Shown: piece after piece, positions 1-39,017 of the stretch
Layout: every line of letters begins with the position of its first letter
How positions within the stretch are numbered: the first letter of the stretch is position 1
Sequence record: PZ168289.1
Strand: one strand, 5' to 3'
Source: a phage
Length of the DNA stretch: 39,017 bases
Notes under the pieces: generated by a model
The model's database searches: none
Seen by the model: only the letters and a program-made list of their open reading frames with translations
What the model was told of the DNA's origin: nothing
Program-made: the position numbers and the translations under genes

Positions 1-2
1 AT

Positions 3-446
3 TTACCCACGGTTAATCTCCTTAGTTGTTACGATGTCTACCGCCCCAGAAACATGCTTGACACGAGAATACCAGTCAAGACCCCAACGCTTGCACTCTT
101 CGTCTATGATGTGCCTGACAGTCTCAAGAACCTTGCGGGAGGACTGCGAGTCACGACGAATAGCGACGATTGAAAGGTCAAGACCGGGAGTCGGTCGGTG
201 CCAAGATGCGGTAGCCAGCATGTAGAGATACGCTACTGGTTGACCTGAGACATCATAGATTGTGTACTCTTCACCCGCGAACTCGTCAGCCATACGGTAA
301 GTATGAGCCTTGAAGTCCTCGAATGACTTGAAGTTAGACTGCCCGTCTTCCCAGAGGCGACAAGCGCACATGTGGCGACCTTCGCGTGAGTTGAGATATG
401 GTAGCATTGTCTTACCCCATGTTGACGCCAGAGGCTCGCATAGCAC
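3..446 (-). CDS. hypothetical protein in gene-7 position (gp7-like virion/host-range protein); 3' end runs off the window start
   Basis: Track ORF open to the window edge; lies directly downstream of the gp6.7-like gene on the coding strand, as gene 7 does in T7; no motif recognised. Confidence 0.4.
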   Translation of the reverse strand: MLCEPLASTWGKTMLPYLNSREGRHMCACRLWEDGQSNFKSFEDFKAHTYRMADEFAGEEYTIYDVSGQPVAYLYMLATASWHRPTPGLDLSIVAIRRDSQSSRKVLETVRHIIDEECKRWGLDWYSRVKHVSGAVDIVTTKEINRG

Positions 447-636
447 GGCTAACTGACGATGTATCTTTAGGTGTAGACTCCTTCTTGACCTTCAGGTCTT
501 TTATACCTTTGGTCTCGTTGGTGTCCACATCCGATTCAGCCCCGATGTCAACTGACGCAACTTCCTCACTCAGAGGTGCTGGTTCAGGTGCTTGGACCGA
601 AGGCTTCGGAGTGCTAATCTTTGGACTGAAACACAT
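412..636 (-). CDS. gp6.7-like small virion protein
   Basis: N-terminus MCFSPKISTPK and acidic middle resemble T7 gp6.7 (recalled); position after gene 6.5. Confidence 0.65.
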   Translation of the reverse strand: MCFSPKISTPKPSVQAPEPAPLSEEVASVDIGAESDVDTNETKGIKDLKVKKESTPKDTSSVSRAMRASGVNMG

Positions 637-650
637 AGTCCCTCCTACAG

Positions 651-923
651 TTAATCAAACTGAACGGTATCTTTCAGCTCACGACGCATAGCAATCGCAG
701 AGTCGAGAGTGTCAGAGCAATACTGGAGACCCTTGATAAACCCGGCAATGAACGCATCGCTGTAGCCCTGCTGCTTGAGGAGACTGATAGCTCCCATCTT
801 CTCAGCGTAGCTTGCGTTGAACAATACGTGCATGAACTGGATGGCAGACTGGGAGATGTTAGGGACATCAAGTCTTTCTTCCTGTAACTGCTTAACAACG
901 TTTTCAATAGCATTAATCGCCAT
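651..923 (-). CDS. hypothetical protein (gene 6.5 position)
   Basis: 90-aa ORF directly downstream of a phage promoter at 985-1007; synteny only. Confidence 0.55.
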   Translation of the reverse strand: MAINAIENVVKQLQEERLDVPNISQSAIQFMHVLFNASYAEKMGAISLLKQQGYSDAFIAGFIKGLQYCSDTLDSAIAMRRELKDTVQFD

Positions 924-984
924 CTTGAATCTCCTCTTTAAGTTAAGACTAAAGTCTATCTTATAGTCATATCTTAGGTCCTAA

Positions 985-1007
985 AGTCCCTATAGTGATA
1001 GTTTAGT
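985..1007 (-). promoter_or_regulatory. phage RNAP promoter (gene 6.5 upstream)
   Basis: Plus strand CCTATAGTGATAGTTTAG at 989-1006 = minus 5'-CTAAACTATCACTATAGG-3', same -7..+2 core as T7 CACTATAGG. Confidence 0.75.
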
Positions 1008-1133
1008 GTTTCACCTATGGATGACTGTTGGATTTATAGGATATGACTATCGGTTAGACTCAGTGTTTAGGACGGTTGTTCGACCCGAACCACTTGTACA
1101 TGCAGTAAATGGCCAGAAGTCCGACCCAGTAAA

Positions 1134-2000
1134 TTACATGGATGGTGTCCACAGGATGACCTCCTTGGACTTAGGGTCGTAGTCGGAGGCTCGACAAATA
1201 CGAGCTACCTGAGCTTGGACCAGAAGTTCCTCCTCGGTCATCCCAGCTTTAGCAGCCAGAGTCACCATGCAGTCCCACAACGTCATGTCTTCACGCTTCG
1301 GATACTTCTTCCACTCAGTCTTAATCTGGCCTTTGTTCTTACCAGTCTTAAGCTCACGGCTCTCCTGCACGAAGTAGTATGGCTCGTCAAGGAACGCACG
1401 AGTAGTGTCCTCACCCATCCCCGGAATACCGCCGTAGCCATCTGTAGTGTCACCCTTGATGGTCTGCTCCATGTGCCAGTAGTCTGCCTCGGCAGTCGTA
1501 TGACTCAGGATTTCACCAGTGGTTAACCAGAAGAACTCACAGTTCGGGATTGTCTTGAAGTCCTTATCACAGGACACCAGAACCGCATGGTCACATCCGA
1601 CAATCTGAGGTCGGGTCCCGATGATACCCATACAGTCATCACCCTCAAGCGTAGGACGCAGGAAGCTATTGAACCGTTGGTCAGCCATCACTTCGGCTAC
1701 GAACTTCTTGTAACCTACAGGCTTGCGAGAACCTTTACGGTTGGCCTTATAGGTAGGAAGAACGTCCTTACGCCAGTTATTATCGTCAGTAAAGCACATC
1801 ACAATCTTAGCGTCTTTCCACGCCTTACGCTTCTTAACGATTTCAGCGATGGTGTTCTCAAGGATACGGCGAGCCTTCTCGTGGTCGCAGATAAGGGTCC
1901 AGATGTCATCACCCCAGTCTGTCTCGTCCTCAGCAGCAGCCATAGATGAAAACACTAAGTAGTCACCATCTAACACAAGAGCTATTTTCTTTTCGCTCAT
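1134..2000 (-). CDS. 5'-3' exonuclease (T7 gp6-like, FEN/XPG family)
   Basis: Strong similarity to T7 gp6 (LVLDGDYLVF, PVGYKKF, CDKDFKTIPNC, WDCMV..AKAGMTEEEL); start moved to ATG 2000 (MSEKK) with GGAGG 7 nt upstream; track start 2054 is GTG. Confidence 0.9.
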   Translation of the reverse strand: MSEKKIALVLDGDYLVFSSMAAAEDETDWGDDIWTLICDHEKARRILENTIAEIVKKRKAWKDAKIVMCFTDDNNWRKDVLPTYKANRKGSRKPVGYKKFVAEVMADQRFNSFLRPTLEGDDCMGIIGTRPQIVGCDHAVLVSCDKDFKTIPNCEFFWLTTGEILSHTTAEADYWHMEQTIKGDTTDGYGGIPGMGEDTTRAFLDEPYYFVQESRELKTGKNKGQIKTEWKKYPKREDMTLWDCMVTLAAKAGMTEEELLVQAQVARICRASDYDPKSKEVILWTPSM

Positions 2001-2206
2001 AGACAGCCTCCGTGTTGGTTCAGGAACTTGGTGCCAGCGGCGGTAATCTCCCACGCACCGTTGTTACGACCATCCATAGACAGGCAGCTTAGATGTCCAC
2101 GACTCGCAGCCTCAGCCACCAGTGCAGCGTTGTTGCGCACATAGTTTGACTGGAAGGTCTTCGGGCAGGACTTAAGGGCCGCTAGGACCCGTAAGTATTC
2201 GCTCAT
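1997..2206 (-). CDS. gp5.7-like small protein
   Basis: 69 aa, same size and position as T7 gp5.7; GAGG upstream; stop overlaps exonuclease start. Confidence 0.55.
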   Translation of the reverse strand: MSEYLRVLAALKSCPKTFQSNYVRNNAALVAEAASRGHLSCLSMDGRNNGAWEITAAGTKFLNQHGGCL

Positions 2207-2487
2207 TGCTTGACCTCGAATCGCAGGTTGGACACACCTAACTGGCCATCACCAAAGGCGTCTACCAGTTCTTCCTTGATGTGCTTCTTGGCGACAATTT
2301 CAATGGCAGACTCAGGGCCTGACTCGATTGCTGCTTTGACCAGAGCCAACTGAAGCCCATCCAACTTCTCACCATCAGCGTAGGCTTTAGTCATCTCAGC
2401 CAGTTGGCGACACACGGTCTCTTCTGCCTTTGAGTTAACAACCATCTTCAGGTCAAAACTCACACGAATACGTTTAGTAATAGCCAT
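2203..2487 (-). CDS. gp5.5-like protein (H-NS binding in T7)
   Basis: Resembles T7 gp5.5 (GEKLDG..KKHIKEELVD.FGDGQL); start at ATG overlapping DNAP stop (TAATG); track start 2505 is likely too long. Confidence 0.7.
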   Translation of the reverse strand: MAITKRIRVSFDLKMVVNSKAEETVCRQLAEMTKAYADGEKLDGLQLALVKAAIESGPESAIEIVAKKHIKEELVDAFGDGQLGVSNLRFEVKQ

Positions 2488-4655
2488 TAGTGACACTCCT
2501 TCCACGTTGGTCCAATCTTACCTTCGGTATCAAGGACACATTTAAAGTTATAGAACTCACCCACCTTACGCATAGCAAGCTGAGCAATCTTGACTACTTC
2601 TTCAGCAATCTCCTGAGTACGACACGCAATCTGCAATTCATCATGCACCCAAGCCATGTACGCAAAGTCACCTTCCCAGCCGTGAACATACCCGGCCTCT
2701 TCGAGCATACGTTCAGTCTCGACAATCCAGTGCTTACAGACTACCGCACCATCTCCTTGAAGTAAGGCGTTCAGTGCTGAGTGCGGCGACCGGATGTGGA
2801 TACGGCGACCATCAAGTCCACGCAACCAACGGCGTTTCCACTTAACGATATTCTCACCGTCCACCCACTTAGAGTCTGAGATTAACGTATTGCTCACAGC
2901 TTCCCTGAGGTCTTTGATGGCTGGTGTACCCTCAATGAATTTCTTCATGAGAGCTGAACCTTCCTTCTTCCCACCGCCTACTATCAGTCCAATCTTAGCG
3001 GCCCCTGCACCGTACAGGAACGCATAGATGAACGTCTTAGCGTTGTTACGGAAAGCATCATGGTCGTGGCTCGACTTATCGCGTGGGACGTTAGGTGCTA
3101 ACCCAGCGTTTACTGCGTTGGCCCAGTGGATGTCACCTTCGACCACAGTCTTCGCATATGCACCACCATCAAACGGAGCCGCTCTGTTCCCAAGACAACG
3201 AAGCTCAAGACCTGAAGCATCCACACCCACTTGAATCCAAGGGTCTGGCTTACCATCCGTCTTGTTCCAAGCTGCACCGAAAGCACCACGGCAAATCTCA
3301 CCATACGGAGCACCGTTAGCAGGGACCTGAGCCATGTTTGGTGAACTGTGAGTCGCACGTCCGGTTACTGCCCCGCATGGGTTGATTGAACCGTGCATAC
3401 GTCCGTCTGGACCTACAAGTTTCAACCATGCGTTCTTACCTTCAGCCGCCTGACCTATGCGCTTCTGGACTACCAGATACTCACGGACCAGCTCTACGCA
3501 AGCCTGAGCCTCTGCGTCTGGCAACTTAACGTGTTCTAACGTCTCGTCATCGACTACAGGTTTCCCTGTGTCAGTGAAGTCCACAGGCTCCCAGCCCCGC
3601 TCCATCAAGACTTTCGCTAAGTGGTCTCCGCTTCCCGGATTAAACTCAACGTAGGTGATAGGTGTGAACGGTGCTCCCTCCATCGTGTCTCGTGAGTCAA
3701 ACTCGCAAGGCTCCAGACCTAAGCGTTGAGCTTTGTTCTTCGGCTTCTTGAATACTGACCCGACCTTAGGGTACACGACTCGCGGATACTTCGGAAGGTC
3801 CTTGCCTGTCCGTGGGTGCTTGAAGAACTCCTTGCCTCCCTTTGGTGCGTACCAGCTACCGAAAGTCGAACGCAGCTTGTCCAGCAGTTCTGCACGTTTG
3901 ACGGTGAGTTCACGATATAAGCCTTCGACCATCTCGGTGTTCATCGGATAGCCGTTACGCTCCATCTTCGCACAGGTCCACGCAGCATCATGTTCCAGAC
4001 GCAACGCATAAATCTGGTCGAAAGCGAACTGTTCAGACTGGAAGTAATACTTGTCAGTCAGGAACTTCTTGAGCAACGCCAGCGTGACCACAACGTCTTG
4101 AACGTTATAGTCCAGCATCTCCTGAGACGGGAACAACCATTCGTCCCCAGCCTTATATTCGATACCTTCAGCCTTGCACTTGGCAACGTAATCGTGTTTG
4201 TATTCACCTTTCATCTCACCAAGACGATAGCCCCAAGCCTCAAGAGACTGACGTCCCATCATCTTAGGTGGCAGACGGCCAGATTTCACCGCTCCCATGT
4301 CTGAGAACTTAATGTTGGGATACATCAAGCGCCCCAGCACCAAGGTATCAATCATCTTGTGTTTCGGGAAGTTAAAGCGTTTCCCAAAGTACAGACGTTT
4401 CAGCTTGTCAATAGCCGGGACGTCATAATTGATACCGTTGTGGAATACCAGCATACCATCAGGTGATGCGGCAATCTCTTCCACTTTATGCACATACTCT
4501 TTGAAGCCACCGACGATACCGACCATCGGAGCTACCCCGTACTTGAGGGTCTCATTCGACTCGGCGTTAATCAGGACCCCACAGTGAAACTGGGAGACTG
4601 TATCAAGGAGACCGTTGGTCTCGATGTCAGACCCGTATACGTTACTTAAGTCCAT
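2487..4655 (-). CDS. DNA polymerase (T7 gp5-like family A polymerase with 3'-5' exonuclease)
   Basis: Near end-to-end similarity to T7 gp5 (SDIETNGLL, FHNG..YDVPA, DYNVQDVVVT, WVHDE, LDTEGK.GP.W); GGAGGA RBS before ATG 4655. Confidence 0.97.
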   Translation of the reverse strand: MDLSNVYGSDIETNGLLDTVSQFHCGVLINAESNETLKYGVAPMVGIVGGFKEYVHKVEEIAASPDGMLVFHNGINYDVPAIDKLKRLYFGKRFNFPKHKMIDTLVLGRLMYPNIKFSDMGAVKSGRLPPKMMGRQSLEAWGYRLGEMKGEYKHDYVAKCKAEGIEYKAGDEWLFPSQEMLDYNVQDVVVTLALLKKFLTDKYYFQSEQFAFDQIYALRLEHDAAWTCAKMERNGYPMNTEMVEGLYRELTVKRAELLDKLRSTFGSWYAPKGGKEFFKHPRTGKDLPKYPRVVYPKVGSVFKKPKNKAQRLGLEPCEFDSRDTMEGAPFTPITYVEFNPGSGDHLAKVLMERGWEPVDFTDTGKPVVDDETLEHVKLPDAEAQACVELVREYLVVQKRIGQAAEGKNAWLKLVGPDGRMHGSINPCGAVTGRATHSSPNMAQVPANGAPYGEICRGAFGAAWNKTDGKPDPWIQVGVDASGLELRCLGNRAAPFDGGAYAKTVVEGDIHWANAVNAGLAPNVPRDKSSHDHDAFRNNAKTFIYAFLYGAGAAKIGLIVGGGKKEGSALMKKFIEGTPAIKDLREAVSNTLISDSKWVDGENIVKWKRRWLRGLDGRRIHIRSPHSALNALLQGDGAVVCKHWIVETERMLEEAGYVHGWEGDFAYMAWVHDELQIACRTQEIAEEVVKIAQLAMRKVGEFYNFKCVLDTEGKIGPTWKECH

Positions 4656-4673
4656 GGTTAATCCTCCGCGTTT

Positions 4674-4722
4674 AGTCTAATCATAAAGGCCACTCTCGAT
4701 GTGAATGACCTTGAGTCTAGAC
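4674..4722 (-). other. conserved RNA hairpin element, copy i (putative RNase III site upstream of DNAP)
   Basis: Minus RNA UAGACUCAAGGUCAUUC..GAGUGGCCUUUAUGAUUAG; 10-11 bp stem with G-U pairs; shares flanks with copies ii and iii. Confidence 0.5.
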
Positions 4723-4905
4723 CTAGAAGTCTGTACGCAAGAAGTGATACATAAACTTCCGGTTAGCTTTCTTCCATGCCTTAGAGTCGAACCTCTGGTC
4801 TCCCAGAATGTTGGACAGGCAGGTTGCTTCATCACTCCACCATTTGTACATGAACCGATGGTAGCGAGCTTTAAGTTTTCGTAACATTAGAATGGAACCC
4901 TCCAT
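4723..4905 (-). CDS. hypothetical small basic protein (gene 4.x position)
   Basis: Sits between primase-helicase and DNAP; internal ATG at 4887 (MLRKLK...) has GGAGGG 10 nt upstream and may be the real start. Confidence 0.45.
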   Translation of the reverse strand: MEGSILMLRKLKARYHRFMYKWWSDEATCLSNILGDQRFDSKAWKKANRKFMYHFLRTDF

Positions 4906-4920
4906 TTATACTTCTCGTAA

Positions 4921-6624
<1,704 letters not shown>

Positions 6625-6652
6625 TCACTCCTTAATCACAAATGCGAACAAA

Positions 6653-6672
6653 GGGACAGGACTCATTGTCCC
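6653..6672 (-). other. hairpin GGGACA-(8 nt)-TGTCCC upstream of primase-helicase
   Basis: Perfect 6-bp inverted repeat next to the variant promoter-like motif. Confidence 0.35.
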
Positions 6673-6694
6673 ATCCCTAAGGTGATAGTTTAGG
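6672..6694 (-). promoter_or_regulatory. variant promoter-like motif upstream of primase-helicase
   Basis: CCTAAGGTGATAGTTTAG; minus -4/-3 are CT instead of TA; may be weak or non-functional. Confidence 0.35.
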
Positions 6695-6905
6695 CTTTGA
6701 AGAACTGAGCCAACTGGTCAGCTTTGGTGTCAGCTTGACGTGCCTTCATGCCAGCTTCCAGTGACGCTATTGTCAGCTTGTCAGCCAGAGCAGCAGCATC
6801 AGCCGCACTGTCAGCAGTCTTCTTTTCTACCTTTCGTTCCAGTACCGCAGCACGACGATAACCACGCACCACCAGACGACCAAGAAATTCAATAAGTTTA
6901 ATCAT
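6690..6905 (-). CDS. hypothetical protein (gene 3.8 position)
   Basis: 71-aa ORF with AAGGAG 9 nt upstream of ATG 6905; stop lies inside the variant promoter-like motif at 6672-6694. Confidence 0.6.
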   Translation of the reverse strand: MIKLIEFLGRLVVRGYRRAAVLERKVEKKTADSAADAAALADKLTIASLEAGMKARQADTKADQLAQFFKA

Positions 6906-6929
6906 TGAGTTATTCTCCTTTAGAGTTTA

Positions 6930-7388
6930 TTAACCACGGTCGGAAGTGACCAGTTCATTGGTAGACAGCCAGCGTTGCAAGTCGAAACTTGGACACGCCT
7001 TAGGTGCTACGTCATGGTGTGCTTTGATTTCTGCCTGAGGATACATGGACTTCAGGTCAGCCAGCTTGTTGCGCAGGGAGTTCATCTGGGCTGTAGTGAA
7101 GTTAGCTTCAAACTGACCCTTAGCGTTGATTCCACCTACAAGGCAGACGCCTACGGACTTGGAGTTCCAGTCCTTAACGTGTGACCCTACGACATTGACT
7201 GGGCGACCCTCTTCCACAGTGCCATCACGTTTGATGATAAAGTGGTAGCCTACGTCCAGCCAGCCTTGCTGCTTGTGCCACATACGGATGGTCTCTACCC
7301 CGATGTCCATCTCTGGCTTGGTAGCCGAACAGTGAACGAAGATAGCGTCAGTCCGGGACCGTGGGTTGAACTGTACCTTACTTACCAT
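6930..7388 (-). CDS. lysozyme / N-acetylmuramoyl-L-alanine amidase (T7 gp3.5-like)
   Basis: Near-identical blocks to T7 lysozyme (DAIFVHCSATKP, WLDVGYHFIIKRDGTVE, GVCLVGGI, APKACPSFDL, ELVTSDRG). Confidence 0.96.
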   Translation of the reverse strand: MVSKVQFNPRSRTDAIFVHCSATKPEMDIGVETIRMWHKQQGWLDVGYHFIIKRDGTVEEGRPVNVVGSHVKDWNSKSVGVCLVGGINAKGQFEANFTTAQMNSLRNKLADLKSMYPQAEIKAHHDVAPKACPSFDLQRWLSTNELVTSDRG

Positions 7389-7848
7389 TGTACACCACCA
7401 ATTCTACGACCACTAGATTCAGGTGCTGGGTGAAGCGCTGTGCGTCCGTGGTGTGCATCTGGAGACGCTTATGGTTGAAGACGTGTGAGTTGCTAATCTT
7501 CACGTAAACTTCTTCAGGCTTTCCGTGGACGATGAACGTCTGGCCTACACCAATCTTGTCGATGGTCAGGACTTCACGCTTCACAGTCACAGGCGGTACG
7601 CTCGAAGCTGGCAGGACTTGCGGTTTATCCTCTACGATTTCCTCAAGATGTTCTTTTAAAACCCACGCCCCCCACATACCGTCAGGCTGAGTGTCATAAC
7701 CTGCTGCTCCGTGTTTGTAGGCTCCACGCTCAGTGGATTCCACCAGAACATGTCCAGACGATGGTACAGGGTCTTTCGCACATTTCGTAACGATAGTACC
7801 TTTAGGCCACCCGTAGCCACTAACCTTAAGTCTATATTTCTGAGTCAT
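7378..7848 (-). CDS. orphan hypothetical protein inserted between endonuclease I and lysozyme
   Basis: 156-aa ORF; AGGAG 7 nt upstream of ATG 7848; start overlaps gp3 stop (TGATG); 3' end overlaps lysozyme start by 11 nt; no recognisable motif; T7 has no gene here. Confidence 0.6.
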   Translation of the reverse strand: MTQKYRLKVSGYGWPKGTIVTKCAKDPVPSSGHVLVESTERGAYKHGAAGYDTQPDGMWGAWVLKEHLEEIVEDKPQVLPASSVPPVTVKREVLTIDKIGVGQTFIVHGKPEEVYVKISNSHVFNHKRLQMHTTDAQRFTQHLNLVVVELVVYNGK

Positions 7849-8300
7849 CACTTAACTCCTTTCTTCTTGGGGATGAGGATACCTGAAGGCAGACGTACAG
7901 TCGCCTCTCGCAGCCACTCAACCGGGATGAACTTATCGGCATACTTATAGCCGTTCTTTTCGCACCATGCGCCATACGTGGTCGGAGACCCCTTGTATAA
8001 CTTGGAGCGGGAACTTGAGAACACGAACCGAATGTCTAACTCAGGGTGCTGTTCTTTAATCAATAGGTGCTTCTTACGGTCTTCCACTGCGAAGATTCCT
8101 TTGGTCTCCACAATTATTCCATTGGGCAATACAAAGTCTGGACAATAACTGTGTAGAGACTGAGGGATTGTGTATGCTATTTTATACATCTCGTATTCAG
8201 CCTTTACGCCATTCTTCTCCAGCCACTCTTGGTTCTTTGCCTCAAGACCAGACCTATATATTCCTACCGAATGTCCCCTGCTTATACTACGTGTAGCCAT
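7848..8300 (-). CDS. endonuclease I (T7 gp3-like Holliday junction resolvase)
   Basis: Strong similarity to T7 gp3 (YRSGLE, PDF.LPNGI.VETKG, DRKKHLLI.EQHPELDIR.VFSSS..KLYKGSPT.YG). Confidence 0.96.
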   Translation of the reverse strand: MATRSISRGHSVGIYRSGLEAKNQEWLEKNGVKAEYEMYKIAYTIPQSLHSYCPDFVLPNGIIVETKGIFAVEDRKKHLLIKEQHPELDIRFVFSSSRSKLYKGSPTTYGAWCEKNGYKYADKFIPVEWLREATVRLPSGILIPKKKGVK

Positions 8301-8731
8301 GTTTCTCTCCTTAGTATCTTACCTATTGTTGGCTGAGACACTCCGTAGATTGTGGCGAGCTGTCGCTGGGTAAGGCCAGAAGACCTAATTTCCTTGACTT
8401 TAGTATCAGTAAGTTTAGACATACCGCACTTCTCTCCCGGAACATGAGGAGGGTTTACACCGCGCCCCTTGTTACGCATGTCCTGAAGGTTATCCCTTTG
8501 GGTTCCTACAGTTAGATGCTCAGGGTTACAACATAGCGGAGTGTCACAAGTGTGTAGTAGAACACCATTTGGTTCTTCACCTGTAATCAGCTCGTAGGCT
8601 ACACGATGGGCAAGCATGGTTTTCCCATTATGCCTAATCTGACTGTAGCCATTGTTGTTAACGCAGCCAGTGAAAAGCCAGCAGCTACCCGAAACCCTGA
8701 GTCGCTGCTTGAGGCTTTCTATTGTAGCCAT
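8282..8731 (-). CDS. HNH homing endonuclease (copy 1 of 3)
   Basis: Cys-rich HNH motif (CW.FTGC, LAHRVAYEL, HTCD.PLCCNPEHL) plus C-terminal HTH-like tail; start overlaps SSB stop, end overlaps gp3 start. Confidence 0.85.
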   Translation of the reverse strand: MATIESLKQRLRVSGSCWLFTGCVNNNGYSQIRHNGKTMLAHRVAYELITGEEPNGVLLHTCDTPLCCNPEHLTVGTQRDNLQDMRNKGRGVNPPHVPGEKCGMSKLTDTKVKEIRSSGLTQRQLATIYGVSQPTIGKILRRETWLHVV

Positions 8732-9429
8732 TAGAAGTCGTAATCGCCACCAGAGCCAGAGTCGCCACCGCCTTCGGAACCATCATCACCGAAGTCATCG
8801 TCACCGAAGTCACCATCGGTTGACGCTTTGTAGCCAGTACCGAGGTCTTCATCATCACCCCAGCCACCATCGCCACCAGCACCATCACCTTTCCACTCCT
8901 TCAGTTCTACCAGAAGGCAGGACTCAAGCTGGAGCTTAACGCTTGCACCAGTCGCAGCGTTCCACTTGAACGGCAGGACTTTGAACTTGACCTTCAGCTT
9001 AGACCCAGCGCCAATATTCGGGACGTCACGGATGAGTTTAGCATCGGTGTCGTAGAACCGTAATACGATAGGCTCGGACTTGCCGTCTTTCAGGTAAGAC
9101 GCAAAGCATTTAAACTTCAGGGTAACAGTACCGTCACCATTCTCAATCCACGGCATGTCGCCTTCTCGTGGTTCAATAGGCTTCTTGCCACGCTGAACCT
9201 GAGGCGGGTTCTTCTCGTGGTCTGCGAGTGCTTTCGCATACGCATCGTCATGAATCTTCTGTAAGACATCAATCATCTTACGGACCTTCGGGTTGCTCAG
9301 GTCGAATGTCAGGTTAACCTTATGCTCACCACGCTCGTTAAACTTGGTGTCTGCTTTGTTCAGCCATGCGTAAGGCTCAACGATACCAGCTACCGGAGTG
9401 GTGAAAGTCTTCAGTTGCTCTTTAGCCAT
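8731..9429 (-). CDS. single-stranded DNA-binding protein (T7 gp2.5-like)
   Basis: 232 aa as in T7; conserved blocks (EPYAW, NPPQVQRGKKP, GDMPW..NGDGT.T.KFKC, WNAATGASVKLQLES.LLVEL) and acidic C-terminus ending DF. Confidence 0.96.
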   Translation of the reverse strand: MAKEQLKTFTTPVAGIVEPYAWLNKADTKFNERGEHKVNLTFDLSNPKVRKMIDVLQKIHDDAYAKALADHEKNPPQVQRGKKPIEPREGDMPWIENGDGTVTLKFKCFASYLKDGKSEPIVLRFYDTDAKLIRDVPNIGAGSKLKVKFKVLPFKWNAATGASVKLQLESCLLVELKEWKGDGAGGDGGWGDDEDLGTGYKASTDGDFGDDDFGDDGSEGGGDSGSGGDYDF

Positions 9430-9469
9430 CGGTGTAAATCTCCTAATTTAAAAGTTACGAACTGGACGT

Positions 9470-9492
9470 CTGTCCTACAGTGATAGTTTAGG
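9470..9492 (-). promoter_or_regulatory. phage RNAP promoter (SSB upstream)
   Basis: CCTACAGTGATAGTTTAG, one mismatch at -3; contains the gp2 stop codon. Confidence 0.6.
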
Positions 9493-9646
9493 CCTCAGGA
9501 CGAATCCGTCCGACCACAAACCCAGCGTCCTCATACTCTTGGGACTTCAAGGTAGCCTCTTCAAGAGACTTTGCGTACACCGGAACCTCGAAGGACTTAA
9601 CGCGACCCTCAAGCTCCACGATGTACTTCTTCTCTACGTCAGTCAT
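9488..9646 (-). CDS. gp2-like inhibitor of host RNA polymerase
   Basis: 52-aa ORF (below track threshold), hand-translated; FEVPVYA...AGF.VGRIRP resembles T7 gp2; TAA stop lies inside promoter 9470-9492. Confidence 0.55.
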
Positions 9647-9724
9647 AGACCACGCTCCTTCCATAAGTTGTAGAGCTGAAGGTAATCGACGTTACCTGTC
9701 TCCTCAAATTTTCTCTCAGCCCAC

Positions 9725-10060
9725 TCACTCGGCAGCATAGCACTTACCTTTATGTAGGTCGAACAGCTCCTGATAGAAGGCTGCTTTGTTCAGGTCCTTC
9801 TCCATAGTAGCCAGCTCTGACTTCTTACCAGCTCGGAGTCGATACTTCAGGACGTTACCCATGCAGAAACCACGGAACTCGCTGACAGTCATTGACCGCG
9901 CGATAATCTCAATGGATTCCACGCCGTCAAAGACCTGATAGTGTGACGGCTTGCGAACCCCGTCATCTTTACTACACGCGGCGATGATGCTGGTAACAGC
10001 ACCGCAGTCGCACGAACCGAAGCTAAGGACCGAGCGGCACCACTCCTTGTGCTTAGCCAT
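9725..10060 (-). CDS. gp1.7-like protein, C-terminal domain only (T7 gp1.7 is a nucleotide kinase)
   Basis: KPSHYQVFDGVESIEIIARSMTVSEFRGFCMGNVLKYRLRAGKKSELA matches the C-terminal half of T7 gp1.7; 111 aa vs 196 in T7; AAGGAGGTGG RBS. Confidence 0.8.
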   Translation of the reverse strand: MAKHKEWCRSVLSFGSCDCGAVTSIIAACSKDDGVRKPSHYQVFDGVESIEIIARSMTVSEFRGFCMGNVLKYRLRAGKKSELATMEKDLNKAAFYQELFDLHKGKCYAAE

Positions 10061-10313
10061 TTACCACCTCCTTCACGTACTCAATGAATAGACGAACGCG
10101 AGGCCACTTAGTGTAGACCACGGGTACATTGGTCTCACGCTTCTGGCGAGCCTCTTCAGCTTTGCCCGGAGTAATCAGAGCGAAGACTGTAGGTGACATC
10201 TTAACGGCCTTCCCGAAGTAGCCCAGCTTCTCGTTGCGCTTAATGCAAGCGAACGGGTTGTTTGACAGGTGGAAGGTACTGGAATAACGGTTGAACATTA
10301 AGTTCTTAAACAT
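10053..10313 (-). CDS. hypothetical protein (gene 1.5/1.6 position)
   Basis: 86-aa ORF with AAGGAGG RBS before ATG 10313, just downstream of promoter 10342-10364. Confidence 0.65.
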   Translation of the reverse strand: MFKNLMFNRYSSTFHLSNNPFACIKRNEKLGYFGKAVKMSPTVFALITPGKAEEARQKRETNVPVVYTKWPRVRLFIEYVKEVVNG

Positions 10314-10341
10314 GGTCGTCCTCCTTAGGTCGAAGTTATGG

Positions 10342-10364
10342 TTGTCCTATAGTGATAGCTTAGG
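10342..10364 (-). promoter_or_regulatory. phage RNAP promoter (gene 1.5/1.6 region)
   Basis: CCTATAGTGATAGCTTAG, one mismatch at -12; directly after the TE-like terminator. Confidence 0.65.
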
Positions 10365-10399
10365 GTCGGGCTGGTGGCCCAGACGATAGCTTGCTAGCA

Positions 10400-10437
10400 C
10401 AAAGCAAAGAAACCCAGCAGTCCGAAGACCACTGGGT
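10400..10437 (-). terminator. intrinsic terminator downstream of ligase (T7 TE-like)
   Basis: Minus RNA CCCAGUGGUC-UUCG-GACUGCUGGG followed by UUUCUUUGCUUU; position matches T7 TE after gene 1.3. Confidence 0.65.
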
Positions 10438-10555
10438 TGACGTTATAATGAATCTCTTAAGGCTACTGCCTCGGCTATGGTCTTGGCATATAGGACCACG
10501 CGCTCTCCGTTGACCACCTTCTTGATACAGTAAAGCTCTCGACCTTTCATCTACT

Positions 10556-11581
10556 TTAAATCTTGACTGTAGGATTATCCTCAGTTCCACGCCACTGGTC
10601 GAACGAGGGATGTCGCAATGAGCCATCTGGTGTCTCCTCCATGTAGGTAATCTGACAGGCCCACCCTTTGTAGTAATCTGGGTCCGACTTAACATTCTCC
10701 GTGAACTCGGACATAAGGGCGCGACTAATGTTAGTTGCGGAGACCTCCATCCCGTTCTCGAGCATAACGTCAAAGCCGATGACCATACCTTCGTTGGCTA
10801 GACCTTCTGTTCCCCACACCGGGAGAACAACGTGACCATCTGCCTCTTCACTTGGCTTCATCTTCCACATACCAGACTTCTTACCACGCTTGTATTTTCC
10901 CAGTGGGTCCTTGACTACCAGACCTTCATGTCCATCTGCTCGCTTCTCCTCGTACAAATCACGAAGAGACTCAAGGTTGAACACTGTATGACTCTCAGAG
11001 AGAACCCAGTCGATTTCCGGGAAGTATTTCTGAAGGAGAGGGACGATAGCTTCGGCCTTCAGGCGGGTTACGCTATGGATAGGACCTTCTGCTTTCGGGT
11101 CAGCAATGGTTGTCATGTCTACGACACCGTATACAACAACCTTAAGTCTTGACCGGGCTACCCAGAACGGGACCTTATTGCCTCGTCCCGGATAACATTC
11201 AGCGAACTCTTCGTTGCTAGTCTTCAGCCACTTCGTTCGGATGAGACCCGATGATGTGTTGAAGTCAACGCCTTTGACCATGACCTCTCCGTCAATCATC
11301 AGACCCACGCCTTCGTATCCAGCTTGACGTAGGAACCATCGCCAGTCAGCTTGGGTCCACGCATTCCCTAACTCAGAGTTCATCCACTCCAAGGCTGGAA
11401 GAGGTTTAGACTCACGGCTCAGCCAGTAGGTCTCACCTTCACGCAGTACCGGGAGGTTCAGACGCACACCGTCATACTTCACTTCAGCTTCCAGCGACCC
11501 TGCTGCTGCCAGTGCTTTCGTAACGCCTGACTCAGAGTAATCTACAGCTCGGTGTGGGTTAGTTTTGATAGTCGTTGTCAT
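10556..11581 (-). CDS. ATP-dependent DNA ligase (T7 gp1.3-like)
   Basis: Ligase motifs (EVKYDGVR, DGE.MVKGVDFNT.SGL.RTKW, EGHEGL.VKDP...YKRGKKSG.WKMKP, WACQI.YMEETPDGSLRHPSF); start set to ATG 11581 (MTTTIKTNP) overlapping gp1.2 stop. Confidence 0.95.
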   Translation of the reverse strand: MTTTIKTNPHRAVDYSESGVTKALAAAGSLEAEVKYDGVRLNLPVLREGETYWLSRESKPLPALEWMNSELGNAWTQADWRWFLRQAGYEGVGLMIDGEVMVKGVDFNTSSGLIRTKWLKTSNEEFAECYPGRGNKVPFWVARSRLKVVVYGVVDMTTIADPKAEGPIHSVTRLKAEAIVPLLQKYFPEIDWVLSESHTVFNLESLRDLYEEKRADGHEGLVVKDPLGKYKRGKKSGMWKMKPSEEADGHVVLPVWGTEGLANEGMVIGFDVMLENGMEVSATNISRALMSEFTENVKSDPDYYKGWACQITYMEETPDGSLRHPSFDQWRGTEDNPTVKI

Positions 11582-11844
11582 TATGATTTTCTCCATGTGT
11601 CGAGTTGGTCAGCGAGACCATTAAGGAAGTTGGTTGCAGTATTGTATAGTACGTCTTCATCGTAGTGTGCGAAGGACTCAAAAGCGAGTATGTTACCAGC
11701 TCGGTCCTCGACCCTGAGTCTCATACACTCTTGTCGTGACACATGGTCTTGAAACTCCTGAGATATGACAGCTAAGTCTAACTGATAAAGCCTGTTACAC
11801 GCTGCTTTGAAAGCGTTTAGGTTGCCACTATAAAGTCGGCCCAT
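11581..11844 (-). CDS. gp1.2-like protein (dGTPase inhibitor in T7)
   Basis: MGRLYSGNL.AFKAA.N.L.QLDLAVI closely matches the T7 gp1.2 N-terminus; same length. Confidence 0.9.
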   Translation of the reverse strand: MGRLYSGNLNAFKAACNRLYQLDLAVISQEFQDHVSRQECMRLRVEDRAGNILAFESFAHYDEDVLYNTATNFLNGLADQLDTWRKS

Positions 11845-11848
11845 AGCG

Positions 11849-12028
11849 TTATGCTCCTACGAAATACTTCTCTTGGTTTACCAGAGAGTCTTTGCCTTCA
11901 GCGTTACGGAAAGCACCCTTGACACCACCGCCACGCTTGGTCTTGTTCAGCTTGCGGCCCTTCGGAATGTAATCTTCAGTCTGCTGACGTTCACGGATGC
12001 GCTCGAAGTTGATAGTGTTCTGATACAT
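11849..12028 (-). CDS. gp1.1-like small basic protein
   Basis: 59-aa ORF hand-translated (MYQNTINFERIRERQQTEDYIPKGRKLNKTKRGGG...); KGRKLNKTKR matches T7 gp1.1; GGAG RBS; downstream of promoter 12100-12122. Confidence 0.7.
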   Translation of the reverse strand: MYQNTINFERIRERQQTEDYIPKGRKLNKTKRGGGVKGAFRNAEGKDSLVNQEKYFVGA

Positions 12029-12058
12029 GTTGTAGCTCCAGTTGTTTAGGTTATAGGG

Positions 12059-12103
12059 TTAATCATGAAGGCCACGACTTTAAGTCATGACCTTGAGTCT
12101 AAT
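12059..12103 (-). other. conserved RNA hairpin element, copy ii (putative RNase III site, R1.1-like position)
   Basis: Minus RNA AGGUCAUGAC-UUAAA-GUCGUGGCCU; compensatory changes relative to copies i and iii. Confidence 0.5.
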
Positions 12104-12122
12104 CCTATAGTGATAGTTTAGG
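12100..12122 (-). promoter_or_regulatory. phage RNAP promoter (gene 1.1 upstream)
   Basis: Perfect CCTATAGTGATAGTTTAG; transcript begins with the conserved hairpin element at 12059-12103. Confidence 0.75.
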
Positions 12123-12196
12123 TCAACCTCTTCTGCGTTGGATTAAAGTGAATACTGCTAGTGCTCCCAGCCACAAGGCCAGTAACTGTAGGTGTG

Positions 12197-12397
12197 TCAT
12201 TTGGTTGCCGCCTCTTTAAGGACTTGCTCGTGCGTCTGCTCCACCTGCTTAACCAGCCACTTGAACGGGACGTTAAGCTGCTTTGACATCTCGGTAGGGA
12301 TGACCGTGGTCTTCACCAGACCCTTGCCGTTGTGCTCTGTTACGGTCACGATTTGAGTCCCACCATTAACGCCAGTCTGCTTGTGTGCAAATTTCAT
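12197..12397 (-). CDS. hypothetical protein between RNAP and gene 1.1
   Basis: 66 aa from ATG 12397 (MKFAHK...) with AGGAGAG RBS; no T7 counterpart recalled at this position. Confidence 0.5.
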   Translation of the reverse strand: MKFAHKQTGVNGGTQIVTVTEHNGKGLVKTTVIPTEMSKQLNVPFKWLVKQVEQTHEQVLKEAATK

Positions 12398-12413
12398 AAC
12401 TCTCTCTCTCCTG

Positions 12414-15095
12414 TTAAGCGAATGCAAAGTCTGAAGACAAGATGTCTTCGATATTCAGTTTACCTTTCTTCGGAAGCTCAGGCAACTTATCGCGCTGGCT
12501 CTCATGAAGCTGGTATTCAAACTGCTCGTAGAAGTCCAGCAGCACATCGTTGTCTCGGTAGGTCTCGACCATCGTCTCACGGACACCACGGAACAGATAC
12601 TCAGCGTCAGCCGGGATGGTCCCGAAGCTATCGTGAATCACTGCGAATGACATCACGCCATACTTGCGGTGAGTGTGGACTACAGTCTTGCGTAGGTGGC
12701 TACCATCTTGTGAGTGGACGAAGTTCGGGCTAATTCCTGACTCCTGCTTGTGCTTATCCAGCTCCTTCTTCGTGCCTTTGTTGACGGTAGGCTGAAGGTT
12801 GAATGACCCTAAGAACATCAGGTTCAGACGAGTTGTATCCTTCTTGCGGTATTCCTGCCATACCGGGAACCCATCAGGTGTGACCCAGTGTACCGGAAGA
12901 CAAGGCTTCAGGATTTCTCCAGTCTTCTTGTCCTTCACCTCAGCAGCCAGCAGCTTGGCAGCACCTTGAAGCCACTTCATCGCGTCAACCGCAGCAACTA
13001 CTGTCACACTCACAGCTTCCCAAATCATCTTAGCCATGAAGCGAGACGCTTGGCTTGGTTCAGTGAACATAGCGCCAGACCCTGAGTCAATCGCTGGCAT
13101 CACGATGTCCTCGTATACTTGGTCTGCGAAGCCGTACTCTTTCGACCCGTAGGCCAGAGTCATGACCGAACGCTTAGTGACCTTGCGTGACATACCGTAG
13201 GTCAGCCACTGACGGGCCAGCTCTCGTGTCCCCAGCTTGAGACGCTCGGTAATCTCACCAGTTTTCTTGTCCTCGTGAGTTGCCATCTCGTTGTCCGTAC
13301 CGTTAACCAGCAGGACTTTGAGTTCCTCCTCAATGCGGTCAGACACAATGCGATAGATGTCTTGGACCTTACCGGATGGCGTTAGGTTTACTGCATGCCC
13401 ACCGATGTGGTCACGAAGCATCGCGCTGAAGTGCTGAATCCCAGAGCAGGACCCATCGAAAGCTATCGGCAGCGAGCAGGAGTAAGACAAACCGTGGTGC
13501 ATTACGCCAGCATACTCGAAGCAGAACGCTAGGAAGCAGAACGGAGAGTCTAACTTACCCCACCACTCAATGCTGTCCATCGGTGCTTTAGCGGTAGCCA
13601 TGATGTTGTCGTGGTTATCTTCCACCCACTTGATGCGCTCCTCGAAGGTTACTTTATCAATACCCGCACAGTTTGCACCGTGGACCTTCAGCCATTTGAA
13701 ACCATCAGCACCAATAGGCTTACCGACTGCCAGAGTCAGCAGACCCTTTTGCATGTCGTTACCCTGAGGGTTGAACATCGGCACAGCGTAGACGCGACCG
13801 CGCCAGTCCATGTTGTACGGAAACCAGATGGCCTTGAACTGAGAGAACTTGTTCGCTTGGTTAACGATAAAGCTCAGTGACAATCTACGTGACTGCCGGG
13901 CCTTCTCTCGGCGGTAGATACCAGCAGCAGCCTTCTTCCATGCCTTGAGTTCCTCCTCGGTCTCACCCGCATAGTCCTCAGGCTTCAGTGGCTCCATCTG
14001 AGGGATGTCATCAATAGGTGTGTTGTTCAACTTCTCGACCATGTTCACCACGTCCAGCACCTTCTTGTTCACTTTCCAAGGTGTGTTCTGAATGATGTTC
14101 ACAGCGTCGTAGACTTCAGGCATGTATACGTCTTCATAACGTGCCACCGCTGACTTAGACCCTAAGCGAATCAGGGGCAGCGGTCTGCGACCTTTGGCCC
14201 AGTACCCACCGCCTACGACACCAGTCCACGGCTTAGGTGGAACGACGCAAGGCTGGTAGACTGGAGCGATACCCGCAAGGCTGAATCCTCGTTGTGCCAT
14301 CTTCTTGACCCAGAAGTCTGACAGGTGGACCATCTCTACGTCAGCCGCTGCATTGCCAGCACCGTACCGCTTAAGCTCGACCAGTTGTGTTGACTGGATG
14401 ACAATCTCAAGCATCTTGATGCCAACGTGGACAGCCTCTGTAGGACTCCAAGTCCCCCACGCATCTTCCAGTTGGCCTTGCTCCAGCATGGATGCCTCGA
14501 CCGCTTGCATGTAGGCTTTCTTGTAGGACGCCCCGGCCCGCTTATTCAGGTTATCAGCTATCGCCTTCTTGAAGTGCTCTTTCTCCTTGTCACGGATGCG
14601 ACCGAAGCGGATTTCGTCCTCAAGTGTGCGACCTATCGCGGAGGCCATCGGTGTAATCGGTATCCCTTCAGGCTTGACCAGCTTGGAGAGTATGACCTTC
14701 AGTATGATGACCGCAGCAGACTCGCAAGAGATACGCAGAGAGCGGTCCTTGACGGCCTTCTCTTCAGTGCTCAACATGGTGAACGCTACGCTAGGACGAG
14801 AGGTTGACAGCTTCCCGTCTGGGCCTCCATGCCACTCCTTGATGGCTTGCGCAATCTTAGGGACCAGAGTCTGCATCAAAGGCTTGGCTACCTGATTGTC
14901 TGCGAGTTCTCCGCGCTCAGTCTGGCGCTCAAGGTTCTTGATGAAACGTCGCTCGCCTTCAGTGTATGCCTCGTGCTCAAGCTGAAGCTGCTTGACTGCA
15001 AGGTCCTGCCCGTAGTGGTCAGCCAGCAGGTTAAACGGCTCAATGGCGTTTGACACATCAGAGAAGTCGTGTTTTTCAATAGAGATGACGCTCAT
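12414..15095 (-). CDS. single-subunit DNA-directed RNA polymerase (T7 gp1-like)
   Basis: Collinear with T7 RNAP (HDFSD, PFN.LADHYG, motifs around DGSCSGIQHFSA and HDSFGT, C-terminal FAFA); start set to ATG 15095 (MSVISIEKHDF) with AAGGA RBS; track start 15146 is GTG. Confidence 0.97.
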   Translation of the reverse strand: MSVISIEKHDFSDVSNAIEPFNLLADHYGQDLAVKQLQLEHEAYTEGERRFIKNLERQTERGELADNQVAKPLMQTLVPKIAQAIKEWHGGPDGKLSTSRPSVAFTMLSTEEKAVKDRSLRISCESAAVIILKVILSKLVKPEGIPITPMASAIGRTLEDEIRFGRIRDKEKEHFKKAIADNLNKRAGASYKKAYMQAVEASMLEQGQLEDAWGTWSPTEAVHVGIKMLEIVIQSTQLVELKRYGAGNAAADVEMVHLSDFWVKKMAQRGFSLAGIAPVYQPCVVPPKPWTGVVGGGYWAKGRRPLPLIRLGSKSAVARYEDVYMPEVYDAVNIIQNTPWKVNKKVLDVVNMVEKLNNTPIDDIPQMEPLKPEDYAGETEEELKAWKKAAAGIYRREKARQSRRLSLSFIVNQANKFSQFKAIWFPYNMDWRGRVYAVPMFNPQGNDMQKGLLTLAVGKPIGADGFKWLKVHGANCAGIDKVTFEERIKWVEDNHDNIMATAKAPMDSIEWWGKLDSPFCFLAFCFEYAGVMHHGLSYSCSLPIAFDGSCSGIQHFSAMLRDHIGGHAVNLTPSGKVQDIYRIVSDRIEEELKVLLVNGTDNEMATHEDKKTGEITERLKLGTRELARQWLTYGMSRKVTKRSVMTLAYGSKEYGFADQVYEDIVMPAIDSGSGAMFTEPSQASRFMAKMIWEAVSVTVVAAVDAMKWLQGAAKLLAAEVKDKKTGEILKPCLPVHWVTPDGFPVWQEYRKKDTTRLNLMFLGSFNLQPTVNKGTKKELDKHKQESGISPNFVHSQDGSHLRKTVVHTHRKYGVMSFAVIHDSFGTIPADAEYLFRGVRETMVETYRDNDVLLDFYEQFEYQLHESQRDKLPELPKKGKLNIEDILSSDFAFA

Positions 15096-15163
15096 ACTTA
15101 AAGTCCTTGTTATTAGTCTTTCACTTAAGTCTCTTTGGTCTTTCACTTGGAGTCTTAGACCTT

Positions 15164-15186
15164 GAGTCCTATAGTGATAGTTAAGT
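15164..15186 (-). promoter_or_regulatory. phage RNAP promoter directly upstream of the RNAP gene
   Basis: CCTATAGTGATAGTTAAG at 15168-15185, about 70 nt upstream of RNAP ATG 15095. Confidence 0.65.
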
Positions 15187-15191
15187 CATAA

Positions 15192-15452
15192 TTACTTGCA
15201 TATCAGAGGGTTAGCGTGAAGATGACTGAAGTCACCGTGAGTCGTGTGCTTGATGGTTGACCGTTGGTCTATCGCCTTCCAGCCTGAGACCAGAAGTTTA
15301 CCATCGTCGGTGATTGGTCGTCCACCATACGCCAGACACATCAGCTCGGACTTATGGCCCTCGGCCCGGAGTCTTGCTTGCAGAACCCGGTCTCGCTCCT
15401 GCTGTTGACGTGCGGTGTGACTTGATGGTTTGTGTGTGTATACGGTTTTCAT
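15192..15452 (-). CDS. hypothetical early protein
   Basis: 86-aa ORF directly upstream of RNAP; start overlaps the stop of the preceding ORF. Confidence 0.5.
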   Translation of the reverse strand: MKTVYTHKPSSHTARQQQERDRVLQARLRAEGHKSELMCLAYGGRPITDDGKLLVSGWKAIDQRSTIKHTTHGDFSHLHANPLICK

Positions 15453-15649
15453 TACAGTTTGCTCCCAAGAGTTGCTATATCCCAGACGTTCGCTAAATTG
15501 CGCATGAATCGTCCGTTAGGTTGACGTACAGTCCAGCGGCCCAGACGTACATAGTTGAATTTGTAGACTTTACATGCCTTGTTGATGTCTCTCACCAGCA
15601 CGTAGGCGATAAGTCCATAGCCATAGGCTATCAATAGTGCAAGACTCAT
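15452..15649 (-). CDS. hypothetical early protein with hydrophobic N-terminal segment
   Basis: 65-aa ORF; N-terminal stretch LALLIAYGYGLIAYVLV looks like a transmembrane helix; ATGA overlap with upstream micro-ORF. Confidence 0.5.
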   Translation of the reverse strand: MSLALLIAYGYGLIAYVLVRDINKACKVYKFNYVRLGRWTVRQPNGRFMRNLANVWDIATLGSKL

Positions 15650-15735
15650 AGTGATTTCCGTTTAATACAGTCGTATAACCCATAGCCTATCATCCAGATA
15701 ACTGGCGCTAGGCAGACCCAATATCCCACACTCAT
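15646..15735 (-). CDS. putative 29-aa hydrophobic micro-protein
   Basis: Hand-translated MSVGYWVCLAPVIWMIGYGLYDCIKRKSL; AGGAG 7 nt upstream; stop overlaps next start (ATGA). Confidence 0.3.
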   Translation of the reverse strand: MSVGYWVCLAPVIWMIGYGLYDCIKRKSL

Positions 15736-15805
15736 AGTTAACTCCTATTAATGCAAGTGGTAATCTTTGAGGCCACCTATCAGTCGATGACCTCTCGTCT
15801 ATCAC

Positions 15806-15931
15806 TCAGTACCCGCCTGTCAGTGTTATGGTTAGGCTATGGTGATTAGCCACGTAGCAAGCCCCGCGCTTCATCATCTCGTAGCACCCATCGTAGAACG
15901 CCTGTTCACTGCTATAAGTTATCTGGTACAT
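15806..15931 (-). CDS. hypothetical early micro-protein (track ORF 15806..15994 shortened)
   Basis: Track start 15994 is GTG; internal ATG at 15931 follows a GGGAG motif and sits just after the stop of the upstream 49-aa ORF. Confidence 0.35.
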   Translation of the reverse strand: MYQITYSSEQAFYDGCYEMMKRGACYVANHHSLTITLTGGY

Positions 15932-15932
15932 G

Positions 15933-16082
15933 TTAGTCAATCTCCCAGATAGCCGTACCATTTGGTAGACGTTTACCAAACCCCTGCTGGTCACGGAAGC
16001 GTGCCCTTGCGTCTCTCTCGTTGTATCCGTAGCAAGTCATTGTGTAACACCATCCCGGAATGTGTATAGCGTATCGTTTCAT
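15933..16082 (-). CDS. hypothetical early micro-protein (49 aa)
   Basis: Hand-translated MKRYAIHIPGWCYTMTCYGYNERDARARFRDQQ...; GAGGA 9 nt upstream; ATGA overlap with upstream ORF. Confidence 0.4.
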   Translation of the reverse strand: MKRYAIHIPGWCYTMTCYGYNERDARARFRDQQGFGKRLPNGTAIWEID

Positions 16083-16240
16083 TGTGGTTTATCCTCAGCG
16101 TGTAGACTATCGTGAATACGTTTGCGGCCCTCATAGACCGCTTTCAGGTGACGCATGGTCGCATCGTGGTTTAACTGCCCGGTCTTGACCATAATCCGGG
16201 CGTTGGTGACGTGGTGCTGGCAGAGACCATAAGTTACCAT
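16079..16240 (-). CDS. hypothetical early micro-protein (53 aa)
   Basis: Hand-translated MVTYGLCQHHVTNARIMVKTGQLNHDATMRHLKAVYEGRKRIHDSLHAEDKPQ; ATG overlaps Ocr stop (TGATG); GAGGA upstream. Confidence 0.4.
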   Translation of the reverse strand: MVTYGLCQHHVTNARIMVKTGQLNHDATMRHLKAVYEGRKRIHDSLHAEDKPQ

Positions 16241-16767
16241 CAATCGCAATCCTCAGCAGCCGCAGGGTCGAACACTACGTTATCGTTGATGTCTTCGACC
16301 TGCATGTGAAAACCTTCCTCATAGAGTTCTTTTGCACATGCAGTAGCCTCGTAAAGTGATACAGCTCCCTCAATTATCTCGCCTGTTCTAGTGTCAACTA
16401 CCCAATATTCAGCCTTTTCGTCTTCCTCTTCAGCCTTTTCGTCTGCCTCTTCATCCTCAAACCAGACCACATCCGAGCTATTAGACACGTCGTTATAAAG
16501 CGCCTCATAGATGCGAGCTTGCAGTATACGCGTTACATCCTTGGTATCAGGCATCAGCCCAGAATCTTCGAACTCGTGGTCTATACCATCAGCAGCCATT
16601 ACCGTGAAAATCTCGTGGTAATAGTGCGGAACATTACCGTCTACGACCTCATGCAGCGCATCGCTGTAGTCGTCTCCTTCAGCTATTTCGTCGTACTGAA
16701 TACGCTCGTTAAATGCCTTAACGGTTGCAGCCAGCAGGTCATAGTATGCGTTAGCGTTACGTTCCAT
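16240..16767 (-). CDS. Ocr-like DNA-mimic anti-restriction protein (T7 gp0.3 homolog) with C-terminal extension
   Basis: Residues ~24-95 align with T7 Ocr (YD.I...DD..DA.H...D..VPHYY..IF.VMA..GID.EFEDSGLMPDTKDV.RILQARIYE); very acidic; 175 aa vs 117 in T7. Confidence 0.85.
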   Translation of the reverse strand: MERNANAYYDLLAATVKAFNERIQYDEIAEGDDYSDALHEVVDGNVPHYYHEIFTVMAADGIDHEFEDSGLMPDTKDVTRILQARIYEALYNDVSNSSDVVWFEDEEADEKAEEEDEKAEYWVVDTRTGEIIEGAVSLYEATACAKELYEEGFHMQVEDINDNVVFDPAAAEDCD

Positions 16768-16799
16768 AGTTATATCCTCTCAAAGTTAATTGTGTGTAT

Positions 16800-16850
16800 G
16801 TTAGTGACTATCAATCAGGCCGCTATGAGTCTAACGACCTGTAGTTAATC
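16800..16850 (-). other. early-region hairpin element A (putative RNase III site upstream of ocr)
   Basis: Minus RNA AGGUCG-UUAGACUCAUAG-CGGCCU (plus 16817-16840); related to element B. Confidence 0.35.
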
Positions 16851-17025
16851 ACTGGCAATTGAACGCATGGTCCAAGCACTTATTGAACGCGTCCTGCGCT
16901 TGCTCACGGCTATCCCACTCAGTCTTAGACAATCCGTAGATTATCACATGCTTAGTGCGATACTTATAGTCGTTAGCCGTATACCAGATTACGCCCAGTT
17001 CTTCGTTCATCGCTATGATTTTCAT
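16849..17025 (-). CDS. putative first early ORF (58 aa)
   Basis: Hand-translated MKIIAMNEELGVIWYTANDYKYRTKHVIIYGLSKTEWDSREQAQDAFNKCLDHAFNCQ; weak RBS; flanked by two related hairpin elements. Confidence 0.3.
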   Translation of the reverse strand: MKIIAMNEELGVIWYTANDYKYRTKHVIIYGLSKTEWDSREQAQDAFNKCLDHAFNCQ

Positions 17026-17039
17026 AATGTTACCCTATT

Positions 17040-17100
17040 TAAGTTAGTGACTATCAGTCAAGGCCTTCAGATGTAGACTCAAAGACCCTGTAGTTAGTCG
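17040..17100 (-). other. early-region hairpin element B (in leader of first early ORF)
   Basis: Minus RNA CAGGGUCUU-(14 nt loop)-AAGGCCUUG (plus 17059-17090); ~55 bp related to element A, including an internal direct repeat. Confidence 0.35.
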
Positions 17101-17205
17101 CTATCGGCGCACATTAAGAGTTTATCCAGATTGTTAAAGAGCATTCGCGTTGGCTGTCGTCGCCGTGCTATCCCGTTTCAGTGTTGGGACTCACTAATCT
17201 TGCTT

Positions 17206-17242
17206 GCCGTATAAGTTACTACAGTCAAACCAGCTTGTCAAT
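17206..17242 (-). promoter_or_regulatory. candidate host sigma70 early promoter 3
   Basis: Minus-strand TTGACA (plus 17236-17241), 17-nt spacer, TAACTT (plus 17213-17218); layout resembles T7 A2/A3. Confidence 0.35.
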
Positions 17243-17274
17243 CACTTTCTTAACTCGCTTGCTGTCCTGCTTGG

Positions 17275-17311
17275 TGAATCATACTACTTTAAGTCGGTAC
17301 ATCTTGTCAAC
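17275..17311 (-). promoter_or_regulatory. candidate host sigma70 early promoter 2
   Basis: Minus-strand TTGACA (plus 17305-17310), 18-nt spacer, TAGTAT (plus 17281-17286). Confidence 0.4.
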
Positions 17312-17414
17312 TACTTTCTGTCATCTGCCTGTTGTTCGTATGACTTATCAGGCTGTCTACTTAACCGGGATGACCCGGCGTCTTCACTATCGGTTGTTGC
17401 CGTGTCGTGTTGAC

Positions 17415-17451
17415 GGAATCTATTAAGCCATAGTCTGGACCTGTAGTCAAT
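17415..17451 (-). promoter_or_regulatory. candidate host sigma70 early promoter 1
   Basis: Minus-strand TTGACT (plus 17445-17450) with weak -10 candidates 17-18 nt downstream; weakest of the three. Confidence 0.25.
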
Positions 17452-17459
17452 AGGTAATC

Positions 17460-18093
17460 TTAAATAATATTGATTGAGCTATCGTCGGCCCCATAGTGTA
17501 AGAGGATATAGTCTTTGACTAACATGTCTTTGACCTTAAGTCTATAGCTGTGTGTCGATTAACTGTAGGCCTTTGACTGTAGGCGTTGGTGTCTTATGGT
17601 TGTGACTTATGGTTGTGACTTATGGTTGTGACTTATGGTTGTGACTTATGGTTGTGACTTATGGTTATACAGATAGAGACTCAGAGGCAGACCAATAGTC
17701 CCTACCTATCGTCTCCACCACCACCGATAGTCATGACCTATCGTTGACTTGAGGTATTTACAGCCGGTCCAACCTTATGATAGACTGGGGTAGGGCCTTT
17801 GGTCTGGACTTAAAGAGGGCCTATGGGGAGACTTGAGGTTCTTGAACTGTGAGATGTGGTCTCAAACTTTTGGTCCAAAACTCATCGTCCCTACTGTAGG
17901 ACACAGCCACTGTAGGTCAAGGACCGTAGGTCAGGCGACACTAGGATAGACCAATAAGTAGGATGACCCTAAGTGAGCTTCTATTAAGGTGTTACCTAAA
18001 GTCCTTGACTACAGTAGCTAAGGTCAGTAGAGTGAGTCTTTATCCACGTACTGACCTTAGGTCTTCCGCTCATGAATCGTTACCATGATTGCG
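17460..18093. repeat. ORF-free genome-terminus region with dispersed short repeats (likely holds the collapsed terminal repeat / concatemer junction)
   Basis: No ORF of any size with an RBS; recurrent short motifs (TAGGTCA/TGACCTA variants, TGTAGG); lies between the last late gene and the early promoters, where the T7 ends and terminal repeat map. Confidence 0.5.
17593..17670. repeat. tandem array of a 13-bp unit CTTATGGTTGTGA (5 perfect copies plus degenerate flanking copies)
   Basis: Perfect copies at 17593-17605, 17606-17618, 17619-17631, 17632-17644, 17645-17657; partial copy 17658-17670; in the ORF-free genome-end region. Confidence 0.9.
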
Positions 18094-18252
18094 TTAATTA
18101 CACTGAGACACCAGAGAACATACGAGAGTCTCGACCCACCCGACCCACTGACTTCCAGCAGTAACGCCAGCAGCAAGTAGAACAGCAGCAAGAAACCTGT
18201 ATGTAGCTCGATTGGTCGCCAGAGCTTTAAGTACAGCTTTGGTCTTTGCCAT
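18094..18252 (-). CDS. gp19.5-like small membrane protein
   Basis: 52-aa ORF hand-translated (MAKTKAVLKALATNRATYRFLAAVLLAAGVTAGSQWVGWVETLVCSLVSQCN); AGGAGG 10 nt upstream; last gene after terminase, downstream of promoter 18433-18455. Confidence 0.5.
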   Translation of the reverse strand: MAKTKAVLKALATNRATYRFLAAVLLAAGVTAGSQWVGWVETLVCSLVSQCN

Positions 18253-18432
18253 ATGCTACATACCTCCTGTATCTATGGTCGGTGACTATCTGTATTGGAG
18301 GGATTATGATTAATATCACCCTCCTTCCATCGGTGCAAGCCTTAGGTAAGAACTCGGAGTCTGCCTCCTAAGGTCTTGCATAAAGTCTGCATATGTATAT
18401 TCACTACAGTAATACTATAAGTAACCGGGGGT

Positions 18433-18455
18433 CTTCCCTATAGTGATAGTTAAGT
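18433..18455 (-). promoter_or_regulatory. phage RNAP promoter (phi-OR-like, after terminase, before gp19.5)
   Basis: CCTATAGTGATAGTTAAG at 18437-18454. Confidence 0.7.
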
Positions 18456-18549
18456 CCAAACTCCTTGTAAAACAGTAGGTTAGACTGGTAGTAACTATAG
18501 GTTACTAACCGCGTATTCATGCAGCTTTCACCCATAGTTATTCATTCAG

Positions 18550-20316
18550 CTAGTGGAACGTAACGTATGACCCTAGTCCTAGCTCGTCGTCCGTATCGTG
18601 AGTTACCCTGACCCCATTGTCCCAGAACTCGGTGTGGATGGACTCGAAGCCTTTCCGTGGGTTCTCCATCTGTTCCTCCAGCCACTCCTCAGTGACTTCG
18701 CGTTCGCCTTTGTTGGCATCCTTAGCCATAGACTCAACGAAGAACTGTACACCGATAGCCAGAGCATCAAGTCGGTCATCGTGTGCCAAGGCTCCACGCT
18801 CACGAGAGATACGGGTCATCTGGTAGAAGAGAGAGTAGATAGGGTTACGAACGCCATCCTTATCAGAGGCTGTCTGGTAGTCTTGGACGATAGCAGCAGC
18901 GTTAACGATAAGTCGGTGAGACCCCATGATAGGCTCCAGAACGTCACAGATGCGGAGTTCTTTCTGACCCTTACTCTTCACTTCAGTTACAGCCGCAGGA
19001 TGGATACGGGCCGCTACAGGCTTGAATAGCTCAAGGTACATACCATCACCGAAGTTACCCTCAATGACGTATTCGTTGACCTTCCACTTACGACCAATCT
19101 TAGCCAAGGCTTCCAACGTAGAGTCTTCATAACCGCCACGCATACCACCCACTTCCATAGCGAAGATGTAGCCGTTGAGCTGATACAGTACCGCATAACC
19201 AGTTTCATCCTTACCACGACCACTAGGGTCAATGACCAGAATCTTCTGGGTGTACGAACTGAAGGCAGAACCTACAGTCTGATACGTGTGGTACGAGTCA
19301 CCCATGAGTCCAACGTTAGGAACGTCCTCACGCTTGTTCTGAGGGTTCGGCAACCATTGGTAGACCATTGGACTGGACGCTGGGTCCAAGTCGGCTACGA
19401 TAAGGTCACGGAGCTTCAGAGGGTACTTCTCTGCATCACTCAGGTTAGGGTTAAGCATGAACTGTAGCGCGAAGCCAGCTTTACCGTAAGATAGCTCACG
19501 TTCCTTAAGGTCAGTATCATCGAAGCGTACTTCATCAGTCGGACGCCAGTAGAAGGACTCAGGGTCCTCTTCCAGCTCTGCCTGAAGCATAGGAGCCAGA
19601 CGGTCGCCGTAAGACTGCCAGTCCTTCCTGTCGCGTGGATACCGAGCTGGCCAGATAGTAGTGGTATACCCACGACCTTCCAACTCACGATACAGGGTCA
19701 TCTCGTTCTGAGGAGTGCCCAGATAGATGATTGCACCTCCCGGCTTCAGGATAGCGTCGAACTCTTTCACAAGCTCTGACAGTCGGTCTCGCGCAGCCTG
19801 AGTCGCAGAGTTGTTAGGAACCTCCACGTCATCGGCAATCAGGATGTCAGCACGACTACCAGTCAACTGACCAGTGATGCCAACGGACTTAACCGAAGGT
19901 GAGTGGTCTGGCTTGGCTGGCCCAACGTCGAAGCTGATAACTGCATCTCGCTGTCCCTGCTTAGGTTTGAGTTCCTGAAGCTGAGGCATGAGGTCGATGA
20001 TTCGCTTGATGAATATGGAGTTAGCATCGGCTCGTTCCTTTGAGGCCGACACAATCATGAACTTCAAGTCTGGGTTGTTCCATAGTTTCCAGACCACGAA
20101 ACCACAGGTCAGAAACGACTTGCCAATACCACGGAACGCCTGAAGGATGAAGCGGCGATTATCCCCAGCAGCAAGCTTCTTACACATATCTATCTGGCAG
20201 CGGGTTGGAACCGGAAGGCTAAGAGCTTTCCAGAGAACGAAGATGAAGAACACGAAGTCGTCCCTCATCCTTTGGGTCATTTCTGCCTGTCTTTCCACAG
20301 GTGTTTTCTTAGACAT
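18550..20316 (-). CDS. terminase large subunit (T7 gp19-like)
   Basis: Collinear with T7 gp19 ([81 protein letters not shown]); GGAGGG RBS. Confidence 0.97.
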
Positions 20317-20372
20317 AGAGTCCCTCCAGCATTAGGTCCCGGACAGAGATAGCCTGATCAACTTTGTAGTAA

Positions 20373-20810
20373 TCACTTAACACCTTGGAGCCTCCTTATT
20401 GTGTCCTGAAGCGCCTTCTCCTTAAGGTCTGCCTCCTGAGTTATTCGGATAAGACTTTTAGAAGTTTCTGGGTGTAGTTCGACTCTACCATTAGGGAAGC
20501 ATCGACTGACATCTGACTCGGTGAGACCTGAGGTGTTGACCTTGACGCGCAGCCGCTTATTGTCAGACTTAAGGTCAGCAATAATCCTATCAGTGCTGCC
20601 TTCCAACGAGGACATTTCGTCCTGAAACCGTTTGGACACTTTGTCGACTTCAGCTTGTACAGCAAGCCTTGTATCTTCCGATGCCTTAAGATTCGAGGTG
20701 TATTCTGCATTGACCTTAGCCTCCCACTTATTGTTAGCGGTGTGGTAGCCACCAGCAAACATCACTGCTGCAAGTAACCACGGAGCCGCTCTCTTTAAAA
20801 ATTCGAGCAT
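20373..20810 (-). CDS. Rz-like inner-membrane spanin (T7 gp18.5-like)
   Basis: MLEFLKR..PWLLA N-terminus and EGSTDRII.DL.SDNKRLRV block match T7 gp18.5; GGGAGGG RBS. Confidence 0.92.
   Translation of the reverse strand: MLEFLKRAAPWLLAAVMFAGGYHTANNKWEAKVNAEYTSNLKASEDTRLAVQAEVDKVSKRFQDEMSSLEGSTDRIIADLKSDNKRLRVKVNTSGLTESDVSRCFPNGRVELHPETSKSLIRITQEADLKEKALQDTIRRLQGVK
20441..20710 (-). CDS. Rz1-like outer-membrane lipoprotein spanin embedded in Rz in another frame (T7 gp18.7-like)
   Basis: PRWKAALIGLLLTLSLTISGCAS...MSVDASLMVE matches T7 gp18.7 including the lipobox Cys; start chosen at internal Met (track ORF 20441..20758). Confidence 0.75.
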   Translation of the reverse strand: MQNTPRILRHRKIQGLLYKLKSTKCPNGFRTKCPRWKAALIGLLLTLSLTISGCASRSTPQVSPSQMSVDASLMVESNYTQKLLKVLSE

Positions 20811-20865
20811 AGTTGCCCTCCCGGTTTATCAGATTTTCACGTGGAGTCGCCTCCACTAGTTAGTG

Positions 20866-20910
20866 TTAACCATAAAGGCCACTACATATAGTAATGACCT
20901 TGAGTCTAAC
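20866..20910 (-). other. conserved RNA hairpin element, copy iii (putative RNase III site, R18.5-like position)
   Basis: Minus RNA AAGGUCAUUAC-UAUAU-GUAGUGGCCUU between small terminase and Rz; a second small hairpin GTGGAG-TCGC-CTCCAC at 20841-20856. Confidence 0.5.
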
Positions 20911-20912
20911 AC

Positions 20913-21176
20913 TTATTGAACACCATACCCTGTGTCATTATCCTCAGTCGCTGAAAGCACCTTATCGTACTCTGCGTTCAGGGCCTCCATATCAGCCAGC
21001 GTCTTCTCGTCCACAGACACCTTGCTTAACACAAAGTTGTGACGAGCAAGCAGCTTCTCAATGGCGTTGTAGAGCTGAGGTGAACGCTTAGAGTCGTCAC
21101 GTAAGTCTTGCAGCATAAGTCGAGCACGTTCAGTATCCAGCATTAAGAGGAACTTCTCTAAGTCCATCTGCGTCAT
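20913..21176 (-). CDS. terminase small subunit (T7 gp18 position)
   Basis: 87-aa ORF between holin and Rz, size and position of T7 gp18; stop/start overlap with holin. Confidence 0.7.
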   Translation of the reverse strand: MTQMDLEKFLLMLDTERARLMLQDLRDDSKRSPQLYNAIEKLLARHNFVLSKVSVDEKTLADMEALNAEYDKVLSATEDNDTGYGVQ

Positions 21177-21367
21177 GTTTTACCACCTCCTTTAATCGTT
21201 TTGTAGACTAGCACACCAATCTGGACAACGGTGTACGCGATCGCTGCAACGTAGAACCATTCGTTCAGTGTAAGTCCGAAGAAGAACCGACTGGCACCAT
21301 CAGCCGCAGCGGTCCCGACGATAGGAGAGGCTTTAAGGACCTCATTCTTGAAGTCTAACTCAATCAT
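21173..21367 (-). CDS. class II holin (T7 gp17.5-like)
   Basis: LDF.NE..KA.PIVGT..AD...R.FFGL.LNEWFYVAAIAYTVVQIG almost identical to T7 gp17.5. Confidence 0.93.
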   Translation of the reverse strand: MIELDFKNEVLKASPIVGTAAADGASRFFFGLTLNEWFYVAAIAYTVVQIGVLVYKTIKGGGKT

Positions 21368-21409
21368 AAAACCTCCAGTTTAAAGCGGGTCGTCCGTGAC
21401 CCAAAGTTG

Positions 21410-23410
21410 TTACCAGTAGTACCAGTCTCCTTTTCTACTTCTGACTAAAATAGAGCAATCGGCAACTGGTACTGTAGATACCCCACCAATCTTTATCTCA
21501 TACAGTTTACTAGGCAATCTTCGCTTAGTCAGAGATGCTTTAAAATCTGTACCAGTTACAGTGATATATTCCGTTCCATCCTCACTAGTTATCTGTAGTG
21601 CCAGGCCACTAGGACTTGCTGGCAACTTAACATAAAGCTGCTGTTCTGCTGTACTACCAGCGAAATGACCAATAACGGTAGTTGTCCACTCACTCAAAGT
21701 CAGCCCTGAACGCACAAAATCTACATTAAGGGGTTCCTTAATAAGTGCAGCAGGTGCATTGTAATTATGCCCGTTAAGTACATAGTAGTTGCTGCTACCA
21801 ACCTCTACTGTGTCTGCTGTGCAATAAGAGTGGAAGGTTTTTGCGTTATCAAAGCGATATAGGCTTCTGATTAGCACACGCTCTTGATTGCTTCTGGTTA
21901 AAATGCCACAACCTGCGGAAAGGTGGAGTGTGGAGATGGTAAGCGTATGACTTTCACTGTTGGCCTTGGATGACAGCAATGACACCTTGGGTTCACCCTC
22001 TTGAGTAAAGTCTTTACTATTACCCTCACAGTACATGATCCCAATGTCCCACGCAGCAGGGTCCATTGTTACCACCCCAGCACCAGCCGTATTCTCAGAG
22101 CAAATCACACCAACACTAGTAGATAAACCACGACCTAAGATAATACCAGCACCTATCGTATATTTACTCGCATCATCTGTGATTGGGTCATAACCTAGTC
22201 CCGTAGACTTATCTGTACCCCATGCACTAATGTGAGGGAAGTGTGTAGCATTTACATAGGTATCCCCTTGCTCACCTTCCGTTGAATAACCTAATGCCAT
22301 GCCCCTTGCACAGTTGTTTGCATGGAGAGTACCCATTTGAAAATACCAGCAAGCAAACATTACAATGCCATATCTATTAGCATTATATGCATAGATGCTA
22401 CCCATCTCGGATTCTGCACACATTAGTCGTGCGTAAAAACCATACGATGCAATATCTGCACAGTCTATGTTCAGACTACCAATCAAACGTAGCCCTCGTA
22501 CCTGGTTCTCAGTATTAGCTACATCAACGGTTGGGGTTCCAATAGGAAATTTACTAACACGAACAACAGATTTTAATGCGGGCCATGTAGGACCAATTGC
22601 TTTAATTGTTGCCCCATTTAGATTCCCACGTAGGTAAGAGGGAATAACAACCTCATCTGTTACGTGGTAGGTAGACTTGCCATCAAGGTTTAATGTGCCT
22701 GTAGCTATGGCCAATTTTATAGCAGGTAGACAGTCAAAGCTGGGGTCGTTCGGGATTGCCCCAAAGTTCTCAGGTGAGTGTTCATCAAGCCCATTCAGCT
22801 TACCTACGTTAGTCCAATTGGAATCAGGGGTTGAACCTGTAGGCACTGTTTTTGGGAGAGCACCATCCCAGCGGTAATAATAACCATCCTCTTCCCATAG
22901 CAGGACCTCGTTCCATAGTGTAACGTTGAAGCCTTTCTCGAAGGAGCTACGGGTAATATAGCCAATTAGACCAGCTTCCCTGATATTCGAAACTATTCGT
23001 CGTGCTTCGTCCTCGCTATCCTTAGCGTTGCCAGCAGAGATACCAGCAGCATCGGCATATTCCTTCGCTAAGTCAACAGTTTGGTCTCGCCCTTCTTCTG
23101 CAATATGGATAGCCTGAAGCTCTGAATTGGTCAGGTCACTAGCTGTCAACACTGAGCCATTCCTGAAGTCTACCACTAAGTCAGTTCCAGTCTGACGGTG
23201 AATACGAACGATATCGAAACCTGATTGGTCAACCAACATCTCAATCATCGTTGGATTAAGGAATCGGTAATCTCGACCAACTTCCAGTACACGGTTCAGG
23301 GCAGGGTTAGAGCTATTCACCAGCGTAACAACAACAAACGTTCTGGCTAGGTAGTCGAACTCAATCCTGTACCGAGTGTTTCCTGAAGGGAATTGTGTAA
23401 TCGTGGACAT
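21410..23410 (-). CDS. tail fiber / tailspike: T7 gp17-like N-terminal adaptor with divergent C-terminal receptor-binding domain
   Basis: N-terminal ~150 aa align with T7 gp17 ([37 protein letters not shown]); C-terminus differs and carries a GAIPNDP..D...I..AI motif typical of beta-helix depolymerase tailspikes. Confidence 0.88.
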
Positions 23411-23455
23411 TATGCCTCCTTTGTGATTTAAATGGAGACCTATGGTAGCGCCTCC

Positions 23456-23478
23456 GTTTCCTATAGTGATAGTTTAGT
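23456..23478 (-). promoter_or_regulatory. phage RNAP promoter (tail fiber upstream)
   Basis: Perfect core at 23460-23477; contains the gp16 TAA stop. Confidence 0.75.
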
Positions 23479-26400
23479 TCTTGATGTGGATGCCTTGCTC
23501 CTCAAACGTTCCAAGCAACAGCTTCTGGGTAATTGGGTCGTTCGGAACCAGCTCACGGAACGTATTATACATCCCGGTCATGTAGTCACGCTCGTTGACG
23601 CGAGTATCAGCCTTGAGGTAGCCAGCCAAGTTGTAAGCCGAAGCGCCAACGTTAGCAGCATATCCGAAAGCTGGAACCTGCTCCAAGAAGTTACCAACAA
23701 CATTCATAACAGGGTCACTTGTAGCCGCACCATACGCGATGGCACGTTCAGGCTGCTCTGTAGGCGAACGAGGTAGGATAGACGAACGGAGCATCTTAGT
23801 GTCCTCATACCCAGCGATGCCACCCAGAATGTTAGCTACCCCAAGTGGGCCACCCAGATGTGAACTACGGGACAGAGCCGCATATCCAATCATCGTCGGG
23901 TCCAGAGCTTGCTTGAGGTACTCACGGTCTCTGCCATCCTGCATAGCGTAAGCCTTGACGTGAGCCTGAGCCATGTAGTAGATACCAGCCAGACCCATAG
24001 ACATCACGGTAGATAGAGCAGCATCCATCGCTCGGTTGTTCTTCGTGGCGTTATAGAAGGTTCGCATGGTTCGCCCGTTGATGGACTTGATGACGAAGTT
24101 CTTAAACTGAAGGACAGTCTTAGCTAGAGGGCCATAAGCCTTGGCATCCATGTTTGACAGCTTGTGGGGCCGGAGTAACGTTTCGTCAGCGATGGTGTCA
24201 CCCATACGCCACAGGTCCATAGCCCTTGGGTCCTGACTGAACGCCTTCTTATCCTTGATGGTATACTTCCCGTCTGGACCACGAGTCACTGACTCACGGA
24301 TTAATGACTTAATGCCCTTCCACTGCTCGTCAGATATACCAGCGGTCTTCAGCCAGCGGTCATCGAACTTACGCTTACTACCAGTCAGGCTATGCTCCAC
24401 GATGTCAGACAGGAAGCCTTGACGTCCAGCATCTAACAGGTAGTTGGTCGTACCGTTGAGAACTTTAGTGAACGGAGAGCGTACTGCGAGTTCACCAGTG
24501 TAATACTTGGCAGTCCCCAGAGCTGTAGCTGTACCACGACCGAGGTCACTGTAAGACCGCAGACGGTCAATGACATCCTGTTTAGATGGGCGTATTGAGT
24601 CATCAAGTTCCTTACCAAAGATAACATTGTGCAGGTCCTTAATCTCTGAGGCCCCAACCTTCTTGTTACGGAAGGCTAGGTCACGGAAAATTGGGACTCC
24701 ATGCAGCATTGCACGAACGTTACCACGGGCCAGCATACCACCAATCTCCGTTAAGTTCTGAACACCCATATAGGCATTCTTAGCGAAGAACGATAGGTCT
24801 GTCATTGTGCGCATCACGGTAGCGAAGGCTGCATCGTCAGCACCATCACGTCGAGCACGACCAGTTAGAATCTTCAGGGTGTCACGCAAGGTAGATACTT
24901 CACCTTTCAACTTTCCGTCATCACCAGCCTTGTTCATCATGGTCTCAACCAAGTCCTTCATTTCTTTCGTTGTCTTGCCTGCACCAGCCATAATGGCAAT
25001 GTCACCATTAACTCGACGGTTGTATGCCGGGACAATCTTGTCCATGTCCCACTCCCGCAGGTTGTTGACACTGAAGGTTTGACCATTAGGAAGAACTATT
25101 GACATATCGCTGTCGAACAGGTTACGAGCCTCAAGGAAGCTGTTGTTCTCCAGACCAACCAGACCATTGATGTTCTCTTCCATTACGGATGAACGCTCGA
25201 ACTGCTCGGTGTGAGAGATACCATAAGCCTTATCGTTGGCGTACTTATCGACCGCAGCCGCAAGTCCTTCTGGAGTCAACGTAGGGTCAGCCTCTAAGAG
25301 TGCCTCGTCCACACGTTTCTTGACCTCAGGTCGAGACGCATAGCTGGTCAACCATGACTTCTTGATGGCCTCCTGCAACGCCTCTGGACTCCCAAGCTCC
25401 TTGATGTACAGCTCCTTCATCTGTTTGCTATACACATGAGGGACGTAGGTTCCCTTGAAGCGGCTACCCGGAAAGATAGACTGAGCGTCTGGCCGACCAA
25501 ACATAGCTGGGTTCTCCATCATCTCACGCTTGGCGTCAAACTGGTTCTTCAGTAGGTCATAGACTTTCAGTTCTCCCGGAGTCAGTTCAGCCTTCAGGTT
25601 TCCGCTACCATCTTCGATAGCCATAGACACACGCTGGTAGATGTCCTGACGGAATGCACCAGAGTCTCGCCAGAATGCTGTCTGGAAGTACGGGTCCTTT
25701 AGTGCCTCAGTAACCGCATCGTCGATGTCGTTGTATAACCGATGGTCCACAGCACGAAGTCTCTCGAATACGTCTGACGCAGTGGTCCCGATTTTACCTG
25801 AGGACCCTGATTGCATACCAGTCGGTGAACGTACTAAGTCAGCAGCTACTCCACGAATCTCAGGGTTCTCAGACCGAAGCAGCTTCAGACCAATCTCGGT
25901 AAGTCCACCAAGGTTCACACCAGCAGCGGCACGTTCAGGCTCAATCACTTCGTCAAAGACTTGACGTGTCTTAGGGTTCAGAGGGTTCTCACCAATCAGG
26001 ATTGAACCATCCTCCAGTCGTACACTACCCGGCTCATTCGGAACGTCAGCGAATTTAACGCCTTGATGACTAAAGGTCTGCTCACCTTCCTGAATAGGGA
26101 GACGAGACAGGTCCTGACCATCAACGTTACGAGCTGTCTCACGAGCTTCCAGACGTGTAGCTGGGCCAGCGAACTCATTAGTGTTGCGACCTAAGGCTCT
26201 GCCTAATCCATCAGCGATAGCAGTCATGCCCCCACCAAAGAGAGCACCGCCAAGGATAGCTTCAGCCACATGAGCATCACCACCAGCCACTGAGGTACGA
26301 GCCATCTCGGACACACCAGCCAGTGCTCCAGATTGAGCAGCCACGGTGAACATCTTGTTGACCAGCTTACCACCTTTACCAACCTGTCCAGCGATAGGAA

Positions 26401-27361
26401 CGTATGTCAGAGGGTCTACACCAGCACCAATCACACCAGCAGCTAACTGAGCACCAGTCCCAGCCTTGGCCTTCTCTTGGTCCAACTTCTGGTTCTCAAG
26501 CGCCAAGTTGATAAGCTCGGTCAGGTTCTGAGGTGAGCCACCAGTAATGACTCCGTAATACTGGGGCAGAACCCCAGCGTTACGAATCTGGTCCAGCTCC
26601 TCACGAGCCCACTTATGGTTGTTCCAGCGGGTCGGGTTGAACACATCGCCAATGACATCAAGTGAGTCCTCAGTCTGACCAGCGCGGATAGCCACGCCGA
26701 CCATAGAGTTCTTCACTTCGGCTTCTGTAGCCGCACCAAAACCGAACCACGTAGAGCGACCCTCTCGTTCCTGCATGGTCTCGCCAGTAGACTTATAGAA
26801 CATCTCACCGAACGATTCGTTGGGAGCTTCAGGTGCTTGACCCTCAATGTTAAGACCAGCAGCGGTCGGAAGGTTCTCACCCAGAGCTACTTTAGGTTTA
26901 GCCTTGAGTCCTTCCGTGAGTGCGTCAAATACGTTAGCGCTTACTGGTGGAGTCTTTGGGCTAATGCCATTGAGTGCTCGTGCGACTCCCTTCTGATAGA
27001 CTTCAGGGTCGTACCGGGAGCCTGTCTCATGGAAGCTGATAGCTTGAGCCAGAGAAGACAGGGTGTCAGGGTCCGATAGGTCGAGGCTCTGGGTAGCTGG
27101 AATACCAGTTGCAGCCACCACTGAGTCAATATAAGACTTAGTATCGTTCTCGTTAGGAGGTGCCCATCGGTTGATAATCTTCTCGATGGAGTCATAACCT
27201 TGGCGACCGTAGGACAGCAGGTTTTTACCTAAAGCTCGGACGCCAGACTCTGGGCTATCAAATATTACAAACTCCCCATCATCACCAATAGCTCCTTCCC
27301 ATTGGTCCTTAGACTTACGTATATTTCCAGGGTTCGAATTTCTTATGCCACGTGTTGCCAT
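23474..27361 (-). CDS. internal virion protein D with N-terminal lytic transglycosylase domain (T7 gp16-like)
   Basis: 1295 aa; long collinear similarity to T7 gp16 (PTRWN.H.W, GAGVDPL.YVP, MRLEARETARN, VRSPTGMQSG, GTYVPHVY, AYGISH..QF, NNSFLEARNLFDSD); AAGGAG RBS. Confidence 0.96.
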   Translation of the reverse strand: MATRGIRNSNPGNIRKSKDQWEGAIGDDGEFVIFDSPESGVRALGKNLLSYGRQGYDSIEKIINRWAPPNENDTKSYIDSVVAATGIPATQSLDLSDPDTLSSLAQAISFHETGSRYDPEVYQKGVARALNGISPKTPPVSANVFDALTEGLKAKPKVALGENLPTAAGLNIEGQAPEAPNESFGEMFYKSTGETMQEREGRSTWFGFGAATEAEVKNSMVGVAIRAGQTEDSLDVIGDVFNPTRWNNHKWAREELDQIRNAGVLPQYYGVITGGSPQNLTELINLALENQKLDQEKAKAGTGAQLAAGVIGAGVDPLTYVPIAGQVGKGGKLVNKMFTVAAQSGALAGVSEMARTSVAGGDAHVAEAILGGALFGGGMTAIADGLGRALGRNTNEFAGPATRLEARETARNVDGQDLSRLPIQEGEQTFSHQGVKFADVPNEPGSVRLEDGSILIGENPLNPKTRQVFDEVIEPERAAAGVNLGGLTEIGLKLLRSENPEIRGVAADLVRSPTGMQSGSSGKIGTTASDVFERLRAVDHRLYNDIDDAVTEALKDPYFQTAFWRDSGAFRQDIYQRVSMAIEDGSGNLKAELTPGELKVYDLLKNQFDAKREMMENPAMFGRPDAQSIFPGSRFKGTYVPHVYSKQMKELYIKELGSPEALQEAIKKSWLTSYASRPEVKKRVDEALLEADPTLTPEGLAAAVDKYANDKAYGISHTEQFERSSVMEENINGLVGLENNSFLEARNLFDSDMSIVLPNGQTFSVNNLREWDMDKIVPAYNRRVNGDIAIMAGAGKTTKEMKDLVETMMNKAGDDGKLKGEVSTLRDTLKILTGRARRDGADDAAFATVMRTMTDLSFFAKNAYMGVQNLTEIGGMLARGNVRAMLHGVPIFRDLAFRNKKVGASEIKDLHNVIFGKELDDSIRPSKQDVIDRLRSYSDLGRGTATALGTAKYYTGELAVRSPFTKVLNGTTNYLLDAGRQGFLSDIVEHSLTGSKRKFDDRWLKTAGISDEQWKGIKSLIRESVTRGPDGKYTIKDKKAFSQDPRAMDLWRMGDTIADETLLRPHKLSNMDAKAYGPLAKTVLQFKNFVIKSINGRTMRTFYNATKNNRAMDAALSTVMSMGLAGIYYMAQAHVKAYAMQDGRDREYLKQALDPTMIGYAALSRSSHLGGPLGVANILGGIAGYEDTKMLRSSILPRSPTEQPERAIAYGAATSDPVMNVVGNFLEQVPAFGYAANVGASAYNLAGYLKADTRVNERDYMTGMYNTFRELVPNDPITQKLLLGTFEEQGIHIKN

Positions 27362-27792
27362 GTCTTTCTCCTTAAGATATTTCTAATAGAAACCGTACTC
27401 ACTCCATAGGAGCTAGCTAGGAATGAAACCTTTAGGTCGCTAGACCGTATGTTCTTCACATCAGTCTCTGTCAATTTGGACACTCCTATTGAGCTTCCAG
27501 ACGCTTGACGACCTCTTTCCACCTTGTCTCTAATGTTGTCAGCCTGAGTTCCGGCCTCAAGATGGTCAGGGTTTATGCAGGACGGATTGTCGCACTTATG
27601 GCGTACAACATACCCTTCAGGTATAGGACCACTGGCAAGCTCATAAGCTAGTCGATGTGCTCTATACTTAACTCTGTTAATCATTATCTGACCGTAACCG
27701 TCAGAATCTACGGTCCCAGTGAATCGGATACAGCCAGAGCTTTCAGCTACTGACAATTCTGCCAGTCTCTCACTGGCTGTCCCGTTCTTCAT
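27343..27792 (-). CDS. HNH homing endonuclease (copy 2 of 3)
   Basis: HNH motif (C..FTG, AHRLAYEL, HKCDNPSCINPDHL) plus HTH-like tail; start set to ATG 27792 with AAGGAG RBS (track 27810); 3' end overlaps the first codons of gp16. Confidence 0.85.
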   Translation of the reverse strand: MKNGTASERLAELSVAESSGCIRFTGTVDSDGYGQIMINRVKYRAHRLAYELASGPIPEGYVVRHKCDNPSCINPDHLEAGTQADNIRDKVERGRQASGSSIGVSKLTETDVKNIRSSDLKVSFLASSYGVSTVSIRNILRRKTWQHVA

Positions 27793-27796
27793 TATG

Positions 27797-30079
27797 TTAC
27801 TCCTTACCAATTAGTACGTTTGCGATACCCTCCAGTGAGACGTCATTATACATCCCACCGCGCTTCTCGATGTCGGCCTCTCGGTCAGCTCGACGTTTAT
27901 CACCAGCAGCTTTAGTCCCGACGATACGCGCTCGCTTGTTAGCGTCACGTTCTGCCTGAGCGTATGCGGCATCCTGTGCCTTCTGCTGTTGTTCGCGGTA
28001 GAGTTTACCTACAAGTTCTTTATCGTAGCGAATACGAATAGTCCCTGTAGCGTCTTGGAGGAAGATAGAGCCGTTCTGTTCAACAACGGACAACTGAGAG
28101 TTCACTACCCAAGGGTTGGCCTTAATGAGCTGCTTACGGGCGGTGTCGATAATGTCTCGACCTACCTGCCACGACTCAGGGTTATCCCCGACCATGAGCT
28201 GGTGCTTGGACACCATGCCGATGGACTTACCGTCAGAGCCTTCAGACTGGAACGTTACGGTATTTTCATTCAGCCATCGTTGAGTCTGCTGAGTTGCAGC
28301 GTCAGCGTTACCTGTACGATAGTACCATGAGTCCCAGACCTTACGAGCACTTGAGTCCAGAGACGTAGGAAGACGCGAAAGGTCCTTATTCCGAGAGTCG
28401 TTCTTCAACTCCTGCCACGCCTTGTCTGACTCCATGCGCATCTCACGGCTTTGACTTGCAGCTTGCTTATCAGCTTCAATCATCGTCTGAGGGTCCAGAC
28501 CCATCTTGTCCATCTGGTCGAACGTAGAGAACAACTGAGCTTGGTCAGGATACAGAGCAGCGAAACTTGAAGGGTCCTGAGTGTAGGCACGACGCAGTGA
28601 CTCGAAGCGTTTCATCTTGTCTGGGTCGTACTGTCCACGGATGACCGCAGCTTGCCACTCACCAGCAGCGTCCTGAGTCAGCGTCTGGAAGGCATTACGG
28701 AACGGACCGTTGTTAGTGTCAGCTCTTAACAATGCCACCTTCTGAGCGTCTTTAGCGGCCTCAGGGATGTCCATCTGGTCAATCTGCTGTAGCTTGGCAG
28801 ACGCATAGTTGTTCATGTCAGAACGCTTGAACTCGCCTGTAGCATCTGAGACCGGAAGGTCCTCATAGTTGGTGGACACGTTGTCACCAGCCAGCCGCCG
28901 CTGATATACTTGGTCTATGACCAGTTGCTTGTTCTGGGTCTGGATTAACTTAGTGTTCTCCTTAGCCTGTTCAGCGGACTTACGCTTGACCGCTTCCAGT
29001 AAGCTGGCTTCGGCATTAATAAGCATCTGACGCTGAGGCGTTAGTTCTTCACCGGGTTGAAGCAGGTTGTTCTGCTCCTTGAGTTTCTGAATCTGGGCAA
29101 GACCAATGGTTGGGTCGTCCTGAAGAATCGCAGACTGAACGCCTAACGCCAAGTCTTCCTGATACTTAGCAACCAGTTTATACTCAGTACCTTGGGCCTC
29201 AACCATAGCAGCATTGAAGACGTCAGGTCCTACAATCTCTTCGACGGTAGCGTCAACACCGTTAAGTGTGATACGCTCGCCACGGACTTGCTGTAGGAAG
29301 TTTGAGCCTCCTGACTTCTGGATTGCGTCACGGACCGTCTGGGTGATGACCTCTCGTGCTCTCTGGTCCGAAGGTATAGCAGCAGTCGTCAGTCCATCAC
29401 GAAGGTAGGCCATGAAGGTCTTTCCAGACTCAGGCGAACGCATCAGGTCCCCATCGTTAAGGAACGAGTTCATCTCAATACGAGTGTTCAACATTGCTGT
29501 CTCTTCAGACTGCTTGCTGAAATACTTATTGAATGACCCGTATATAGCGATGTTTCTGTCCGTGATGTTATCGTTGAATCCACGCTGGAAGAACTCGTCG
29601 GTAGGGTTAATACCCGCCTCTTCAGCATAGGACTTAGCGGCATCCTGAAGTCGCTGGTGGCGATACTCTTCCATGTCCTGACGTGTTCGGAACTCACCGT
29701 TCTGAATCTTAACGTTAATCTCGTCATCCACCGCAAAGGCAGCGTTACGACCAGTCTTGACTCGAAGTGCTTCCATAGCGTAAGGGTCATCCTGATACAG
29801 CAATGTGCCGTTCTGGATAGCCTCACGTCTCTGCTGAGGTGTCAACTTACGGATAATCTCGTTAGACCGCTCGTCAGCTCTGGTCTTCTCCTCGTCCTTG
29901 AACTGCTTGTACAATCCAGTCCCAGACTCAACGAAGTTGGTTAACGCACGAGCCAGACCGGAGTCACCAGTCGGAGCCTGAACGTTTGCTGCTTGATAGT
30001 TGACGGCGATAGTTTTACCCGGCGCTCTGCCACGACCCATAGTCCGATTAGCAAGAGCTGATTCAATATTACTAGCCAT
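27797..30079 (-). CDS. internal virion protein C (T7 gp15-like)
   Basis: Collinear with T7 gp15 (DERSNEIIRKLTPQQRREA.QNGTLLYQDDPYAMEALRVKTGRNAA, EEYRH.RLQ, IRYDKEL). Confidence 0.93.
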   Translation of the reverse strand: MASNIESALANRTMGRGRAPGKTIAVNYQAANVQAPTGDSGLARALTNFVESGTGLYKQFKDEEKTRADERSNEIIRKLTPQQRREAIQNGTLLYQDDPYAMEALRVKTGRNAAFAVDDEINVKIQNGEFRTRQDMEEYRHQRLQDAAKSYAEEAGINPTDEFFQRGFNDNITDRNIAIYGSFNKYFSKQSEETAMLNTRIEMNSFLNDGDLMRSPESGKTFMAYLRDGLTTAAIPSDQRAREVITQTVRDAIQKSGGSNFLQQVRGERITLNGVDATVEEIVGPDVFNAAMVEAQGTEYKLVAKYQEDLALGVQSAILQDDPTIGLAQIQKLKEQNNLLQPGEELTPQRQMLINAEASLLEAVKRKSAEQAKENTKLIQTQNKQLVIDQVYQRRLAGDNVSTNYEDLPVSDATGEFKRSDMNNYASAKLQQIDQMDIPEAAKDAQKVALLRADTNNGPFRNAFQTLTQDAAGEWQAAVIRGQYDPDKMKRFESLRRAYTQDPSSFAALYPDQAQLFSTFDQMDKMGLDPQTMIEADKQAASQSREMRMESDKAWQELKNDSRNKDLSRLPTSLDSSARKVWDSWYYRTGNADAATQQTQRWLNENTVTFQSEGSDGKSIGMVSKHQLMVGDNPESWQVGRDIIDTARKQLIKANPWVVNSQLSVVEQNGSIFLQDATGTIRIRYDKELVGKLYREQQQKAQDAAYAQAERDANKRARIVGTKAAGDKRRADREADIEKRGGMYNDVSLEGIANVLIGKE

Positions 30080-30090
30080 TAGTCCTCCTC

Positions 30091-30678
30091 TTAGCTATGA
30101 CCTGTAGGTGTACCTTTAGCAGCACTAATTGGTGCAGCACCACCAGAGCTGGACGCTCCAGAGATTGACTTACCAGCAGCGTAGCCTTGCATCCCGGCGG
30201 TAGCAACATTAAGTGCATGAGCCAGTGGGCTGGTCTTGATTATTTTACCTTGACCACGGATAGCAGACTTTGTGTTCTCAATGTTGGCGATACGGTTCCC
30301 GAATATAGCCGCATAGTCTCGGTTGTAACTTTCGGTAATCCCTGCTCGCTCCTTGACTGTATCTCCTTCGACCTGACGTTCAATCCTGTCCATAGAGTTA
30401 CCTTCCAGACCGGACTCAGCCACCGCAGCTCGGACCATTCCCTGATTGCGGATACCGTTGAGCGTGGTCTCTGTCAGTTCAGCCATCTGCTGCTCCTTCA
30501 GGTCTCGCTCCTGCATCTTCAGGTTGGCGTCAGAGTAGTTCATCTGCTTAACCATTTCCTGAGCCTGTCGGTTCTGAGCGTCAATTGCTGCACCTTCGGC
30601 CTTGGCCTGCTGGGATGCGGACATAGTGGCCCCGGCTACAGCCATGATACCCATGCCGATACTTACGGGTTCACACAT
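30091..30678 (-). CDS. internal virion protein B (T7 gp14-like)
   Basis: 195 aa vs 196 in T7; MC N-terminus, LEG.SMDRI block, position between gp13 and gp15. Confidence 0.85.
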   Translation of the reverse strand: MCEPVSIGMGIMAVAGATMSASQQAKAEGAAIDAQNRQAQEMVKQMNYSDANLKMQERDLKEQQMAELTETTLNGIRNQGMVRAAVAESGLEGNSMDRIERQVEGDTVKERAGITESYNRDYAAIFGNRIANIENTKSAIRGQGKIIKTSPLAHALNVATAGMQGYAAGKSISGASSSGGAAPISAAKGTPTGHS

Positions 30679-31133
30679 ACGTCCTCCTTAGAGATAGTGA
30701 ATAATTGAAAACGCTCACCAGTTACCGGGCTGATAGTCCAATCATCATGGAACTTAGCCCCAAGCAACTTCAAGAATTTAATGTGAGACTTATTGCCTGA
30801 CCACACGTAGTTCCAGATGGTCCCGTATTGGTCTAACATTAAGTCCCTGTACTCAGAGATACGCTTTATGAACTCTCGCTTCTCTTTAGGTCTCAGCTTG
30901 TTGACCAGACCTGAAGTCAAGAACCATACGTTATCCCCTTGGTTTCCACCATAGGCAAACACTTCGCCTACACCGTTCGTTAAAACCACAGATGACGGAG
31001 ATAGGTGCTTAAGCAATCTTTCAGAGAGACCAACGGTTGACCCATAGTTTGCTTTGCACTCATTAACATCATCTGCTGAAAGATGCCACAGAAAGTAGTG
31101 GACATCTGGTTCCGTAGCCTTGCGAATATACAT
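30663..31133 (-). CDS. internal virion protein A / assembly protein (T7 gp13 position)
   Basis: 156-aa ORF directly downstream of promoter 31163-31185; synteny. Confidence 0.65.
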   Translation of the reverse strand: MYIRKATEPDVHYFLWHLSADDVNECKANYGSTVGLSERLLKHLSPSSVVLTNGVGEVFAYGGNQGDNVWFLTSGLVNKLRPKEKREFIKRISEYRDLMLDQYGTIWNYVWSGNKSHIKFLKLLGAKFHDDWTISPVTGERFQLFTISKEDVCVNP

Positions 31134-31162
31134 AAAGTCTCCTTATAACCTTAAGGGCCTAT

Positions 31163-31185
31163 AGTCCCTATAGTGATAGTTAAGG
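31163..31185 (-). promoter_or_regulatory. phage RNAP promoter (gp13 upstream) inside an inverted repeat
   Basis: CCTATAGTGATAGTTAAG at 31167-31184, flanked by GGGCCTATAG (31155-31164) and CTATAGGCCC (31191-31200). Confidence 0.7.
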
Positions 31186-31209
31186 TAAATCTATAGGCCC
31201 TTCAATAAG

Positions 31210-33567
31210 TTAGACGGAACGAGCTTTCTTAGCGTATGACGCCTCCCAGCCACACCCAACGATTGACACTGGGGTAGGATAGTCGGACTCTAAGGTTAGA
31301 CTCGTGGTTAATGCGTTACCATTCATAGCGAAGCGATACTGCCCGTCACCAATGTTTGTAGTCCCGATGGTTTGCTGACCAAGGGTGTACCCGTTGAAGG
31401 TATTCACGAACTCCCGCTCACCATTTCTGACAATGAGTCTCAGAGCGCCAGTGTCTTTGTAGTTGACCCAAGCCCGACGAAGCTGTAGACGACCAGTGTC
31501 TTCCGACTGAGTGCCCCTATCATCTTCAATCTTAATCAGGAACCGTGAGAACTTGTAGGACATCAGATAGGGCCGTCCGATGAACACTGTGCGTCCTGAC
31601 CAATCGCCGTTGAGGGTAACCACAGTAGAGATACTAGTCAAGTCCCCAAGGTCCACATAAGCACCCTGACTGTCAATCAGATAGTACCGACCGGGAGACG
31701 GAGCGCTGCCACCATAAGCAGCACCAATGTCAACCGTAGTCTTATGTGTGTCAACGTTGTATGAGCCAATTGGTATTACCATAGACACCTTGGAGTCAAC
31801 GTGGAGTCTATACGGCTCTAATGGAAAGTCAGTTGCCTCCTTGATGAACTTAAGGTGCTCAAGGTCCACGCCGCCTTGGTGCTGACGAACAATGAACATG
31901 GTAGAGCCAATCGACGCAGACGCCAGAATCTTATCAGCTTTAGGGAACTCCCAGTGCGACCAAGAGGCTTGAAGCTGTACGCCGTCCTTAAACAAGAACT
32001 TGTAGATGTAGATTCGGTTGTATGCACCTGTAGAGTTGACGCAGATGTAGTTCTCAGTACCTGTACCTTGAATATCAAACACCCCGTTAGGGATATAGGA
32101 CAGTACGTGACCAGTGGTATCATCGGCATCCTTCACGTCAGACACATCTGCTACAGCGAAGTATCGCTTAATGCTGGTGAATGACCCACGAGGTGCTGAG
32201 AAGAAGACTGAGCGTCCTACAGCGAACGGTCGGGCATTATCTCCTAAGGCAAACTCTGAGCCTACATCAAGCTGGATAGACTTCGAGGTAAGGACCCCTG
32301 AGCTTGTCATCACGAACTGCACCTCATCTGACCAAAGTAGTAGCTGCTCGCTAAACGGAACGGCATACTTAAGGATTGAGATTCTAGGGTGACTTACAGC
32401 TACGTCAATAGGATCATCATCACCTAATGTCGCCACACTCTTAGGGAAGAACGCAAAGTAGCTGGCTGAACGGCTCATGATTACGTTCTCGCCTGACAAG
32501 AACCCCAGCCTATTCCTGTAGAAGAACACATCGTTAATTGTAGCATCCACGAAGCTAGGCATAGGGTTTGTGTCATCATTACCAGCACCACGATTAGACC
32601 AGTCCAGAGTCTTGAACTCAAAGGAGCCATCAGGCTGTCTGACCAGAGCATGTGGCATTGTGGTGGCATCGAAACCAGTGACAACTCCCGGCTCCACTGT
32701 CTCCTTCCACGTCTTAGTGCTGGAGTCATACATCACGTAGTATTCATCGGCGCTACTGTTTGTCTCACCTTGAATCTTAATGATATACCCATTAGGAGCT
32801 GCAAGAGGTAGTTTAGAGATTGTCTGCACAGTGTCTAGGACTGGGCTTATTAGCTGGTTAGCGTAGCCATCCTCCGTCTCCACTGAGTTAATGTCAGTCC
32901 CTGAAGGAGCTGTGATTAGCAGGAATCCAGACCCAAGGTCGAACGTGAAGGTAGGGTAAGCAGCAACAAGAAGGTCTCTCAGAGCCGCACCGATAGCCTG
33001 AGCATCAACCTTAGGAGGGTCATTCTCGGCATCATTACCTGCTGGCAACTTATGCTCTACCTTAACGCCTCCATTTATTCCTACCTTAAGGGTGCGACCA
33101 TACTGTCCACCACGCAGGTTAATTAAAGCACGAGCTTTACGATTATAACCAGAGTGTGCCTTCTCGCTCCCACCTTTGACGACAACCTTACGGTTAACGA
33201 CGAACGTATAGTCTGCCACGGTAACGACACGGATGTCATCTCGTGGGTTGGAGGACTTAACGTAATCTACCGCACCGGACACTGAGTATTGATTGCCACT
33301 CAAGTCAACTACCTGAATGTTGGACCCATTGAACACGATGTAATACTGCTCATGCTCGTCACGGTTAATCAGGTGGAACTTAGGGTTACTCCCAACGTCG
33401 ATGTTAAGACGTCGCTTGAAGACTGTAGGTGGACGCTTCTGGAGGCCATCACTCTCTGATGACCAGCAGTTAACCTGTGCCTCGCCTTGGTCTGAGAACC
33501 TCAGTATATCAGGCTGCTGGCTAATGCCACCTTTAAGATTTTTTATGCTTTGTGTGATAAGCGGCAT
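31210..33567 (-). CDS. tail tubular protein B (T7 gp12-like)
   Basis: Collinear with T7 gp12 (SQSIKNLKGGISQQPD, GLQKRPP, INRDEHEQYY, VTVADYTF.VNR, GRLQLRRAWVNY, IGCGWE). Confidence 0.96.
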   Translation of the reverse strand: MPLITQSIKNLKGGISQQPDILRFSDQGEAQVNCWSSESDGLQKRPPTVFKRRLNIDVGSNPKFHLINRDEHEQYYIVFNGSNIQVVDLSGNQYSVSGAVDYVKSSNPRDDIRVVTVADYTFVVNRKVVVKGGSEKAHSGYNRKARALINLRGGQYGRTLKVGINGGVKVEHKLPAGNDAENDPPKVDAQAIGAALRDLLVAAYPTFTFDLGSGFLLITAPSGTDINSVETEDGYANQLISPVLDTVQTISKLPLAAPNGYIIKIQGETNSSADEYYVMYDSSTKTWKETVEPGVVTGFDATTMPHALVRQPDGSFEFKTLDWSNRGAGNDDTNPMPSFVDATINDVFFYRNRLGFLSGENVIMSRSASYFAFFPKSVATLGDDDPIDVAVSHPRISILKYAVPFSEQLLLWSDEVQFVMTSSGVLTSKSIQLDVGSEFALGDNARPFAVGRSVFFSAPRGSFTSIKRYFAVADVSDVKDADDTTGHVLSYIPNGVFDIQGTGTENYICVNSTGAYNRIYIYKFLFKDGVQLQASWSHWEFPKADKILASASIGSTMFIVRQHQGGVDLEHLKFIKEATDFPLEPYRLHVDSKVSMVIPIGSYNVDTHKTTVDIGAAYGGSAPSPGRYYLIDSQGAYVDLGDLTSISTVVTLNGDWSGRTVFIGRPYLMSYKFSRFLIKIEDDRGTQSEDTGRLQLRRAWVNYKDTGALRLIVRNGEREFVNTFNGYTLGQQTIGTTNIGDGQYRFAMNGNALTTSLTLESDYPTPVSIVGCGWEASYAKKARSV

Positions 33568-33576
33568 GTGCCCTCC

Positions 33577-33804
33577 TTAAATCATACTCATTAGGACGTA
33601 TCCTTCAGCGATGTCACCAACGTCAGCAATGTGGACAACCTTACGCGCTACCTGTTGTCCAGTATACCCGTTGTCCCATTCATTCAGGATAAGCCAATCG
33701 CCAACCTTAAAGTCCCGGTCGTTAAGTCTCAGCTCTGCTGTCTTTAGACCTAGTTGTACCGGACCAAAGTGCTGGCGGTGAATCTTCAGGTTGTGACTAG
33801 CCAT
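33577..33804 (-). CDS. ASCH/PUA-like small protein (DUF3850-type) inserted between tail tubular A and B genes
   Basis: 75 aa; pattern H.LKI....F..V..G.KT.E.R.NDRDFKVGDWL.L.E.D.G.YTG recalls ASCH-like DUF3850 proteins; GGGAGGG RBS; ATG overlaps gp11 stop (TAATG). Confidence 0.65.
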   Translation of the reverse strand: MASHNLKIHRQHFGPVQLGLKTAELRLNDRDFKVGDWLILNEWDNGYTGQQVARKVVHIADVGDIAEGYVLMSMI

Positions 33805-34370
33805 TAGTCCCTCCCGATGTCGGACATCATGTTGTAGCGACCAGTATCCATCTCGTACTCCATAACCTGCTGATAGAGTTCTGCTTCCTGCTCACGGAGG
33901 TATAGCTCTGACTCTGGGCTACCGAAGAACTTAGCGTTGAACTCACGGCTGGCCTTGGTAACGATGTAGTCCCTGAAGACCACAGGCATCTCGGAGAATG
34001 GCTTCATCTCCACAAGCTCTACCGTGATAGGGTCGGTGAAAGTGGTTGACTGAGTGGATAGGTCGTACAGGTATCCACCCATGTTGCTGTAGTAGCTGGT
34101 GGCCCCAGCGGTCATTACACGAAGGTATGACGGCAGGAATCGAATCCTATTGTCTTGGACATCAGGTGTCAGGACAGCAGCTTCGTTGATGTTAAAGTTC
34201 CAGCCTTTAGCTTGGACCTGACGATTGACACGATGCAGGATACGTTGTGCATTCGAGACATCAGCGTTCCCCTCGTCAAGCTGTAGGACTGCTGGTTCAC
34301 CGATAGCAGCTAACATATCGTTGATGGCGTCTAAGTCATCGTTAGCATTCAGTGGAATGTATTGAGCCAT
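33804..34370 (-). CDS. tail tubular protein A (T7 gp11-like)
   Basis: Matches T7 gp11 (AIGEP); start moved to ATG 34370 (MAQYIPLNAND) with GGAGG 5 nt upstream (track start 34400). Confidence 0.9.
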   Translation of the reverse strand: MAQYIPLNANDDLDAINDMLAAIGEPAVLQLDEGNADVSNAQRILHRVNRQVQAKGWNFNINEAAVLTPDVQDNRIRFLPSYLRVMTAGATSYYSNMGGYLYDLSTQSTTFTDPITVELVEMKPFSEMPVVFRDYIVTKASREFNAKFFGSPESELYLREQEAELYQQVMEYEMDTGRYNMMSDIGRD

Positions 34371-34485
34371 ACTCCCTCCTATCTGTCGTAAGGACTGCAT
34401 GGTCCGGTTAATAATATAGTCGCCCAGAAACTAACAAATAGTCCCAAGGCTGTAAGTAAGTAAAACATAATCATCCTCACTCTAA

Positions 34486-34527
34486 GCAAAAACCCCTCAA
34501 GCACCCGAAGGCACCCAAGGGGTTTCA
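34486..34527 (-). terminator. T-phi-like terminator after capsid gene 10B
   Basis: Minus RNA AACCCCUUGGGUGCC-UUCG-GGUGCUUGAGGGG-UUUUUG: 13-bp stem rich in G-U pairs, UUCG loop, U tract; immediately after the predicted 10B stop, as T-phi is in T7. Confidence 0.8.
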
Positions 34528-34528
34528 A

Positions 34529-35703
34529 TTAGTTGTTGGACTCAGCCAGTTTAGCGGCCCTGTTCGCAGCACGAGTACGCGCAGCTTTCTGTTGAGGAGT
34601 TAGAGTCTCCTCTTCAGGTACAGCCGCTACTGTAGCGACGTTAGGTTGGCTAAAGGCGCTTACATCGCTGGGCTGAAAACCAGTGCGCCCGCCGCTTCAG
34701 GACGCAGACCACCGTGACCCATAGCGTACTTACCAACAATCAGGTCACCCTGAGCATCGACATCACGGTCACGTTCCAGCGCCAAGTCACGCAGTTTCAC
34801 AGTACCCACAGCAGAACGGTGAGAGAACAGGCCCACAACGTTGTCAATAGCAACTTTAACGTCGCCAGAAGTAGTCGCTGGGAATGCGTGTTTCTGACCG
34901 GAAGCGATAGTGATACCATCGGCACCACGGGTCTCACCAGCACCACCCTGTACCAGATGCGGAACTTCAACAACAACGAAGCCCATCACGTTACGGATGT
35001 TACCAGTCTCTGGGTCAATCAGCGCAGCATAGTTAGCAGCGTTAGGCATCAGAGCCGCGAGGATTGCAGAGTAGTTGTCCGGCGTGGTGTAGAAGTAACG
35101 GTCGCCAGCAGGAACGTAGTTGGAGGTCAGCTTCGCACGAGCAATGGTCAGTTGACCGATGATTGCTTCGCCCAGTTTAGCCGGGGTGTCGAGGTCAGCT
35201 TTCTTACCAACTTGCAGTACGGAAGCAGTTCCAAGACCAGCGATGTTCTCGTTGGATGCAGCTGGGAGGTTACACAGGGTAGCCATTTCAGCCAGAACCG
35301 CACCATCAGCAGCTATAGCCAAAGCTTCACCCAACTGGTTGGAATACTCGCCAGCCACGTCATAGTGGTTCATCGCGTCTTCAATGTCGAAAATCATCAC
35401 ATCGGCAGTCAGCAGACCATCAATGGTAATCACTTTCTCGGTATGTTTGATACCTTTACGCTTATCGGACAGTCGCTCACCCGGAGCCAGATACACACCA
35501 GAGGTGCGACCCATGACCGGGAACTGAGCAGACTTACCGTTCTGAATGGTTCGGACAATATGCTTGTCAGCCGTTACAGAGCGGCGAGTGAATGCGGTCA
35601 GGACTTCGCCAGCAAATACCTTCAGGAACAACGCTAGAGCGTCGGAACTGGATTTGCCTTTACCTTGGTCTGTACCAATTTTCTGACCCGGAACGTTTGC
35701 CAT
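34529..35703 (-). CDS. minor capsid protein 10B, predicted product of -1 ribosomal frameshift at G GTT TTC
   Basis: Slippery heptamer GGTTTTC (plus 34675-34681) 6 codons before the 10A stop; the -1 frame stays open for 48 codons (QPSDVSAFSQPNVATVAAVPEEETLTPQQKAARTRAANRAAKLAESNN) and stops at 34529 just before the terminator hairpin. Confidence 0.65.
34660..35703 (-). CDS. major capsid protein 10A (T7 gp10A-like)
   Basis: 347 aa vs 345 in T7; downstream of a consensus phage promoter with ~100-nt leader; followed by frameshift site and T-phi-like terminator. Confidence 0.96.
   Translation of the reverse strand: MANVPGQKIGTDQGKGKSSSDALALFLKVFAGEVLTAFTRRSVTADKHIVRTIQNGKSAQFPVMGRTSGVYLAPGERLSDKRKGIKHTEKVITIDGLLTADVMIFDIEDAMNHYDVAGEYSNQLGEALAIAADGAVLAEMATLCNLPAASNENIAGLGTASVLQVGKKADLDTPAKLGEAIIGQLTIARAKLTSNYVPAGDRYFYTTPDNYSAILAALMPNAANYAALIDPETGNIRNVMGFVVVEVPHLVQGGAGETRGADGITIASGQKHAFPATTSGDVKVAIDNVVGLFSHRSAVGTVKLRDLALERDRDVDAQGDLIVGKYAMGHGGLRPEAAGALVFSPAM
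34675..34681 (-). other. -1 programmed ribosomal frameshift slippery site (G GTT TTC) in capsid gene
   Basis: Minus-strand GGTTTTC near the end of 10A, the same heptamer context as the T7 gene 10 frameshift; -1 frame open to 34529. Confidence 0.6.
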
Positions 35704-35805
35704 ATGATAATTCTCCTATTCAATTGAAAGATAAAGTTTATTACTTACTGTACGCCCAATCCGTATGGACTGAAGTAATAGGGAAACCCTGAGTCTATCT
35801 CTTGG

Positions 35806-35828
35806 TCTCCCTATAGTGATAGTTTAGT
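35806..35828 (-). promoter_or_regulatory. phage RNAP promoter (major capsid upstream)
   Basis: Perfect core at 35810-35827; ~105-nt leader to capsid ATG 35703. Confidence 0.8.
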
Positions 35829-35829
35829 C

Positions 35830-36714
35830 CTACAGGCTTGAGGCAGCTACCTTAGCGCGAACTTCCATCGTGTACTTAGCGTCACGCAGGTATCGCGGGT
35901 CACTCATAGCCTTAATCATGTCAGCCTTGGAGCTGAATGCTTCGGTCTGAGGAGCCTTAGGTGCGACCACAGGTTTAGCCTGAGTGGTGATGGTACGCTG
36001 AGGTTTAACACCCACAGCTTTACCCAGAGTCTTGCCAGCCAGATTCAGCAGAGCTTTGGTAGTCGCAATGTCCTTACGAACGATAGCAGCTTCCAGTGCC
36101 TCACGAGTTGACGGGTCGTTTGACTCAAGGTGTGACAGGATGCGATTAAACTGTTCAGCACCACCAGCGTAGCGAACCACACCAGCAGCATACTGTTCAG
36201 CCAGAGCTTCCTGACCACGGACAAACGAATCTACGAAACGCTTGGTGTAACCTGCTTCCTGCAACTTAGCGTAGGATGCGTCAGACAGCTTACCGTCCTT
36301 GGCGTATTCAGCCTTGATAGCGGTAATTTCATCAGCAGTGACCTTGCCAGCTTCTACAGCAGAAGACACCATGTCGTCAAATGCAGCTTCGTTTTCATCC
36401 AGAGCGGTGACACTTTCGGTCAACTCTTTCGGTGCATCACCCAGTTCGATGAACTCAGGCTGCTCACCATCGGTCTCAGACTCTTCGTCATCTGACTCGT
36501 GGTCTTCTTCACCTTCAGTCTCCTCGACGTTATCGTCTTCTTCGGTCGCCTCTTCGTTTTCGGCTTCCAGTTGCTTGAAGGTAATAGCGTCATCGCCATC
36601 ACGAACAGCTACGTCCTGTTCAAGCATAGACTTTTGGTGTTCGTTCAGGTCCTCAACGGAACCAGTGATTGCATTAGAGCTAACGCCGAACTCGGCATAA
36701 ACTGATTGAGACAT
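35830..36714 (-). CDS. capsid assembly/scaffolding protein (T7 gp9-like)
   Basis: 294 aa, highly acidic, between portal and capsid genes, downstream of promoter 36793-36815. Confidence 0.88.
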   Translation of the reverse strand: MSQSVYAEFGVSSNAITGSVEDLNEHQKSMLEQDVAVRDGDDAITFKQLEAENEEATEEDDNVEETEGEEDHESDDEESETDGEQPEFIELGDAPKELTESVTALDENEAAFDDMVSSAVEAGKVTADEITAIKAEYAKDGKLSDASYAKLQEAGYTKRFVDSFVRGQEALAEQYAAGVVRYAGGAEQFNRILSHLESNDPSTREALEAAIVRKDIATTKALLNLAGKTLGKAVGVKPQRTITTQAKPVVAPKAPQTEAFSSKADMIKAMSDPRYLRDAKYTMEVRAKVAASSL

Positions 36715-36792
36715 TAAGTCATTCTCCTTTAAGTTGATTATAGGAACCGACCGGGAGTCTCACCCGGCCTAATGCTTTGCGAATCTTGTCTA

Positions 36793-36815
36793 AGTTCCTA
36801 TAGTGATAGTTTAGG
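36793..36815 (-). promoter_or_regulatory. phage RNAP promoter (scaffold upstream)
   Basis: Perfect core at 36797-36814; contains the portal TAA stop; leader has hairpin CCGGG-AGTCTCA-CCCGG (36751-36767). Confidence 0.75.
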
Positions 36816-38379
36816 CTTGAGCCATGTCCTCACCAGCTCCCTGACCTACAGCAGCGCCCATGTTAGCACCAGCAGCAGACGCACCGTTGACCACAGCTCC
36901 TTGAGTGGATTGTTCAGCCATACGTTGCAGCTTCTCGTCCTGAGTCAGCAGTAGACCAGCGGTGTCAATGCCTAAGGCATTCAGCAGTCGCAGCTTCAGG
37001 GTCGGCAAGTTAATGTCTGGGTCCTGTTGCAGAGGCTGTAGCCCGGTCATCATGTTGACTGCCTGAGTCAACTTCTCTAAGTCTTGACCACGACCTAACG
37101 CTTCCAGACCAGTGGAGACCGTAGGCTCTACCGCTTCTTTCGGAAGGTCAGGAATCATGCCAGCAGACTGAAGTTGGTTCATCAGCACACGGACGATAGG
37201 TAACTGAAGCTCTTGTGACTGTACTGAGTACACGCCACCTAAGGTCGCCTCCAGTTCGCCAGCAACATAACGAATCTCTTCAGCAGTGACTCGCTCGGCA
37301 TTACGCTGAACAGCACTATTAAGAAGGAAGGCCCAGCCTAAACGTTGCTCGATAGCATCAGCCACCGACTTGGCAATCGTAAAGTCCTGACCTTTCGTCA
37401 GTTGAAGGAAGTTGATGTCCTCAACGCGACCAGCCACGAACTCACCTGTAGCCGCCTTGTTCAGACGACGAGGTTGCGTGATACCGTTCGGGTTAACGAG
37501 GCCCACCACCTTGGAGGCTACCTTAGCCATTTTGGTGATAGCTTCTGTAATCGTCTCCAGCGAGTTCAGGTCTCCCAGATACTCCTCGCAGTAAGAACGA
37601 CCATAGTCTTCACCATCCAGTCGAACCATTCGCACCGGGATGTACGGACAGGCAGTCAGTGGGTAAGAACCCTCGGTCCCTGCTACCTCAATTCCTTCCA
37701 CTTCCTCGTATCGCAGATACTCGTCGTCCTGACGGTAGATGTGCGTATATACTTCCAGCTCGGTGTCAGGCTCATAGTCGTCTGCGTTGAGTTGTGACTT
37801 CACGTCTTCCGGTAGAGCACTAAACGCTACCTTGTCGAGAGTCACAATCTGCAAGATATTACCGAAAGCATCACGTTGAACAACGTAGGACACTAAGCGG
37901 TACATTCGCATAGGACTGTAAGTACCCTGTTCAGGCTCTGGAATGTATAGCAGACAGTTACCGGAGACGATAAGCTGCTTCAGAGCTTCGAACAATGGCA
38001 CGCGGAAACTGTTAGTCTCCATGTAGGCCATCAACACACGCTCGACCATAGCAAGCCCTTCGTCAACACGAGCAGCAGCCTCTGAGTCCTGACTCAAGGT
38101 CTTGGCCTCATATTCGGAGACTGTCAGTCGCATCCACGGTGACTGAGGGAATAACGCCAACATCAGCTTTGCAGCCAAGTTGTTCAAACAGCGAGCACCT
38201 ACAGCTTGCCACGGCGTCACGTATTCCGTAGAGGAGTTGTCTGACTCCTTGGGAAATAGCGAGGGGATGGTCACGGCAGCGCAGTTCTGTGCGCGGGTCT
38301 CGTAAGGCTGTCGTCCGTTCTTCAATCTATCATAAACTGACTTCGCGCCTTCAGCAGCAAATCCTTCACGTTCAGCCAT
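36811..38379 (-). CDS. portal (head-to-tail connector) protein (T7 gp8-like)
   Basis: Collinear with T7 gp8 (GAKSVY.RLKN.R.PYETRAQNCA, IPSLFPK.SDN.ST.Y.TPWQAVGAR.LNNLA.KLMLALFP, RLDGE.YGRSY.EEYLGDL, RVTAEEIRYVA.ELE.TLGGVYS). Confidence 0.97.
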   Translation of the reverse strand: MAEREGFAAEGAKSVYDRLKNGRQPYETRAQNCAAVTIPSLFPKESDNSSTEYVTPWQAVGARCLNNLAAKLMLALFPQSPWMRLTVSEYEAKTLSQDSEAAARVDEGLAMVERVLMAYMETNSFRVPLFEALKQLIVSGNCLLYIPEPEQGTYSPMRMYRLVSYVVQRDAFGNILQIVTLDKVAFSALPEDVKSQLNADDYEPDTELEVYTHIYRQDDEYLRYEEVEGIEVAGTEGSYPLTACPYIPVRMVRLDGEDYGRSYCEEYLGDLNSLETITEAITKMAKVASKVVGLVNPNGITQPRRLNKAATGEFVAGRVEDINFLQLTKGQDFTIAKSVADAIEQRLGWAFLLNSAVQRNAERVTAEEIRYVAGELEATLGGVYSVQSQELQLPIVRVLMNQLQSAGMIPDLPKEAVEPTVSTGLEALGRGQDLEKLTQAVNMMTGLQPLQQDPDINLPTLKLRLLNALGIDTAGLLLTQDEKLQRMAEQSTQGAVVNGASAAGANMGAAVGQGAGEDMAQA

Positions 38380-38782
38380 CTACGTGCCTCCATGTTTTAC
38401 CTGTTAATACGTCAGACAGCGTTCTCCTAGCTACTCCCGGATATGCAGAGGTAAGCTCTGTCGCTGTTAGCCCTGACTTTCGTATGGACTTAACATCTTC
38501 GGCTGTTAGCTTTGAGTTGTAATGGCTGTCACTATGTGGAGCGTTCTTTCTACCTTTGGAAACACAGTCTACCATGTTATCGCTATAAGTACCAACGCTC
38601 AGGTGTTCGGGATTGACGCATAGTCTATTGTCGCAGGCATGCATCACCACTAGACCTTCTGGTATGGGACCTTTGTGTTTTAGGTAGGACACTACATGCG
38701 CTCCACGCAGCTTGCCTGCATACCACTTCAGGCCATATCCAACATTATTTACGCAGCCCTTATGCAGTATGCAGTCTGTCAT
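38372..38782 (-). CDS. HNH homing endonuclease (copy 3 of 3)
   Basis: HNH motif (GCVNN.GYG, HACDNRLCVNPEHL) plus HTH-like tail; start overlaps gp7.3 stop, 3' end overlaps portal start by 8 nt. Confidence 0.85.
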   Translation of the reverse strand: MTDCILHKGCVNNVGYGLKWYAGKLRGAHVVSYLKHKGPIPEGLVVMHACDNRLCVNPEHLSVGTYSDNMVDCVSKGRKNAPHSDSHYNSKLTAEDVKSIRKSGLTATELTSAYPGVARRTLSDVLTGKTWRHVDG

Positions 38783-39017
38783 ATAGAAATACCGCCACCA
38801 GAGGTACGAGAGACCTGAAGGCTACGCTTACCGGAACGCTTCACTTTCTTATCGTCAGATGCGGTCGCTTCGGTATCCACATCTTCCACTTTGTCGTTCG
38901 GTACTTCCACTGGTGCTGCTGGGGTCTGAGCCTCAACAACCTTAGGTGCCTCGTCCTTACCGAGACCAACTGTCCCCAGCGCATTATTCACCACCTTCTT
39001 GAAGGCTTTACTGATTG
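38779..39017 (-). CDS. gp7.3-like tail protein, 5'-truncated at window end
   Basis: C-terminus KRSGKRSLQVSRTSGGGISI matches the T7 gp7.3 C-terminus (...KKSLSVARSSGGGINI); reading frame is open to position 39017, track M is a GTG. Confidence 0.8.
   Translation of the reverse strand, partial: ISKAFKKVVNNALGTVGLGKDEAPKVVEAQTPAAPVEVPNDKVEDVDTEATASDDKKVKRSGKRSLQVSRTSGGGISI

What the first reader, a model, noticed from the sequence alone, without database searches (positions are those of the whole stretch)
4674..4722. Family of conserved hairpins with compensatory base changes (copies at 4674-4722, 12059-12103, 20866-20910)
Three ~45-bp intergenic elements share flanking sequence (minus RNA UAGACUCAAGGUCAU … GUGGCCUUUAUGAUUA) and fold into a 10-11 bp stem whose variable top base pairs covary (UUC/GAG, UGAC/GUCG, UUAC/GUAG). 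Covariation argues for a functional RNA structure. Two copies sit where T7 has RNase III sites R1.1 and R18.5, so these are probably RNase III processing or mRNA-stabilising hairpins. Related hairpins occur at 16800-16850 and 17040-17100.
Basis: partly seen in the sequence, partly recalled or inferred. Interest (0 to 1): 0.55.

Follow-up and report, generated by a model that had tools for sequence, protein, structure and literature searches.

The report
T7-type RNase III processing hairpins
These conserved hairpins are the well-known RNase III cutting signals that T7-like phages place between genes to process and stabilise their long mRNAs, so the finding is correct but ordinary.

Summary
The window is a whole K1F-like (Kayfunavirus) T7-group genome with its genes on the minus strand.

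- **What the copies are.** The three copies are near-identical in sequence and fold to phage T7's RNase III sites R1.1, R0.5 and R4.7. Each has a roughly 9-bp lower stem, an asymmetric 4-nt/5-nt internal loop and a 10-12-bp upper stem.
- **Model search.** The 17039-17106 hairpin resembles them only loosely.
- **Independent validation.** The same model recovers 8 of the 10 stem-loops annotated as "RNase III recognition site" in the T3 record.
- **Covariation.** Across 64 sites in 12 sources, all on the sense strand, 93.6% of cells pair and 17 of 19 pairs show compensatory changes.
- **Synteny.** The sites match R1.1, R4.7 and R18.5 by position, and R0.5 and R0.3 by similarity and early-region placement.

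The likely mechanism is a single host RNase III cut in the 3' side of the internal loop. This leaves a protective 3' hairpin on the upstream mRNA. Cleavage itself was not tested. Novelty: already known. Interest is low.

The parts
12048..12110 (-). Site B, the R1.1 equivalent. It has a lower stem, a 4/5 internal loop (ACUC / CAUGA) and a 12-bp upper stem. Predicted RNase III cut is between 12065 and 12064 (CAU^GA). It lies upstream of a gp1.1 homologue (ORF 11849-12028).
   Evidence: 69.2 bits, E 1e-15. Fold -22.8 kcal/mol, z -5.7. The downstream ORF is 45% identical to T7 gp1.1. The cut position is inferred by homology to T7 sites.
12102..12120 (-). Phage RNA polymerase promoter (TAAACTATCACTATAGGAT, inferred +1 at 12105). 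It overlaps the 5' arm of site B's lower stem, the same arrangement as T3 phi1.1/R1.1.
   Evidence: One of 11 promoter matches, all on the minus strand, with 0 expected. In T3, promoter 5984-6006 overlaps stem_loop R1.1 6003-6053.
4666..4728 (-). Site A, the R4.7 equivalent. It lies between the stop of a 60-aa ORF (4723-4905) and the DNA polymerase gene 5 start (4655). Predicted cut is between 4683 and 4682 (UAU^GA).
   Evidence: 66.6 bits. Fold with 4/5 internal loop. ORFs. T3 R4.7 sits directly upstream of gene 5.
20855..20917 (-). Site C, the R18.5 equivalent. It starts at the gene 18 stop codon (20913-20915) and lies upstream of gene 18.5 (start 20810). Predicted cut is between 20872 and 20871 (UAU^GG).
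   Evidence: 72.3 bits. It is present at the same place in 22 of 23 close IMG/VR relatives. Orthologues carry compensatory changes.
15749..15810 (-). It lies in the early region between small ORFs (stop at 15806-15808, next ATG at 15735). Predicted cut is between 15766 and 15765 (AAA^GA).
   Evidence: 61 bits. Its lower stem is almost identical to that of T7 R0.5. ORFs.
16796..16857 (-). Site E, R0.3-like and a divergent member. It lies between the gene 0.2 stop (16849-16851) and the gene 0.3 start (16767).
   Evidence: 28.8 bits, E 5e-5, and it was not in the training set. T7 R0.3 scores 28.0 bits and T3 R0.3 scores 42.9 bits. Fold -23.2 kcal/mol, z -5.2.
17039..17106 (-). Site F, a loosely related two-helix hairpin upstream of gene 0.2. 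It shares UAACUACAGG...GAUAGUCACUAAC with site E. Its membership in the family is uncertain.
   Evidence: Only 5.3 bits. It folds into a similar shape at -20.2 kcal/mol, z -3.2.

Best explanation
These are the RNase III processing signals of a T7-group phage. The window is a K1F-like Kayfunavirus genome transcribed entirely from the minus strand.

**Structure.** Each signal is a hairpin of about 62 nt in an intergenic spacer of the polycistronic mRNA. It has a lower stem of about 9 bp whose sequence is free to vary. Above that is an asymmetric internal loop, 4 nt on the 5' side and 5 nt on the 3' side. At the top is an upper stem whose first 8 bp (AAGGUCAU/GUGGCCUU, with two G.U wobbles) are nearly invariant. 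The top pairs and the loop vary freely.

**Proposed mechanism (inferred).** Host RNase III binds the upper stem. The invariant pairs correspond to the enzyme's proximal, middle and distal contact boxes. Because of the internal loop, the enzyme cuts only one strand, about 3 nt 3' of GGCCUU (UAU^GA). The upstream mRNA then ends in a stable hairpin that protects it from 3' exonucleases. The downstream mRNA gets a defined 5' end close to its ribosome-binding site.

**Shown here:** the sequences, the folds, the covariation, the strand specificity, the synteny, and equivalence to annotated or experimentally known T7 and T3 sites.

**Inferred:** that cleavage happens, exactly where it happens, and what it does to the mRNAs.
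For: - **Genome identity.** The window is 94-95% identical to Kayfunavirus genomes over gene 1.
- **Match to T7.** It is near-identical to T7 R1.1, R0.5, R4.7, R1.3 and R18.5.
- **Shape.** The consensus fold is a 9-bp lower stem, a 4/5 internal loop and a 10-bp upper stem. This is the architecture that PMC6121014 describes for R1.1: an asymmetric 4 nt/5 nt internal loop with a primary site cleaved in vivo and in vitro.
- **Model hits in the window.** Model R1 gives five minus-strand hits at 28.8-72.3 bits. The opposite strand scores 15-17 bits.
- **Validation on T3.** The model recovers 8 of 10 annotated 'RNase III recognition site' stem-loops. Seven are at E<1e-3. R1 is weak at E 0.64. R3.8 and R13 are not found. 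There is no other T3 hit below 1e-3.
- **Strand and covariation.** All 64 hits in 12 sources are on the sense strand. 93.6% of cells pair, against 31-49% when partners are slid. 17 of 19 pairs show compensatory change. The covariation score is 0.559 against at most 0.125 in the slid controls.
- **Independent folds.** Single-sequence folds recover the upper helix in 62/64 and the lower helix in 60/64. The sense strand is more stable than the antisense in 62/64, at -20.9 against -13.5 kcal/mol.
- **Orthologues.** Site C is present after gene 18 in 22/23 close relatives, with compensatory changes.
- **Synteny.** gp1.1 lies downstream of site B. Sites start at or just after upstream stop codons.
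- **Specificity.** 100 unrelated viral loci that carry the bare 14-nt core pattern give hits only in 3 contigs, which carry several sites each and look T7-like.
- **Literature.** T7 polycistronic transcripts are processed by RNase III at specific sites (PMC6938266). Single-strand cleavage leaves 3' hairpins that act as stability determinants, and the enzyme contacts proximal and distal boxes (PMC3867540).
Against: - No transcript-end or cleavage data exist for this phage, and the K1F-type records searched carry no RNase III annotation.
- RNase III is not essential for T7 growth (PMC6938266), so the benefit is quantitative rather than absolute.
- This genome shows no ORF large enough to be the gp0.7 kinase that stimulates RNase III in T7. 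It also has no matches to R1, R1.3, R3.8 or R6.5. It therefore uses fewer sites than T7.
- Alignments A2 and A3 were fitted to the model, which favours pairing. The single-sequence folds partly offset this bias.
- The exact cut positions rest on my recollection of the Dunn & Studier 1983 coordinates.
Confidence: 0.9

Rival explanations
1. The hairpins are passive mRNA stabilisers or structural punctuation and are not cleaved by RNase III in this phage. They would block 3' exonucleases or organise translation without any processing.
For: They are stable sense-strand hairpins placed right after stop codons. This genome lacks an ORF the size of the 0.7 kinase. T7 can grow without RNase III (PMC6938266).
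Against: A passive hairpin needs no invariant internal loop and no invariant 8-bp box. Here those parts are nearly identical to sites that RNase III is known to cut in T7. Without an endonucleolytic cut, an internal hairpin in a polycistronic RNA is not at a 3' end and so cannot protect one.
Confidence: 0.05
2. The elements act on DNA. They would be palindromes serving as a replication origin, as recombination or module-exchange linkers, or as targets of DNA-sensing systems.
For: DNA copies of T7 RNase III sites trigger the Lamassu DdmABC defence as palindromic DNA (PMC11707656). T7's primary origin lies near R1.1 (from my own knowledge).
Against: - The structure is strand-specific. Conserved G.U wobbles become A.C mismatches on the other strand.
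- The antisense strand is less stable in 62/64 sites.
- The model scores 15-17 bits on the other strand against 69-72 bits on the sense strand.
- All 64 sites are on the transcribed strand.
- There is no clear sign of homogenisation among paralogues. The nearest neighbour is a paralogue in only 4.5 of 39 sites, against 6.0 expected.
Confidence: 0.02
3. They are transcription terminators or pause sites for host or phage RNA polymerase.
For: They are G+C-containing hairpins in intergenic positions.
Against: None of the sites in the scanned half of the window (1-20000: A, B, D, E, F) is called terminator-like. The real early-terminator-like hairpin with a T-run is elsewhere, at 10411-10438. Site C was not scanned, but reading its sequence shows UAUGGUUAACAC after the upper stem and no T-run. 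In general the hairpins are followed by UAUGAUUA and the lower-stem arm rather than a U-tract. Essential genes continue downstream of each site.
Confidence: 0.02

Closest known systems
Phage T7 RNase III processing signals R1.1, R0.5, R4.7, R1.3 and R18.5 (Dunn & Studier 1983; R1.1 is the standard model substrate of E. coli RNase III)
   Same: They share the core sequence ACUCAAGGUC...GGCCUU(U/C)AUGAUU. They share the 4/5 asymmetric internal loop and the two-helix layout. They sit on the same strand and in the same intergenic placement, at syntenic positions before gene 1.1, before gene 5 or 4.7, and between genes 18 and 18.5.
   Different: The apical pairs, the loops and the lower-stem sequences differ, in a compensatory way. 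This genome has 5 clear sites against T7's 10. It has no R1, R1.3, R3.8 or R6.5 matches and no kinase-sized 0.7 gene.
Phage T3 annotated 'RNase III recognition site' stem-loops (NC_003298)
   Same: The model containing the window sites recovers T3 R0.3, R0.5, R1.1, R1.3, R4.7, R6.5 and R18.5, plus R1 weakly. As in the window, T3's phi1.1 promoter overlaps the R1.1 lower stem, and R4.7 sits directly before gene 5.
   Different: T3 R3.8 and R13 belong to a different, short type that the model does not match. T3 R6.5 carries a promoter inside its loop, and no such site was found in the window.
Other bacterial and phage RNase III substrates (rRNA operon stems, lambda N-leader and sib, rncO)
   Same: All are double-helical hairpins recognised through proximal and distal boxes (PMC3867540).
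   Different: Most are long regular helices cut on both strands and often lead to decay. The T7-type signal has an internal loop that restricts cutting to one strand and leaves a stabilising 3' hairpin.
Pseudomonas phage gh-1 'putative RNase III recognition sites' R1-R13
   Same: They are intergenic stem-loops with the same proposed role in a T7-group genome.
   Different: None matches the model at E<1. They do not share the enterobacterial-phage core sequence.

Membership tests
T7-group RNase III processing signal | Hairpin with a lower stem, an asymmetric (4 nt/5 nt) internal loop and an upper stem of about 10 bp | tested here: met
   The consensus fold and the individual centroid folds show it. 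Single-sequence folds recover the helices in 62/64 (upper) and 60/64 (lower) sites. PMC6121014 defines the architecture for R1.1.
T7-group RNase III processing signal | Conserved core sequence shared with experimentally cleaved T7 sites (ACUCAAGGUC / GGCCUUUAUGAUU) | tested here: met
   Alignment A1 with T7 R1.1, R0.5, R4.7, R1.3 and R18.5. T7 sequences were read.
T7-group RNase III processing signal | Scores like independently annotated sites under a common sequence-and-structure model | tested here: met
   Window sites score 28.8-72.3 bits. The model finds 8/10 annotated T3 sites at 15.9-66 bits and the untrained T7 sites R6.5, R0.3 and R1.
T7-group RNase III processing signal | Sense-strand, intergenic location at syntenic positions in the transcription map | tested here: met
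   All 64 hits are on the sense strand. A gp1.1 homologue lies downstream of site B. Site C orthologues follow gene 18 in 22/23 relatives.
T7-group RNase III processing signal | Base pairing maintained in evolution by compensatory change | tested here: met
   17/19 pairs carry compensatory changes and 93.6% of cells are paired, against 31-49% in the slid controls. Within orthologues, 3 pairs do so. Caveat: both alignments were fitted to the model.
T7-group RNase III processing signal | Site-specific cleavage by host RNase III in vivo or in vitro | not testable with these tools
   No transcript-end data for this phage were available. No held paper links K1F-type phages with RNase III sites.
Intrinsic (rho-independent) terminator | G+C-rich stem followed directly by a U/T run | tested here: not met
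   The scan of 1-20000 calls none of sites A, B, D, E or F. It does call a terminator-like hairpin at 10411-10438. Site C lies outside the scanned range and was judged by reading its sequence, which has no T-run after the stem.
Strand-symmetric DNA palindrome / cruciform element | Equivalent structure on both strands and orientation independence | tested here: not met
   G.U wobbles make up 193 of 1201 paired cells, and the antisense is less stable in 62/64 sites. Opposite-strand model scores are 15-17 bits against 69-72 bits. All copies share one orientation.
Any Rfam 15 family | Match to a curated covariance model | tested here: not met
   There is no match at gathering score or at E<=1. This is uninformative, because T7 R1.1 itself matches nothing in Rfam.

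The most novel reading that the evidence does not exclude
The primary sequence of the internal loop and of the first 8 upper-stem pairs is almost invariant across paralogous sites. It is also almost invariant across genera, from T7 to K1F-like phages to an Aeromonas phage. RNase III tolerates degenerate boxes in its cellular substrates, so this may be more constraint than RNase III alone imposes. A second reader of the same motif is not excluded. It could be a phage or host RNA-binding factor, or a role of the cleaved hairpin itself as a small RNA. It could also be a DNA-level cost or benefit, such as sensing by Lamassu-type defences.
Probability: 0.06. Interest if true: 0.45.

Novelty: already known. 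Interest (0 to 1): 0.1.

Why it matters
The value is mainly for annotation. K1F-type (Kayfunavirus) records, many of them phage-therapy candidates, leave these sites unmarked or overlay them with dubious small ORFs. Marking them gives the mRNA processing map and flags miscalled ORFs. It also identifies DNA palindromes that can trigger Lamassu/DdmABC defence (PMC11707656). No open question is advanced, because the element type, its structure and its enzyme have been known since the 1970s-80s.

Tried and rejected
1. **IMG/VR pattern scan.** I scanned for the bare core TCAAGGTC-N-GGCCTT. Nearly all of the 120 stretches were chance matches. Only 3 of the 100 loci searched held real sites. This was useful only as a specificity control.
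2. **Concerted evolution or gene conversion among paralogous sites.** Not supported. The nearest neighbour is a paralogue for 4.5 of 39 sites, against 6.0 expected. The within-genome identity excess is only 0.016, reached by 40 of 2000 permutations.
3. **Rfam.** No family matches, even for T7 R1.1 itself, so the absence says nothing.
4. **T7 records.** NC_001604 and V01146, as held, list no RNase III features. The cut coordinates for T7 therefore come from my memory of Dunn & Studier 1983. I checked only that each falls 3 nt 3' of the GGCCUU arm in the sequence.
5. **Literature.** The K1F genome paper, the Court 2013 review and Panayotatos & Truong 1985 are not held. No held paper links K1F with RNase III sites.
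6. **Equivalents of the other T7 sites.** I looked for equivalents of R1, R6.5, R13 and R3.8.
   - Upstream of gene 1 the fold is not better than shuffles (z -1.1).
   - Upstream of gene 6.5 there is nothing (z -0.8).
   - At the phi13 promoter there is an inverted repeat around the promoter that resembles T3's R13. It is outside the model.
7. **gh-1.** Its annotated putative sites do not match the model.

Full report
**What the window is.** The ORF order on the minus strand runs from portal, scaffold and capsid through gene 19. It then covers the early region, RNA polymerase gene 1 (12414-15146) and DNA polymerase gene 5 (2487-4655). This is a complete, circularly permuted T7-group genome. 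The gene 1 region is 94-95% identical to Kayfunavirus genomes such as K1F, Vec13 and PDP351P4. Eleven phage-type promoters (TAAACTATCACTATAGGGA-like) all lie on the minus strand, so the minus strand is the sense strand throughout.

**Checking the observation.** The motif CTCAAGGTCAT-N-TGGCCTT occurs three times, all on the minus strand, at the stated places. None is expected by chance. The upper stems are 10, 12 and 11 bp. They share an invariant base AAGGUCAU/GUGGCCUU, which includes two G.U wobbles, and their top pairs differ in a compensatory way (and direct reading). A looser search for the 3' half found a fourth copy at 15761-15776.

**What it is.**
- T7's own sequence at its RNase III sites is nearly the same. 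R1.1 reads ACAAACUCAAGGUCAUUCGCAAGAGUGGCCUUUAUGAUUGACC. R0.5, R1.3, R4.7 and R18.5 share the core.
- I aligned the four window copies with five T7 sites (A1). This gave a consensus of a 9-bp lower stem, an internal loop of 4 nt (5' side) and 5 nt (3' side), and a 10-bp upper stem. Nine of the 19 pairs already showed compensatory change.
- This is the architecture described for the model substrate R1.1. PMC6121014 describes it as an asymmetric 4 nt/5 nt internal loop, located between T7 genes 1.0 and 1.1, with a primary site cleaved in vivo and in vitro.
The lower stem covaries even more than the upper one.

**Model search.** Covariance model R1 was built from A1 and run over the whole window with filters off. 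It gives five minus-strand hits:

| Window coordinates | Bits | Note |
|---|---|---|
| 20855-20917 | 72.3 | |
| 12048-12110 | 69.2 | |
| 4666-4728 | 66.6 | |
| 16796-16857 | 28.8 | E 5e-5; not in the training set |

The opposite strand of the strongest sites scores only 15-17 bits. The 17039-17106 hairpin scores 5.3 bits. It folds into a similar two-helix shape and shares flanks with 16796-16857.

**Independent validation.** The T3 record annotates ten stem-loops as 'RNase III recognition site'.
- R1 finds R0.5, R4.7, R1.1, R18.5, R6.5, R0.3 and R1.3 at E<1e-3, and R1 weakly at E 0.64.
- It misses R3.8 and R13, and finds nothing else in T3 at E<1e-3.
- In T7 it also finds the untrained sites R6.5, R0.3 and (weakly) R1.
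- In K1F it finds the same five positions as in the window.
- In gh-1 it finds nothing.

As a specificity control, I searched 100 unrelated IMG/VR loci selected only for carrying the 14-nt core pattern. Hits came from just three contigs, each with several sites and apparently T7-like.

**Covariation and strand specificity.**
- Across the window, T7, K1F, T3, K11, Cronobacter phages Dev2 and GW1, Aeromonas phage T7-Ah, Kluyvera phage Kvp1 and three IMG/VR contigs, R1 finds 64 sites. All are on the sense strand.
- On that alignment 93.6% of cells pair, against 31-49% when partners are slid by 1-3 columns.
- 17 of 19 pairs have changes on both sides.
- The covariation score is 0.559, against at most 0.125 in the slid controls, and no shuffle out of 500 reaches it.
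- The alignment is model-fitted, so I also folded each sequence alone. The upper helix is recovered in 62/64 and the lower helix in 60/64. The sense strand is more stable than its complement in 62/64, with means of -20.9 and -13.5 kcal/mol.
- For orthologues of one site, I fetched the DNA downstream of gene 18 in IMG/VR relatives. 22 of 23 close relatives carry the site starting at the stop codon. The top pairs switch from U-A/A-U to C-G/U-G, and one core C-G switches to U-A.
- Twelve more distant gp18 relatives (51-56% identity) show no hit.

**Position.**
- Site B (12048-12110) lies just upstream of an ORF that is 45% identical to T7 gp1.1. A phage promoter (12102-12120, inferred +1 at 12105) overlaps its lower stem, as in T3 phi1.1/R1.1.
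- Site A (4666-4728) lies between a small ORF's stop codon and gene 5, like T3 R4.7.
- Site C (20855-20917) begins at the gene 18 stop and precedes gene 18.5.
- Sites D and E lie between early genes. E is directly upstream of gene 0.3.
- None of the sites in the scanned range 1-20000 (A, B, D, E, F) is terminator-like. A T7 TE-like terminator lies at 10411-10438, after the ligase gene. Site C was not scanned, but its sequence has no T-run after the stem.

**Mechanism.** Established knowledge supplies the steps.
- T7 polycistronic RNAs are cut by host RNase III at specific sites (Dunn & Studier 1983, cited in PMC6938266).
- RNase III contacts a 4-bp proximal box and a 2-bp distal box, with a middle box between them (PMC3867540).
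- Internal loops restrict cleavage to one strand, and the resulting 3' hairpins act as stability determinants (PMC3867540).

The invariant 8 bp at the base of the upper stem is the part of the helix that the enzyme contacts. The pairs beyond it only need to pair, so they covary. That explanation is my inference.

From my recollection of the T7 coordinates (R1.1 5887, R0.5 1468, R1.3 6448, R4.7 13892, R18.5 36856), each cut falls 3 nt 3' of the GGCCUU/GGUCUU arm in the T7 sequence. By homology, the window cuts would fall at 4683/4682, 12065/12064, 20872/20871 and 15766/15765. None of this was measured for this phage.

**Rivals.**
- *A DNA-level palindrome.* This is contradicted by the strand asymmetry and the uniform orientation. 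DNA copies of T7 RNase III sites can nevertheless be sensed by Lamassu DdmABC (PMC11707656).
- *Terminators.* Excluded and by the lack of a U-tract after the hairpins.
- *Passive, uncleaved hairpins.* This does not explain the invariant loop and box.
- *Homogenisation among paralogues.* Not clearly supported.

**Comparison and novelty.** These are members of the T7-group RNase III processing-signal family. They are equivalent to R1.1, R4.7 and R18.5 by position, and to R0.5 and R0.3 by similarity and early-region placement. There are two differences from T7. This genome has fewer sites, with no matches to R1, R1.3, R3.8 or R6.5. It also has no ORF large enough to be the 0.7 kinase in the early region. 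The element is present in at least 247 phage records by BLAST. Among the 60 hits listed, none is annotated as an RNase III site, and some are overlaid by 'hypothetical protein' calls. Rfam has no family even for T7 R1.1.

**Verdict.** The element is already known and of low interest beyond annotation.

Noticed in passing
window 31140-31200 (-): The phage promoter before gene 13 (31165-31183) is enclosed by a 10-bp inverted repeat, GGGCCUAUAG...CUAUAGGCCC (fold -19.1 kcal/mol, z -1.7). This resembles T3's annotated R13 stem-loop, which overlaps promoter phi13. It may be a second, non-canonical type of RNase III site that model R1 does not cover.
   Followed up: partly
window 15166-15184 (-): A phage-type promoter (TTAACTATCACTATAGGAC) sits about 20 nt upstream of the phage RNA polymerase gene 1 (start 15146). 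T7 has no phage promoter there, whereas gh-1 is annotated with one. The hairpin that follows it is no better than shuffled sequence (z -1.1), and there is no R1-type site.
   Followed up: partly
window 17589-17666: A perfect-looking tandem array, 13 nt x 6 copies (GTGACTTATGGTT on the plus strand), in the non-coding region near the presumed genome end, upstream of the early promoters.
   Followed up: partly
window 10411-10438 (-): A strong terminator-like hairpin with a T-run (AACCCAGTGGTCTTCGGACTGCTGGGTT TCTTTGCTTT) about 120 nt downstream of the DNA ligase gene. It is the positional equivalent of the T7 early terminator TE.
   Followed up: no
window 35715-35830 (-): The leader after the promoter before the major capsid gene folds strongly (-31.6 kcal/mol, z -3.5). 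It starts with a GGGAGACC...GGUUUCCC stem at the transcript 5' end, reminiscent of the T7 phi10 leader hairpin.
   Followed up: partly
window 6653-6692 (-): A degenerate promoter (TAAACTATCACCTTAGGGA, 2 mismatches) is followed at once by an 11-bp hairpin, GGGAUGGGACA...UGUCCCUUU, plus a T-rich tail. The scan flags it as terminator-like. It lies just upstream of the primase/helicase gene 4.
   Followed up: no
window 15150-16240 (-): Every ORF between gene 0.3 and gene 1 is under 90 aa, so this phage appears to lack a gp0.7-type protein kinase, the enzyme that stimulates RNase III in T7. The Kayfunavirus relatives Dev2 and GW1 do carry an annotated kinase gene.
   Followed up: no
L001 18499-18580; L123 17132-17212; L125 17769-17842: In T7, T3 and K11 the R6.5 RNase III site carries the whole phi6.5 promoter inside its apical loop. 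The window has no equivalent site before gene 6.5 (region 940-1010, z -0.8).
   Followed up: partly
L002 (K1F AM084414) 12743-12892; L127 (T7-Ah) 8152-8331: Some annotated small ORFs in relatives overlap the hairpins (K1F gp4.4; a T7-Ah hypothetical protein). They may be miscalled or may have wrong start codons.
   Followed up: no
L127 (Aeromonas phage T7-Ah), 9 sites: Five of the nine sites in this phage share the compensatory change A-U to G-C at the second pair of the upper stem (CAGGGUC...GGCCCU). Three have an apex identical to that of T7 R1.1. This could reflect adaptation to the Aeromonas RNase III or local duplication. The overall test for homogenisation among paralogues was negative.
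   Followed up: partly

What the first reader, a model, noticed from the sequence alone, without database searches (positions are those of the whole stretch)
7378..7848. Orphan 156-aa gene inserted between endonuclease I and lysozyme
In the T7 gene plan, endonuclease I (gene 3) and lysozyme (gene 3.5) are adjacent. Here a 156-aa ORF with a good AGGAG Shine-Dalgarno sits between them, its ATG overlapping the gp3 stop and its 3' end overlapping the lysozyme start by 11 nt. I recognise no motif in it. An accessory gene pressed into the DNA-metabolism/lysis-control module of an otherwise conserved backbone is a plausible anti-defence or host-takeover cargo gene and the best candidate here for something undescribed.
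Basis: partly seen in the sequence, partly recalled or inferred. Interest (0 to 1): 0.72.

Follow-up and report, generated by a model that had tools for sequence, protein, structure and literature searches.

The report
Conserved K1F-type gp3.2, hypervariable N-module
The "orphan" gene is real but not an orphan: it is the uncharacterised gp3.2 found between endonuclease I and lysozyme in almost all K1F-like phages, and it joins a nearly frozen C-terminal mini-barrel to a swappable, fast-evolving N-terminal mini-barrel that looks like a host-interaction surface.

Summary
An AGGAG site lies 7 nt upstream. The gene overlaps the endonuclease I stop by 1 nt and the amidase start by 11 nt. "Orphan" and "inserted" are wrong. 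The window is a Kayfunavirus and the gene is K1F gp3.2 (PHROG 16385, function unknown). Its C-terminal ~70 aa occur in 221 phage records, always directly after gene 3. T7 has no such gene.

The protein is two SH3-like beta-barrels joined by a conserved proline-rich linker. The C-module (invariant SNSHVFN-x4-QMHTT-x3-RF) is under strong purifying selection (omega 0.12) and exists alone as a 74-aa protein in most relatives. The N-module is one of at least seven unrelated cassettes. The window's type occurs in 56 records, mostly E. coli phages. It has about 18 hypervariable loop positions evolving at or above the neutral rate (omega about 1.3-2.2). The closest relative (97% nt identity in the flanks) lacks it.

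No homologue exists outside this phage group among 1.84 billion representative proteins, and I found no literature on function. The best reading is a bipartite adaptor or inhibitor engaged with a strain-variable host factor. That mechanism is inferred, not shown.

The parts
7378..7848 (-). gp3.2 coding sequence (156 aa plus stop), a member of the K1F gp3.2 / PHROG 16385 family
   Evidence: dN/dS
7856..7860 (-). Shine-Dalgarno AGGAG, 7 nt upstream of the ATG, lying inside the end of gene 3
   Evidence: read directly from the sequence
7633..7848 (-). N-module (aa 1-72), class A: SH3-like beta-barrel with invariant scaffold GWPxGT..LVE..YKHG..QPxGMWGAWV and about 18 hypervariable positions (9-12, 16, 28, 30, 31, 33, 39, 43, 49, 51, 64-67, 72)
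7591..7632 (-). Linker (aa 73-86, VEDKPQVLPASSVP): predicted disordered and proline-rich, yet constrained at protein level (omega 0.22). It is shared by several N-module classes
7381..7590 (-). C-module (aa 87-156), matching PHROG 15211: small SH3/Tudor-like barrel, basic (pI 9.5), nearly invariant. It is an autonomous 74-aa protein in most relatives
7432..7506 (-). Invariant core motif Y-x3-SNSHVFN-x4-QMHTT-x3-RF (aa 115-139), conserved even in relatives that are only 30% identical
7378..7388 (-). 11-nt overlap of the gp3.2 end with the gp3.5 (amidase) start. This junction is conserved in the 26 Kayfunavirus/Caroctavirus loci surveyed, consistent with translational coupling
7570..7837 (-). 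Segment (N-module plus linker) absent from the closest relative, EcoIv1_Emlis. The adjacent C-module DNA (about 7400-7569) is only 68-85% identical, while both flanks are about 97% identical, so the whole gene is an exchanged cassette
7848..8300 (-). Gene 3, endonuclease I. Its stop overlaps the gp3.2 start. The link to gene 3 is the one junction conserved in every clade
6930..7388 (-). Gene 3.5, amidase/lysozyme, immediately downstream
9473..9499 (-). Nearest upstream copy of the repeated phage-promoter element (minus strand CCTAAACTATCACTGTAGGA; the family consensus has ...CTATAGG). The next copy is at 6669-6700. So gp2.5, HNH, gp3, gp3.2, gp3.5 and gp3.7 form one middle-gene transcription unit
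   Evidence: no sigma-70-like site and no terminator-like site inside the unit

Best explanation
SHOWN: this is the Kayfunavirus gene 3.2, a real middle-class gene. It shares a transcription unit with SSB, endonuclease I and lysozyme, and its start and stop overlap both neighbours. It encodes two small SH3-like beta-barrels joined by a conserved proline-rich linker. The C-module is a constant unit that is almost universal in the lineage, works alone in most relatives, and carries an invariant polar motif. The N-module is an exchangeable cassette with hypervariable loop positions. INFERRED (my commitment, about 35-40% likely): gp3.2 is a non-enzymatic bipartite binder. The constant C-module docks onto a conserved partner through its invariant S/N/H/Q/T/R face. 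That partner is most plausibly endonuclease I or the DNA it works on, because linkage to gene 3 is the only junction kept in all clades and the module is basic in the Kayfunavirus clade. The N-module uses the loops that form the ligand-binding face of canonical SH3 domains (RT loop, n-Src loop, 3-10 helix) to bind a host factor that varies between strains. That factor is most likely an intracellular defence or nuclease component, and the contest with it drives diversification and cassette swapping. Phages on hosts that lack that factor carry other cassettes or none.
For: Identity and ubiquity. A tiny, phage-restricted family: 19 representative proteins among 1.84e9. Two confident beta-barrel models: N-module pLDDT about 90, C-module pLDDT 81. 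SH3-like folds. No catalytic-family or other signature. At least seven unrelated N-modules on one constant C-module, including a tandem A+B form. All N-modules tested by tblastn (classes A, B, C) occur only in this slot. Cassette exchange between backbones that are 97% identical. Selection contrast in 11 disjoint close pairs: N-module omega 0.92, hypervariable sites 2.24, C-module 0.12, with an N:S odds ratio of 8.4 (p = 1e-22). Host bias of the class A module: 39/88 Escherichia phage records against 1/59 Salmonella (p = 7e-10). Constant linkage to endonuclease I in distant clades, where the downstream neighbour differs. C-module pI 9.0-10.2 in the Kayfunavirus clade.
Confidence: 0.4

Rival explanations
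1. Phage-internal accessory factor. The C-module modulates endonuclease I, or lysozyme and its control of the phage RNA polymerase, as part of normal DNA metabolism and lysis timing. The N-modules are dispensable appendages whose loops drift almost neutrally.
For: Genus-wide presence and very strong purifying selection on the C-module. Overlapping start and stop with genes 3 and 3.5, and one shared transcription unit. Most phages manage with the C-module alone. Whole N-domain omega is about 0.9, not above 1.
Against: T7 and its close relatives run the same gene 3 / 3.5 module without any such protein. Two C-module alleles that differ by about 20% work with gp3 and gp3.5 proteins that are 97% identical. 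This view explains neither the repeated acquisition of unrelated structured N-modules nor the host bias of class A. The N-module scaffold is itself under purifying selection (omega 0.22-0.34), so it is not junk.
Confidence: 0.25
2. Target rather than weapon. The N-module, or the whole protein, is what a host immune sensor recognises. The hypervariable loops and the frequent loss or replacement of the module reflect escape from that recognition.
For: The same diversification and presence/absence data. The short form lacking the N-module is the commonest state.
Against: If the module were only a liability, simple loss would be expected instead of maintaining a constrained scaffold and repeatedly gaining new structured modules, including tandem ones.
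Confidence: 0.12
3. Small-molecule sponge. The invariant polar pocket of the C-module sequesters an immune signalling nucleotide, as Tad1, Tad2 and Acb2 do.
Confidence: 0.06
4. One reading: an orphan cargo gene newly inserted between genes 3 and 3.5 of a conserved T7 backbone.
For: T7 itself has nothing between genes 3 and 3.5. No motif is recognisable.
Against: More than 250 homologues exist, with annotated counterparts in K1F, EcoDS1, CR44b and CR8. The gene is present in this slot in every related locus examined.
Confidence: 0.03
5. Diversity-generating retroelement target, or a non-coding or chance ORF.
For: Hypervariable positions set in an invariant scaffold superficially resemble a DGR variable region.
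Against: There is no template repeat of the N-module DNA anywhere in the 39-kb genome, and no adenine bias at the variable codons. No reverse transcriptase is expected in a T7-like genome (established knowledge; not tested here). The coding signal is unambiguous.
Confidence: 0.01

Closest known systems
K1F gp3.2 (CAJ29361), EcoDS1 gp3.2, CR44b gp3.01; PHROG 16385
   Same: Same gene: a full-length match, the same slot between genes 3 and 3.5, and the same overlapping junctions. Identity is 72-98%.
   Different: Nothing differs in kind. The window's allele differs mainly at the hypervariable N-module positions. None of these proteins has a known function.
Dev2 / SH3-SH5 gp3.2 (74 aa; PHROG 15211) and CR8 gp3.01
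   Same: They share the constant C-module and the slot.
   Different: They lack the N-module (Dev2) or carry an unrelated one (CR8). The window has the class A module.
Canonical SH3 domains and bacterial SH3-like/Tudor/KOW barrels (spectrin SH3, FeoA, DtxR C-domain, NusG KOW)
   Same: The fold of both modules on predicted models. The N-module superposes on SH3 domains at 1.4-2 A over about 49 residues.
   Different: There is no sequence-family membership (no Pfam hit). The distal loop is unusually long (residues 39-58) and conserved. Ligand type is unknown.
AcrIIA1-type anti-CRISPR fusions and T4 internal proteins (one constant domain plus a variable effector); cited from my own knowledge, not tested
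   Same: The logic of one conserved module joined to interchangeable, fast-evolving modules within a fixed phage locus.
   Different: There is no sequence or fold relationship. The constant module here is not an HTH or a capsid-targeting peptide. The anti-defence role is unproven.
T7 gene 3 / 3.5 region
   Same: The flanking genes and their order, and an HNH gene homologous to T7 gene 2.8.
   Different: T7 has no gene between 3 and 3.5.

Membership tests
K1F gp3.2 family (PHROG 16385) | End-to-end profile match | tested here: met
   phrog_16385 at E = 1.3e-93, residues 1-156 on profile positions 1-157 of 157
K1F gp3.2 family (PHROG 16385) | Position between endonuclease I and amidase, with overlapping start and stop | tested here: met
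K1F gp3.2 family (PHROG 16385) | C-terminal motif SNSHVFN-x4-QMHTT-x3-RF | tested here: met
SH3-like small beta-barrel (structural class) | Five-stranded barrel that superposes on SH3 domains | tested here: met
Canonical SH3 sequence families (Pfam SH3 clan) | Profile match above the gathering score | tested here: not met
   No Pfam family matched even at E up to 1
Canonical SH3 sequence families (Pfam SH3 clan) | Binding of proline-rich (PxxP) peptides | not testable with these tools
   Needs binding assays. The conserved linker LPASSVPP is a speculative internal ligand
Known anti-defence proteins (for example the Tad2 sponge) | Sequence or significant structural similarity to a characterised member | tested here: not met
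Known anti-defence proteins | Restores phage growth on a host that carries a defence system | not testable with these tools
   Requires plaque assays
Defence-system components (PADLOC) | Profile match | tested here: not met
   0 families at E up to 10
DGR variable protein | A template repeat elsewhere in the genome, with adenine-specific variation | tested here: not met
   No second copy of the N-module DNA. Adenine frequency is 0.35 at hypervariable codons against 0.30 elsewhere
Orphan (ORFan) gene | No homologues in other genomes | tested here: not met
   255 homologous protein clusters and 221 phage records

The most novel reading that the evidence does not exclude
gp3.2 would define a new class of modular phage host-interaction factors. 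A constant SH3-like docking module tethers interchangeable, diversifying SH3-like 'warheads' to the endonuclease I / DNA-metabolism machinery, or to a conserved host hub. Each warhead neutralises or evades a different strain-specific intracellular defence. The gene 3 / 3.5 slot of K1F-like phages would then be a compact cassette library of undescribed counter-defence specificities.
Probability: 0.25. Interest if true: 0.75.

Novelty: new member of a known kind. Interest (0 to 1): 0.42.

Why it matters
K1F-like phages are used and engineered against encapsulated and O-antigen-bearing E. coli, Salmonella Typhi, Enterobacter and Citrobacter. Their host range inside the cell is poorly understood. 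A gene present in almost every member, with a frozen module and a cassette-like module that may be under diversifying selection, is a concrete and cheap target for deletion, module swaps and pull-downs. If the N-modules prove to be strain-specific counter-defence or defence-evasion determinants, the slot would offer several new specificities at once. It would also be a natural site for engineering host range. If instead the C-module regulates endonuclease I or lysozyme, that would reveal a layer of control absent from the T7 paradigm.

Full report
OBSERVATION. The ORF exists exactly as described, on the minus strand. The ATG is at 7848, the stop at 7378-7380, and the product is 156 aa. A GTG three bases upstream would give 157 aa. 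On the minus strand the upstream sequence reads AAAGGAGTTAAGTGATG, so an AGGAG site (7860-7856) lies 7 nt before the ATG. The TGA stop of the upstream gene shares one base with the ATG. The last 11 nt (7378-7388) overlap the ATG of the downstream gene. The upstream gene is endonuclease I (Pfam Phage_endo_I, 2e-74) and the downstream gene is an Amidase_2 lysozyme (1e-15).

WHAT THE GENOME IS. The 2.9-kb neighbourhood is 92-96% identical to many Kayfunavirus (K1F-like) phages. All long ORFs lie on the minus strand. The 39,017-base window appears to be a whole genome, reverse-complemented and circularly permuted.

NOT AN ORPHAN, NOT AN INSERTION. The protein matches PHROG 16385 (function unknown) end to end at 1.3e-93. 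Its residues 87-156 match a second family of 74-aa proteins, PHROG 15211, at 5.5e-40. In K1F the same gene is annotated gp3.2 (9706-10179), between gp3 and gp3.5. EcoDS1 calls it gp3.2, and CR44b and CR8 call it 3.01. A tblastn search finds it in 221 phage records. The large protein collection holds 255 homologous clusters, nearly all from contigs of about 39-40 kb. I surveyed 27 related loci, and every one has a gene with the same C-terminal module directly after endonuclease I. In the 26 Kayfunavirus and Caroctavirus loci, the same start overlap and the same 11-nt overlap with the amidase are present. In this stretch the real insertion relative to K1F is the HNH endonuclease gene at 8282-8731, a 40%-identical homologue of T7 gp2.8.

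IT IS A REAL, EXPRESSED-LOOKING GENE. Among 13 full-length DNA copies, synonymous divergence is high (dS 0.5-1.1) while dN/dS is 0.24 for the N half and 0.10 for the C half. Conservation is therefore at the protein level. The repeated phage-promoter element (minus-strand consensus CCTAAACTATCACTATAGG) has copies at 9473-9499, upstream of gp2.5, and at 6669-6700, upstream of gene 4. No copy lies between them, and there is no sigma-70-like or terminator-like site inside that stretch. The gene therefore belongs to one middle-class transcription unit: gp2.5, HNH, gp3, gp3.2, gp3.5, gp3.7. No Rfam family matches anywhere in the window.

THE C-MODULE IS THE CONSTANT UNIT. It stands alone as a 74-76-aa protein in most relatives, for example Dev2, SH3-SH5 and the Salmonella Typhi phages. 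The motif Y-x3-SNSHVFN-x4-QMHTT-x3-RF is invariant even in relatives that are only 30% identical, such as Providencia phage PSTCR2 and P0136-P0138. It is basic in the Kayfunavirus clade (pI 9.0-10.2) but neutral in the PSTCR2 clade. In PSTCR2 two extra genes separate it from the amidase. In both PSTCR2 and the P0136 contig it still directly follows endonuclease I with a 4-nt overlap. Linkage to gene 3 is therefore the conserved junction.

THE N-MODULE IS A CASSETTE. At least seven unrelated N-terminal modules are fused to the constant C-module:
- Class A, the window's type.
- Class B (CKDLEVGTRYRF...).
- Class C (YRVLxT...RFEEV; CR8).
- The N-termini of P0142, P0143 and P0146.
- The PSTCR2, P0136 and P0147 types.
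- A tandem A+B form of 226-227 aa.
In one case (P0138) the N-module is the N-terminal 70 aa of the separate gene that follows in PSTCR2. None of these modules has any Pfam or PHROG annotation. Classes A, B and C occur in 56, 27 and 4 phage records respectively, always in this slot. The profile of the class B module is not detectably related to the C-module (hhalign probability 5%). The exhaustive HMMER profile search of 1.84 billion representative proteins finds only 19 proteins, all of this family or frameshifted fragments of it. Neither module has a detectable relative in bacteria or in other viruses.

RECENT EXCHANGE. The window and its closest relative, EcoIv1_Emlis, are about 97% identical from 9800 down to 7838. 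They then differ by an indel spanning 7837-7570, which is exactly the N-module plus linker; Emlis has the short form. They are only 68-85% identical across the C-module DNA, and return to about 97% from about 7400 onward. The whole gene is thus a recombination cassette bounded by the end of gene 3 and the start of gene 3.5.

SELECTION.
- About 18 N-module positions (9-12, 16, 28, 30, 31, 33, 39, 43, 49, 51, 64-67, 72) carry 9-18 residue types among 119 proteins that are otherwise 70-98% identical. They sit between invariant scaffold residues.
- Parsimony counting on 32 unique DNA copies gives omega 1.27 at those sites, 0.22 for the rest of the N-module, 0.22 for the linker and 0.12 for the C-module. 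Positions 11, 28, 30, 31, 33, 43 and 64 change at about 2-2.5 times the regional synonymous rate.
- To avoid saturation I used closely related pairs. Pooled over 87 pairs, the whole N-domain pN/pS is 0.74 against 0.12 for the C-domain.
- In 11 phylogenetically disjoint pairs, omega is 0.92 for the whole N-domain, 2.24 for the hypervariable set (binomial p = 0.001) and 0.34 for the remainder of the N-domain. It is 0.12 for the C-domain. The N:S contrast between the two domains has an odds ratio of 8.4 (p = 1e-22).
- Caveats: the hypervariable set was chosen from the same family after seeing the data, single-site tests are weak (best p = 0.028), and recombination is present. The fair statement is that these positions evolve at or above the neutral rate. 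Diversifying selection is likely but not proven.
- There is no template repeat and no adenine bias, so a DGR is excluded.
- By secondary-structure order, the hypervariable positions fall in the RT loop (9-12, 16), the n-Src loop (28-33), the 3-10 turn between strands 4 and 5 (64-67), and the long distal-loop insertion (39-51). The first three elements form the ligand-binding face of canonical SH3 domains.

HOST ASSOCIATION. Class A is carried by 39 of 88 records named Escherichia phage, against 1 of 59 Salmonella and 0 of 18 Enterobacter (Fisher p = 7e-10 and 1e-4). This is not corrected for phage phylogeny.

MECHANISM.
Shown: a conserved, co-transcribed gene whose start and stop overlap both neighbours; two SH3-like barrels; one frozen module and one exchangeable module evolving near or above the neutral rate; and no enzymatic signature.
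Inferred: gp3.2 is a non-enzymatic bipartite binder. The constant module docks, through its invariant polar face, onto a conserved partner. I favour endonuclease I or its DNA substrate, because of the invariant gene linkage and the basic charge. The N-module engages a strain-variable intracellular host factor, most plausibly a defence or nuclease component. I put about 0.4 on this overall picture.
Rivals:
- A purely phage-internal regulator of endonuclease I or lysozyme with drifting appendages (0.25).
- The N-module as the target of host sensing, rather than a weapon (0.12).
- A small-molecule sponge built on the C-module pocket (0.06).
- The orphan-insertion reading as originally written (0.03).
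- A DGR target or chance ORF (0.01).

LITERATURE. The only paper in the searchable library that names gp3.2 lists it without a function in a gene table. The motif occurs in no paper, nor in the supplements of the phage accessory-gene screen. The BASEL extension paper and the hypervariability-hotspot paper say nothing about this locus.

VERDICT. The gene is an ordinary member of a known but uncharacterised family, so I classify it as a new member of a known kind. The modular architecture and the evolutionary contrast between its halves were not described in any paper I could search. They make it a reasonable, testable host-interaction candidate. Interest is moderate (0.42).

Noticed in passing
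window 8282-8731 (-): HNH endonuclease with a C-terminal HTH (Pfam HNH_3 at 4e-10) sits between gp2.5 and gene 3 and overlaps the gene 3 start by 19 nt. It is 40% identical to T7 gp2.8 (E = 3e-30). K1F lacks it at this position, while PE3-1, HC13, JSS1 and Emlis have it. This is the actual insertion relative to K1F in this stretch, and a homing endonuclease here could promote local marker exchange.
   Followed up: partly
window 17576-17679: Tandem array of a 13-nt unit (GTGACTTATGGTT), about 8 copies, in a non-coding stretch. It may be a genome-end or early-region repeat of the kind seen near T7 ends. Not examined.
   Followed up: no
window 1-39017: All long ORFs are on the minus strand, and the window is about one genome length (39,017 bases against 39.0-40.6 kb for relatives). 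It looks like a complete genome, reverse-complemented and circularly permuted.
   Followed up: partly
window 988-1014, 6669-6700, 9473-9499, 10345-10371, 12103-12129, 15168-15186, 18437-18455, 23459-23485, 31167-31185, 35803-35834, 36796-36822: At least 11 copies of a conserved element of about 19 nt (plus strand CCTATAGTGATAGTTTAGG; minus strand CCTAAACTATCACTATAGG). These are presumably the promoters of the phage RNA polymerase. The copy at 6669-6700 is a variant (AAGG in place of ATAG) and overlaps a hairpin at 6653-6672.
   Followed up: partly
window 8766-8886 (-): Short direct repeats inside the 3' end of gp2.5. They encode the acidic, glycine- and aspartate-rich C-terminal tail (…GDDDFGDDGSEGGGDSGSGGDYDF).
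   Followed up: no
P0141; window minus-strand ORF 7656-7820: A database protein (P0141, 157 aa) has an N-terminus that is the alternative reading frame of the N-module and rejoins the normal frame at GAWV. It matches the window's out-of-frame ORF at 7656-7820. P0149, P0150 and P0151 are likewise truncated or frameshifted. These are either assembly errors or natural inactivation of the N-module.
   Followed up: no
L004 (Providencia phage PSTCR2) 2339-3371; P0138: In PSTCR2 the slot between endonuclease I and the amidase holds three genes. The first 70 aa of the second gene (QPB11930) recur, about 85% identical, as the N-module fused to the constant C-module in P0138. So modules shuffle between separate genes in this slot.
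   Followed up: partly
P0103, P0139 (226-227 aa): Three-module versions: class A N-module, then a class B module, then the constant C-module.
   Followed up: partly
L002, L015-L027, L135 compared with window 7540-7560: Short-form (C-module only) alleles consistently read KIPVGYAF where long forms read KIGVGQTF (residues 98-105). These residues may contact the linker or the N-module in the long forms.
   Followed up: no
window 7591-7632 (-): The predicted-disordered linker is proline-rich (PQVLPASSVPP) and conserved at protein level (omega 0.22) across N-module classes A and B and the P0142/P0143 types. It could be a short linear motif, possibly an internal ligand for one of the SH3-like barrels.
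   Followed up: no

What the first reader, a model, noticed from the sequence alone, without database searches (positions are those of the whole stretch)
8282..8731. HNH homing endonuclease copy 1, wedged between SSB and endonuclease I
One of three paralogous HNH genes sharing the same architecture (Cys-rich HNH core plus C-terminal HTH-like tail). Each overlaps both neighbouring essential genes, the typical footprint of free-standing homing endonucleases. Three copies in a 39-kb genome suggest active intron-less homing and may mark recombination hot spots.
Basis: partly seen in the sequence, partly recalled or inferred. Interest (0 to 1): 0.5.

Follow-up and report, generated by a model that had tools for sequence, protein, structure and literature searches.

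The report
Selfish HNH nuclease gene in T7-like phage
This is a small, intact, mobile "homing" nuclease gene wedged between two DNA-metabolism genes of a K1F/T7-like coliphage, the counterpart of phage T7 gene 2.8; it is an ordinary, already recognised kind of selfish element, though its footprints here are unusually clean.

Summary
Window 8282..8731 (- strand) is a 149-aa ORF with an HNH_3 nuclease core and a C-terminal helix-turn-helix. It shares 1 nt with the SSB (gp2.5) stop and 19 nt with the endonuclease I (gp3) start. Two family members (47-50% identity) lie at the gp15/gp16 and gp7.3/gp8 junctions.

The window is a Kayfunavirus genome written in reverse. T7 gene 2.8 occupies the same junction, with the same architecture and 40% identity.

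Among 221 related phage records that carry both flanking genes, only 4 hold this gene. About 9 hold one of two other HNH lineages at the same site, and ZG49 (two records of one phage) holds an in-frame scar. In a 60-record sample, 54 had SSB abutting endo I directly.

The gene is under purifying selection (dN/dS 0.09-0.21) and keeps its catalytic residues. It is strictly linked to a divergent ~250-bp 5' segment of gene 3, and copy 2 shows the same downstream-only tract. Its last codons supply the Shine-Dalgarno and ATG of gene 3.

The homing-endonuclease reading is supported. No cleavage or homing was tested. Novelty is low: near-identical genes are already annotated as "HNH homing endonuclease".

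The parts
8282..8731 (-). HNH1: free-standing HNH homing-endonuclease gene, 149 aa, the positional counterpart of T7 gene 2.8
   Evidence: ORF. Pfam HNH_3 plus HTH_3. PHROG HNH/endonuclease families, E 5e-30. 40% identity over the full length to T7 gp2.8. dN/dS 0.09-0.21 among orthologues.
8486..8614 (-). HNH_3 (His-Me finger) nuclease core, residues 40-82. It includes the inferred general base H60 (8552..8554), the Cys/His zinc ligands C62, C67 and H72, and the inferred metal ligand N81 (8489..8491).
8312..8407 (-). C-terminal three-helix HTH DNA-binding module, residues 109-140
8298..8312 (-). Shine-Dalgarno AAGGAG (8307..8312) and ATG (8298..8300) of endonuclease I, both encoded inside the last HNH1 codons (L-R-R-E-T-W)
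   Evidence: Read directly from the sequence. The same arrangement occurs at the 3' end of copy 2, and analogous arrangements occur at copy 3, T7 2.8 and T7 7.7.
8051..8300 (-). HNH-linked divergent 5' segment of gene 3 (endonuclease I). This is the inferred co-conversion or immunity tract and the likely location of the target in HNH-less phages.
   Evidence: 34-82% identity to six HNH-less relatives here, against 92-100% from 8050 onward. Matches of 84% or more to 8051..8281 occur only in genomes with an HNH at this junction.
7848..8300 (-). Endonuclease I (gp3) gene. Its N-terminus is MATRSIS here, versus MAQWSAK in HNH-less relatives.
   Evidence: Pfam Phage_endo_I, E 2e-74. Translations compared.
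8731..9429 (-). SSB (gp2.5) gene. Its TAA stop shares one base with the HNH1 ATG (TAATG).
   Evidence: Pfam SBB_T7, E 1e-72. Sequence. In HNH-less relatives the same TAATG is the endo I start.
9473..9499 (-). Nearest upstream copy of the repeated phage-promoter-like motif (reverse complement of TCCTAcAGTGATAGTTTAGG). It probably drives the SSB-HNH1-endo I transcript.
   Evidence: Repeat families D2-D5 and D7, about 11 copies across the genome. No copy lies inside or next to HNH1. The promoter function is inferred.
27343..27792 (-). HNH2: family member between gp15 and gp16. The longest ORF extends to 27810 (TTG start); the ATG at 27790..27792, preceded by TAAGGAG, is the preferred start.
   Evidence: Orthologue of CR44b gene '7.7C, predicted homing endonuclease'. 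The junction is empty in most relatives.
27241..27361 (-). HNH2-linked divergent 5' segment of gene 16
   Evidence: 68-78% identity to the empty allele of ST1749, against 95-100% in the gp15 flank right up to the insertion and 92-100% beyond 27240.
38372..38782 (-). HNH3: family member between gp7.3 and the portal gene, the positional counterpart of T7 gene 7.7
   Evidence: T7 7.7 sits at the same junction. The junction is empty in K1F and most relatives.

Best explanation
HNH1 is a free-standing, intron-less HNH (His-Me finger, Pfam HNH_3 / I-HmuI-like) homing-endonuclease gene at the gene 2.5/gene 3 junction of a Kayfunavirus.

Shown:
- It is an intact, selectively maintained protein with a nuclease core and a separate HTH DNA-binding tail.
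- It is present in only a few percent of otherwise near-identical phages.
- The same junction is used by at least three different HNH lineages and carries a deletion scar in one phage.
- The gene is always accompanied by a divergent ~250-bp 5' end of gene 3.

Inferred mechanism:
- The gene is co-transcribed with SSB from the promoter-like motif upstream of gene 2.5, during the DNA-replication phase.
- It is translated by coupling to the SSB stop (TAATG), so it has taken over what is the gene 3 start site in empty genomes.
- In a mixed infection the enzyme binds, through its HTH and N-terminal beta-sheet, a site in the conserved 5' part of gene 3 of an HNH-less relative. It then nicks or cuts there; a nick is more likely for a monomeric I-HmuI-type enzyme, and replication would convert it to a break.
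- Repair templated on the HNH+ genome copies in the HNH gene together with the adjacent, cleavage-resistant gene 3 segment.
- The last codons of the HNH gene (LRRETW) carry the AAGGAG and ATG that gene 3 now depends on. Insertion is therefore non-polar, and simple deletion of the element would damage gene 3 expression.
For: Domain content and fold. Conserved catalytic and zinc residues. Purifying selection, dN/dS 0.09-0.21.

Sporadic distribution: 4 records carry the gene while 221 carry the flanks. In a 60-record spread sample, 54 were empty, 4 occupied, 1 scarred and 1 only partly matched. Among 9 close IMG/VR relatives, 5 were empty, 3 occupied and 1 scarred.

Same junction, other lineages: PE3-1 type in 24 Studiervirinae records; KM02 type; T7 gene 2.8. 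In-frame scar in ZG49.

HNH-linked divergent tract 8051..8300, with variable distal ends between HC13 and the window. Close matches to the tract occur only in occupied genomes. The same downstream-only tract follows copy 2.

No intron or other RNA family in the window. SD and ATG of gene 3 embedded in the HNH 3' end. T7 2.8, 3.8 and 7.7 are treated as homing endonucleases in bioRxiv 10.1101/2025.09.07.674715.
Against: - No cleavage, target site or biased inheritance has been shown for this protein, and I found none for T7 gp2.8 in the searched literature.
- The linked divergent flank would also arise if the gene simply hitch-hiked on ordinary recombination with a more distant phage.
- The window copy carries a private G30S change at a Gly that is nearly invariant in the family. 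It also differs from its nearest IMG/VR relative by 4 nonsynonymous and 0 synonymous changes. This particular allele could therefore be weakened.
- Placing the target inside gene 3 is inference from tract asymmetry only.
Confidence: 0.75

Rival explanations
1. The gene is a domesticated accessory gene kept because it benefits the phage, not because it homes. It could protect against break-sensing host defence systems, or act as a weapon that cuts competing phages (interference competition).
For: The bioRxiv preprint 10.1101/2025.09.07.674715 reports that phage HNH homing endonucleases, including a catalytically dead T7 gp3.8, attenuate GAPS4 defence. It also reports that T7 lacking 2.8, 3.8 and 7.7 is outcompeted by wild type only when GAPS4 is active. 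Purifying selection on HNH1 fits a useful function.
Against: Roughly 94% of close relatives do without any gene at this junction. That distribution fits an element cycling through gain and loss better than a beneficial fixture. Scarred (ZG49) and replaced (PE3-1 type, KM02 type) states occur at the same site. This reading is also not exclusive of homing.
Confidence: 0.15
2. The gene is a passive passenger. It is or was a nuclease gene, but it now spreads only through ordinary homologous recombination between co-infecting T7-like phages, and this allele may be catalytically weakened.
For: There is a private G30S change at a near-invariant glycine, and 4 nonsynonymous versus 0 synonymous differences from the nearest relative. 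T7-like genomes are generally mosaic; other variable segments near the locus (7378..7851, about 10000..10050) have no nuclease gene.
Against: Among the more diverged orthologues dN/dS is 0.09-0.21, and all catalytic and zinc residues are intact. Three unrelated-looking HNH lineages converge on the same junction. The divergent tract lies on one side only for two different copies. Site-specific cutting predicts this; random recombination does not.
Confidence: 0.08
3. It is a DNA-binding regulator derived from a nuclease, as Smad MH1 and NFI domains derive from the same fold. It would use the HTH and His-Me finger only to bind DNA.
Against: The inferred general-base His (H60), the metal-ligand Asn (N81) and D63 are nearly invariant across 44 family members. 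A non-catalytic derivative would not be expected to keep them. The distribution is that of a mobile element.
Confidence: 0.02

Closest known systems
Phage T7 gene 2.8 product (NP_041971, annotated endonuclease; putative HNH homing endonuclease)
   Same: Same junction, between gene 2.5 (SSB) and gene 3 (endonuclease I). Similar size (139 versus 149 aa). Same HNH_3 core plus C-terminal HTH. Overlaps gene 3 by 20 nt versus 19 nt here. 40% identity over the full length, E 3e-30.
   Different: The sequence is no closer to gp2.8 than to T7 gp7.7 or to the other two copies in the window; all pairs fall at 41-53%. It is therefore a separate lineage in the same site rather than a clear orthologue. The C-terminal tail differs (RRETWLHVV versus KGRRHGRLRR). 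T7 2.8 starts 1 nt after the SSB stop with GTG (TAAGTG), whereas HNH1 overlaps it (TAATG).
HNH homing endonuclease of Escherichia phage HC13 (URY99500); also UFJF_EcSW4, EcoIv1_Emlis and EcoIv10b_Midid
   Same: True orthologues: 93.6-98.7% DNA identity, same junction, same overlaps. The gene is already annotated as 'HNH homing endonuclease' in HC13 and 'putative HNH endonuclease' in UFJF_EcSW4.
   Different: The window allele has the private G30S change. None of these four records appears among the copy 2 or copy 3 matches.
PE3-1-type and KM02-type HNH genes at the 2.5/3 junction of other Kayfunaviruses and Studiervirinae
   Same: Same insertion site, same size and architecture. Each supplies the SD and ATG of gene 3 from its own last codons. 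PE3-1-type genomes share the same divergent gene 3 5' allele, at 89-90% identity.
   Different: Only about 41% protein identity to HNH1 for the PE3-1 type (KM02 was not compared). The gene 3 N-termini differ: MARTIS (PE3-1) and MARSMS (KM02) versus MATRSIS.
I-HmuI (SPO1 intron-encoded HNH nickase, PDB 1U3E) and I-PpoI (His-Cys box)
   Different: HNH1 is not intron-encoded (no Rfam intron). Only 15-20% identity, and no detectable sequence match to any PDB chain in the nuclease core. Nicking versus double-strand cutting is unknown here.
Free-standing homing endonucleases of T4-like phages (Seg and Mob proteins) that mediate intron-less homing and marker exclusion (from general knowledge)
   Same: Intergenic position between conserved genes. 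Sporadic distribution. A linked co-conversion tract in the neighbouring gene.
   Different: Different hosts and, for the Seg proteins, a different nuclease family (GIY-YIG). Activity here is not demonstrated.

Membership tests
HNH / His-Me finger nucleases, Pfam HNH_3 (PF13392) subgroup | Sequence match to the family profile above the curated threshold | tested here: met
   HNH_3: 39.7 bits against a cut-off of 24.8, E 3.6e-10. Copies 2 and 3 score 60.1 and 51.9 bits.
HNH / His-Me finger nucleases, Pfam HNH_3 (PF13392) subgroup | Conserved general-base His, metal-ligand Asn/His and structural zinc ligands in a beta-beta-alpha fold | tested here: met
Free-standing homing endonuclease gene (intron-less homing) | Presence/absence polymorphism at one precise site among closely related genomes | tested here: met
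   4 records carry the gene and 221 carry the flanks. Empty genomes have the SSB stop overlapping the endo I start.
Free-standing homing endonuclease gene (intron-less homing) | Not embedded in an intron or intein | tested here: met
   It is a separate ORF between two complete genes. No Rfam family was found in the whole window.
Free-standing homing endonuclease gene (intron-less homing) | Flanking-marker co-conversion linked to the gene | tested here: met
   The divergent tract 8051..8300 is found only in occupied genomes, and its distal end varies. This is indirect, comparative evidence only.
Free-standing homing endonuclease gene (intron-less homing) | Site-specific cleavage of the gene-less allele and resistance of the gene-bearing allele | not testable with these tools
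   This needs purified protein and DNA substrates.
Free-standing homing endonuclease gene (intron-less homing) | Super-Mendelian inheritance in mixed infection | not testable with these tools
   This needs phage crosses.
T7 gene 2.8 orthologue | Same genomic position and architecture | tested here: met
   Both lie between 2.5 and 3 and overlap gene 3 by 19-20 nt.
T7 gene 2.8 orthologue | Closer in sequence to gp2.8 than to family members at other sites | tested here: not met
   Global identity is 46% to gp2.8, against 48% to T7 gp7.7, 48% to HNH2 and 47% to HNH3. It is a homologue, but orthology is not supported.
Intron-encoded HNH endonucleases (I-HmuI, I-TslI type) | Located within a self-splicing group I intron | tested here: not met
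   No intron model matched. The flanking genes are separate and complete.
Terminase-associated HNH proteins (HK97 gp74 type) | Adjacent to the terminase genes and required for packaging | tested here: not met
   HNH1 lies in the DNA-metabolism module, about 10 kb from the ORF I took to be the large terminase (18550..20316; assigned from position next to the Rz-like gene, not tested). Most close relatives lack it.

The most novel reading that the evidence does not exclude
Members of this HNH family may act as 'start-site hijackers'. The element takes over the translational coupling signal of the downstream essential gene (the TAATG of SSB/gene 3). It then re-supplies that gene with a Shine-Dalgarno and ATG written into its own conserved C-terminal codons (R-R-x-T-W-x-H-V). 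This even rewrites the first six residues of endonuclease I (MAQWSAK becomes MATRSIS). Precise loss of the element would then cripple gene 3, an addiction-like stabiliser. The viable exits would be replacement by another HNH lineage or an in-frame fusion scar such as the one in ZG49.
Probability: 0.3. Interest if true: 0.45.

Novelty: already known. Interest (0 to 1): 0.25.

Why it matters
The gene is one more example of the selfish nuclease genes that pepper T7-like phages. Near-identical copies are already annotated as such, and T7 has a counterpart at the same spot. Its value is as a clean natural experiment. One junction shows the states expected of a homing cycle within one genus: empty, occupied by three different lineages, and scarred. 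It also has a sharply bounded linked tract in the neighbouring gene. This points to where the untested cleavage site should be, in the first ~250 bp of gene 3 of HNH-less phages. It also marks sequence that engineers of therapeutic K1F-like phages should expect to be exchanged or excluded in mixed infections.

Tried and rejected
- I considered that HNH1 arose by transposition of the gp15/16-site element, because gene 3 in HNH1+ genomes begins MATR like gene 16. I rejected this as unsupported. All pairwise identities among site types are 41-53%. The MATR start is also forced by reading the conserved TWxHV codons in the other frame.
- I considered an intron-borne gene. It is rejected: there is no Rfam hit and the flanking genes are separate.
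- I considered a terminase-associated HNH. It is rejected on position and on its dispensability in relatives.
- T7 gp3.8 shows no detectable similarity to HNH1, so it belongs to a different HNH family.
- A literature search for biochemical work on T7 gp2.8 or on Kayfunavirus HNH genes found genome descriptions and one preprint on defence attenuation, but no cleavage-site data.
- I did not use the representative-protein search, the metagenome or genome contig scans, or covariance models. The phage and IMG/VR collections already answered the presence/absence question.

Full report
**What is there**

The window is a complete-length (39,017 bp, 49.9% G+C) genome of a K1F-like member of the T7 group (Kayfunavirus, Studiervirinae). 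It is written so that every gene lies on the - strand. The best DNA matches across 7300..9900 are Kayfunavirus and Escherichia, Salmonella and Citrobacter phages at 90-96% identity.

The ORF at 8282..8731 (-) is real and encodes 149 aa. Pfam finds an HNH_3 nuclease core (residues 40-82, E 3.6e-10, above threshold) and a C-terminal helix-turn-helix (HTH_3, residues 118-144, just at threshold). PHROG endonuclease and HNH families match at E 5e-30 and weaker.

Upstream is the T7-type single-stranded DNA-binding protein gene (8731..9429). Downstream is endonuclease I (7848..8300). The HNH ATG shares one base with the SSB stop (TAATG). The HNH stop lies 19 nt inside the endonuclease I gene.

A tblastn of the protein against the window finds exactly two more family members. 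One is at 27343..27810 (50% identity), between the internal virion protein genes 15 and 16. The other is at 38372..38782 (47% identity), between gene 7.3 and the portal gene. The one detail to correct is that copy 2 most probably starts at the ATG at 27790..27792, behind a TAAGGAG, and so does not overlap gene 15.

**The protein**

In alignments of 9 and 44 family members, H42, C62, C67 and H72 are invariant. H60, D63, N81 and D84 are at least 90% conserved. This is the pattern of a zinc-stabilised His-Me finger with a general-base histidine and an asparagine metal ligand. The assignment of roles to individual residues is by analogy.

An AlphaFold model built on the 44-sequence alignment is confident (mean pLDDT 86.9). 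It shows an N-terminal beta-sheet, a beta-beta-alpha core, a poorly ordered linker (residues ~91-108) and a three-helix C-terminal domain. No PDB chain matches the nuclease core by sequence.

Orthologues that differ by 6-8% in DNA give dN/dS of 0.09-0.21, so the protein is under purifying selection. The window allele differs from its closest database relative by a single change, G30S, at a glycine that is nearly invariant in the family. This may or may not matter for activity.

**Distribution at the 2.5/3 junction**

The DNA of this gene occurs in only 4 of 50,697 phage records: EcoIv1_Emlis, EcoIv10b_Midid, HC13 and UFJF_EcSW4, at 93.6-98.7% identity. In HC13 it is already annotated 'HNH homing endonuclease'.

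The flanking SSB and endonuclease I genes, in contrast, are found together in 221 records. In an evenly spaced sample of 60 of these, the states of the junction were:

| State | Records |
|---|---|
| Empty (SSB-to-endo I span about 1,150 bp instead of 1,582 bp) | 54 |
| Occupied | 4 |
| About 40 bp extra (scar) | 1 |
| Only partly matched | 1 |

In the empty genome ST1749 the SSB stop overlaps the endonuclease I start in the same TAATG. Among nine close relatives in IMG/VR, five are empty, two carry this gene, one carries a different HNH and one carries a remnant.

The different HNH is the PE3-1 type, about 41% identical in protein. It is intact although under-annotated in PE3-1. It occupies this junction in 24 records spread over several genera of Studiervirinae. 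Phage KM02 carries a third lineage at the same place.

Phage ZG49 carries a scar. The first 18 codons of a PE3-1-type HNH are fused in frame to endonuclease I, and the record annotates this as a 168-aa endonuclease.

Phage T7 itself has gene 2.8 here. It is 139 aa with the same two-domain architecture, overlaps gene 3 by 20 nt, and is 40% identical to the window protein. The junction is thus a long-standing landing site for this family. Within one genus it shows the states expected of a homing cycle: empty, occupied, replaced and scarred.

**Footprints in the flanks**

A 50-nt sliding comparison with twelve relatives shows 90-100% identity through the body of the SSB gene in all of them. Identity dips to 72-90% over the last ~70 nt of SSB, in HNH-bearing and HNH-less genomes alike.

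In the first 250 nt of the endonuclease I gene (8300..8051), identity to the six HNH-less genomes falls to 34-82%. It returns abruptly to 92-100% at 8050. Genomes that carry an HNH at the junction share the window's version of this segment, including those with the PE3-1-type gene. The distal end of the shared tract differs between HC13 and the window.

Searching the segment against all phages finds matches of 84% or more only in genomes with an occupied junction. About 200 empty genomes share one conserved alternative allele at about 72% identity.

Copy 2 behaves the same way. The gene 15 flank is 95-100% identical to the empty allele right up to the insertion. The first ~120 nt of gene 16 drop to 68-78% and then recover.

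A one-sided, sharply bounded, element-linked tract is what co-conversion during break repair produces. It also fits a resistant variant of the target carried next to the element. On this basis I place the probable cleavage site in the 5' part of the downstream gene of HNH-less phages. This is inference.

**Expression and the overlap**

The only nearby copy of the genome's repeated promoter-like motif lies at 9473..9499, upstream of SSB. HNH1 is therefore presumably co-transcribed with the DNA-metabolism genes and translated by coupling to the SSB stop.

The last HNH codons, CTA AGG AGA GAA ACA TGG (L-R-R-E-T-W), contain an AAGGAG and, 6 nt later, the ATG of endonuclease I. As a result endonuclease I begins MATRSIS in HNH1-bearing genomes but MAQWSAK in empty ones.

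The same device appears at copy 2 (AAGGAGAAAGACATGG) and copy 3 (TGGAGG supplying the portal gene's GGAGG). It also appears in T7 2.8 and 7.7 and in the PE3-1 and KM02 types. The element thus takes over the downstream gene's original start signal and replaces it with one encoded in its own conserved C-terminus. Whether this makes loss of the element costly is a hypothesis.

**The three copies**

Copies 2 and 3 are also sporadic. Their junctions are fully matched in 17 of 217 and 8 of 209 related records, and are empty in K1F itself. Close DNA matches to copy 1 (4 records), copy 2 (11 records) and copy 3 (8 records) do not overlap. No sequenced phage in that collection shares two of the three with this window.

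The three proteins are 44-48% identical to each other. That is no closer than each is to T7 gp2.8 or gp7.7. They are family members acquired independently, not recent internal duplications.

**Comparison with what is known**

This is a free-standing HNH homing-endonuclease gene of the kind long noted in T7 (genes 2.8, 3.8, 5.3, 7.7) and repeatedly remarked on in genome papers on T7-like phages. A 2025 preprint treats T7 2.8, 3.8 and 7.7 as homing endonucleases and reports a second role in blunting a break-sensing host defence.

I found no biochemical description of a cleavage site for gp2.8 or any Kayfunavirus HNH. The window gene meets the sequence, fold, position and distribution criteria for the class. 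It is a homologue of T7 gp2.8 but not demonstrably its orthologue. The defining activities, site-specific cleavage and biased inheritance, could not be tested here.

**Verdict**

The finding is ordinary in kind and already annotated in close relatives. The modest added value is threefold: a clean multi-state picture of one homing site, the one-sided linked tracts that point to the target, and the start-site takeover.

Noticed in passing
window 7378..7851 (-): A 157-aa ORF of unknown function (PHROG 16385, E 1e-93, no Pfam hit) lies between endonuclease I and the amidase. It is highly variable: absent or replaced in L004, L006, L011 and HC13, and strongly divergent in L008, L009 and L012, while the flanks stay above 90% identical.
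   Followed up: partly
L008 2440..2520 (IMG/VR) and ZG49 KX669227.5 9920..10426: In-frame scar of an HNH gene. 18 codons of a PE3-1-type HNH (MKLKEKLEAYSEVSPGGC) are fused to endonuclease I, which the record annotates as a 168-aa endonuclease. The adjacent gene 3 segment is a mosaic of the HNH-linked and HNH-less alleles.
   Followed up: yes
L090 500..980 (Escherichia phage KM02, PQ179042.1): A third HNH lineage sits at the same SSB/endo I junction. The ORF appears intact, with a TTG start overlapping the SSB stop, but only its last 90 codons are annotated.
   Followed up: partly
window 8642..8644 (codon 30 of HNH1): Private Gly30-to-Ser change in the GYGQ motif. 15 of the 16 closest homologues have Gly here (one has Cys), and Gly is at least 90% conserved across the wider family. 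It could be a weakening mutation or a sequencing error.
   Followed up: partly
window 17576..17679: A tandem array of a 13-nt unit (GTGACTTATGGTT), six overlapping 39-nt copies, lies in a non-coding stretch. It may be near the physical genome end or terminal repeat.
   Followed up: no
window 988, 6669, 9473, 10345, 12103, 15168, 18437, 23459, 31167, 35803, 36796 (approximate starts): About eleven copies of a conserved ~20-nt motif, TCCTATAGTGATAGTT(T/A)AG on the + strand. Its reverse complement resembles T7-group phage RNA polymerase promoters. All are oriented with the genes.
   Followed up: no
window 10450..10550 and 10000..10050: Two further short segments are present or strongly divergent only in some relatives. 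The 10450..10550 segment is shared only with L010. Neither has an associated nuclease gene.
   Followed up: no
window 27241..27361 (gene 16 5' end): Gene 16 begins MATRGIR in both HNH-bearing and empty genomes. In HNH2-bearing genomes its first codons use different synonymous codons, which create the overlapping HNH2 tail W-Q-H-V-A-stop.
   Followed up: partly

What the first reader, a model, noticed from the sequence alone, without database searches (positions are those of the whole stretch)
9725..10060. gp1.7 homolog reduced to its C-terminal domain
The ORF matches only the C-terminal ~75 aa of T7 gp1.7 (a nucleotide kinase); the N-terminal half is absent and the gene is 111 aa instead of 196. 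Either the kinase is split or lost, or the C-terminal domain has an independent role.
Basis: partly seen in the sequence, partly recalled or inferred. Interest (0 to 1): 0.35.

Follow-up and report, generated by a model that had tools for sequence, protein, structure and literature searches.

The report
Short-form phage gp1.7 (DUF3310) protein
This is an intact, strongly conserved short version of the T7-family gene 1.7 protein: the family's conserved 77-residue core preceded by a short unrelated leader. The same architecture is already recorded in many related phages, so the finding is correct but ordinary.

Summary
ORF 9725..10060 (- strand, 111 aa) matches T7 gp1.7 only over T7 residues 120-196 (71% identity, E 1e-41). 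That stretch is Pfam DUF3310 (77 bits, cutoff 24).

The T7 N-terminal region is not encoded anywhere in this circularly permuted, near-complete K1F-like (Kayfunavirus) genome. It is therefore neither split off nor hidden by a frameshift.

The gene is not decaying:
- It has a strong Shine-Dalgarno sequence.
- Its ATG overlaps the gene 1.6 stop codon.
- The domain shows dN/dS of 0.00-0.10 among relatives.

The same 109-112 aa gene occurs in CR44b, SH3, CHX131, Bas105 and others. The CR44b record already notes "lacks the N-terminal region", and the CR44b paper calls it a pseudogene, probably wrongly.

Across relatives, gp1.7 has an almost invariant DUF3310 core behind a swappable N-terminal cassette, giving proteins of 94-221 aa. 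Family-wide, bare or nearly bare domains of 76-117 aa are common.

Most likely the protein keeps the core gp1.7 activity (dTMP/dGMP kinase), and the T7 N-terminus is a lineage-specific accessory. Kinase activity of the core alone is inferred, not shown.

Already known; low interest.

The parts
9725..10060 (-). Gene 1.7 short form: CDS of 111 aa plus stop codon
   Evidence: ORF list. 98-99% identical proteins are in public data (P0001; CHX131). It lies in the gene 1.7 position, between gene 1.6 and genes 1.8/2.
9728..9964 (-). DUF3310 core (aa 33-111), the part homologous to T7 gp1.7 residues 120-196
   Evidence: BLASTP 71% identity, E 1e-41. tblastn places it at 9964..9734. Pfam PF11753 77.4 bits. 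AF2 pLDDT is above 90 for about aa 40-110, giving a beta-hairpin plus three helices. dN/dS 0.00-0.10.
9965..10060 (-). Leader (aa 1-32) with H4, C8, C17, C19 and C29, unrelated to T7's N-terminus
   Evidence: It has no match to T7 residues 1-119. AF2 pLDDT is below 50. In 29 clusters with this architecture, aa 1-21 are fairly conserved (C8 100%, C17 93%, C19 86%) and aa 22-31 are variable. Pairwise dN/dS is 0.2-3.5, from few sites.
9966..10051 (-). Swappable N-terminal cassette. DNA homology to relatives that carry other N-modules breaks here.
   Evidence: blastn HSPs end at about 10045-10057 and resume at about 9957-9977 in L010, L011, L013, L016, L019, L021 and K1F. Relatives carry roughly 170-440 bp of other sequence in this gap.
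10064..10073 (-). Shine-Dalgarno sequence AAGGAGGTGG, 3 nt upstream of the ATG. The ATG (10060..10058) overlaps the gene 1.6 stop codon (10055..10053) in ATGGCTAA.
   Evidence: Read directly from the sequence. The same SD precedes the first ATG in all relatives examined.
10053..10313 (-). Gene 1.6 (86 aa), the upstream gene, with which gene 1.7 shares an overlapping stop/start junction
   Evidence: ORF list. phrog_1777 E 1.4e-32. Annotated as 1.6 in CR44b and K1F.
10344..10358 (-). Phage-RNAP promoter core upstream of gene 1.6 (phi1.6 equivalent); probable start of the 1.6-1.7-1.8-2 transcription unit
   Evidence: CTATCACTATAGGAC is one of 10 copies on the - strand, against 0.25 expected by chance. 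CR44b has a predicted promoter at the same place.
9643..9738 (-). Gene 1.8 homologue (31 aa). It overlaps the 3' end of gene 1.7 by 14 nt and the start of gene 2.
   Evidence: 62% identical to K1F gp1.8, E 2e-13. phrog_1312 E 3.8e-11.
9488..9664 (-). Gene 2, the host RNA polymerase inhibitor and downstream neighbour
   Evidence: Pfam RNA_pol_inhib PF16857, E 4.3e-20.

Best explanation
The ORF is a functional, minimal-architecture orthologue of T7-family gene 1.7. It consists of the conserved DUF3310 core (aa 33-111) behind a short, poorly structured, Cys-containing leader.

It appears to be transcribed with genes 1.6, 1.8 and 2 from the phi1.6-type phage promoter, and its start codon overlaps the gene 1.6 stop codon.

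The T7 N-terminal region (Cys-rich, zinc-ribbon-like modules plus a linker) is not part of the conserved machinery. In K1F-like phages that position is a recombination cassette holding many alternative modules, or almost nothing.

The core most likely does what T7 gp1.7 does. T7 gp1.7 acts as an oligomer and phosphorylates dTMP and dGMP to the diphosphates without a P-loop and without a required metal, supporting phage DNA synthesis. The conserved basic residues (K72, R74, R76, K80, K92) with H40, Y41 and Y73 are the candidate nucleotide and phosphate site.

Shown here: homology, intactness, purifying selection, cassette structure and absence of the N-domain from the genome. Inferred: retention of kinase activity, oligomerisation and the active-site residues.
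For: Homology and family membership:
- 71% identity to T7 residues 120-196.
- DUF3310 at 77 bits against a cutoff of 24.
- phrog_2585 'nucleotide kinase', E 8e-51.

Intactness and expression signals:
- Shine-Dalgarno sequence and an ATG overlapping the gene 1.6 stop codon.
- Promoter core at 10344-10358.

Selection:
- The domain has dN/dS 0.00-0.10 with dS 0.13-0.5 among six relatives.

Conservation:
- All residues that are invariant or nearly invariant across 150 cluster representatives at 50% identity are retained: P38, H40, Y41, E48, I50, A54, G64, C66, G68, N69, K72, Y73, R74, R76, G78, K80, K92, Y96, C107.

The N-terminus is variable and dispensable in nature:
- Kayfunavirus gp1.7 proteins of 94, 106, 109-112, 141, 146-147, 155 and 221 aa share an almost identical core.
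- Of the 151 domain matches among the 150 listed family representatives, 26 have at most 35 residues before the domain and 9 have at most 10.
- Bare-domain proteins of 76-101 aa are encoded on 43-45 kb phage contigs.
- DNA homology breaks exactly around the cassette.

Structure:
- The core is modelled confidently and the leader is not.
- In a longer relative, the T7-type N-module is modelled as its own helices and Cys-rich loop ahead of the core. pTM 0.53 leaves its position relative to the core uncertain.

Background on T7:
- The second ATG of T7 gene 1.7 (M42) has its own AAGGAG.
- My recollection, not verifiable here because the Tran et al. papers are not held, is that T7 makes two active forms of about 22 and 18 kDa, that the C-terminal half suffices for dideoxythymidine sensitivity (Tran et al., Mol Microbiol 2010), and that the enzyme is a complex of about 12 subunits (Tran et al., JBC 2012).
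- The T7 dTMP/dGMP kinase function is as quoted in PMC11897194.
Against: - No experiment on any short form is known to me or was found in the library.
- The shortest T7 form I recall as shown active (about 155 aa) still carries the middle Cys-rich module, which is missing here.
- Other DUF3310 proteins are known only as toxic early proteins or as triggers of host defences, with no kinase data: SaV and the mycobacteriophage proteins.
- The 'C-terminal half suffices' statement rests on my memory alone.
Confidence: 0.6

Rival explanations
1. Functional DUF3310 protein that has lost kinase activity. Without the T7-type N-module, the core acts only through another family-wide role: binding or poisoning a host target early in infection (SaV-like host takeover).
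For: - DUF3310 proteins are strongly cytotoxic when overexpressed in mycobacteria.
- SaV is toxic in L. lactis and E. coli, and its biochemical function is unknown.
- The fold shows no recognisable nucleotide-binding architecture.
- The strong purifying selection fits any conserved function, not specifically a kinase.
Against: - The core is 71% identical to the T7 enzyme, with all invariant residues kept.
- A family-wide conserved basic motif (GN.LKYR.R.G.K ... K) fits phosphate binding.
- Toxicity could itself result from nucleotide-pool imbalance.
- From memory, the C-terminal half of T7 gp1.7 suffices for ddT sensitivity.
Confidence: 0.28
2. Pseudogene: a decaying remnant of gene 1.7 left by an N-terminal deletion. 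This is how the CR44b authors annotated the same ORF.
For: The genome announcement calls it a pseudogene (PMC4038870). T7 gene 1.7 is non-essential in the laboratory (PMC9712115).
Against: - In CR44b too, the ORF is intact from an SD-preceded ATG to the stop codon.
- dN/dS is 0.00-0.10 over the domain despite dS up to 0.5. Window against CR44b gives 12 synonymous and 0 non-synonymous differences in 77 codons.
- The full-length gene is present in 33 phage records at the DNA level, and up to 245 records cover at least 80% of the protein.
- Bare-domain homologues are common across the family.
Confidence: 0.03
3. Sequencing or assembly frameshift, or a split gene: the N-terminal domain is encoded nearby in another frame or as a separate ORF.
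For: None was found.
Against: - T7 residues 1-119 give a best tblastn E of about 0.9 anywhere in the window.
- 271 homologue N-termini searched with phmmer --max against all stop-to-stop peptides of the window hit only the ORF's own leader. The one exception is a marginal hit to gp2.5 (E 8e-4), which I take to be a composition artefact.
- The gene 1.6 stop codon overlaps the gene 1.7 start codon, leaving no room for another ORF.
- Five independent relatives have the same gene structure.
Confidence: 0.01

Closest known systems
Bacteriophage T7 gp1.7 (NP_041967, 196 aa), a dTMP/dGMP nucleotide kinase
   Same: - Same genome position, between gene 1.6 and genes 1.8/2.
- Stop/start junction with gene 1.6: overlapping in the window, sharing one base in T7.
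- The C-terminal 77 residues are 71% identical, with all DUF3310 invariant residues.
   Different: The window protein lacks T7 residues 1-119: the CxxC...HxC segment, the Cx3Cx4CxxC module and the Pro/Thr/Asp linker. In their place it has an unrelated 32-aa leader. Its calculated pI is 8.5, against 5.1 for T7. Its kinase activity is untested.
Gene 1.7 of Citrobacter phage CR44b and other Kayfunavirus short forms (SH3; SH4/SH5, 107 aa; Dev2, 116 aa; CHX131; pO91; Bas105)
   Same: The architecture and leader are the same (109-112 aa) in CR44b, CHX131, SH3 and IMG/VR relatives, with 86-99% protein identity. SH4/SH5 and Dev2 short forms are reported in PMC4925675.
   Different: There are only point differences, concentrated in the leader. 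CR44b's annotation as a pseudogene conflicts with the selection evidence.
Phage K1F gp1.7 (155 aa) and SP6 gp24 (156 aa)
   Same: Same DUF3310 core, annotated 'nucleotide kinase'. K1F is the type species of the window's genus.
   Different: K1F keeps the T7-type middle Cys-rich module and matches the M42-start form of T7. The 150-156 aa relatives from about 43-45 kb Klebsiella phage genomes (e.g. pKP-M186-2.2, NNA-G4) carry a different N-module beginning MSKFKVGD, possibly SH3/KOW-like.
SaV of lactococcal phages sk1/p2, the trigger of the AbiV abortive-infection system
   Same: It carries a DUF3310 domain, is an early protein of about 100-130 aa and is toxic on overexpression (PMC8306868). BFVD fold hits labelled 'SaV-like' match the model.
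   Different: It is a distant sequence relative from phages of a Gram-positive host. No kinase activity has been reported. Sensitivity to AbiV cannot be tested here.
T7 gp1.7 as activator of the E. fergusonii Avs5 defence protein
   Same: It is the same protein family. [quoted passage not shown]
   Different: Which part of gp1.7 is sensed is unknown. Whether the short form is recognised is untested.

Membership tests
Pfam DUF3310 (PF11753) | Match to the family HMM above the curated gathering score | tested here: met
   77.4 bits against a cutoff of 24, E 8.6e-22, covering profile positions 1-59 of 60.
Pfam DUF3310 (PF11753) | Conserved signature residues: P-x-H-Y, E48, I50, A54, G-x-C-x-G-N-x-x-K-Y-R-x-R-x-G-x-K, K92, Y96, C107 | tested here: met
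   All are present. Column frequencies are 0.89-1.00 across 150 cluster representatives at 50% identity. They are invariant in alignments A3 and A4.
Pfam DUF3310 (PF11753) | Predicted fold shared with other family members | tested here: met
   The AF2 core has pLDDT above 90. The top hits of a Foldseek search against BFVD (predicted viral structures) that carry a name are 'Nucleotide kinase', 'DUF3310 domain-containing protein' or 'SaV-like', with E down to 2e-10.
T7-family gene 1.7 orthologue | Conserved position between gene 1.6 and genes 1.8/2, within the class II region | tested here: met
   The gene order ligase, 1.6, 1.7, 1.8, 2, 2.5 matches T7, K1F and CR44b.
T7-family gene 1.7 orthologue | T7-type N-terminal region (residues 1-119, Cys-rich modules) | tested here: not met
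   Absent from the ORF and from the whole window. This region also varies or is absent among acknowledged orthologues, so it does not define the family.
gp1.7-type nucleotide kinase (enzyme activity) | Phosphorylates dTMP and dGMP using dTTP, dGTP or GTP, independent of metal; confers ddT sensitivity | not testable with these tools
   This is a biochemical property. Only T7 gp1.7 has been assayed (quoted in PMC11897194; the primary papers are not held).
gp1.7-type nucleotide kinase (enzyme activity) | Resemblance to a known nucleotide-kinase or P-loop fold | tested here: not met
SaV-like trigger of AbiV / activator of Avs5 | Recognition by the host defence protein | not testable with these tools
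   Only the shared DUF3310 domain can be shown. The interaction needs an experiment.

The most novel reading that the evidence does not exclude
The bare DUF3310 core of about 77 residues, assembled as an oligomer, is by itself a complete nucleotide kinase with no P-loop and no metal requirement, and would be among the smallest known. The swappable N-terminal cassette in front of it (window 9966-10051, replaced by roughly 170-440 bp in relatives) would be a fast-evolving accessory. It could be shaped by conflict with host sensors that detect gp1.7-family proteins, such as Avs5 and AbiV-like systems. On this reading the near-leaderless 111-aa form is a minimal, sensor-evading version.
Probability: 0.12. 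Interest if true: 0.5.

Novelty: already known. Interest (0 to 1): 0.15.

Why it matters
For this window it matters little. The gene is an ordinary member of a well-populated family, and the 'missing N-terminus' is a known feature of many K1F-like phages.

Two small practical points follow.
1. The pseudogene label on the CR44b copy is probably wrong.
2. Automatic 'nucleotide kinase' labels on short DUF3310 proteins rest on a single assayed enzyme (T7), which carries extra modules.

More broadly, natural variants like this one define the minimal conserved unit of an unusual kinase family that has no structure and no known catalytic mechanism. They would be convenient constructs for solving it, and for mapping what Avs5 and AbiV recognise.

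Tried and rejected
- Frameshift or split gene: rejected. tblastn with T7 residues 1-119 and phmmer --max with 271 homologue N-termini against the six-frame peptides found nothing outside the ORF.
- Pseudogene: rejected on dN/dS and on the intact start signals.
- Structural zinc site formed by H40, C66, H103 and C107: dropped.
- Leader as a folded zinc knuckle (H4, C8, C17, C19): left open but weak. pLDDT is below 50, Cys residues are lost in some relatives (P0016 and L009) and C29 is only 55% conserved.
- The afdb50 Foldseek library was not available.
- Primary gp1.7 biochemistry papers (Tran et al. 2008, 2010, 2012, 2014) could not be read. Statements about the two T7 forms, the sufficiency of the C-terminal half and the complex of about 12 subunits are therefore from memory. 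The calculated masses are 22,184 and 17,711 Da. The first agrees with the figure I remember and the second only roughly.

Full report
**What is there**

The window is a circularly permuted, near-complete genome of a K1F-like T7-family phage (genus Kayfunavirus). All large ORFs lie on the - strand. The region 8700-11600 is 92% identical to Citrobacter phage CR44b and about 88-94% identical to many Escherichia and Salmonella Kayfunavirus records.

On the - strand the gene order is:
- ligase, 10556..11596
- a phage-promoter core, 10344..10358
- gene 1.6, 10053..10313
- the ORF in question, 9725..10060
- a 31-aa gene 1.8 homologue, 9643..9738
- gene 2, 9488..9664
- a second promoter core, 9472..9486
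- gene 2.5, 8731..9429

The order is the same as in T7, K1F and CR44b.

**Check of the observation**

The 111-aa product aligns with T7 gp1.7 (196 aa) only over window residues 33-109 and T7 residues 120-196. Identity is 71%, with no gaps, E 1e-41. That stretch is Pfam DUF3310 (77.4 bits against a cutoff of 24). The best PHROG is phrog_2585, 'nucleotide kinase' (E 8e-51).

One addition is needed. The first 32 residues (MAKHKEWCRSVLSFGSCDCGAVTSIIAACSKD) form a leader unrelated to anything in T7 gp1.7.

**Is the N-terminal domain elsewhere?**

No. T7 residues 1-119 give only noise in a permissive tblastn of the whole window (best E about 0.9).

I searched them with phmmer --max against every stop-to-stop peptide of the window. 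Every hit with E below 1e-3 fell on the ORF's own leader, from relatives that share that leader, with one exception. That was a marginal hit on gp2.5 (E 8e-4), which I take to be a composition artefact.

The gene 1.7 ATG (10060..10058) overlaps the gene 1.6 stop codon (10055..10053) in the sequence ATGGCTAA. It is preceded by AAGGAGGTGG, so there is no room for a hidden exon or a frameshifted N-terminus. CR44b, CHX131 and three IMG/VR contigs have the same 109-112 aa ORF. The length is therefore real.

**Is it a dying gene?**

The CR44b record annotates its copy as a pseudogene that 'lacks the N-terminal region', and the genome announcement repeats this (PMC4038870). The data here argue against that reading.
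- In CR44b the same SD-preceded 111-aa ORF is intact.
- Over the 77 domain codons, pairwise Nei-Gojobori dN/dS among six relatives is 0.00-0.10, with dS of 0.13-0.51.
- Window against CR44b shows 12 synonymous and 0 non-synonymous differences.

The leader behaves differently. Its dN/dS is 0.2-3.5, but from very few sites. This fits relaxed or diversifying selection and cannot separate the two.

Among 29 clusters (at 90% identity) with this architecture, residues 1-21 are fairly conserved (H4 100%, C8 100%, C17 93%, C19 86%) and residues 22-31 are variable. That set was selected by similarity to the query, so the conservation is somewhat inflated.

**The wider pattern**

In K1F-like phages gp1.7 is an almost invariant DUF3310 core preceded by a cassette that differs from phage to phage.
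- Proteins of 94, 106, 109-112, 141, 146-147, 155 and 221 aa all start at an SD-preceded ATG next to the gene 1.6 stop, and all join the core at '..DDGVRKPSHY'.
- Cassette types include:
  - the window's leader;
  - a T7/K1F-type Cys-rich module (C-x(2-4)-C-x-G-x-x-C-x-x-C-P);
  - a module beginning MIKxGD, possibly SH3/KOW-like;
  - a CxxC..CxC knuckle;
  - combinations of these, including the window leader fused to longer modules (P0018, P0030, P0039, P0042).
- One relative (L018) looks like a T7-type N-terminus with an internal deletion.

At the DNA level, homology of 86-95% with relatives runs through gene 1.6 to about window 10045-10057. It then stops, and resumes at about 9957-9977 through the rest of the gene and on to gene 2.5. 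The full 336-bp gene is found in 33 phage records. Its 3' two-thirds is found in 183 records.

**The family at large**

A full HMMER scan of 1.84 billion cluster representatives finds 2,969 clusters (at 50% identity) with E of 0.001 or better. The following figures come from the 151 domain matches in the 150 best representatives.
- The domain is almost always C-terminal.
- Total length ranges from 82 to 341 aa, with a median of 156.
- 26 matches have at most 35 residues in front of the domain, and 9 have at most 10.

A profile search lists many bare-domain proteins of 76-101 aa encoded on 43-45 kb phage contigs, for example Proteus phage PM 116 and Vibrio phage VD1. Twenty PHROG families contain the module, at either end of the protein. 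A protein that is little more than DUF3310 is thus a normal member of the family. T7's 196-aa form is one elaborated variant.

**Structure**

AlphaFold2 with a 137-sequence alignment models residues about 40-110 at pLDDT above 90. The model has a beta-hairpin (42-48) and three helices (49-55, 59-78, 83-106). The leader is below 50.

A longer relative with the T7-type module (P0085, 142 aa) gives the same core preceded by an N-terminal unit modelled at moderate confidence. pTM is 0.53, so the relative placement of the two parts is uncertain.

Family-invariant residues are P38, H40, Y41, E48, G64, C66, G68, N69, K72, Y73, R74, R76, G78, K80, K92, Y96 and C107. The basic cluster is a reasonable candidate for a phosphate-binding site. 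That is inference.

**What is known about the family**

- T7 gp1.7 phosphorylates dTMP and dGMP (quoted in PMC11897194) and is non-essential in the laboratory (PMC9712115).
- T7 gp1.7 was recently reported to activate the Avs5 defence protein of E. fergusonii (PMC11897194).
- The lactococcal phage protein SaV, which triggers AbiV, carries DUF3310 (PMC8306868; PMC13064643).
- DUF3310 proteins are among the most toxic products in mycobacteriophage overexpression screens.
- Short gp1.7 homologues of 107 and 116 aa were tabulated for phages SH4/SH5 and Dev2 (PMC4925675).

The primary biochemical papers are not in the library. From memory only:
- T7 makes two active forms, of about 22 and 18 kDa.
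- The C-terminal half suffices for dideoxythymidine sensitivity.
- The enzyme is a complex of about 12 subunits with no metal requirement.

The sequence is consistent with an internal start at M42, which is preceded by AAGGAG. The calculated masses are 22,184 and 17,711 Da.

**Interpretation**

The best-supported reading is a functional short-form gp1.7. The conserved DUF3310 core carries the family's function, most likely the gp1.7-type nucleotide kinase activity working as an oligomer. The T7 N-terminal half is a dispensable, lineage-specific accessory that sits in a recombination hot spot.

I put about 0.6 on retention of kinase activity and about 0.28 on a conserved non-kinase role. Pseudogene or artefact is very unlikely. 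'Lost' is unsupported. The 'independent role of the C-terminal domain' is essentially right but already implicit in what is known about DUF3310.

**Novelty and score**

Proteins 98-99% identical are already public. The missing N-terminus is written into a 2014 GenBank record. The finding is real but already known, and I score its interest at 0.15.

What remains of interest is general rather than specific to this window. It concerns the minimal catalytic unit of an unusual kinase family with no solved structure, and whether the N-terminal cassette diversity reflects conflict with host sensors such as Avs5.

Noticed in passing
window 9643-9738 (- strand): A 31-aa ORF ([31 protein letters not shown]) overlaps the end of gene 1.7 by 14 nt and the start of gene 2. 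It is a gp1.8 homologue: 62% identical to K1F gp1.8 and a match to phrog_1312. The equivalent ORF is present but unannotated in CR44b; the CHX131 record also lists no CDS at that position.
   Followed up: partly
window 8282-8731 (- strand): A 149-aa HNH homing endonuclease (phrog_1872, phrog_59) with a C-terminal HTH region lies immediately downstream of gene 2.5. CR44b has genes 2.55 and 3 at that position instead, while several relatives (JSS1, PH1061, CHRF_10022) list an HNH endonuclease in this region. It is probably a mobile insertion.
   Followed up: partly
window 10444-10560 (- strand): This is a second variable spot, between the ligase gene and the phi1.6-type promoter. DNA homology to several relatives breaks here. 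A 35-aa ORF at 10443..10550 has no PHROG match. T7 has genes 1.4 and 1.5 at this position.
   Followed up: no
whole window, - strand: 987, 9472, 10344, 12102, 15166, 18435, 23458, 31165, 35808, 36795: There are ten copies of a phage-RNAP promoter core, CTATCACTRTAGGAC with up to 2 mismatches, all on the - strand, against 0.25 expected by chance. Copies ending in GGGA sit before late genes and copies ending in GGAC before early or middle genes. The gene order shows that the window is a circular permutation of a complete genome of about 39 kb.
   Followed up: partly
L001 (CR44b, HG818823) 2500-2835, - strand in the locus: The CR44b record and paper call gene 1.7 a pseudogene and annotate only the 246-nt part homologous to T7. 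The DNA contains an intact 111-aa ORF with its own Shine-Dalgarno sequence, under strong purifying selection. This is probably a mis-annotation.
   Followed up: yes
L018 (IMGVR_UViG_2974604219_000001), gp1.7 ORF: This relative's gp1.7 begins MGCIACLEK, fused directly to PEVTPTDDQPS. That is T7 residues about 20-27 joined to about 105-115, so it looks like an internal deletion of a T7-type N-terminus. Its C-terminus diverges after 'DLS' (reading WATSGRPLSCHLQSSL), which suggests a frameshift near the 3' end.
   Followed up: no

What the first reader, a model, noticed from the sequence alone, without database searches (positions are those of the whole stretch)
12197..12397. Extra 66-aa gene between RNAP and gene 1.1
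A well-initiated ORF (AGGAGAG RBS) follows the RNAP stop, upstream of the gene 1.1 promoter and hairpin element. I recall no T7 gene in this position.
Basis: partly seen in the sequence, partly recalled or inferred. Interest (0 to 1): 0.35.

Follow-up and report, generated by a model that had tools for sequence, protein, structure and literature searches.

The report
Known K1F-type small gene after RNAP
The 66-codon reading frame after the phage RNA polymerase gene is a real, conserved gene, already annotated as a protein of unknown function in more than 200 K1F-like (Kayfunavirus) phages, so it is ordinary for this phage group even though T7 lacks it.

Summary
The window is a K1F-like (Kayfunavirus) phage read on its minus strand, not T7. 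ORF 12397..12197 (-) starts 17 nt after the RNAP stop, behind an AGGAG(AG)n Shine-Dalgarno tract. It lies upstream of a phage promoter and an R1.1-type RNase III hairpin that precede the true gene 1.1 homologue.

It is a real gene:
- Full-length match to PHROG 8082 (E 6e-41).
- 219 full-length copies in public phage genomes.
- pN/pS of 0.36 in frame, against 1.5-1.6 out of frame.
- A confident AlphaFold model (pLDDT 93): three beta-strands plus two helices.

It is already annotated as 'gp1.1' in K1F and Dev2, as '1.05' in CR44b, and otherwise as hypothetical. It is unrelated to T7 gp1.1 and T3 gp1.05. No fold or sequence match assigns a function.

New details:
- It is a sharply bounded hypervariable cassette: about 50% nucleotide identity inside flanks that are 93-100% identical.
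- It is always basic (pI 9.3-10.3).
- It is dispensable in a natural deletion lineage.
- Its stop overlaps (ATGA) the start of a more conserved, mostly unannotated 25-aa membrane micro-ORF.

Most likely it is a non-essential early host-interaction protein. Interest is low.

The parts
12414..15095 (-). Gene 1, T7-type single-subunit RNA polymerase (893 aa). ORF A lies on the same transcription unit.
   Evidence: ORF list and sequence. Annotated as RNA polymerase in K1F and ZH4 at about 92-95% nucleotide identity. No sigma-70-like promoter or terminator on the minus strand between gene 1 and ORF A.
12400..12412 (-). Shine-Dalgarno tract AGGAG(AG)4 in the 17-nt spacer between the RNAP stop (12416..12414) and the ORF A start codon.
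   Evidence: Read directly. Relatives have AGGAG or AAGGAGG 6-8 nt before the ATG, and the (AG)n length varies.
12197..12397 (-). ORF A, the finding. A 66-aa basic protein (7.3 kDa, pI 9.7) of PHROG 8082, called 'gp1.1' in K1F and Dev2 and '1.05' in CR44b. Function unknown.
   Evidence: PHROG 8082, E 6e-41, residues 1-66 of 66. 219 full-length tblastn matches. pN/pS 0.36 in frame against about 1.5 off frame. AlphaFold pLDDT 93.3, beta3 + alpha + alpha. Divergence island 12413..12210.
12123..12200 (-). ORF B, a 25-aa hydrophobic micro-ORF (MTHLQLLALWLGALAVFTLIQRRRG). Its ATG overlaps the ORF A stop (ATGA). Predicted single membrane helix with a C-terminal RRRG.
   Evidence: Intact, 25 codons and overlapping in 30 of 30 loci. 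pN/pS 0.30 in frame against 1.0-1.2 off frame. Present in 222 phage records. Retained in Caroctavirus CR8 and in L036, where ORF A is replaced or very divergent.
12098..12122 (-). Phage RNAP promoter (phi1.1-type) that drives genes 1.1, 1.2 and 1.3. It lies downstream of ORFs A and B.
   Evidence: One of nine sites in the window sharing (A/C)CT(A/T)A(A/G)CTATCACTATAGG, all on the minus strand. Annotated as a predicted promoter at the same place in CR44b and CR8.
12055..12106 (-). R1.1-type RNase III hairpin. It marks the 3' boundary of the gene 1 / ORF A / ORF B mRNA.
   Evidence: Predicted hairpin, dG -18.9 kcal/mol, z -2.5. Sequence AAGGTCATGAC...GTGGCCTTCATGATTAAC resembles the annotated T3 R1.1 site AAGGTCATCAC...GTGGCCTTTGTGATTAAC. 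Cleavage was not tested.
11849..12028 (-). True homologue of T7 gene 1.1 (59 aa), called 'gp1.15' in K1F and Dev2.
   Evidence: Pfam PF08200 Phage_1_1, E 1e-10; PHROG 4383, E 6.5e-42.

Best explanation
ORF A is a genuine, translated accessory gene typical of K1F-like (Kayfunavirus) phages.

Shown:
- It encodes a 66-aa basic protein with a compact fold of three beta-strands, a short helix and a long amphipathic helix.
- It sits 17 nt after the RNAP stop, with no promoter, terminator or processing site in between.
- Its stop codon overlaps the start of a 25-aa membrane micro-ORF (ORF B).
- The phi1.1 promoter and the R1.1 hairpin come only after both ORFs.

Inferred:
- It is expressed early, as the second cistron of a tricistronic gene 1 mRNA (gene 1, ORF A, ORF B). 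That mRNA would be made first by host RNAP and then from the phage promoter upstream of gene 1.
- ORF B is translated by coupling to ORF A.

Most likely function (inferred, about 35-40% on its own): a non-essential host-interaction protein of the T7 class I/II kind, involved in host take-over or counter-defence. It would act by stoichiometric binding to an acidic or polyanionic host target. The conserved beta-sheet would serve as scaffold and the variable C-terminal helix as specificity surface, possibly working at the membrane together with ORF B.

That it is a real protein-coding gene of a known but uncharacterised family is about 95% certain.
For: Real gene:
- PHROG 8082 match over the full length.
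- 219 full-length copies, and 155 protein clusters almost all of 66 aa.
- pN/pS 0.36 in frame against 1.49 and 1.63 off frame.
- dS is saturated (above 1.3) between allele classes while length and fold are kept.
- The RBS is conserved.

Same transcription unit as gene 1:
- 17-nt spacer, and no promoter or terminator pattern on this strand.
- The promoter and the R1.1-like hairpin lie only downstream.
- Even the most distant homologues, P0140 and P0135, sit directly after a T7-type RNAP.

Accessory and in an arms-race-like regime:
- Absent from T7, and T3 has an unrelated gene 1.05.
- Replaced by an unrelated 45-aa ORF in Caroctavirus CR8.
- A natural lineage lacking codons 27-66, ORF B, the promoter and the hairpin occurs in three samples, on contigs up to 29.5 kb.
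- Between this window and phages vB_EcoP_F and ST38, dense mismatches run exactly from 12413 to 12210, inside flanks that are 93-100% identical.
- Against K1F, only the C-terminal helix segment 12260..12201 diverges.

Binding-protein character:
- Small confident fold, with invariant residues mostly structural: G12, G13, V17-T18-V19, G24.
- All ten allele classes tested are basic, pI 9.3-10.3 and net charge +3 to +9.
Against: No function is demonstrated.
- There is no Pfam, NCBIfam or PDB sequence match.
- Early expression and translational coupling are inferred from anatomy, not measured.
- A sharply bounded divergent allele can arise from recombination alone, without diversifying selection.
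- Allele classes do not track host genus: K1F-type and F-type alleles both occur in E. coli and Salmonella Typhi phages.
- No literature on the function was found.
Confidence: 0.5

Rival explanations
1. ORF A is a small nucleic-acid-binding protein. It would act on phage DNA or RNA at this locus, for example at the replication origin (which in T7 and T3 lies between genes 1 and 1.1) or on RNase III-processed transcripts.
Against: Those fold matches are no better than dozens of unrelated ones and are not significant (Foldseek E of 0.85 or more). The N-terminal helix of a dsRBD is missing. The protein is dispensable in a natural deletion lineage. A cis-acting partner site should co-vary with the allele, yet the flanking DNA is 93-100% identical across allele classes.
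Confidence: 0.15
2. ORF A is an accessory factor of the phage RNA polymerase, such as a modulator, chaperone or inhibitor in the manner of T7 lysozyme. This would explain why it always sits directly behind gene 1.
For: The position immediately after a T7-type RNAP is invariant in all loci examined, including the most distant homologues. It is co-transcribed with gene 1.
Against: ORF A alleles at 42-55% identity sit behind RNAP 3' regions that are 93-100% identical, so there is no co-variation. CR8 has an unrelated ORF in this slot. A deletion lineage persists. T7 and T3 RNAPs work without it (and established knowledge of T7).
Confidence: 0.12
3. ORF A matters mainly as a carrier of ribosomes to ORF B. 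Its translation delivers ribosomes to the overlapping ATGA start of the conserved 25-aa membrane peptide, and the ORF A product itself is of secondary importance.
For: ORF B is far more conserved than ORF A (window against vB_EcoP_F: ORF B dS 0 and dN 0.04, ORF A dS 1.7 and dN 0.55). The last 13 nt or so of ORF A, which hold the ORF B start region, fall outside the divergence island. In CR8 an unrelated 45-aa ORF occupies the slot and still abuts the ORF B start (TAATG).
Against: ORF A keeps its 66-aa length, 14 invariant residues, a confident fold and pN/pS 0.36 across alleles with saturated synonymous divergence. This shows selection on the protein itself.
Confidence: 0.1
4. The ORF is a chance reading frame over a cis-acting element and is not translated.
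For: Many off-frame ORFs of similar size exist in the region. The equivalent T7 interval holds only regulatory elements.
Against: The substitution pattern is frame-specific (0.36 against about 1.5). Start, stop, length and RBS are conserved in more than 200 genomes. The structure model is confident.
Confidence: 0.02

Closest known systems
PHROG 8082: Kayfunavirus 'gp1.1' (K1F CAJ29348, Dev2) / '1.05' (CR44b) hypothetical proteins
   Same: Full-length HMM match (E 6e-41). 80-97% identity to most members. Same 66-aa length, and the same position directly after gene 1 and before the phi1.1 promoter.
   Different: Nothing material; this is a member. K1F-type copies carry a 5-aa C-terminal extension (71 aa) and a different C-terminal helix. 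The family has no assigned function.
T7 gene 1.1 protein (Pfam PF08200)
   Same: Small basic protein of unknown function in the same early region. The K1F and Dev2 annotations gave ORF A the name 'gp1.1'.
   Different: No sequence relationship: ORF A has no Pfam hit. The real 1.1 homologue is the neighbouring 59-aa ORF 12028..11849. The shared name is an annotation accident.
T3 / phiYeO3-12 gene 1.05
   Same: An extra small gene inserted between gene 1 and gene 1.1, which T7 lacks.
   Different: Unrelated in sequence (hhalign probability 0.09%). T3 gene 1.05 has its own phage promoter (phi1.05) and overlaps the primary origin. ORF A has no promoter of its own and follows gene 1 directly.
Small phage host-takeover inhibitors with a beta-sheet-plus-helix fold (Xp10 P7; T7 Gp2 as the class example)
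   Different: The similarity is at the level of generic topology, with 6% identity. The phage has its own gp2 homologue elsewhere: PF16857 in the related locus L037, and in the window the 58-aa ORF 9488..9664, which I recognised as gp2-like by eye and did not test. No target is known for ORF A.

Membership tests
PHROG 8082 (Kayfunavirus post-RNAP 66-aa protein) | Significant full-length match to the family profile | tested here: met
   E 6.2e-41, residues 1-66 on profile positions 1-66 of 66.
PHROG 8082 (Kayfunavirus post-RNAP 66-aa protein) | Syntenic position immediately downstream of the T7-type RNAP gene, upstream of the gene 1.1 homologue | tested here: met
   Window. K1F, ZH4, LET1, GW1, vB_EcoP_F, ST38, 04_vB_Eclo_IJM and CR44b. 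Distant homologues L035 and L036.
PHROG 8082 (Kayfunavirus post-RNAP 66-aa protein) | Protein-coding constraint shared across members | tested here: met
   pN/pS 0.36 in frame against 1.49 and 1.63 off frame over 29 distinct alleles.
T7 gene 1.1 family (Pfam PF08200 Phage_1_1) | Match to the Pfam model above the gathering threshold | tested here: not met
   ORF A has no Pfam family at E up to 1. The neighbouring 59-aa ORF scores 42.3 bits against a cut-off of 21.
T3-type gene 1.05 | Sequence or profile similarity to T3 gp1.05 | tested here: not met
   hhalign probability 0.09%, 4 aligned columns. No T3 or T7 records among the tblastn hits.
T3-type gene 1.05 | Own phage promoter (phi1.05) between gene 1 and the ORF | tested here: not met
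   Only 17 nt separate the RNAP stop from the ATG. The nearest CACTATAGG cores are at 15176 and 12112.
dsRBD / AP2-type nucleic-acid-binding folds | Significant structural match over the whole domain | tested here: not met
dsRBD / AP2-type nucleic-acid-binding folds | Binding to nucleic acid | not testable with these tools
   Only the conserved basic charge is seen. A gel-shift assay is needed.
Phage anti-defence / host-takeover small proteins (functional class, not a homology family) | Early expression, small size, dispensability, rapid allelic turnover | tested here: inconclusive
   Size, position, the deletion lineage and the divergence island fit. Expression timing and any host target are untested.

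The most novel reading that the evidence does not exclude
ORF A and ORF B together form a previously unrecognised two-part early module of K1F-like phages. It pairs a hypervariable basic soluble protein with a nearly invariant, translationally coupled 25-aa membrane peptide, and it counteracts strain-specific host immunity or excludes competing phages at the inner membrane. The swapped ORF A alleles, and the C-terminal helix in particular, would set specificity.
Probability: 0.2. Interest if true: 0.6.

Novelty: already known. Interest (0 to 1): 0.22.

Why it matters
For genome annotation it matters little. The gene is a routine, already annotated hypothetical protein of Kayfunavirus phages.

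It has three practical uses:
- It clears up a naming trap. 'gp1.1' of K1F and Dev2 is not the T7 gp1.1 homologue, and '1.05' means three different genes in T3, CR44b and EcoDS1.
- It flags a conserved 25-aa membrane micro-ORF that most annotations miss.
- It marks ORF A as a sharply bounded hypervariable cassette in therapeutic-type phages of E. coli K1 and Salmonella Typhi. That makes it a reasonable candidate when looking for determinants of strain-level host range or counter-defence.

Tried and rejected
- **Homology to T3 gp1.05.** Rejected: hhalign probability 0.09%.
- **Homology to T7 gp1.1.** Rejected: the Pfam model hits the neighbouring ORF instead.
- **Pfam, NCBIfam and PDB sequence searches for ORF A.** Nothing found. 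The best PDB hit has E 1.2, to a designed protein.
- **Exhaustive profile search of 1.84 billion representative proteins.** Only 13 hits. Four are large repetitive Big_2 / cadherin / SLH proteins, which match the beta-hairpin segment repeatedly. I judge these compositional, not homologous.
- **Rfam scan of 11500..15400.** No RNA family.
- **Sigma-70 promoter and terminator scan.** Nothing on the gene strand.
- **tblastn with the 25-aa ORF B.** Returned nothing, probably because of the low-complexity filter. I used blastn instead.
- **Literature.** No paper on the function. The K1F genome paper is not in the library.
- **The 76-aa TTG-initiated version (12427).** Rejected. It overlaps the RNAP 3' end, and the 2-nt-step (AG)n length changes in relatives break that frame.

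Full report
**What the window is.** The 1-kb region around the finding matches 240 phage records by megablast. The best matches, at 92-95% identity, are Kayfunavirus (K1F-like) phages such as ZH4, IMEP24, Hafnia phage yong1 and K1F itself. The genome is presented in reverse orientation relative to the T7 map, so all the genes discussed here are on the minus strand.

**Checking the observation.**
- The RNAP gene runs 15095..12414 (-) and encodes 893 aa.
- After its TAA stop (12416..12414) the sequence reads C-AGGAG-AGAGAGAG-TT-ATG.
- ORF A begins at 12397 and ends with TGA at 12199..12197, giving 66 codons.
- Downstream lies CCTAAACTATCACTATAGGATTAGA (12122..12098). It is one of nine minus-strand sites sharing the phage promoter core CTATCACTATAGG.
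- Next comes a hairpin at 12106..12055 (dG -18.9 kcal/mol, z -2.5). Its sequence resembles the annotated RNase III site R1.1 of T3.
- The 59-aa ORF at 12028..11849 is the true gene 1.1 homologue (Pfam PF08200, E 1e-10). The 87-aa ORF that follows is gene 1.2 (PF10922, E 7e-33).
- T7 has only promoters phi1.1A and phi1.1B annotated between gene 1 and gene 1.1.

**Is it a gene?** ORF length alone proves nothing here, because many off-frame ORFs of similar size occur nearby. The evidence comes from comparison:
- tblastn finds 221 phage records, 219 of them covering the full length. Identity ranges from 97% down to 42%.
- The large protein collection holds 155 clusters, almost all of exactly 66 aa.
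- Over 29 distinct alleles from 30 loci, pN/pS is 0.36 in the annotated frame, against 1.49 and 1.63 in the other two frames.
- Between allele classes synonymous divergence is saturated (dS above 1.3), yet start, stop, length and 14 invariant residues are kept.
- A Shine-Dalgarno sequence precedes the ATG in every relative inspected.
- AlphaFold2 with a 28-sequence alignment gives a confident model: mean pLDDT 93.3, strands 3-10, 13-22 and 25-34, helices 35-40 and 45-65.

**What family?**
- ORF A matches PHROG 8082 over its whole length (E 6e-41). That family has no assigned function.
- It has no Pfam, NCBIfam or PDB sequence match.
- In the K1F record it is annotated 'gp1.1', with the true 1.1 homologue called 'gp1.15'. 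Dev2 and the SH-phage paper use the same names (PMC4925675).
- In CR44b it is '1.05'. Elsewhere it is 'hypothetical protein', for example ORF 7 of Hafnia phage Ca (PMC8861465).
- It is unrelated to T3 gp1.05 (hhalign probability 0.09%).
- An exhaustive profile search of 1.84 billion representative proteins returns only 13 hits. The short ones are family members or truncated copies of it. Four are large repetitive Big_2 / cadherin / SLH proteins, whose repeated hairpin matches I regard as compositional.
- The two most distant members whose contigs I looked up, P0140 and P0135, both lie directly after a T7-type RNAP.

The family is therefore narrow, covering Kayfunavirus and a few close relatives, and it is positionally fixed.

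**Structure comparison.**
- Foldseek against PDB finds nothing with E below 0.5.
- BFVD returns the protein's own family (GA2A) and one uncharacterised 59-aa protein of phage ECBP5.

No function can be transferred from any of these.

**Anatomy and likely expression.**
- No promoter-like or terminator-like site lies on the gene strand between gene 1 and ORF A, and the spacer is only 17 nt.
- The phage promoter and the R1.1-like hairpin come only after ORF B.
- A further phage promoter sits about 65 nt upstream of the gene 1 ATG (15176).
- By analogy with T7 class I transcription and RNase III processing (established knowledge of T7), I infer that gene 1, ORF A and ORF B form one processed mRNA made early. 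This is an inference, not a measurement.

**The coupled micro-ORF.**
- The TGA of ORF A overlaps an ATG (ATGA) that opens a 25-codon frame, 12200..12123 (-). It encodes MTHLQLLALWLGALAVFTLIQRRRG, a hydrophobic stretch followed by RRRG.
- It is intact, 25 codons long and overlapping in all 30 loci (one starts with GTG).
- Its pN/pS is 0.30 in frame, against 1.0-1.2 off frame.
- It occurs in 222 phage records.
- It persists with many synonymous changes in Caroctavirus CR8, where ORF A is replaced by an unrelated 45-aa ORF. It also persists next to the very divergent ORF A of L036.
- Most records do not annotate it. RefSeq IMM-002 calls it 'DUF2842 domain-containing protein', a label my Pfam scan does not support.

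**Evolutionary behaviour of ORF A.**
- Against vB_EcoP_F and Salmonella phage ST38, the 1 kb of RNAP upstream and the ORF B / promoter / gene 1.1 region downstream are 93-100% identical. ORF A itself is 48-63% identical in 60-nt windows.
- Dense mismatches run exactly from 12413 to 12210. The last 13 nt or so, which hold the ORF B start region, are spared.
- Against K1F, only 12260..12201 (the C-terminal helix) diverges.
- ORF A and ORF B allele types assort independently.
- Every allele class stays basic: pI 9.3-10.3, net charge +3 to +9.
- A natural lineage, seen in three sequencing runs on contigs up to 29.5 kb, joins ORF A codon 26 to the C-terminal part of gp1.1 through a CAAGGGT microhomology. 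The deletion removes the rest of ORF A, ORF B, the promoter and the hairpin.
- Truncated or frameshifted copies also exist (P0130, P0137).

The gene is therefore accessory, exchangeable and dispensable in at least some settings.

**Interpretation.** With high confidence, ORF A is a real gene and a member of a known, uncharacterised family that is standard in K1F-like phages. On mechanism I commit, at about 35-40%, to an early non-essential host-interaction protein involved in take-over or counter-defence. It would bind an acidic or polyanionic target, with the conserved sheet as scaffold and the variable C-terminal helix as specificity surface, perhaps acting with ORF B at the membrane.

The rivals are:
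- A nucleic-acid-binding role (about 15%).
- An RNAP accessory factor (about 12%). The lack of co-variation with the RNAP counts against this.
- Mainly a translational carrier for ORF B (about 10%). Selection on the ORF A protein itself counts against this.
- A non-gene (about 2%).

**Verdict.** The only mildly interesting additions are the hypervariable-cassette behaviour and the overlooked, more widely conserved 25-aa membrane micro-ORF coupled to it.

Noticed in passing
window 12123..12200 (-): A 25-aa hydrophobic micro-ORF (MTHLQLLALWLGALAVFTLIQRRRG) starts at the ATGA overlap with the ORF A stop. It is under coding constraint, occurs in 222 phage records, and is kept in Caroctavirus CR8, where ORF A is replaced by an unrelated ORF. 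Most records do not annotate it.
   Followed up: partly
window 12210..12413 (-), against L005 and L006: ORF A is a sharply bounded divergence island of about 50% nucleotide identity, inside flanks that are 93-100% identical to phages vB_EcoP_F and ST38. Against K1F, only the C-terminal helix segment 12201..12260 diverges.
   Followed up: yes
L037 3501-3644 (also L038, L039): A natural deletion lineage fuses ORF A codons 1-26 to the C-terminal 21 aa of gp1.1 through a CAAGGGT microhomology. The deletion removes ORF B, the phi1.1 promoter and the R1.1 hairpin. It was seen in three sequencing runs, on contigs up to 29.5 kb.
   Followed up: yes
window 15160..15176 (-), upstream of the gene 1 ATG at 15095: A full phage-type promoter (ACTTAACTATCACTATAGGACTCAAGGTC) lies directly upstream of the RNAP gene. 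Its downstream sequence begins like the R1.1 hairpin. This implies that the phage RNAP transcribes its own gene along with ORFs A and B. From memory, T7 has no phage promoter immediately before gene 1.
   Followed up: no
window 12400..12411 (-): The GG(AG)n tract between the RNAP stop and the ORF A ATG varies in length among phages (n=5 here, 4 in K1F, 3 in ZH4). This changes the SD-ATG spacing from 6 to 10 nt. It could be a slippage-prone tuner of translation.
   Followed up: partly
L003 1519-2001, L004 1481-1948 (no counterpart in the window near 12123): Several Kayfunavirus phages (LET1, GW1, Hafnia Ca/yong1, Dev2 'gp1.06', EcoDS1 'gp1.05') carry an extra 156-160-aa ORF between ORF B and gene 1.1. 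Some records label it 'microtubule-binding protein'. This window lacks it, so the site is an indel hot spot with conflicting gene names.
   Followed up: no
window 11581..11844 (-), gene 1.2: The dGTPase-inhibitor gene 1.2 also shows local divergence islands against close relatives: 58% identity at 11721..11780 against ST38, and 33-57% against GW1. This fits the reported allelic variation of gp1.2 linked to PifA sensitivity (PMC11990801).
   Followed up: no
L031 1137-1274 (Caroctavirus CR8): CR8 has an unrelated 45-aa ORF ('1.05', no database hits) in the slot that ORF A occupies here. It still abuts the conserved 25-aa micro-ORF start (TAATG).
   Followed up: partly

What the first reader, a model, noticed from the sequence alone, without database searches (positions are those of the whole stretch)
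15164..15186. Phage RNAP promoter directly upstream of the RNAP gene, and a distinct promoter specificity
Eleven sites share the consensus 5'-CTAAACTATCACTATAGG-3' on the minus strand. The -7 to +2 core (CACTATAGG) matches T7, but the specificity region differs (C at -11, T at -10, A at -12), implying a different RNAP/promoter pairing from T7, T3, SP6 or K11. One copy lies ~70 nt upstream of the RNAP gene itself, which T7 lacks, and would create a positive feedback loop. Several promoters also contain the stop codon of the upstream gene.
Basis: partly seen in the sequence, partly recalled or inferred. Interest (0 to 1): 0.5.

Follow-up and report, generated by a model that had tools for sequence, protein, structure and literature searches.

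The report
Known K1F-type phage promoter set
The eleven repeats are the standard promoters of a K1F-like (Kayfunavirus) relative of phage T7, including the already published one in front of its own RNA polymerase gene, so the finding is real but ordinary.

Summary
Eleven minus-strand matches to CTAAACTATCACTATAGG exist (0.04 expected by chance). One has its +1 G at 15169, 74 nt upstream of the RNA polymerase (RNAP) start codon.

The window is a complete, circularly permuted Kayfunavirus genome. It is 94-96% identical in DNA to phage K1F and relatives. Its RNAP is 99% identical to K1F gp1, with an identical specificity loop.

K1F carries the same 11 promoters at the same 11 places. The consensus is published:
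- MCTAAACTATCACTATAGGRAAA (Scholl & Merril 2005, quoted in PMC3079711).
- CTWAACTATCACTATAGG (PMC13298934).

The pairing of this loop (754S/756N/761V) with promoter bases ACTAT at -12..-8 has been used for orthogonal T7 polymerases. A congener's RNAP (Ro45lw, 94% identical) transcribes from this promoter in vitro.

The promoter in front of gene 1 and its "autoregulation" reading were published for K1F, gh-1 and phi15 in 2011. For LUZ100 the start site was mapped and a positive-feedback model proposed.

New support here: the site is present in 22 of 22 relatives. In a sister lineage with a T3-like loop it changed to ACCCT together with all that lineage's other promoters.

Stop codons inside promoters also occur in T7.

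Verdict: real, correctly read, already known. Low interest.

The parts
15164..15186 (-). phi1: phage-RNAP promoter (-17..+6, ACTTAACTATCACTATAGGACTC). +1 G at 15169, 74 nt upstream of the gene 1 ATG.
   Evidence: Orthologous to K1F 2475-2492. Present in 22/22 relatives. Covaries with RNAP specificity in a sister lineage.
12414..15095 (-). Gene 1: single-subunit RNA polymerase, 893 aa.
   Evidence: Full-length alignment to T7 RNAP structures, E=0. 99% aa identity to K1F gp1. 94% identity to Ro45lw RNAP.
12783..12857 (-). Specificity loop QEYRKKDTTRLNLMFLGSFNLQPTV. In T7 numbering: N748 and Q758 kept; Q754S, R756N and I761V changed.
   Evidence: The same three substitutions are listed for the K1F loop graft with cognate promoter ACTAT.
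15116..15181 (-). Imperfect 66-nt hairpin. Its 5' arm is promoter -10..+2 and its 3' arm lies in the gene 1 leader. Candidate RNase III (T7 R1-like) site in host-made read-through RNA.
   Evidence: MFE -18.3 kcal/mol; z about -4.4 to -5.0 against mononucleotide shuffles. A differently sequenced but equivalent hairpin exists in the Ro45lw group. Not recovered by RNAalifold. The function is inferred only.
15192..15452 (-). Last early gene before phi1 (K1F gp0.38 homologue, 86 aa). Its TAA stop lies 6 nt upstream of promoter position -17.
   Evidence: PHROG 7066, unknown function.
17281..17310 (-). Best sigma-70-like host promoter (TTGACA-18-TAGTAT). It would give the first, host-made transcripts through the early genes and gene 1.
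   Evidence: 10 of 12 consensus positions. Sequence. A consensus match only.
10411..10438 (-). Early terminator (TE-like): 12-bp stem followed by a T-run, after the ligase gene.
   Evidence: Same position as T7 TE.
12104..12121 (-). Promoter after genes 1/1.1 (K1F 5553-5570 orthologue).
10346..10363 (-). phi1.6 promoter (CTAAGCTATCACTATAGG).
   Evidence: Annotated as phi1.6 in Ro45lw.
9474..9491 (-). phi2.5 promoter (CACTGTAGG variant). Contains the TAA stop of gene 2.
6676..6693 (-). Promoter before gene 4 (CACCTTAGG variant). Contains the TAA stop of gene 3.7.
989..1006 (-). phi6.5 promoter.
36797..36814 (-). phi9 promoter. Contains the TAA stop of gene 8 (portal).
35810..35827 (-). phi10 promoter. 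The only site with the T7 class III start GGGAGA.
31167..31184 (-). phi13 promoter.
23460..23477 (-). phi17 promoter. Contains the TAA stop of gene 16.
18437..18454 (-). phiOR-type promoter downstream of the large terminase gene, about 580 nt before the terminal repeat.
9488..9664 (-). Gene 2: host RNA polymerase inhibitor, 58 aa.
   Evidence: PHROG 1307, E=5.5e-24.
6930..7388 (-). Gene 3.5: amidase/lysozyme. In T7 the homologue is the natural inhibitor of the phage RNAP.
   Evidence: PHROG 822, E=7e-80. K1F annotation 'lysozyme/RNA polymerase inhibitor'. The inhibitor role is inferred from T7.

Best explanation
The window is the whole genome of a K1F-like phage (genus Kayfunavirus, T7 group), circularly permuted, with its genes on the minus strand. 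The 11 repeats are the complete promoter set of its own single-subunit RNA polymerase.

Recognition works as in T7:
- The invariant CACTATAGG (-7..+2) is the melting and initiation part.
- ACTAT at -12..-8 is read by the specificity loop, which differs from T7 at Q754S, R756N and I761V. This is the published K1F specificity class.

The proposed course of events is as follows.
1. The host RNA polymerase starts at sigma-70 promoters near 17300.
2. It reads through the early genes and gene 1, down to the terminator at 10438-10411.
3. The newly made phage polymerase then also starts at phi1 (+1 at 15169) and makes more gene 1 mRNA. This is positive autoregulation.
4. That supply no longer depends on the host polymerase, which gene 2 protein shuts off.
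5. The loop is probably restrained later by the gene 3.5 lysozyme, as in T7.

Shown here: the sites, their statistics, the orthology to K1F, the loop identity, the lack of a terminator between phi1 and gene 1, and the conservation and covariation of phi1.

Shown by others for relatives: in vitro initiation at +1 G by the Ro45lw RNAP, and recognition of ACTAT by the grafted K1F loop.

Inferred: in vivo use of phi1, the feedback itself, and its restraint by lysozyme.
For: - Eleven sites against 0.04 expected by chance, all on the coding strand.
- 94-96% DNA identity to K1F and other Kayfunavirus records.
- The RNAP is 99% identical to K1F gp1, the loop is identical, and K1F has the same 11 promoters at orthologous positions.
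- The published K1F consensus is MCTAAACTATCACTATAGGRAAA. The Sparklingdew consensus is CTWAACTATCACTATAGG.
- The K1F loop substitutions 754S/756N/761V are paired with promoter ACTAT in engineered T7 RNAPs that discriminate against T7, T3 and N4-type promoters.
- Purified Ro45lw RNAP (94% identical, same contact residues) transcribes from ACTTAACTATCACTATAGGGA, with +1 = G mapped by sequencing.
- phi1 is present 75-81 nt before gene 1 in K1F, Ro45lw and all 20 IMG/VR relatives.
- Two genomes of a sister lineage have the loop RLDLMFLGTFRLQPTV. All the promoters found in them, including the one 75-76 nt before gene 1, read AAACCCTCACTATAGG.
- No terminator-like site lies between 15169 and 15095.
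- The literature states the autoregulation reading for K1F, gh-1 and phi15. For LUZ100 it gives a mapped start site and a feedback model.
- A ghunavirus has its own promoter 119 nt before its RNAP gene.
Against: - No transcription start map or expression data for any Kayfunavirus was found, so use of phi1 during infection is unproven.
- phi1 starts GGACTC rather than the strong GGGAGA, so it may be weak.
- Most relatives are so close (93-99%) that conservation alone says little. The covariation rests on one sister lineage, seen in two genomes.
- T7-type phages with phiOL could in principle also re-transcribe gene 1, so the feedback may not be a special property of this group.
Confidence: 0.86

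Rival explanations
1. The copy before gene 1 is a silent or very weak relic. It matches the consensus but contributes nothing to RNAP expression. Gene 1 is expressed only from host promoters, as in T7.
For: - The initially transcribed sequence is GGACTC, not GGGAGA.
- In the Ro45lw group this site alone carries -2 T>A.
- No in vivo data exist.
Against: - -13..+2 is a perfect consensus match, and six of the 11 sites start GGA.
- The site is kept in 22/22 relatives.
- It switched to ACCCT in step with the polymerase loop in a sister lineage. A silent relic would not be expected to do this.
- Analogous sites have arisen in ghunaviruses and LUZ100, the latter with a mapped start.
Confidence: 0.05
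2. The sequence is conserved mainly as the 5' arm of an RNA hairpin in host-made read-through transcripts, an RNase III processing site like T7 R1. Its match to the promoter is secondary.
For: - A 66-nt hairpin spans promoter -10 to leader +55, with z about -4.4 to -5.
- The Ro45lw group has a perfect 10-bp inverted repeat, ATCACTAAAG/CTTTAGTGAT, created by the -2 T>A change plus a 1-nt deletion in the leader.
- T7 has a hairpin at the same position.
Against: - The -10/-9 change to CC in the sister lineage matches that phage's other promoters, not a pairing partner.
- RNAalifold finds no shared outer stem on the MAFFT alignment.
- The dinucleotide-shuffle z of the longer context is only -1.0.
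- The two roles are compatible with each other. By my recollection, T7 promoters also often abut RNase III sites.
Confidence: 0.05
3. The main job of phi1 is not gene 1 expression. Instead its transcription would serve DNA transactions: priming a replication origin, or pulling the genome into the cell, as T7 RNAP promoters do downstream of gene 1.
For: - In T7 the primary origin is a pair of phage promoters followed by an AT-rich stretch next to gene 1 (from established T7 knowledge; the promoter positions are).
- Kayfunaviruses have no phiOL, so phi1 is their leftmost phage promoter.
- The leader is A-rich and repetitive (AAGTGAAAGAC occurs twice).
Against: - The transcript necessarily runs into gene 1, behind a good ribosome-binding site (AAGGA).
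- No origin features were tested or seen.
- Genome entry up to gene 1 must already have happened before any RNAP exists.
Confidence: 0.04

Closest known systems
Phage K1F promoter set and gp1 RNA polymerase (Scholl & Merril 2005, as quoted in PMC3079711 Table S3; records AM084414 and DQ111067)
   Same: - Same genus.
- RNAP 99% identical, with an identical specificity loop.
- The same 11 promoters at the same 11 gene junctions, including the one before gene 1.
- Same consensus.
   Different: - Only single-base differences in the flanks, and a 74-nt rather than 75-nt leader.
- The rest of the genome differs: the tail-fibre C-terminus, the HNH endonuclease insertions and some early genes.
Ro45lw RNA polymerase and its promoter ACTTAACTATCACTATAGGGA (Takatsuki et al. 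2025, PMC12272871)
   Same: - Same genus.
- RNAP 94% identical, with the same contact residues N748, S754, N756 and Q758.
- The promoter is identical over -17..+2 to the window's phi1 and phiOR sites.
- In vitro initiation at G was shown.
   Different: - Ro45lw's own gene 1 promoter carries A at -2 (CACTAAAGG).
- Its leader differs.
- Its loop has M750L.
Engineered T7(K1F) orthogonal polymerase with the PK1F promoter (Temme et al. 2012, PMC3458549; Segall-Shapiro 2014, PMC4299498)
   Same: The same determinant pair is used: loop 754S/756N/761V with promoter ACTAT at -12..-8. This matches the window exactly.
   Different: It is a graft into a T7 backbone and T7 promoter frame, not the natural enzyme. 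Activity was lower than T7 and needed M750R in the split version.
phi1 promoters in front of the RNAP gene in gh-1, phi15 and K1F (Cornelissen et al. 2011, PMC3079711, supplement) and in LUZ100 (Putzeys et al. 2023, PMC10134795)
   Same: A phage-specific promoter lies immediately upstream of the phage RNAP gene. It is read as autoregulation or positive feedback. An independent example was seen here in ghunavirus Pf1-ERZ at -119.
   Different: - gh-1 and phi15 use CCC(T/A)CAC-type promoters, and phi15 also keeps phiOL.
- In LUZ100 the promoter is thought to be under a MarR-type repressor in a temperate setting. No such module is present here.
T7, K11, PP81, 285P and T3-like phages (phiOL architecture)
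   Same: - The same 23-bp promoter frame, CACTATAGG-type core and class II/III layout.
- TAA stop codons inside promoters.
- The TE terminator after the ligase gene.
   Different: - Their only phage promoter upstream of gene 1 is phiOL, 2.6-3.3 kb away and ahead of the host promoters. The gene 0.7 kinase sits directly before gene 1.
- The window has no phiOL and no 0.7-sized ORF.
- PP81 nevertheless shares the AACTATCAC specificity region.

Membership tests
T7-group single-subunit RNAP promoters, K1F specificity class | Conserved element of about 23 bp, with CACTATAGG at -7..+2 and a +1 G. Many copies, all on the transcribed strand, at gene junctions. | tested here: met
   Eleven sites against 0.04 expected, all on the minus strand. 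Each lies 34-186 nt before an ORF, or at the stop codon of the preceding gene.
T7-group single-subunit RNAP promoters, K1F specificity class | -12..-8 = ACTAT, paired with an RNAP specificity loop carrying S754, N756 and V761 (T7 numbering). | tested here: met
   Promoter alignment. Loop LGSFNLQPTV from the alignment to T7 RNAP. The pairing is as listed in PMC11880802 Table 2.
T7-group single-subunit RNAP promoters, K1F specificity class | Positional orthology with the promoters of the type phage K1F. | tested here: met
   K1F has 11 sites with near-identical flanks at the same junctions.
T7-group single-subunit RNAP promoters, K1F specificity class | Specific initiation at +1 G by the cognate polymerase. 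| not testable with these tools
   Shown only for the congener Ro45lw in vitro and for the loop graft in E. coli.
Autogenously transcribed phage RNAP gene (phi1 type: gh-1, phi15, K1F, LUZ100) | A phage-specific promoter between the last early gene and the RNAP gene, on the same strand, with no terminator in between. | tested here: met
   +1 at 15169, ATG at 15095, upstream gene stop at 15192. No terminator-like site in the interval.
Autogenously transcribed phage RNAP gene (phi1 type: gh-1, phi15, K1F, LUZ100) | The site is maintained by selection as a promoter: it is conserved, and it changes with the polymerase's specificity. | tested here: met
   Present in 22/22 relatives. ACTAT changed to ACCCT together with the loop changes N748D and N756R, and with the other promoters, in two sister genomes.
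Autogenously transcribed phage RNAP gene (phi1 type: gh-1, phi15, K1F, LUZ100) | A primary transcript 5' end at the site during infection, and RNAP-dependent increase of gene 1 mRNA. | not testable with these tools
   No Kayfunavirus transcriptome was found. A mapped start site exists only for LUZ100.
T7-type RNase III processing site (R1-like) before gene 1 | A stable, imperfect hairpin with an internal loop between the last early gene and gene 1, conserved in relatives. | tested here: inconclusive
   - The hairpin 15181..15116 has z about -4.4 to -5 against mononucleotide shuffles.
- The longer context gives only -1.0 against dinucleotide shuffles.
- An equivalent hairpin with a different sequence exists in the Ro45lw group.
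- RNAalifold recovers only a 4-bp inner stem.
- No Rfam family matches.

The most novel reading that the evidence does not exclude
phi1 is built into the 5' arm of an RNase III-type hairpin. Gene 1 would therefore be served by two different messengers. The host-made read-through RNA contains the full hairpin and would be processed. The phage-made RNA starts inside the hairpin, cannot form the outer stem, and would have a different leader structure, stability or translation rate. Together with the loss of phiOL and of the 0.7 kinase, this would make the Kayfunavirus RNAP circuit a self-sustaining switch wired differently from T7. The -2 T>A change plus the leader deletion in the Ro45lw group would then be tuning promoter strength against hairpin strength.
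Probability: 0.15. Interest if true: 0.35.

Novelty: already known. Interest (0 to 1): 0.1.

Why it matters
It matters little as a discovery. The promoter consensus, its polymerase determinant and the promoter in front of gene 1 are all in the literature for K1F and its relatives. The specificity pair is already a synthetic-biology part.

The useful outcomes are these:
- A clean transcription map for annotating this genome: 11 promoters, a TE-like terminator, a candidate host promoter and the terminal repeat.
- Comparative evidence, from covariation in a sister lineage, that the gene 1 promoter is under selection as a promoter. This backs the published but untested autoregulation idea.
- A reminder that T7 itself is not representative of its subfamily on this point. 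No in vivo test of the feedback in any Kayfunavirus was found in the library searched.

Tried and rejected
- The primary K1F genome paper (Scholl & Merril 2005) and Chen & Schneider 2005 could not be read; they are not in the library. The K1F consensus is therefore cited second-hand, from PMC3079711 Table S3.
- The Temme 2012 supplements are not held. The loop/promoter pairing was taken from PMC11880802 Table 2 instead.
- A literature search for K1F or Kayfunavirus start-site mapping found nothing relevant.
- Rfam at gathering threshold gave no match in the window.
- RNAalifold on nine leader sequences recovered only a 4-bp inner stem. A one-column register shift in the 3' arm defeats the alignment. 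I did not build a hand alignment, because only three effective lineages exist and the test would have no power.
- Folding the phage-made leader alone (+1 to ATG) is no better than shuffles, z = 0.05.
- A search for the T7 class II stop signal ATCTGTT gave chance numbers, with none at the repeat junction. Only a near match, ATCTGTA, occurs there.
- De novo motif finding failed for Pasteurella phage Pmp1, which has no clear repeated promoter. It is left out of the comparison.
- The idea that the promoter specificity is new was rejected.
- The idea that stop codons inside promoters are special was rejected.

Full report
**1. Observation**

Searching the window for CTAAACTATCACTATAGG with up to three mismatches gives exactly 11 matches. 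All are on the minus strand, with 0-2 mismatches. Dinucleotide-preserving shuffles give 0.04 on average, and none of 100 reaches 11.

This is the classical -17..+6 frame, with the +1 G at 15169.

The large ORF just downstream (ATG at 15095, end at 12414, 893 aa) aligns end to end with T7 RNA polymerase (RNAP) structures. The start site is 74 nt upstream of the RNAP start codon.

**2. What the window is**

The RNAP region is 94-96% identical in DNA to K1F and to many other Kayfunavirus records. A whole-genome comparison with K1F is collinear. It shows that the window is a complete genome written on the minus strand and circularly permuted.
- K1F position 1 maps to window 17854, and the K1F right end maps to 17676. 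One collapsed copy of the terminal repeat therefore lies at about 17676-17854.
- A six-copy 13-bp tandem repeat lies beside it.
- Sigma-70-like promoters lie just downstream.

The RNAP is 99% identical to K1F gp1 (9 differences in 893 aa). The specificity loop, QEYRKKDTTRLNLMFLGSFNLQPTV, is identical. Relative to T7 the loop keeps N748 and Q758 and changes Q754S, R756N and I761V.

**3. The promoter set is the K1F set**

K1F has 11 matches to the same pattern, at the same 11 gene junctions, with nearly identical flanks. One lies at 2475-2492, with its +1 75 nt before gene 1 (gene map). Using K1F gene names, the window sites fall as follows:

| Window site | Position |
|---|---|
| 15185-15168 | before gene 1 |
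| 12121-12104 | after gene 1.1 |
| 10363-10346 | before gene 1.6 |
| 9491-9474 | before gene 2.5 |
| 6693-6676 | before gene 4 |
| 1006-989 | before gene 6.5 |
| 36814-36797 | before gene 9 |
| 35827-35810 | before gene 10 |
| 31184-31167 | before gene 13 |
| 23477-23460 | before gene 17 |
| 18454-18437 | after gene 19 (phiOR type) |

No site lies between the terminal repeat and gene 1 other than phi1, so there is no phiOL. The same is true of K1F and Ro45lw.

**4. What is already published**

- Table S3 of Cornelissen et al. 2011 gives the K1F consensus as MCTAAACTATCACTATAGGRAAA, citing Scholl & Merril 2005.
- A 2026 paper on the Kayfunavirus Sparklingdew reports eight repeats with consensus CTWAACTATCACTATAGG. 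It calls them promoters.
- Temme et al. 2012 grafted the K1F loop into T7 RNAP and obtained a polymerase that discriminates against T7, T3 and N4-type promoters.
- A later table lists that graft as 754S/756N/761V with cognate promoter ACTAT. These are exactly the residues and bases found here.
- Takatsuki et al. 2025 purified the RNAP of Ro45lw, a Kayfunavirus whose RNAP is 94% identical to the window's, with the same contact residues. It transcribes from ACTTAACTATCACTATAGGGA, and deep sequencing of 5' ends put +1 at G.

The proposed in vitro experiment has already been done on a congener.

**5. The promoter in front of gene 1**

T7 indeed has no phage promoter directly before gene 1. Its annotated record shows phiOL at 405, then only E. 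coli promoters, then phi1.1A at 5849.

The same architecture holds in other genera. phiOL lies 2.6-3.3 kb upstream, and the gene 0.7 kinase sits directly before gene 1.
- By annotation: K11 and PP81.
- By de novo motif search: 285P, YenP_WX2 and the T3-like HMGUsm2 (loci fetched).

The window has no 0.7-sized ORF.

The feature is nonetheless not new. [quoted passage not shown] I found an independent example in the ghunavirus Pf1-ERZ, 119 nt before its RNAP gene. For LUZ100 a phage-specific promoter directly upstream of the RNAP gene was mapped by ONT-cappable-seq, and a positive-feedback model was proposed.

**6. Is phi1 functional?**

No terminator-like site lies between 15169 and 15095. A ribosome-binding site (AAGGA) precedes the ATG. 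Any initiation at phi1 therefore yields gene 1 mRNA.

The site is present 75-81 nt upstream of gene 1 in K1F, in Ro45lw and in all 20 IMG/VR relatives recovered with the RNAP N-terminus. These genomes are close, so conservation alone is weak evidence.

The stronger evidence is covariation. A sister lineage, seen in two genomes, has the loop RLDLMFLGTFRLQPTV, which is T3-like (N748D, R at 756). All of its promoters read AAACCCTCACTATAGG. They include the one 75-76 nt before gene 1, whose flanks are otherwise the same as here. A site that follows the polymerase's specificity is being kept as a promoter.

phi1 matches the consensus perfectly from -13 to +2. It starts GGACTC, as do the other non-class-III-like sites. 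Only phi10 has GGGAGA. It is therefore probably of moderate strength; this is inference.

**7. Mechanism**

1. The host RNAP starts near 17300 and transcribes the early genes: an Ocr homologue at 16767-16240, a gp0.38 homologue at 15452-15192, and gene 1. It reads on to a strong TE-like terminator at 10438-10411.
2. The phage RNAP then recognises the 11 promoters.
3. Initiation at phi1 adds gene 1 mRNA independently of the host enzyme. The gene 2 protein (9664-9488) is expected to inhibit that host enzyme.
4. In T7 the gene 3.5 lysozyme inhibits the RNAP, preferentially at weaker promoters (established T7 knowledge). A homologue lies at 7388-6930. It is the likely brake on the loop.

The last two steps are inferred.

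**8. Stop codons**

The TAA inside CTAAAC (-15..-13) ends genes 8, 16, 2 and 3.7. It also ends a doubtful TTG ORF that runs across the ligase end and the terminator.

This is a family habit. In T7 the TAA at -17..-15 of phi1.3, phi1.5, phi1.6, phi2.5, phi4.3 and phi9 is the stop codon of the preceding gene.

**9. A side observation: a hairpin around phi1**

In the host-made read-through RNA, promoter positions -10..+2 pair with the leader to give a 66-nt imperfect hairpin at 15181-15116.
- Its energy is -18.3 kcal/mol, with z about -4.4 to -5.0 against mononucleotide shuffles.
- In a longer context, against dinucleotide shuffles, z is only -1.0.
- The phage-made leader alone is unremarkable.

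The Ro45lw group has a different leader but a perfect 10-bp inverted repeat, ATCACTAAAG/CTTTAGTGAT. It is produced by the -2 T>A change in the promoter and a one-base deletion in the 3' arm.

T7 has a hairpin at the same position between genes 0.7 and 1. By my recollection this is RNase III site R1.

Several other promoters in the window are likewise followed by hairpins that reach back into TATA. RNAalifold did not recover the outer stem, and Rfam has nothing.

I regard an R1-like processing site overlapping phi1 as plausible but unproven. It is the only element with any residual novelty.

**10. Verdict**

Every element is already described for K1F and its relatives: the consensus, the specificity pairing, the promoter before gene 1 and the autoregulation reading. 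The finding is a correct re-discovery in a new K1F-like genome. Novelty: already known. Interest: low.

Noticed in passing
window 15116-15181 (-): An imperfect 66-nt hairpin that includes promoter -10..+2 and the gene 1 leader (z about -4.4 to -5). Ro45lw-group relatives have a perfect 10-bp inverted repeat there, made by promoter -2 T>A plus a 1-nt leader deletion. Its position matches the T7 hairpin between genes 0.7 and 1 (RNase III site R1 by recollection).
   Followed up: partly
L022/L033/L034/L038/L043 (IMGVR_UViG_2974571109_000001) and L036/L037/L040/L042 (IMGVR_UViG_3300045988_000030): A sister lineage with a K1F-like backbone has switched promoter specificity to AAACCCTCACTATAGG at all orthologous sites. 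Its RNAP loop is RLDLMFLGTFRLQPTV (N748D, 754T, 756R). This is a natural ACTAT-to-ACCCT specificity switch between close relatives.
   Followed up: partly
L027 (Pectobacterium phage PP81, Pektosvirus): PP81 promoters (ATTAACTATCACnATnGG) share the K1F-type AACTATCAC specificity region, although its RNAP is only 61% identical. It keeps the T7 architecture (phiOL plus gene 0.7, no promoter directly before gene 1).
   Followed up: no
window 17589-17666 and about 17676-17854: Six copies of a 13-bp tandem repeat (GTGACTTATGGTT on the + strand) lie directly beside the collapsed direct terminal repeat. A near match to the T7 concatemer-junction signal (ATCTGTA) sits at the repeat's end. The window is a permuted whole genome.
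   Followed up: partly
window 38372-38782 (-) and 2487-4655 (-): An HNH endonuclease ORF sits just upstream of the portal gene where K1F has no matching DNA. Conversely, the roughly 600-bp HNH-containing insert that splits the K1F DNA polymerase gene (K1F 14932-15531) is absent, so the polymerase ORF here is uninterrupted (722 aa).
   Followed up: partly
window 21410-23410 (-): The tail fibre gene keeps the conserved N-terminal adaptor (aa 1-198). Its C-terminal part has no K1F match, whereas K1F encodes the K1 endosialidase there. This phage is therefore probably not K1-capsule specific.
   Followed up: partly
window 9672-10065, 15651-16090, 16853-17038: These early and class II stretches have no BLAST match to K1F. 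K1F genes 1.7/1.75 are replaced by a shorter segment encoding a 111-aa nucleotide-kinase-like C-terminal fragment, and part of the early region is replaced.
   Followed up: no
L029 (Pseudomonas phage Pf1 ERZ-2017) 2873-2891: This ghunavirus has its own consensus promoter (TAAAAACCCTCACTGTGGC) 119 nt upstream of its RNAP gene, inside the annotated small ORF Pf1_00004. It is an independent case of a promoter next to gene 1.
   Followed up: partly
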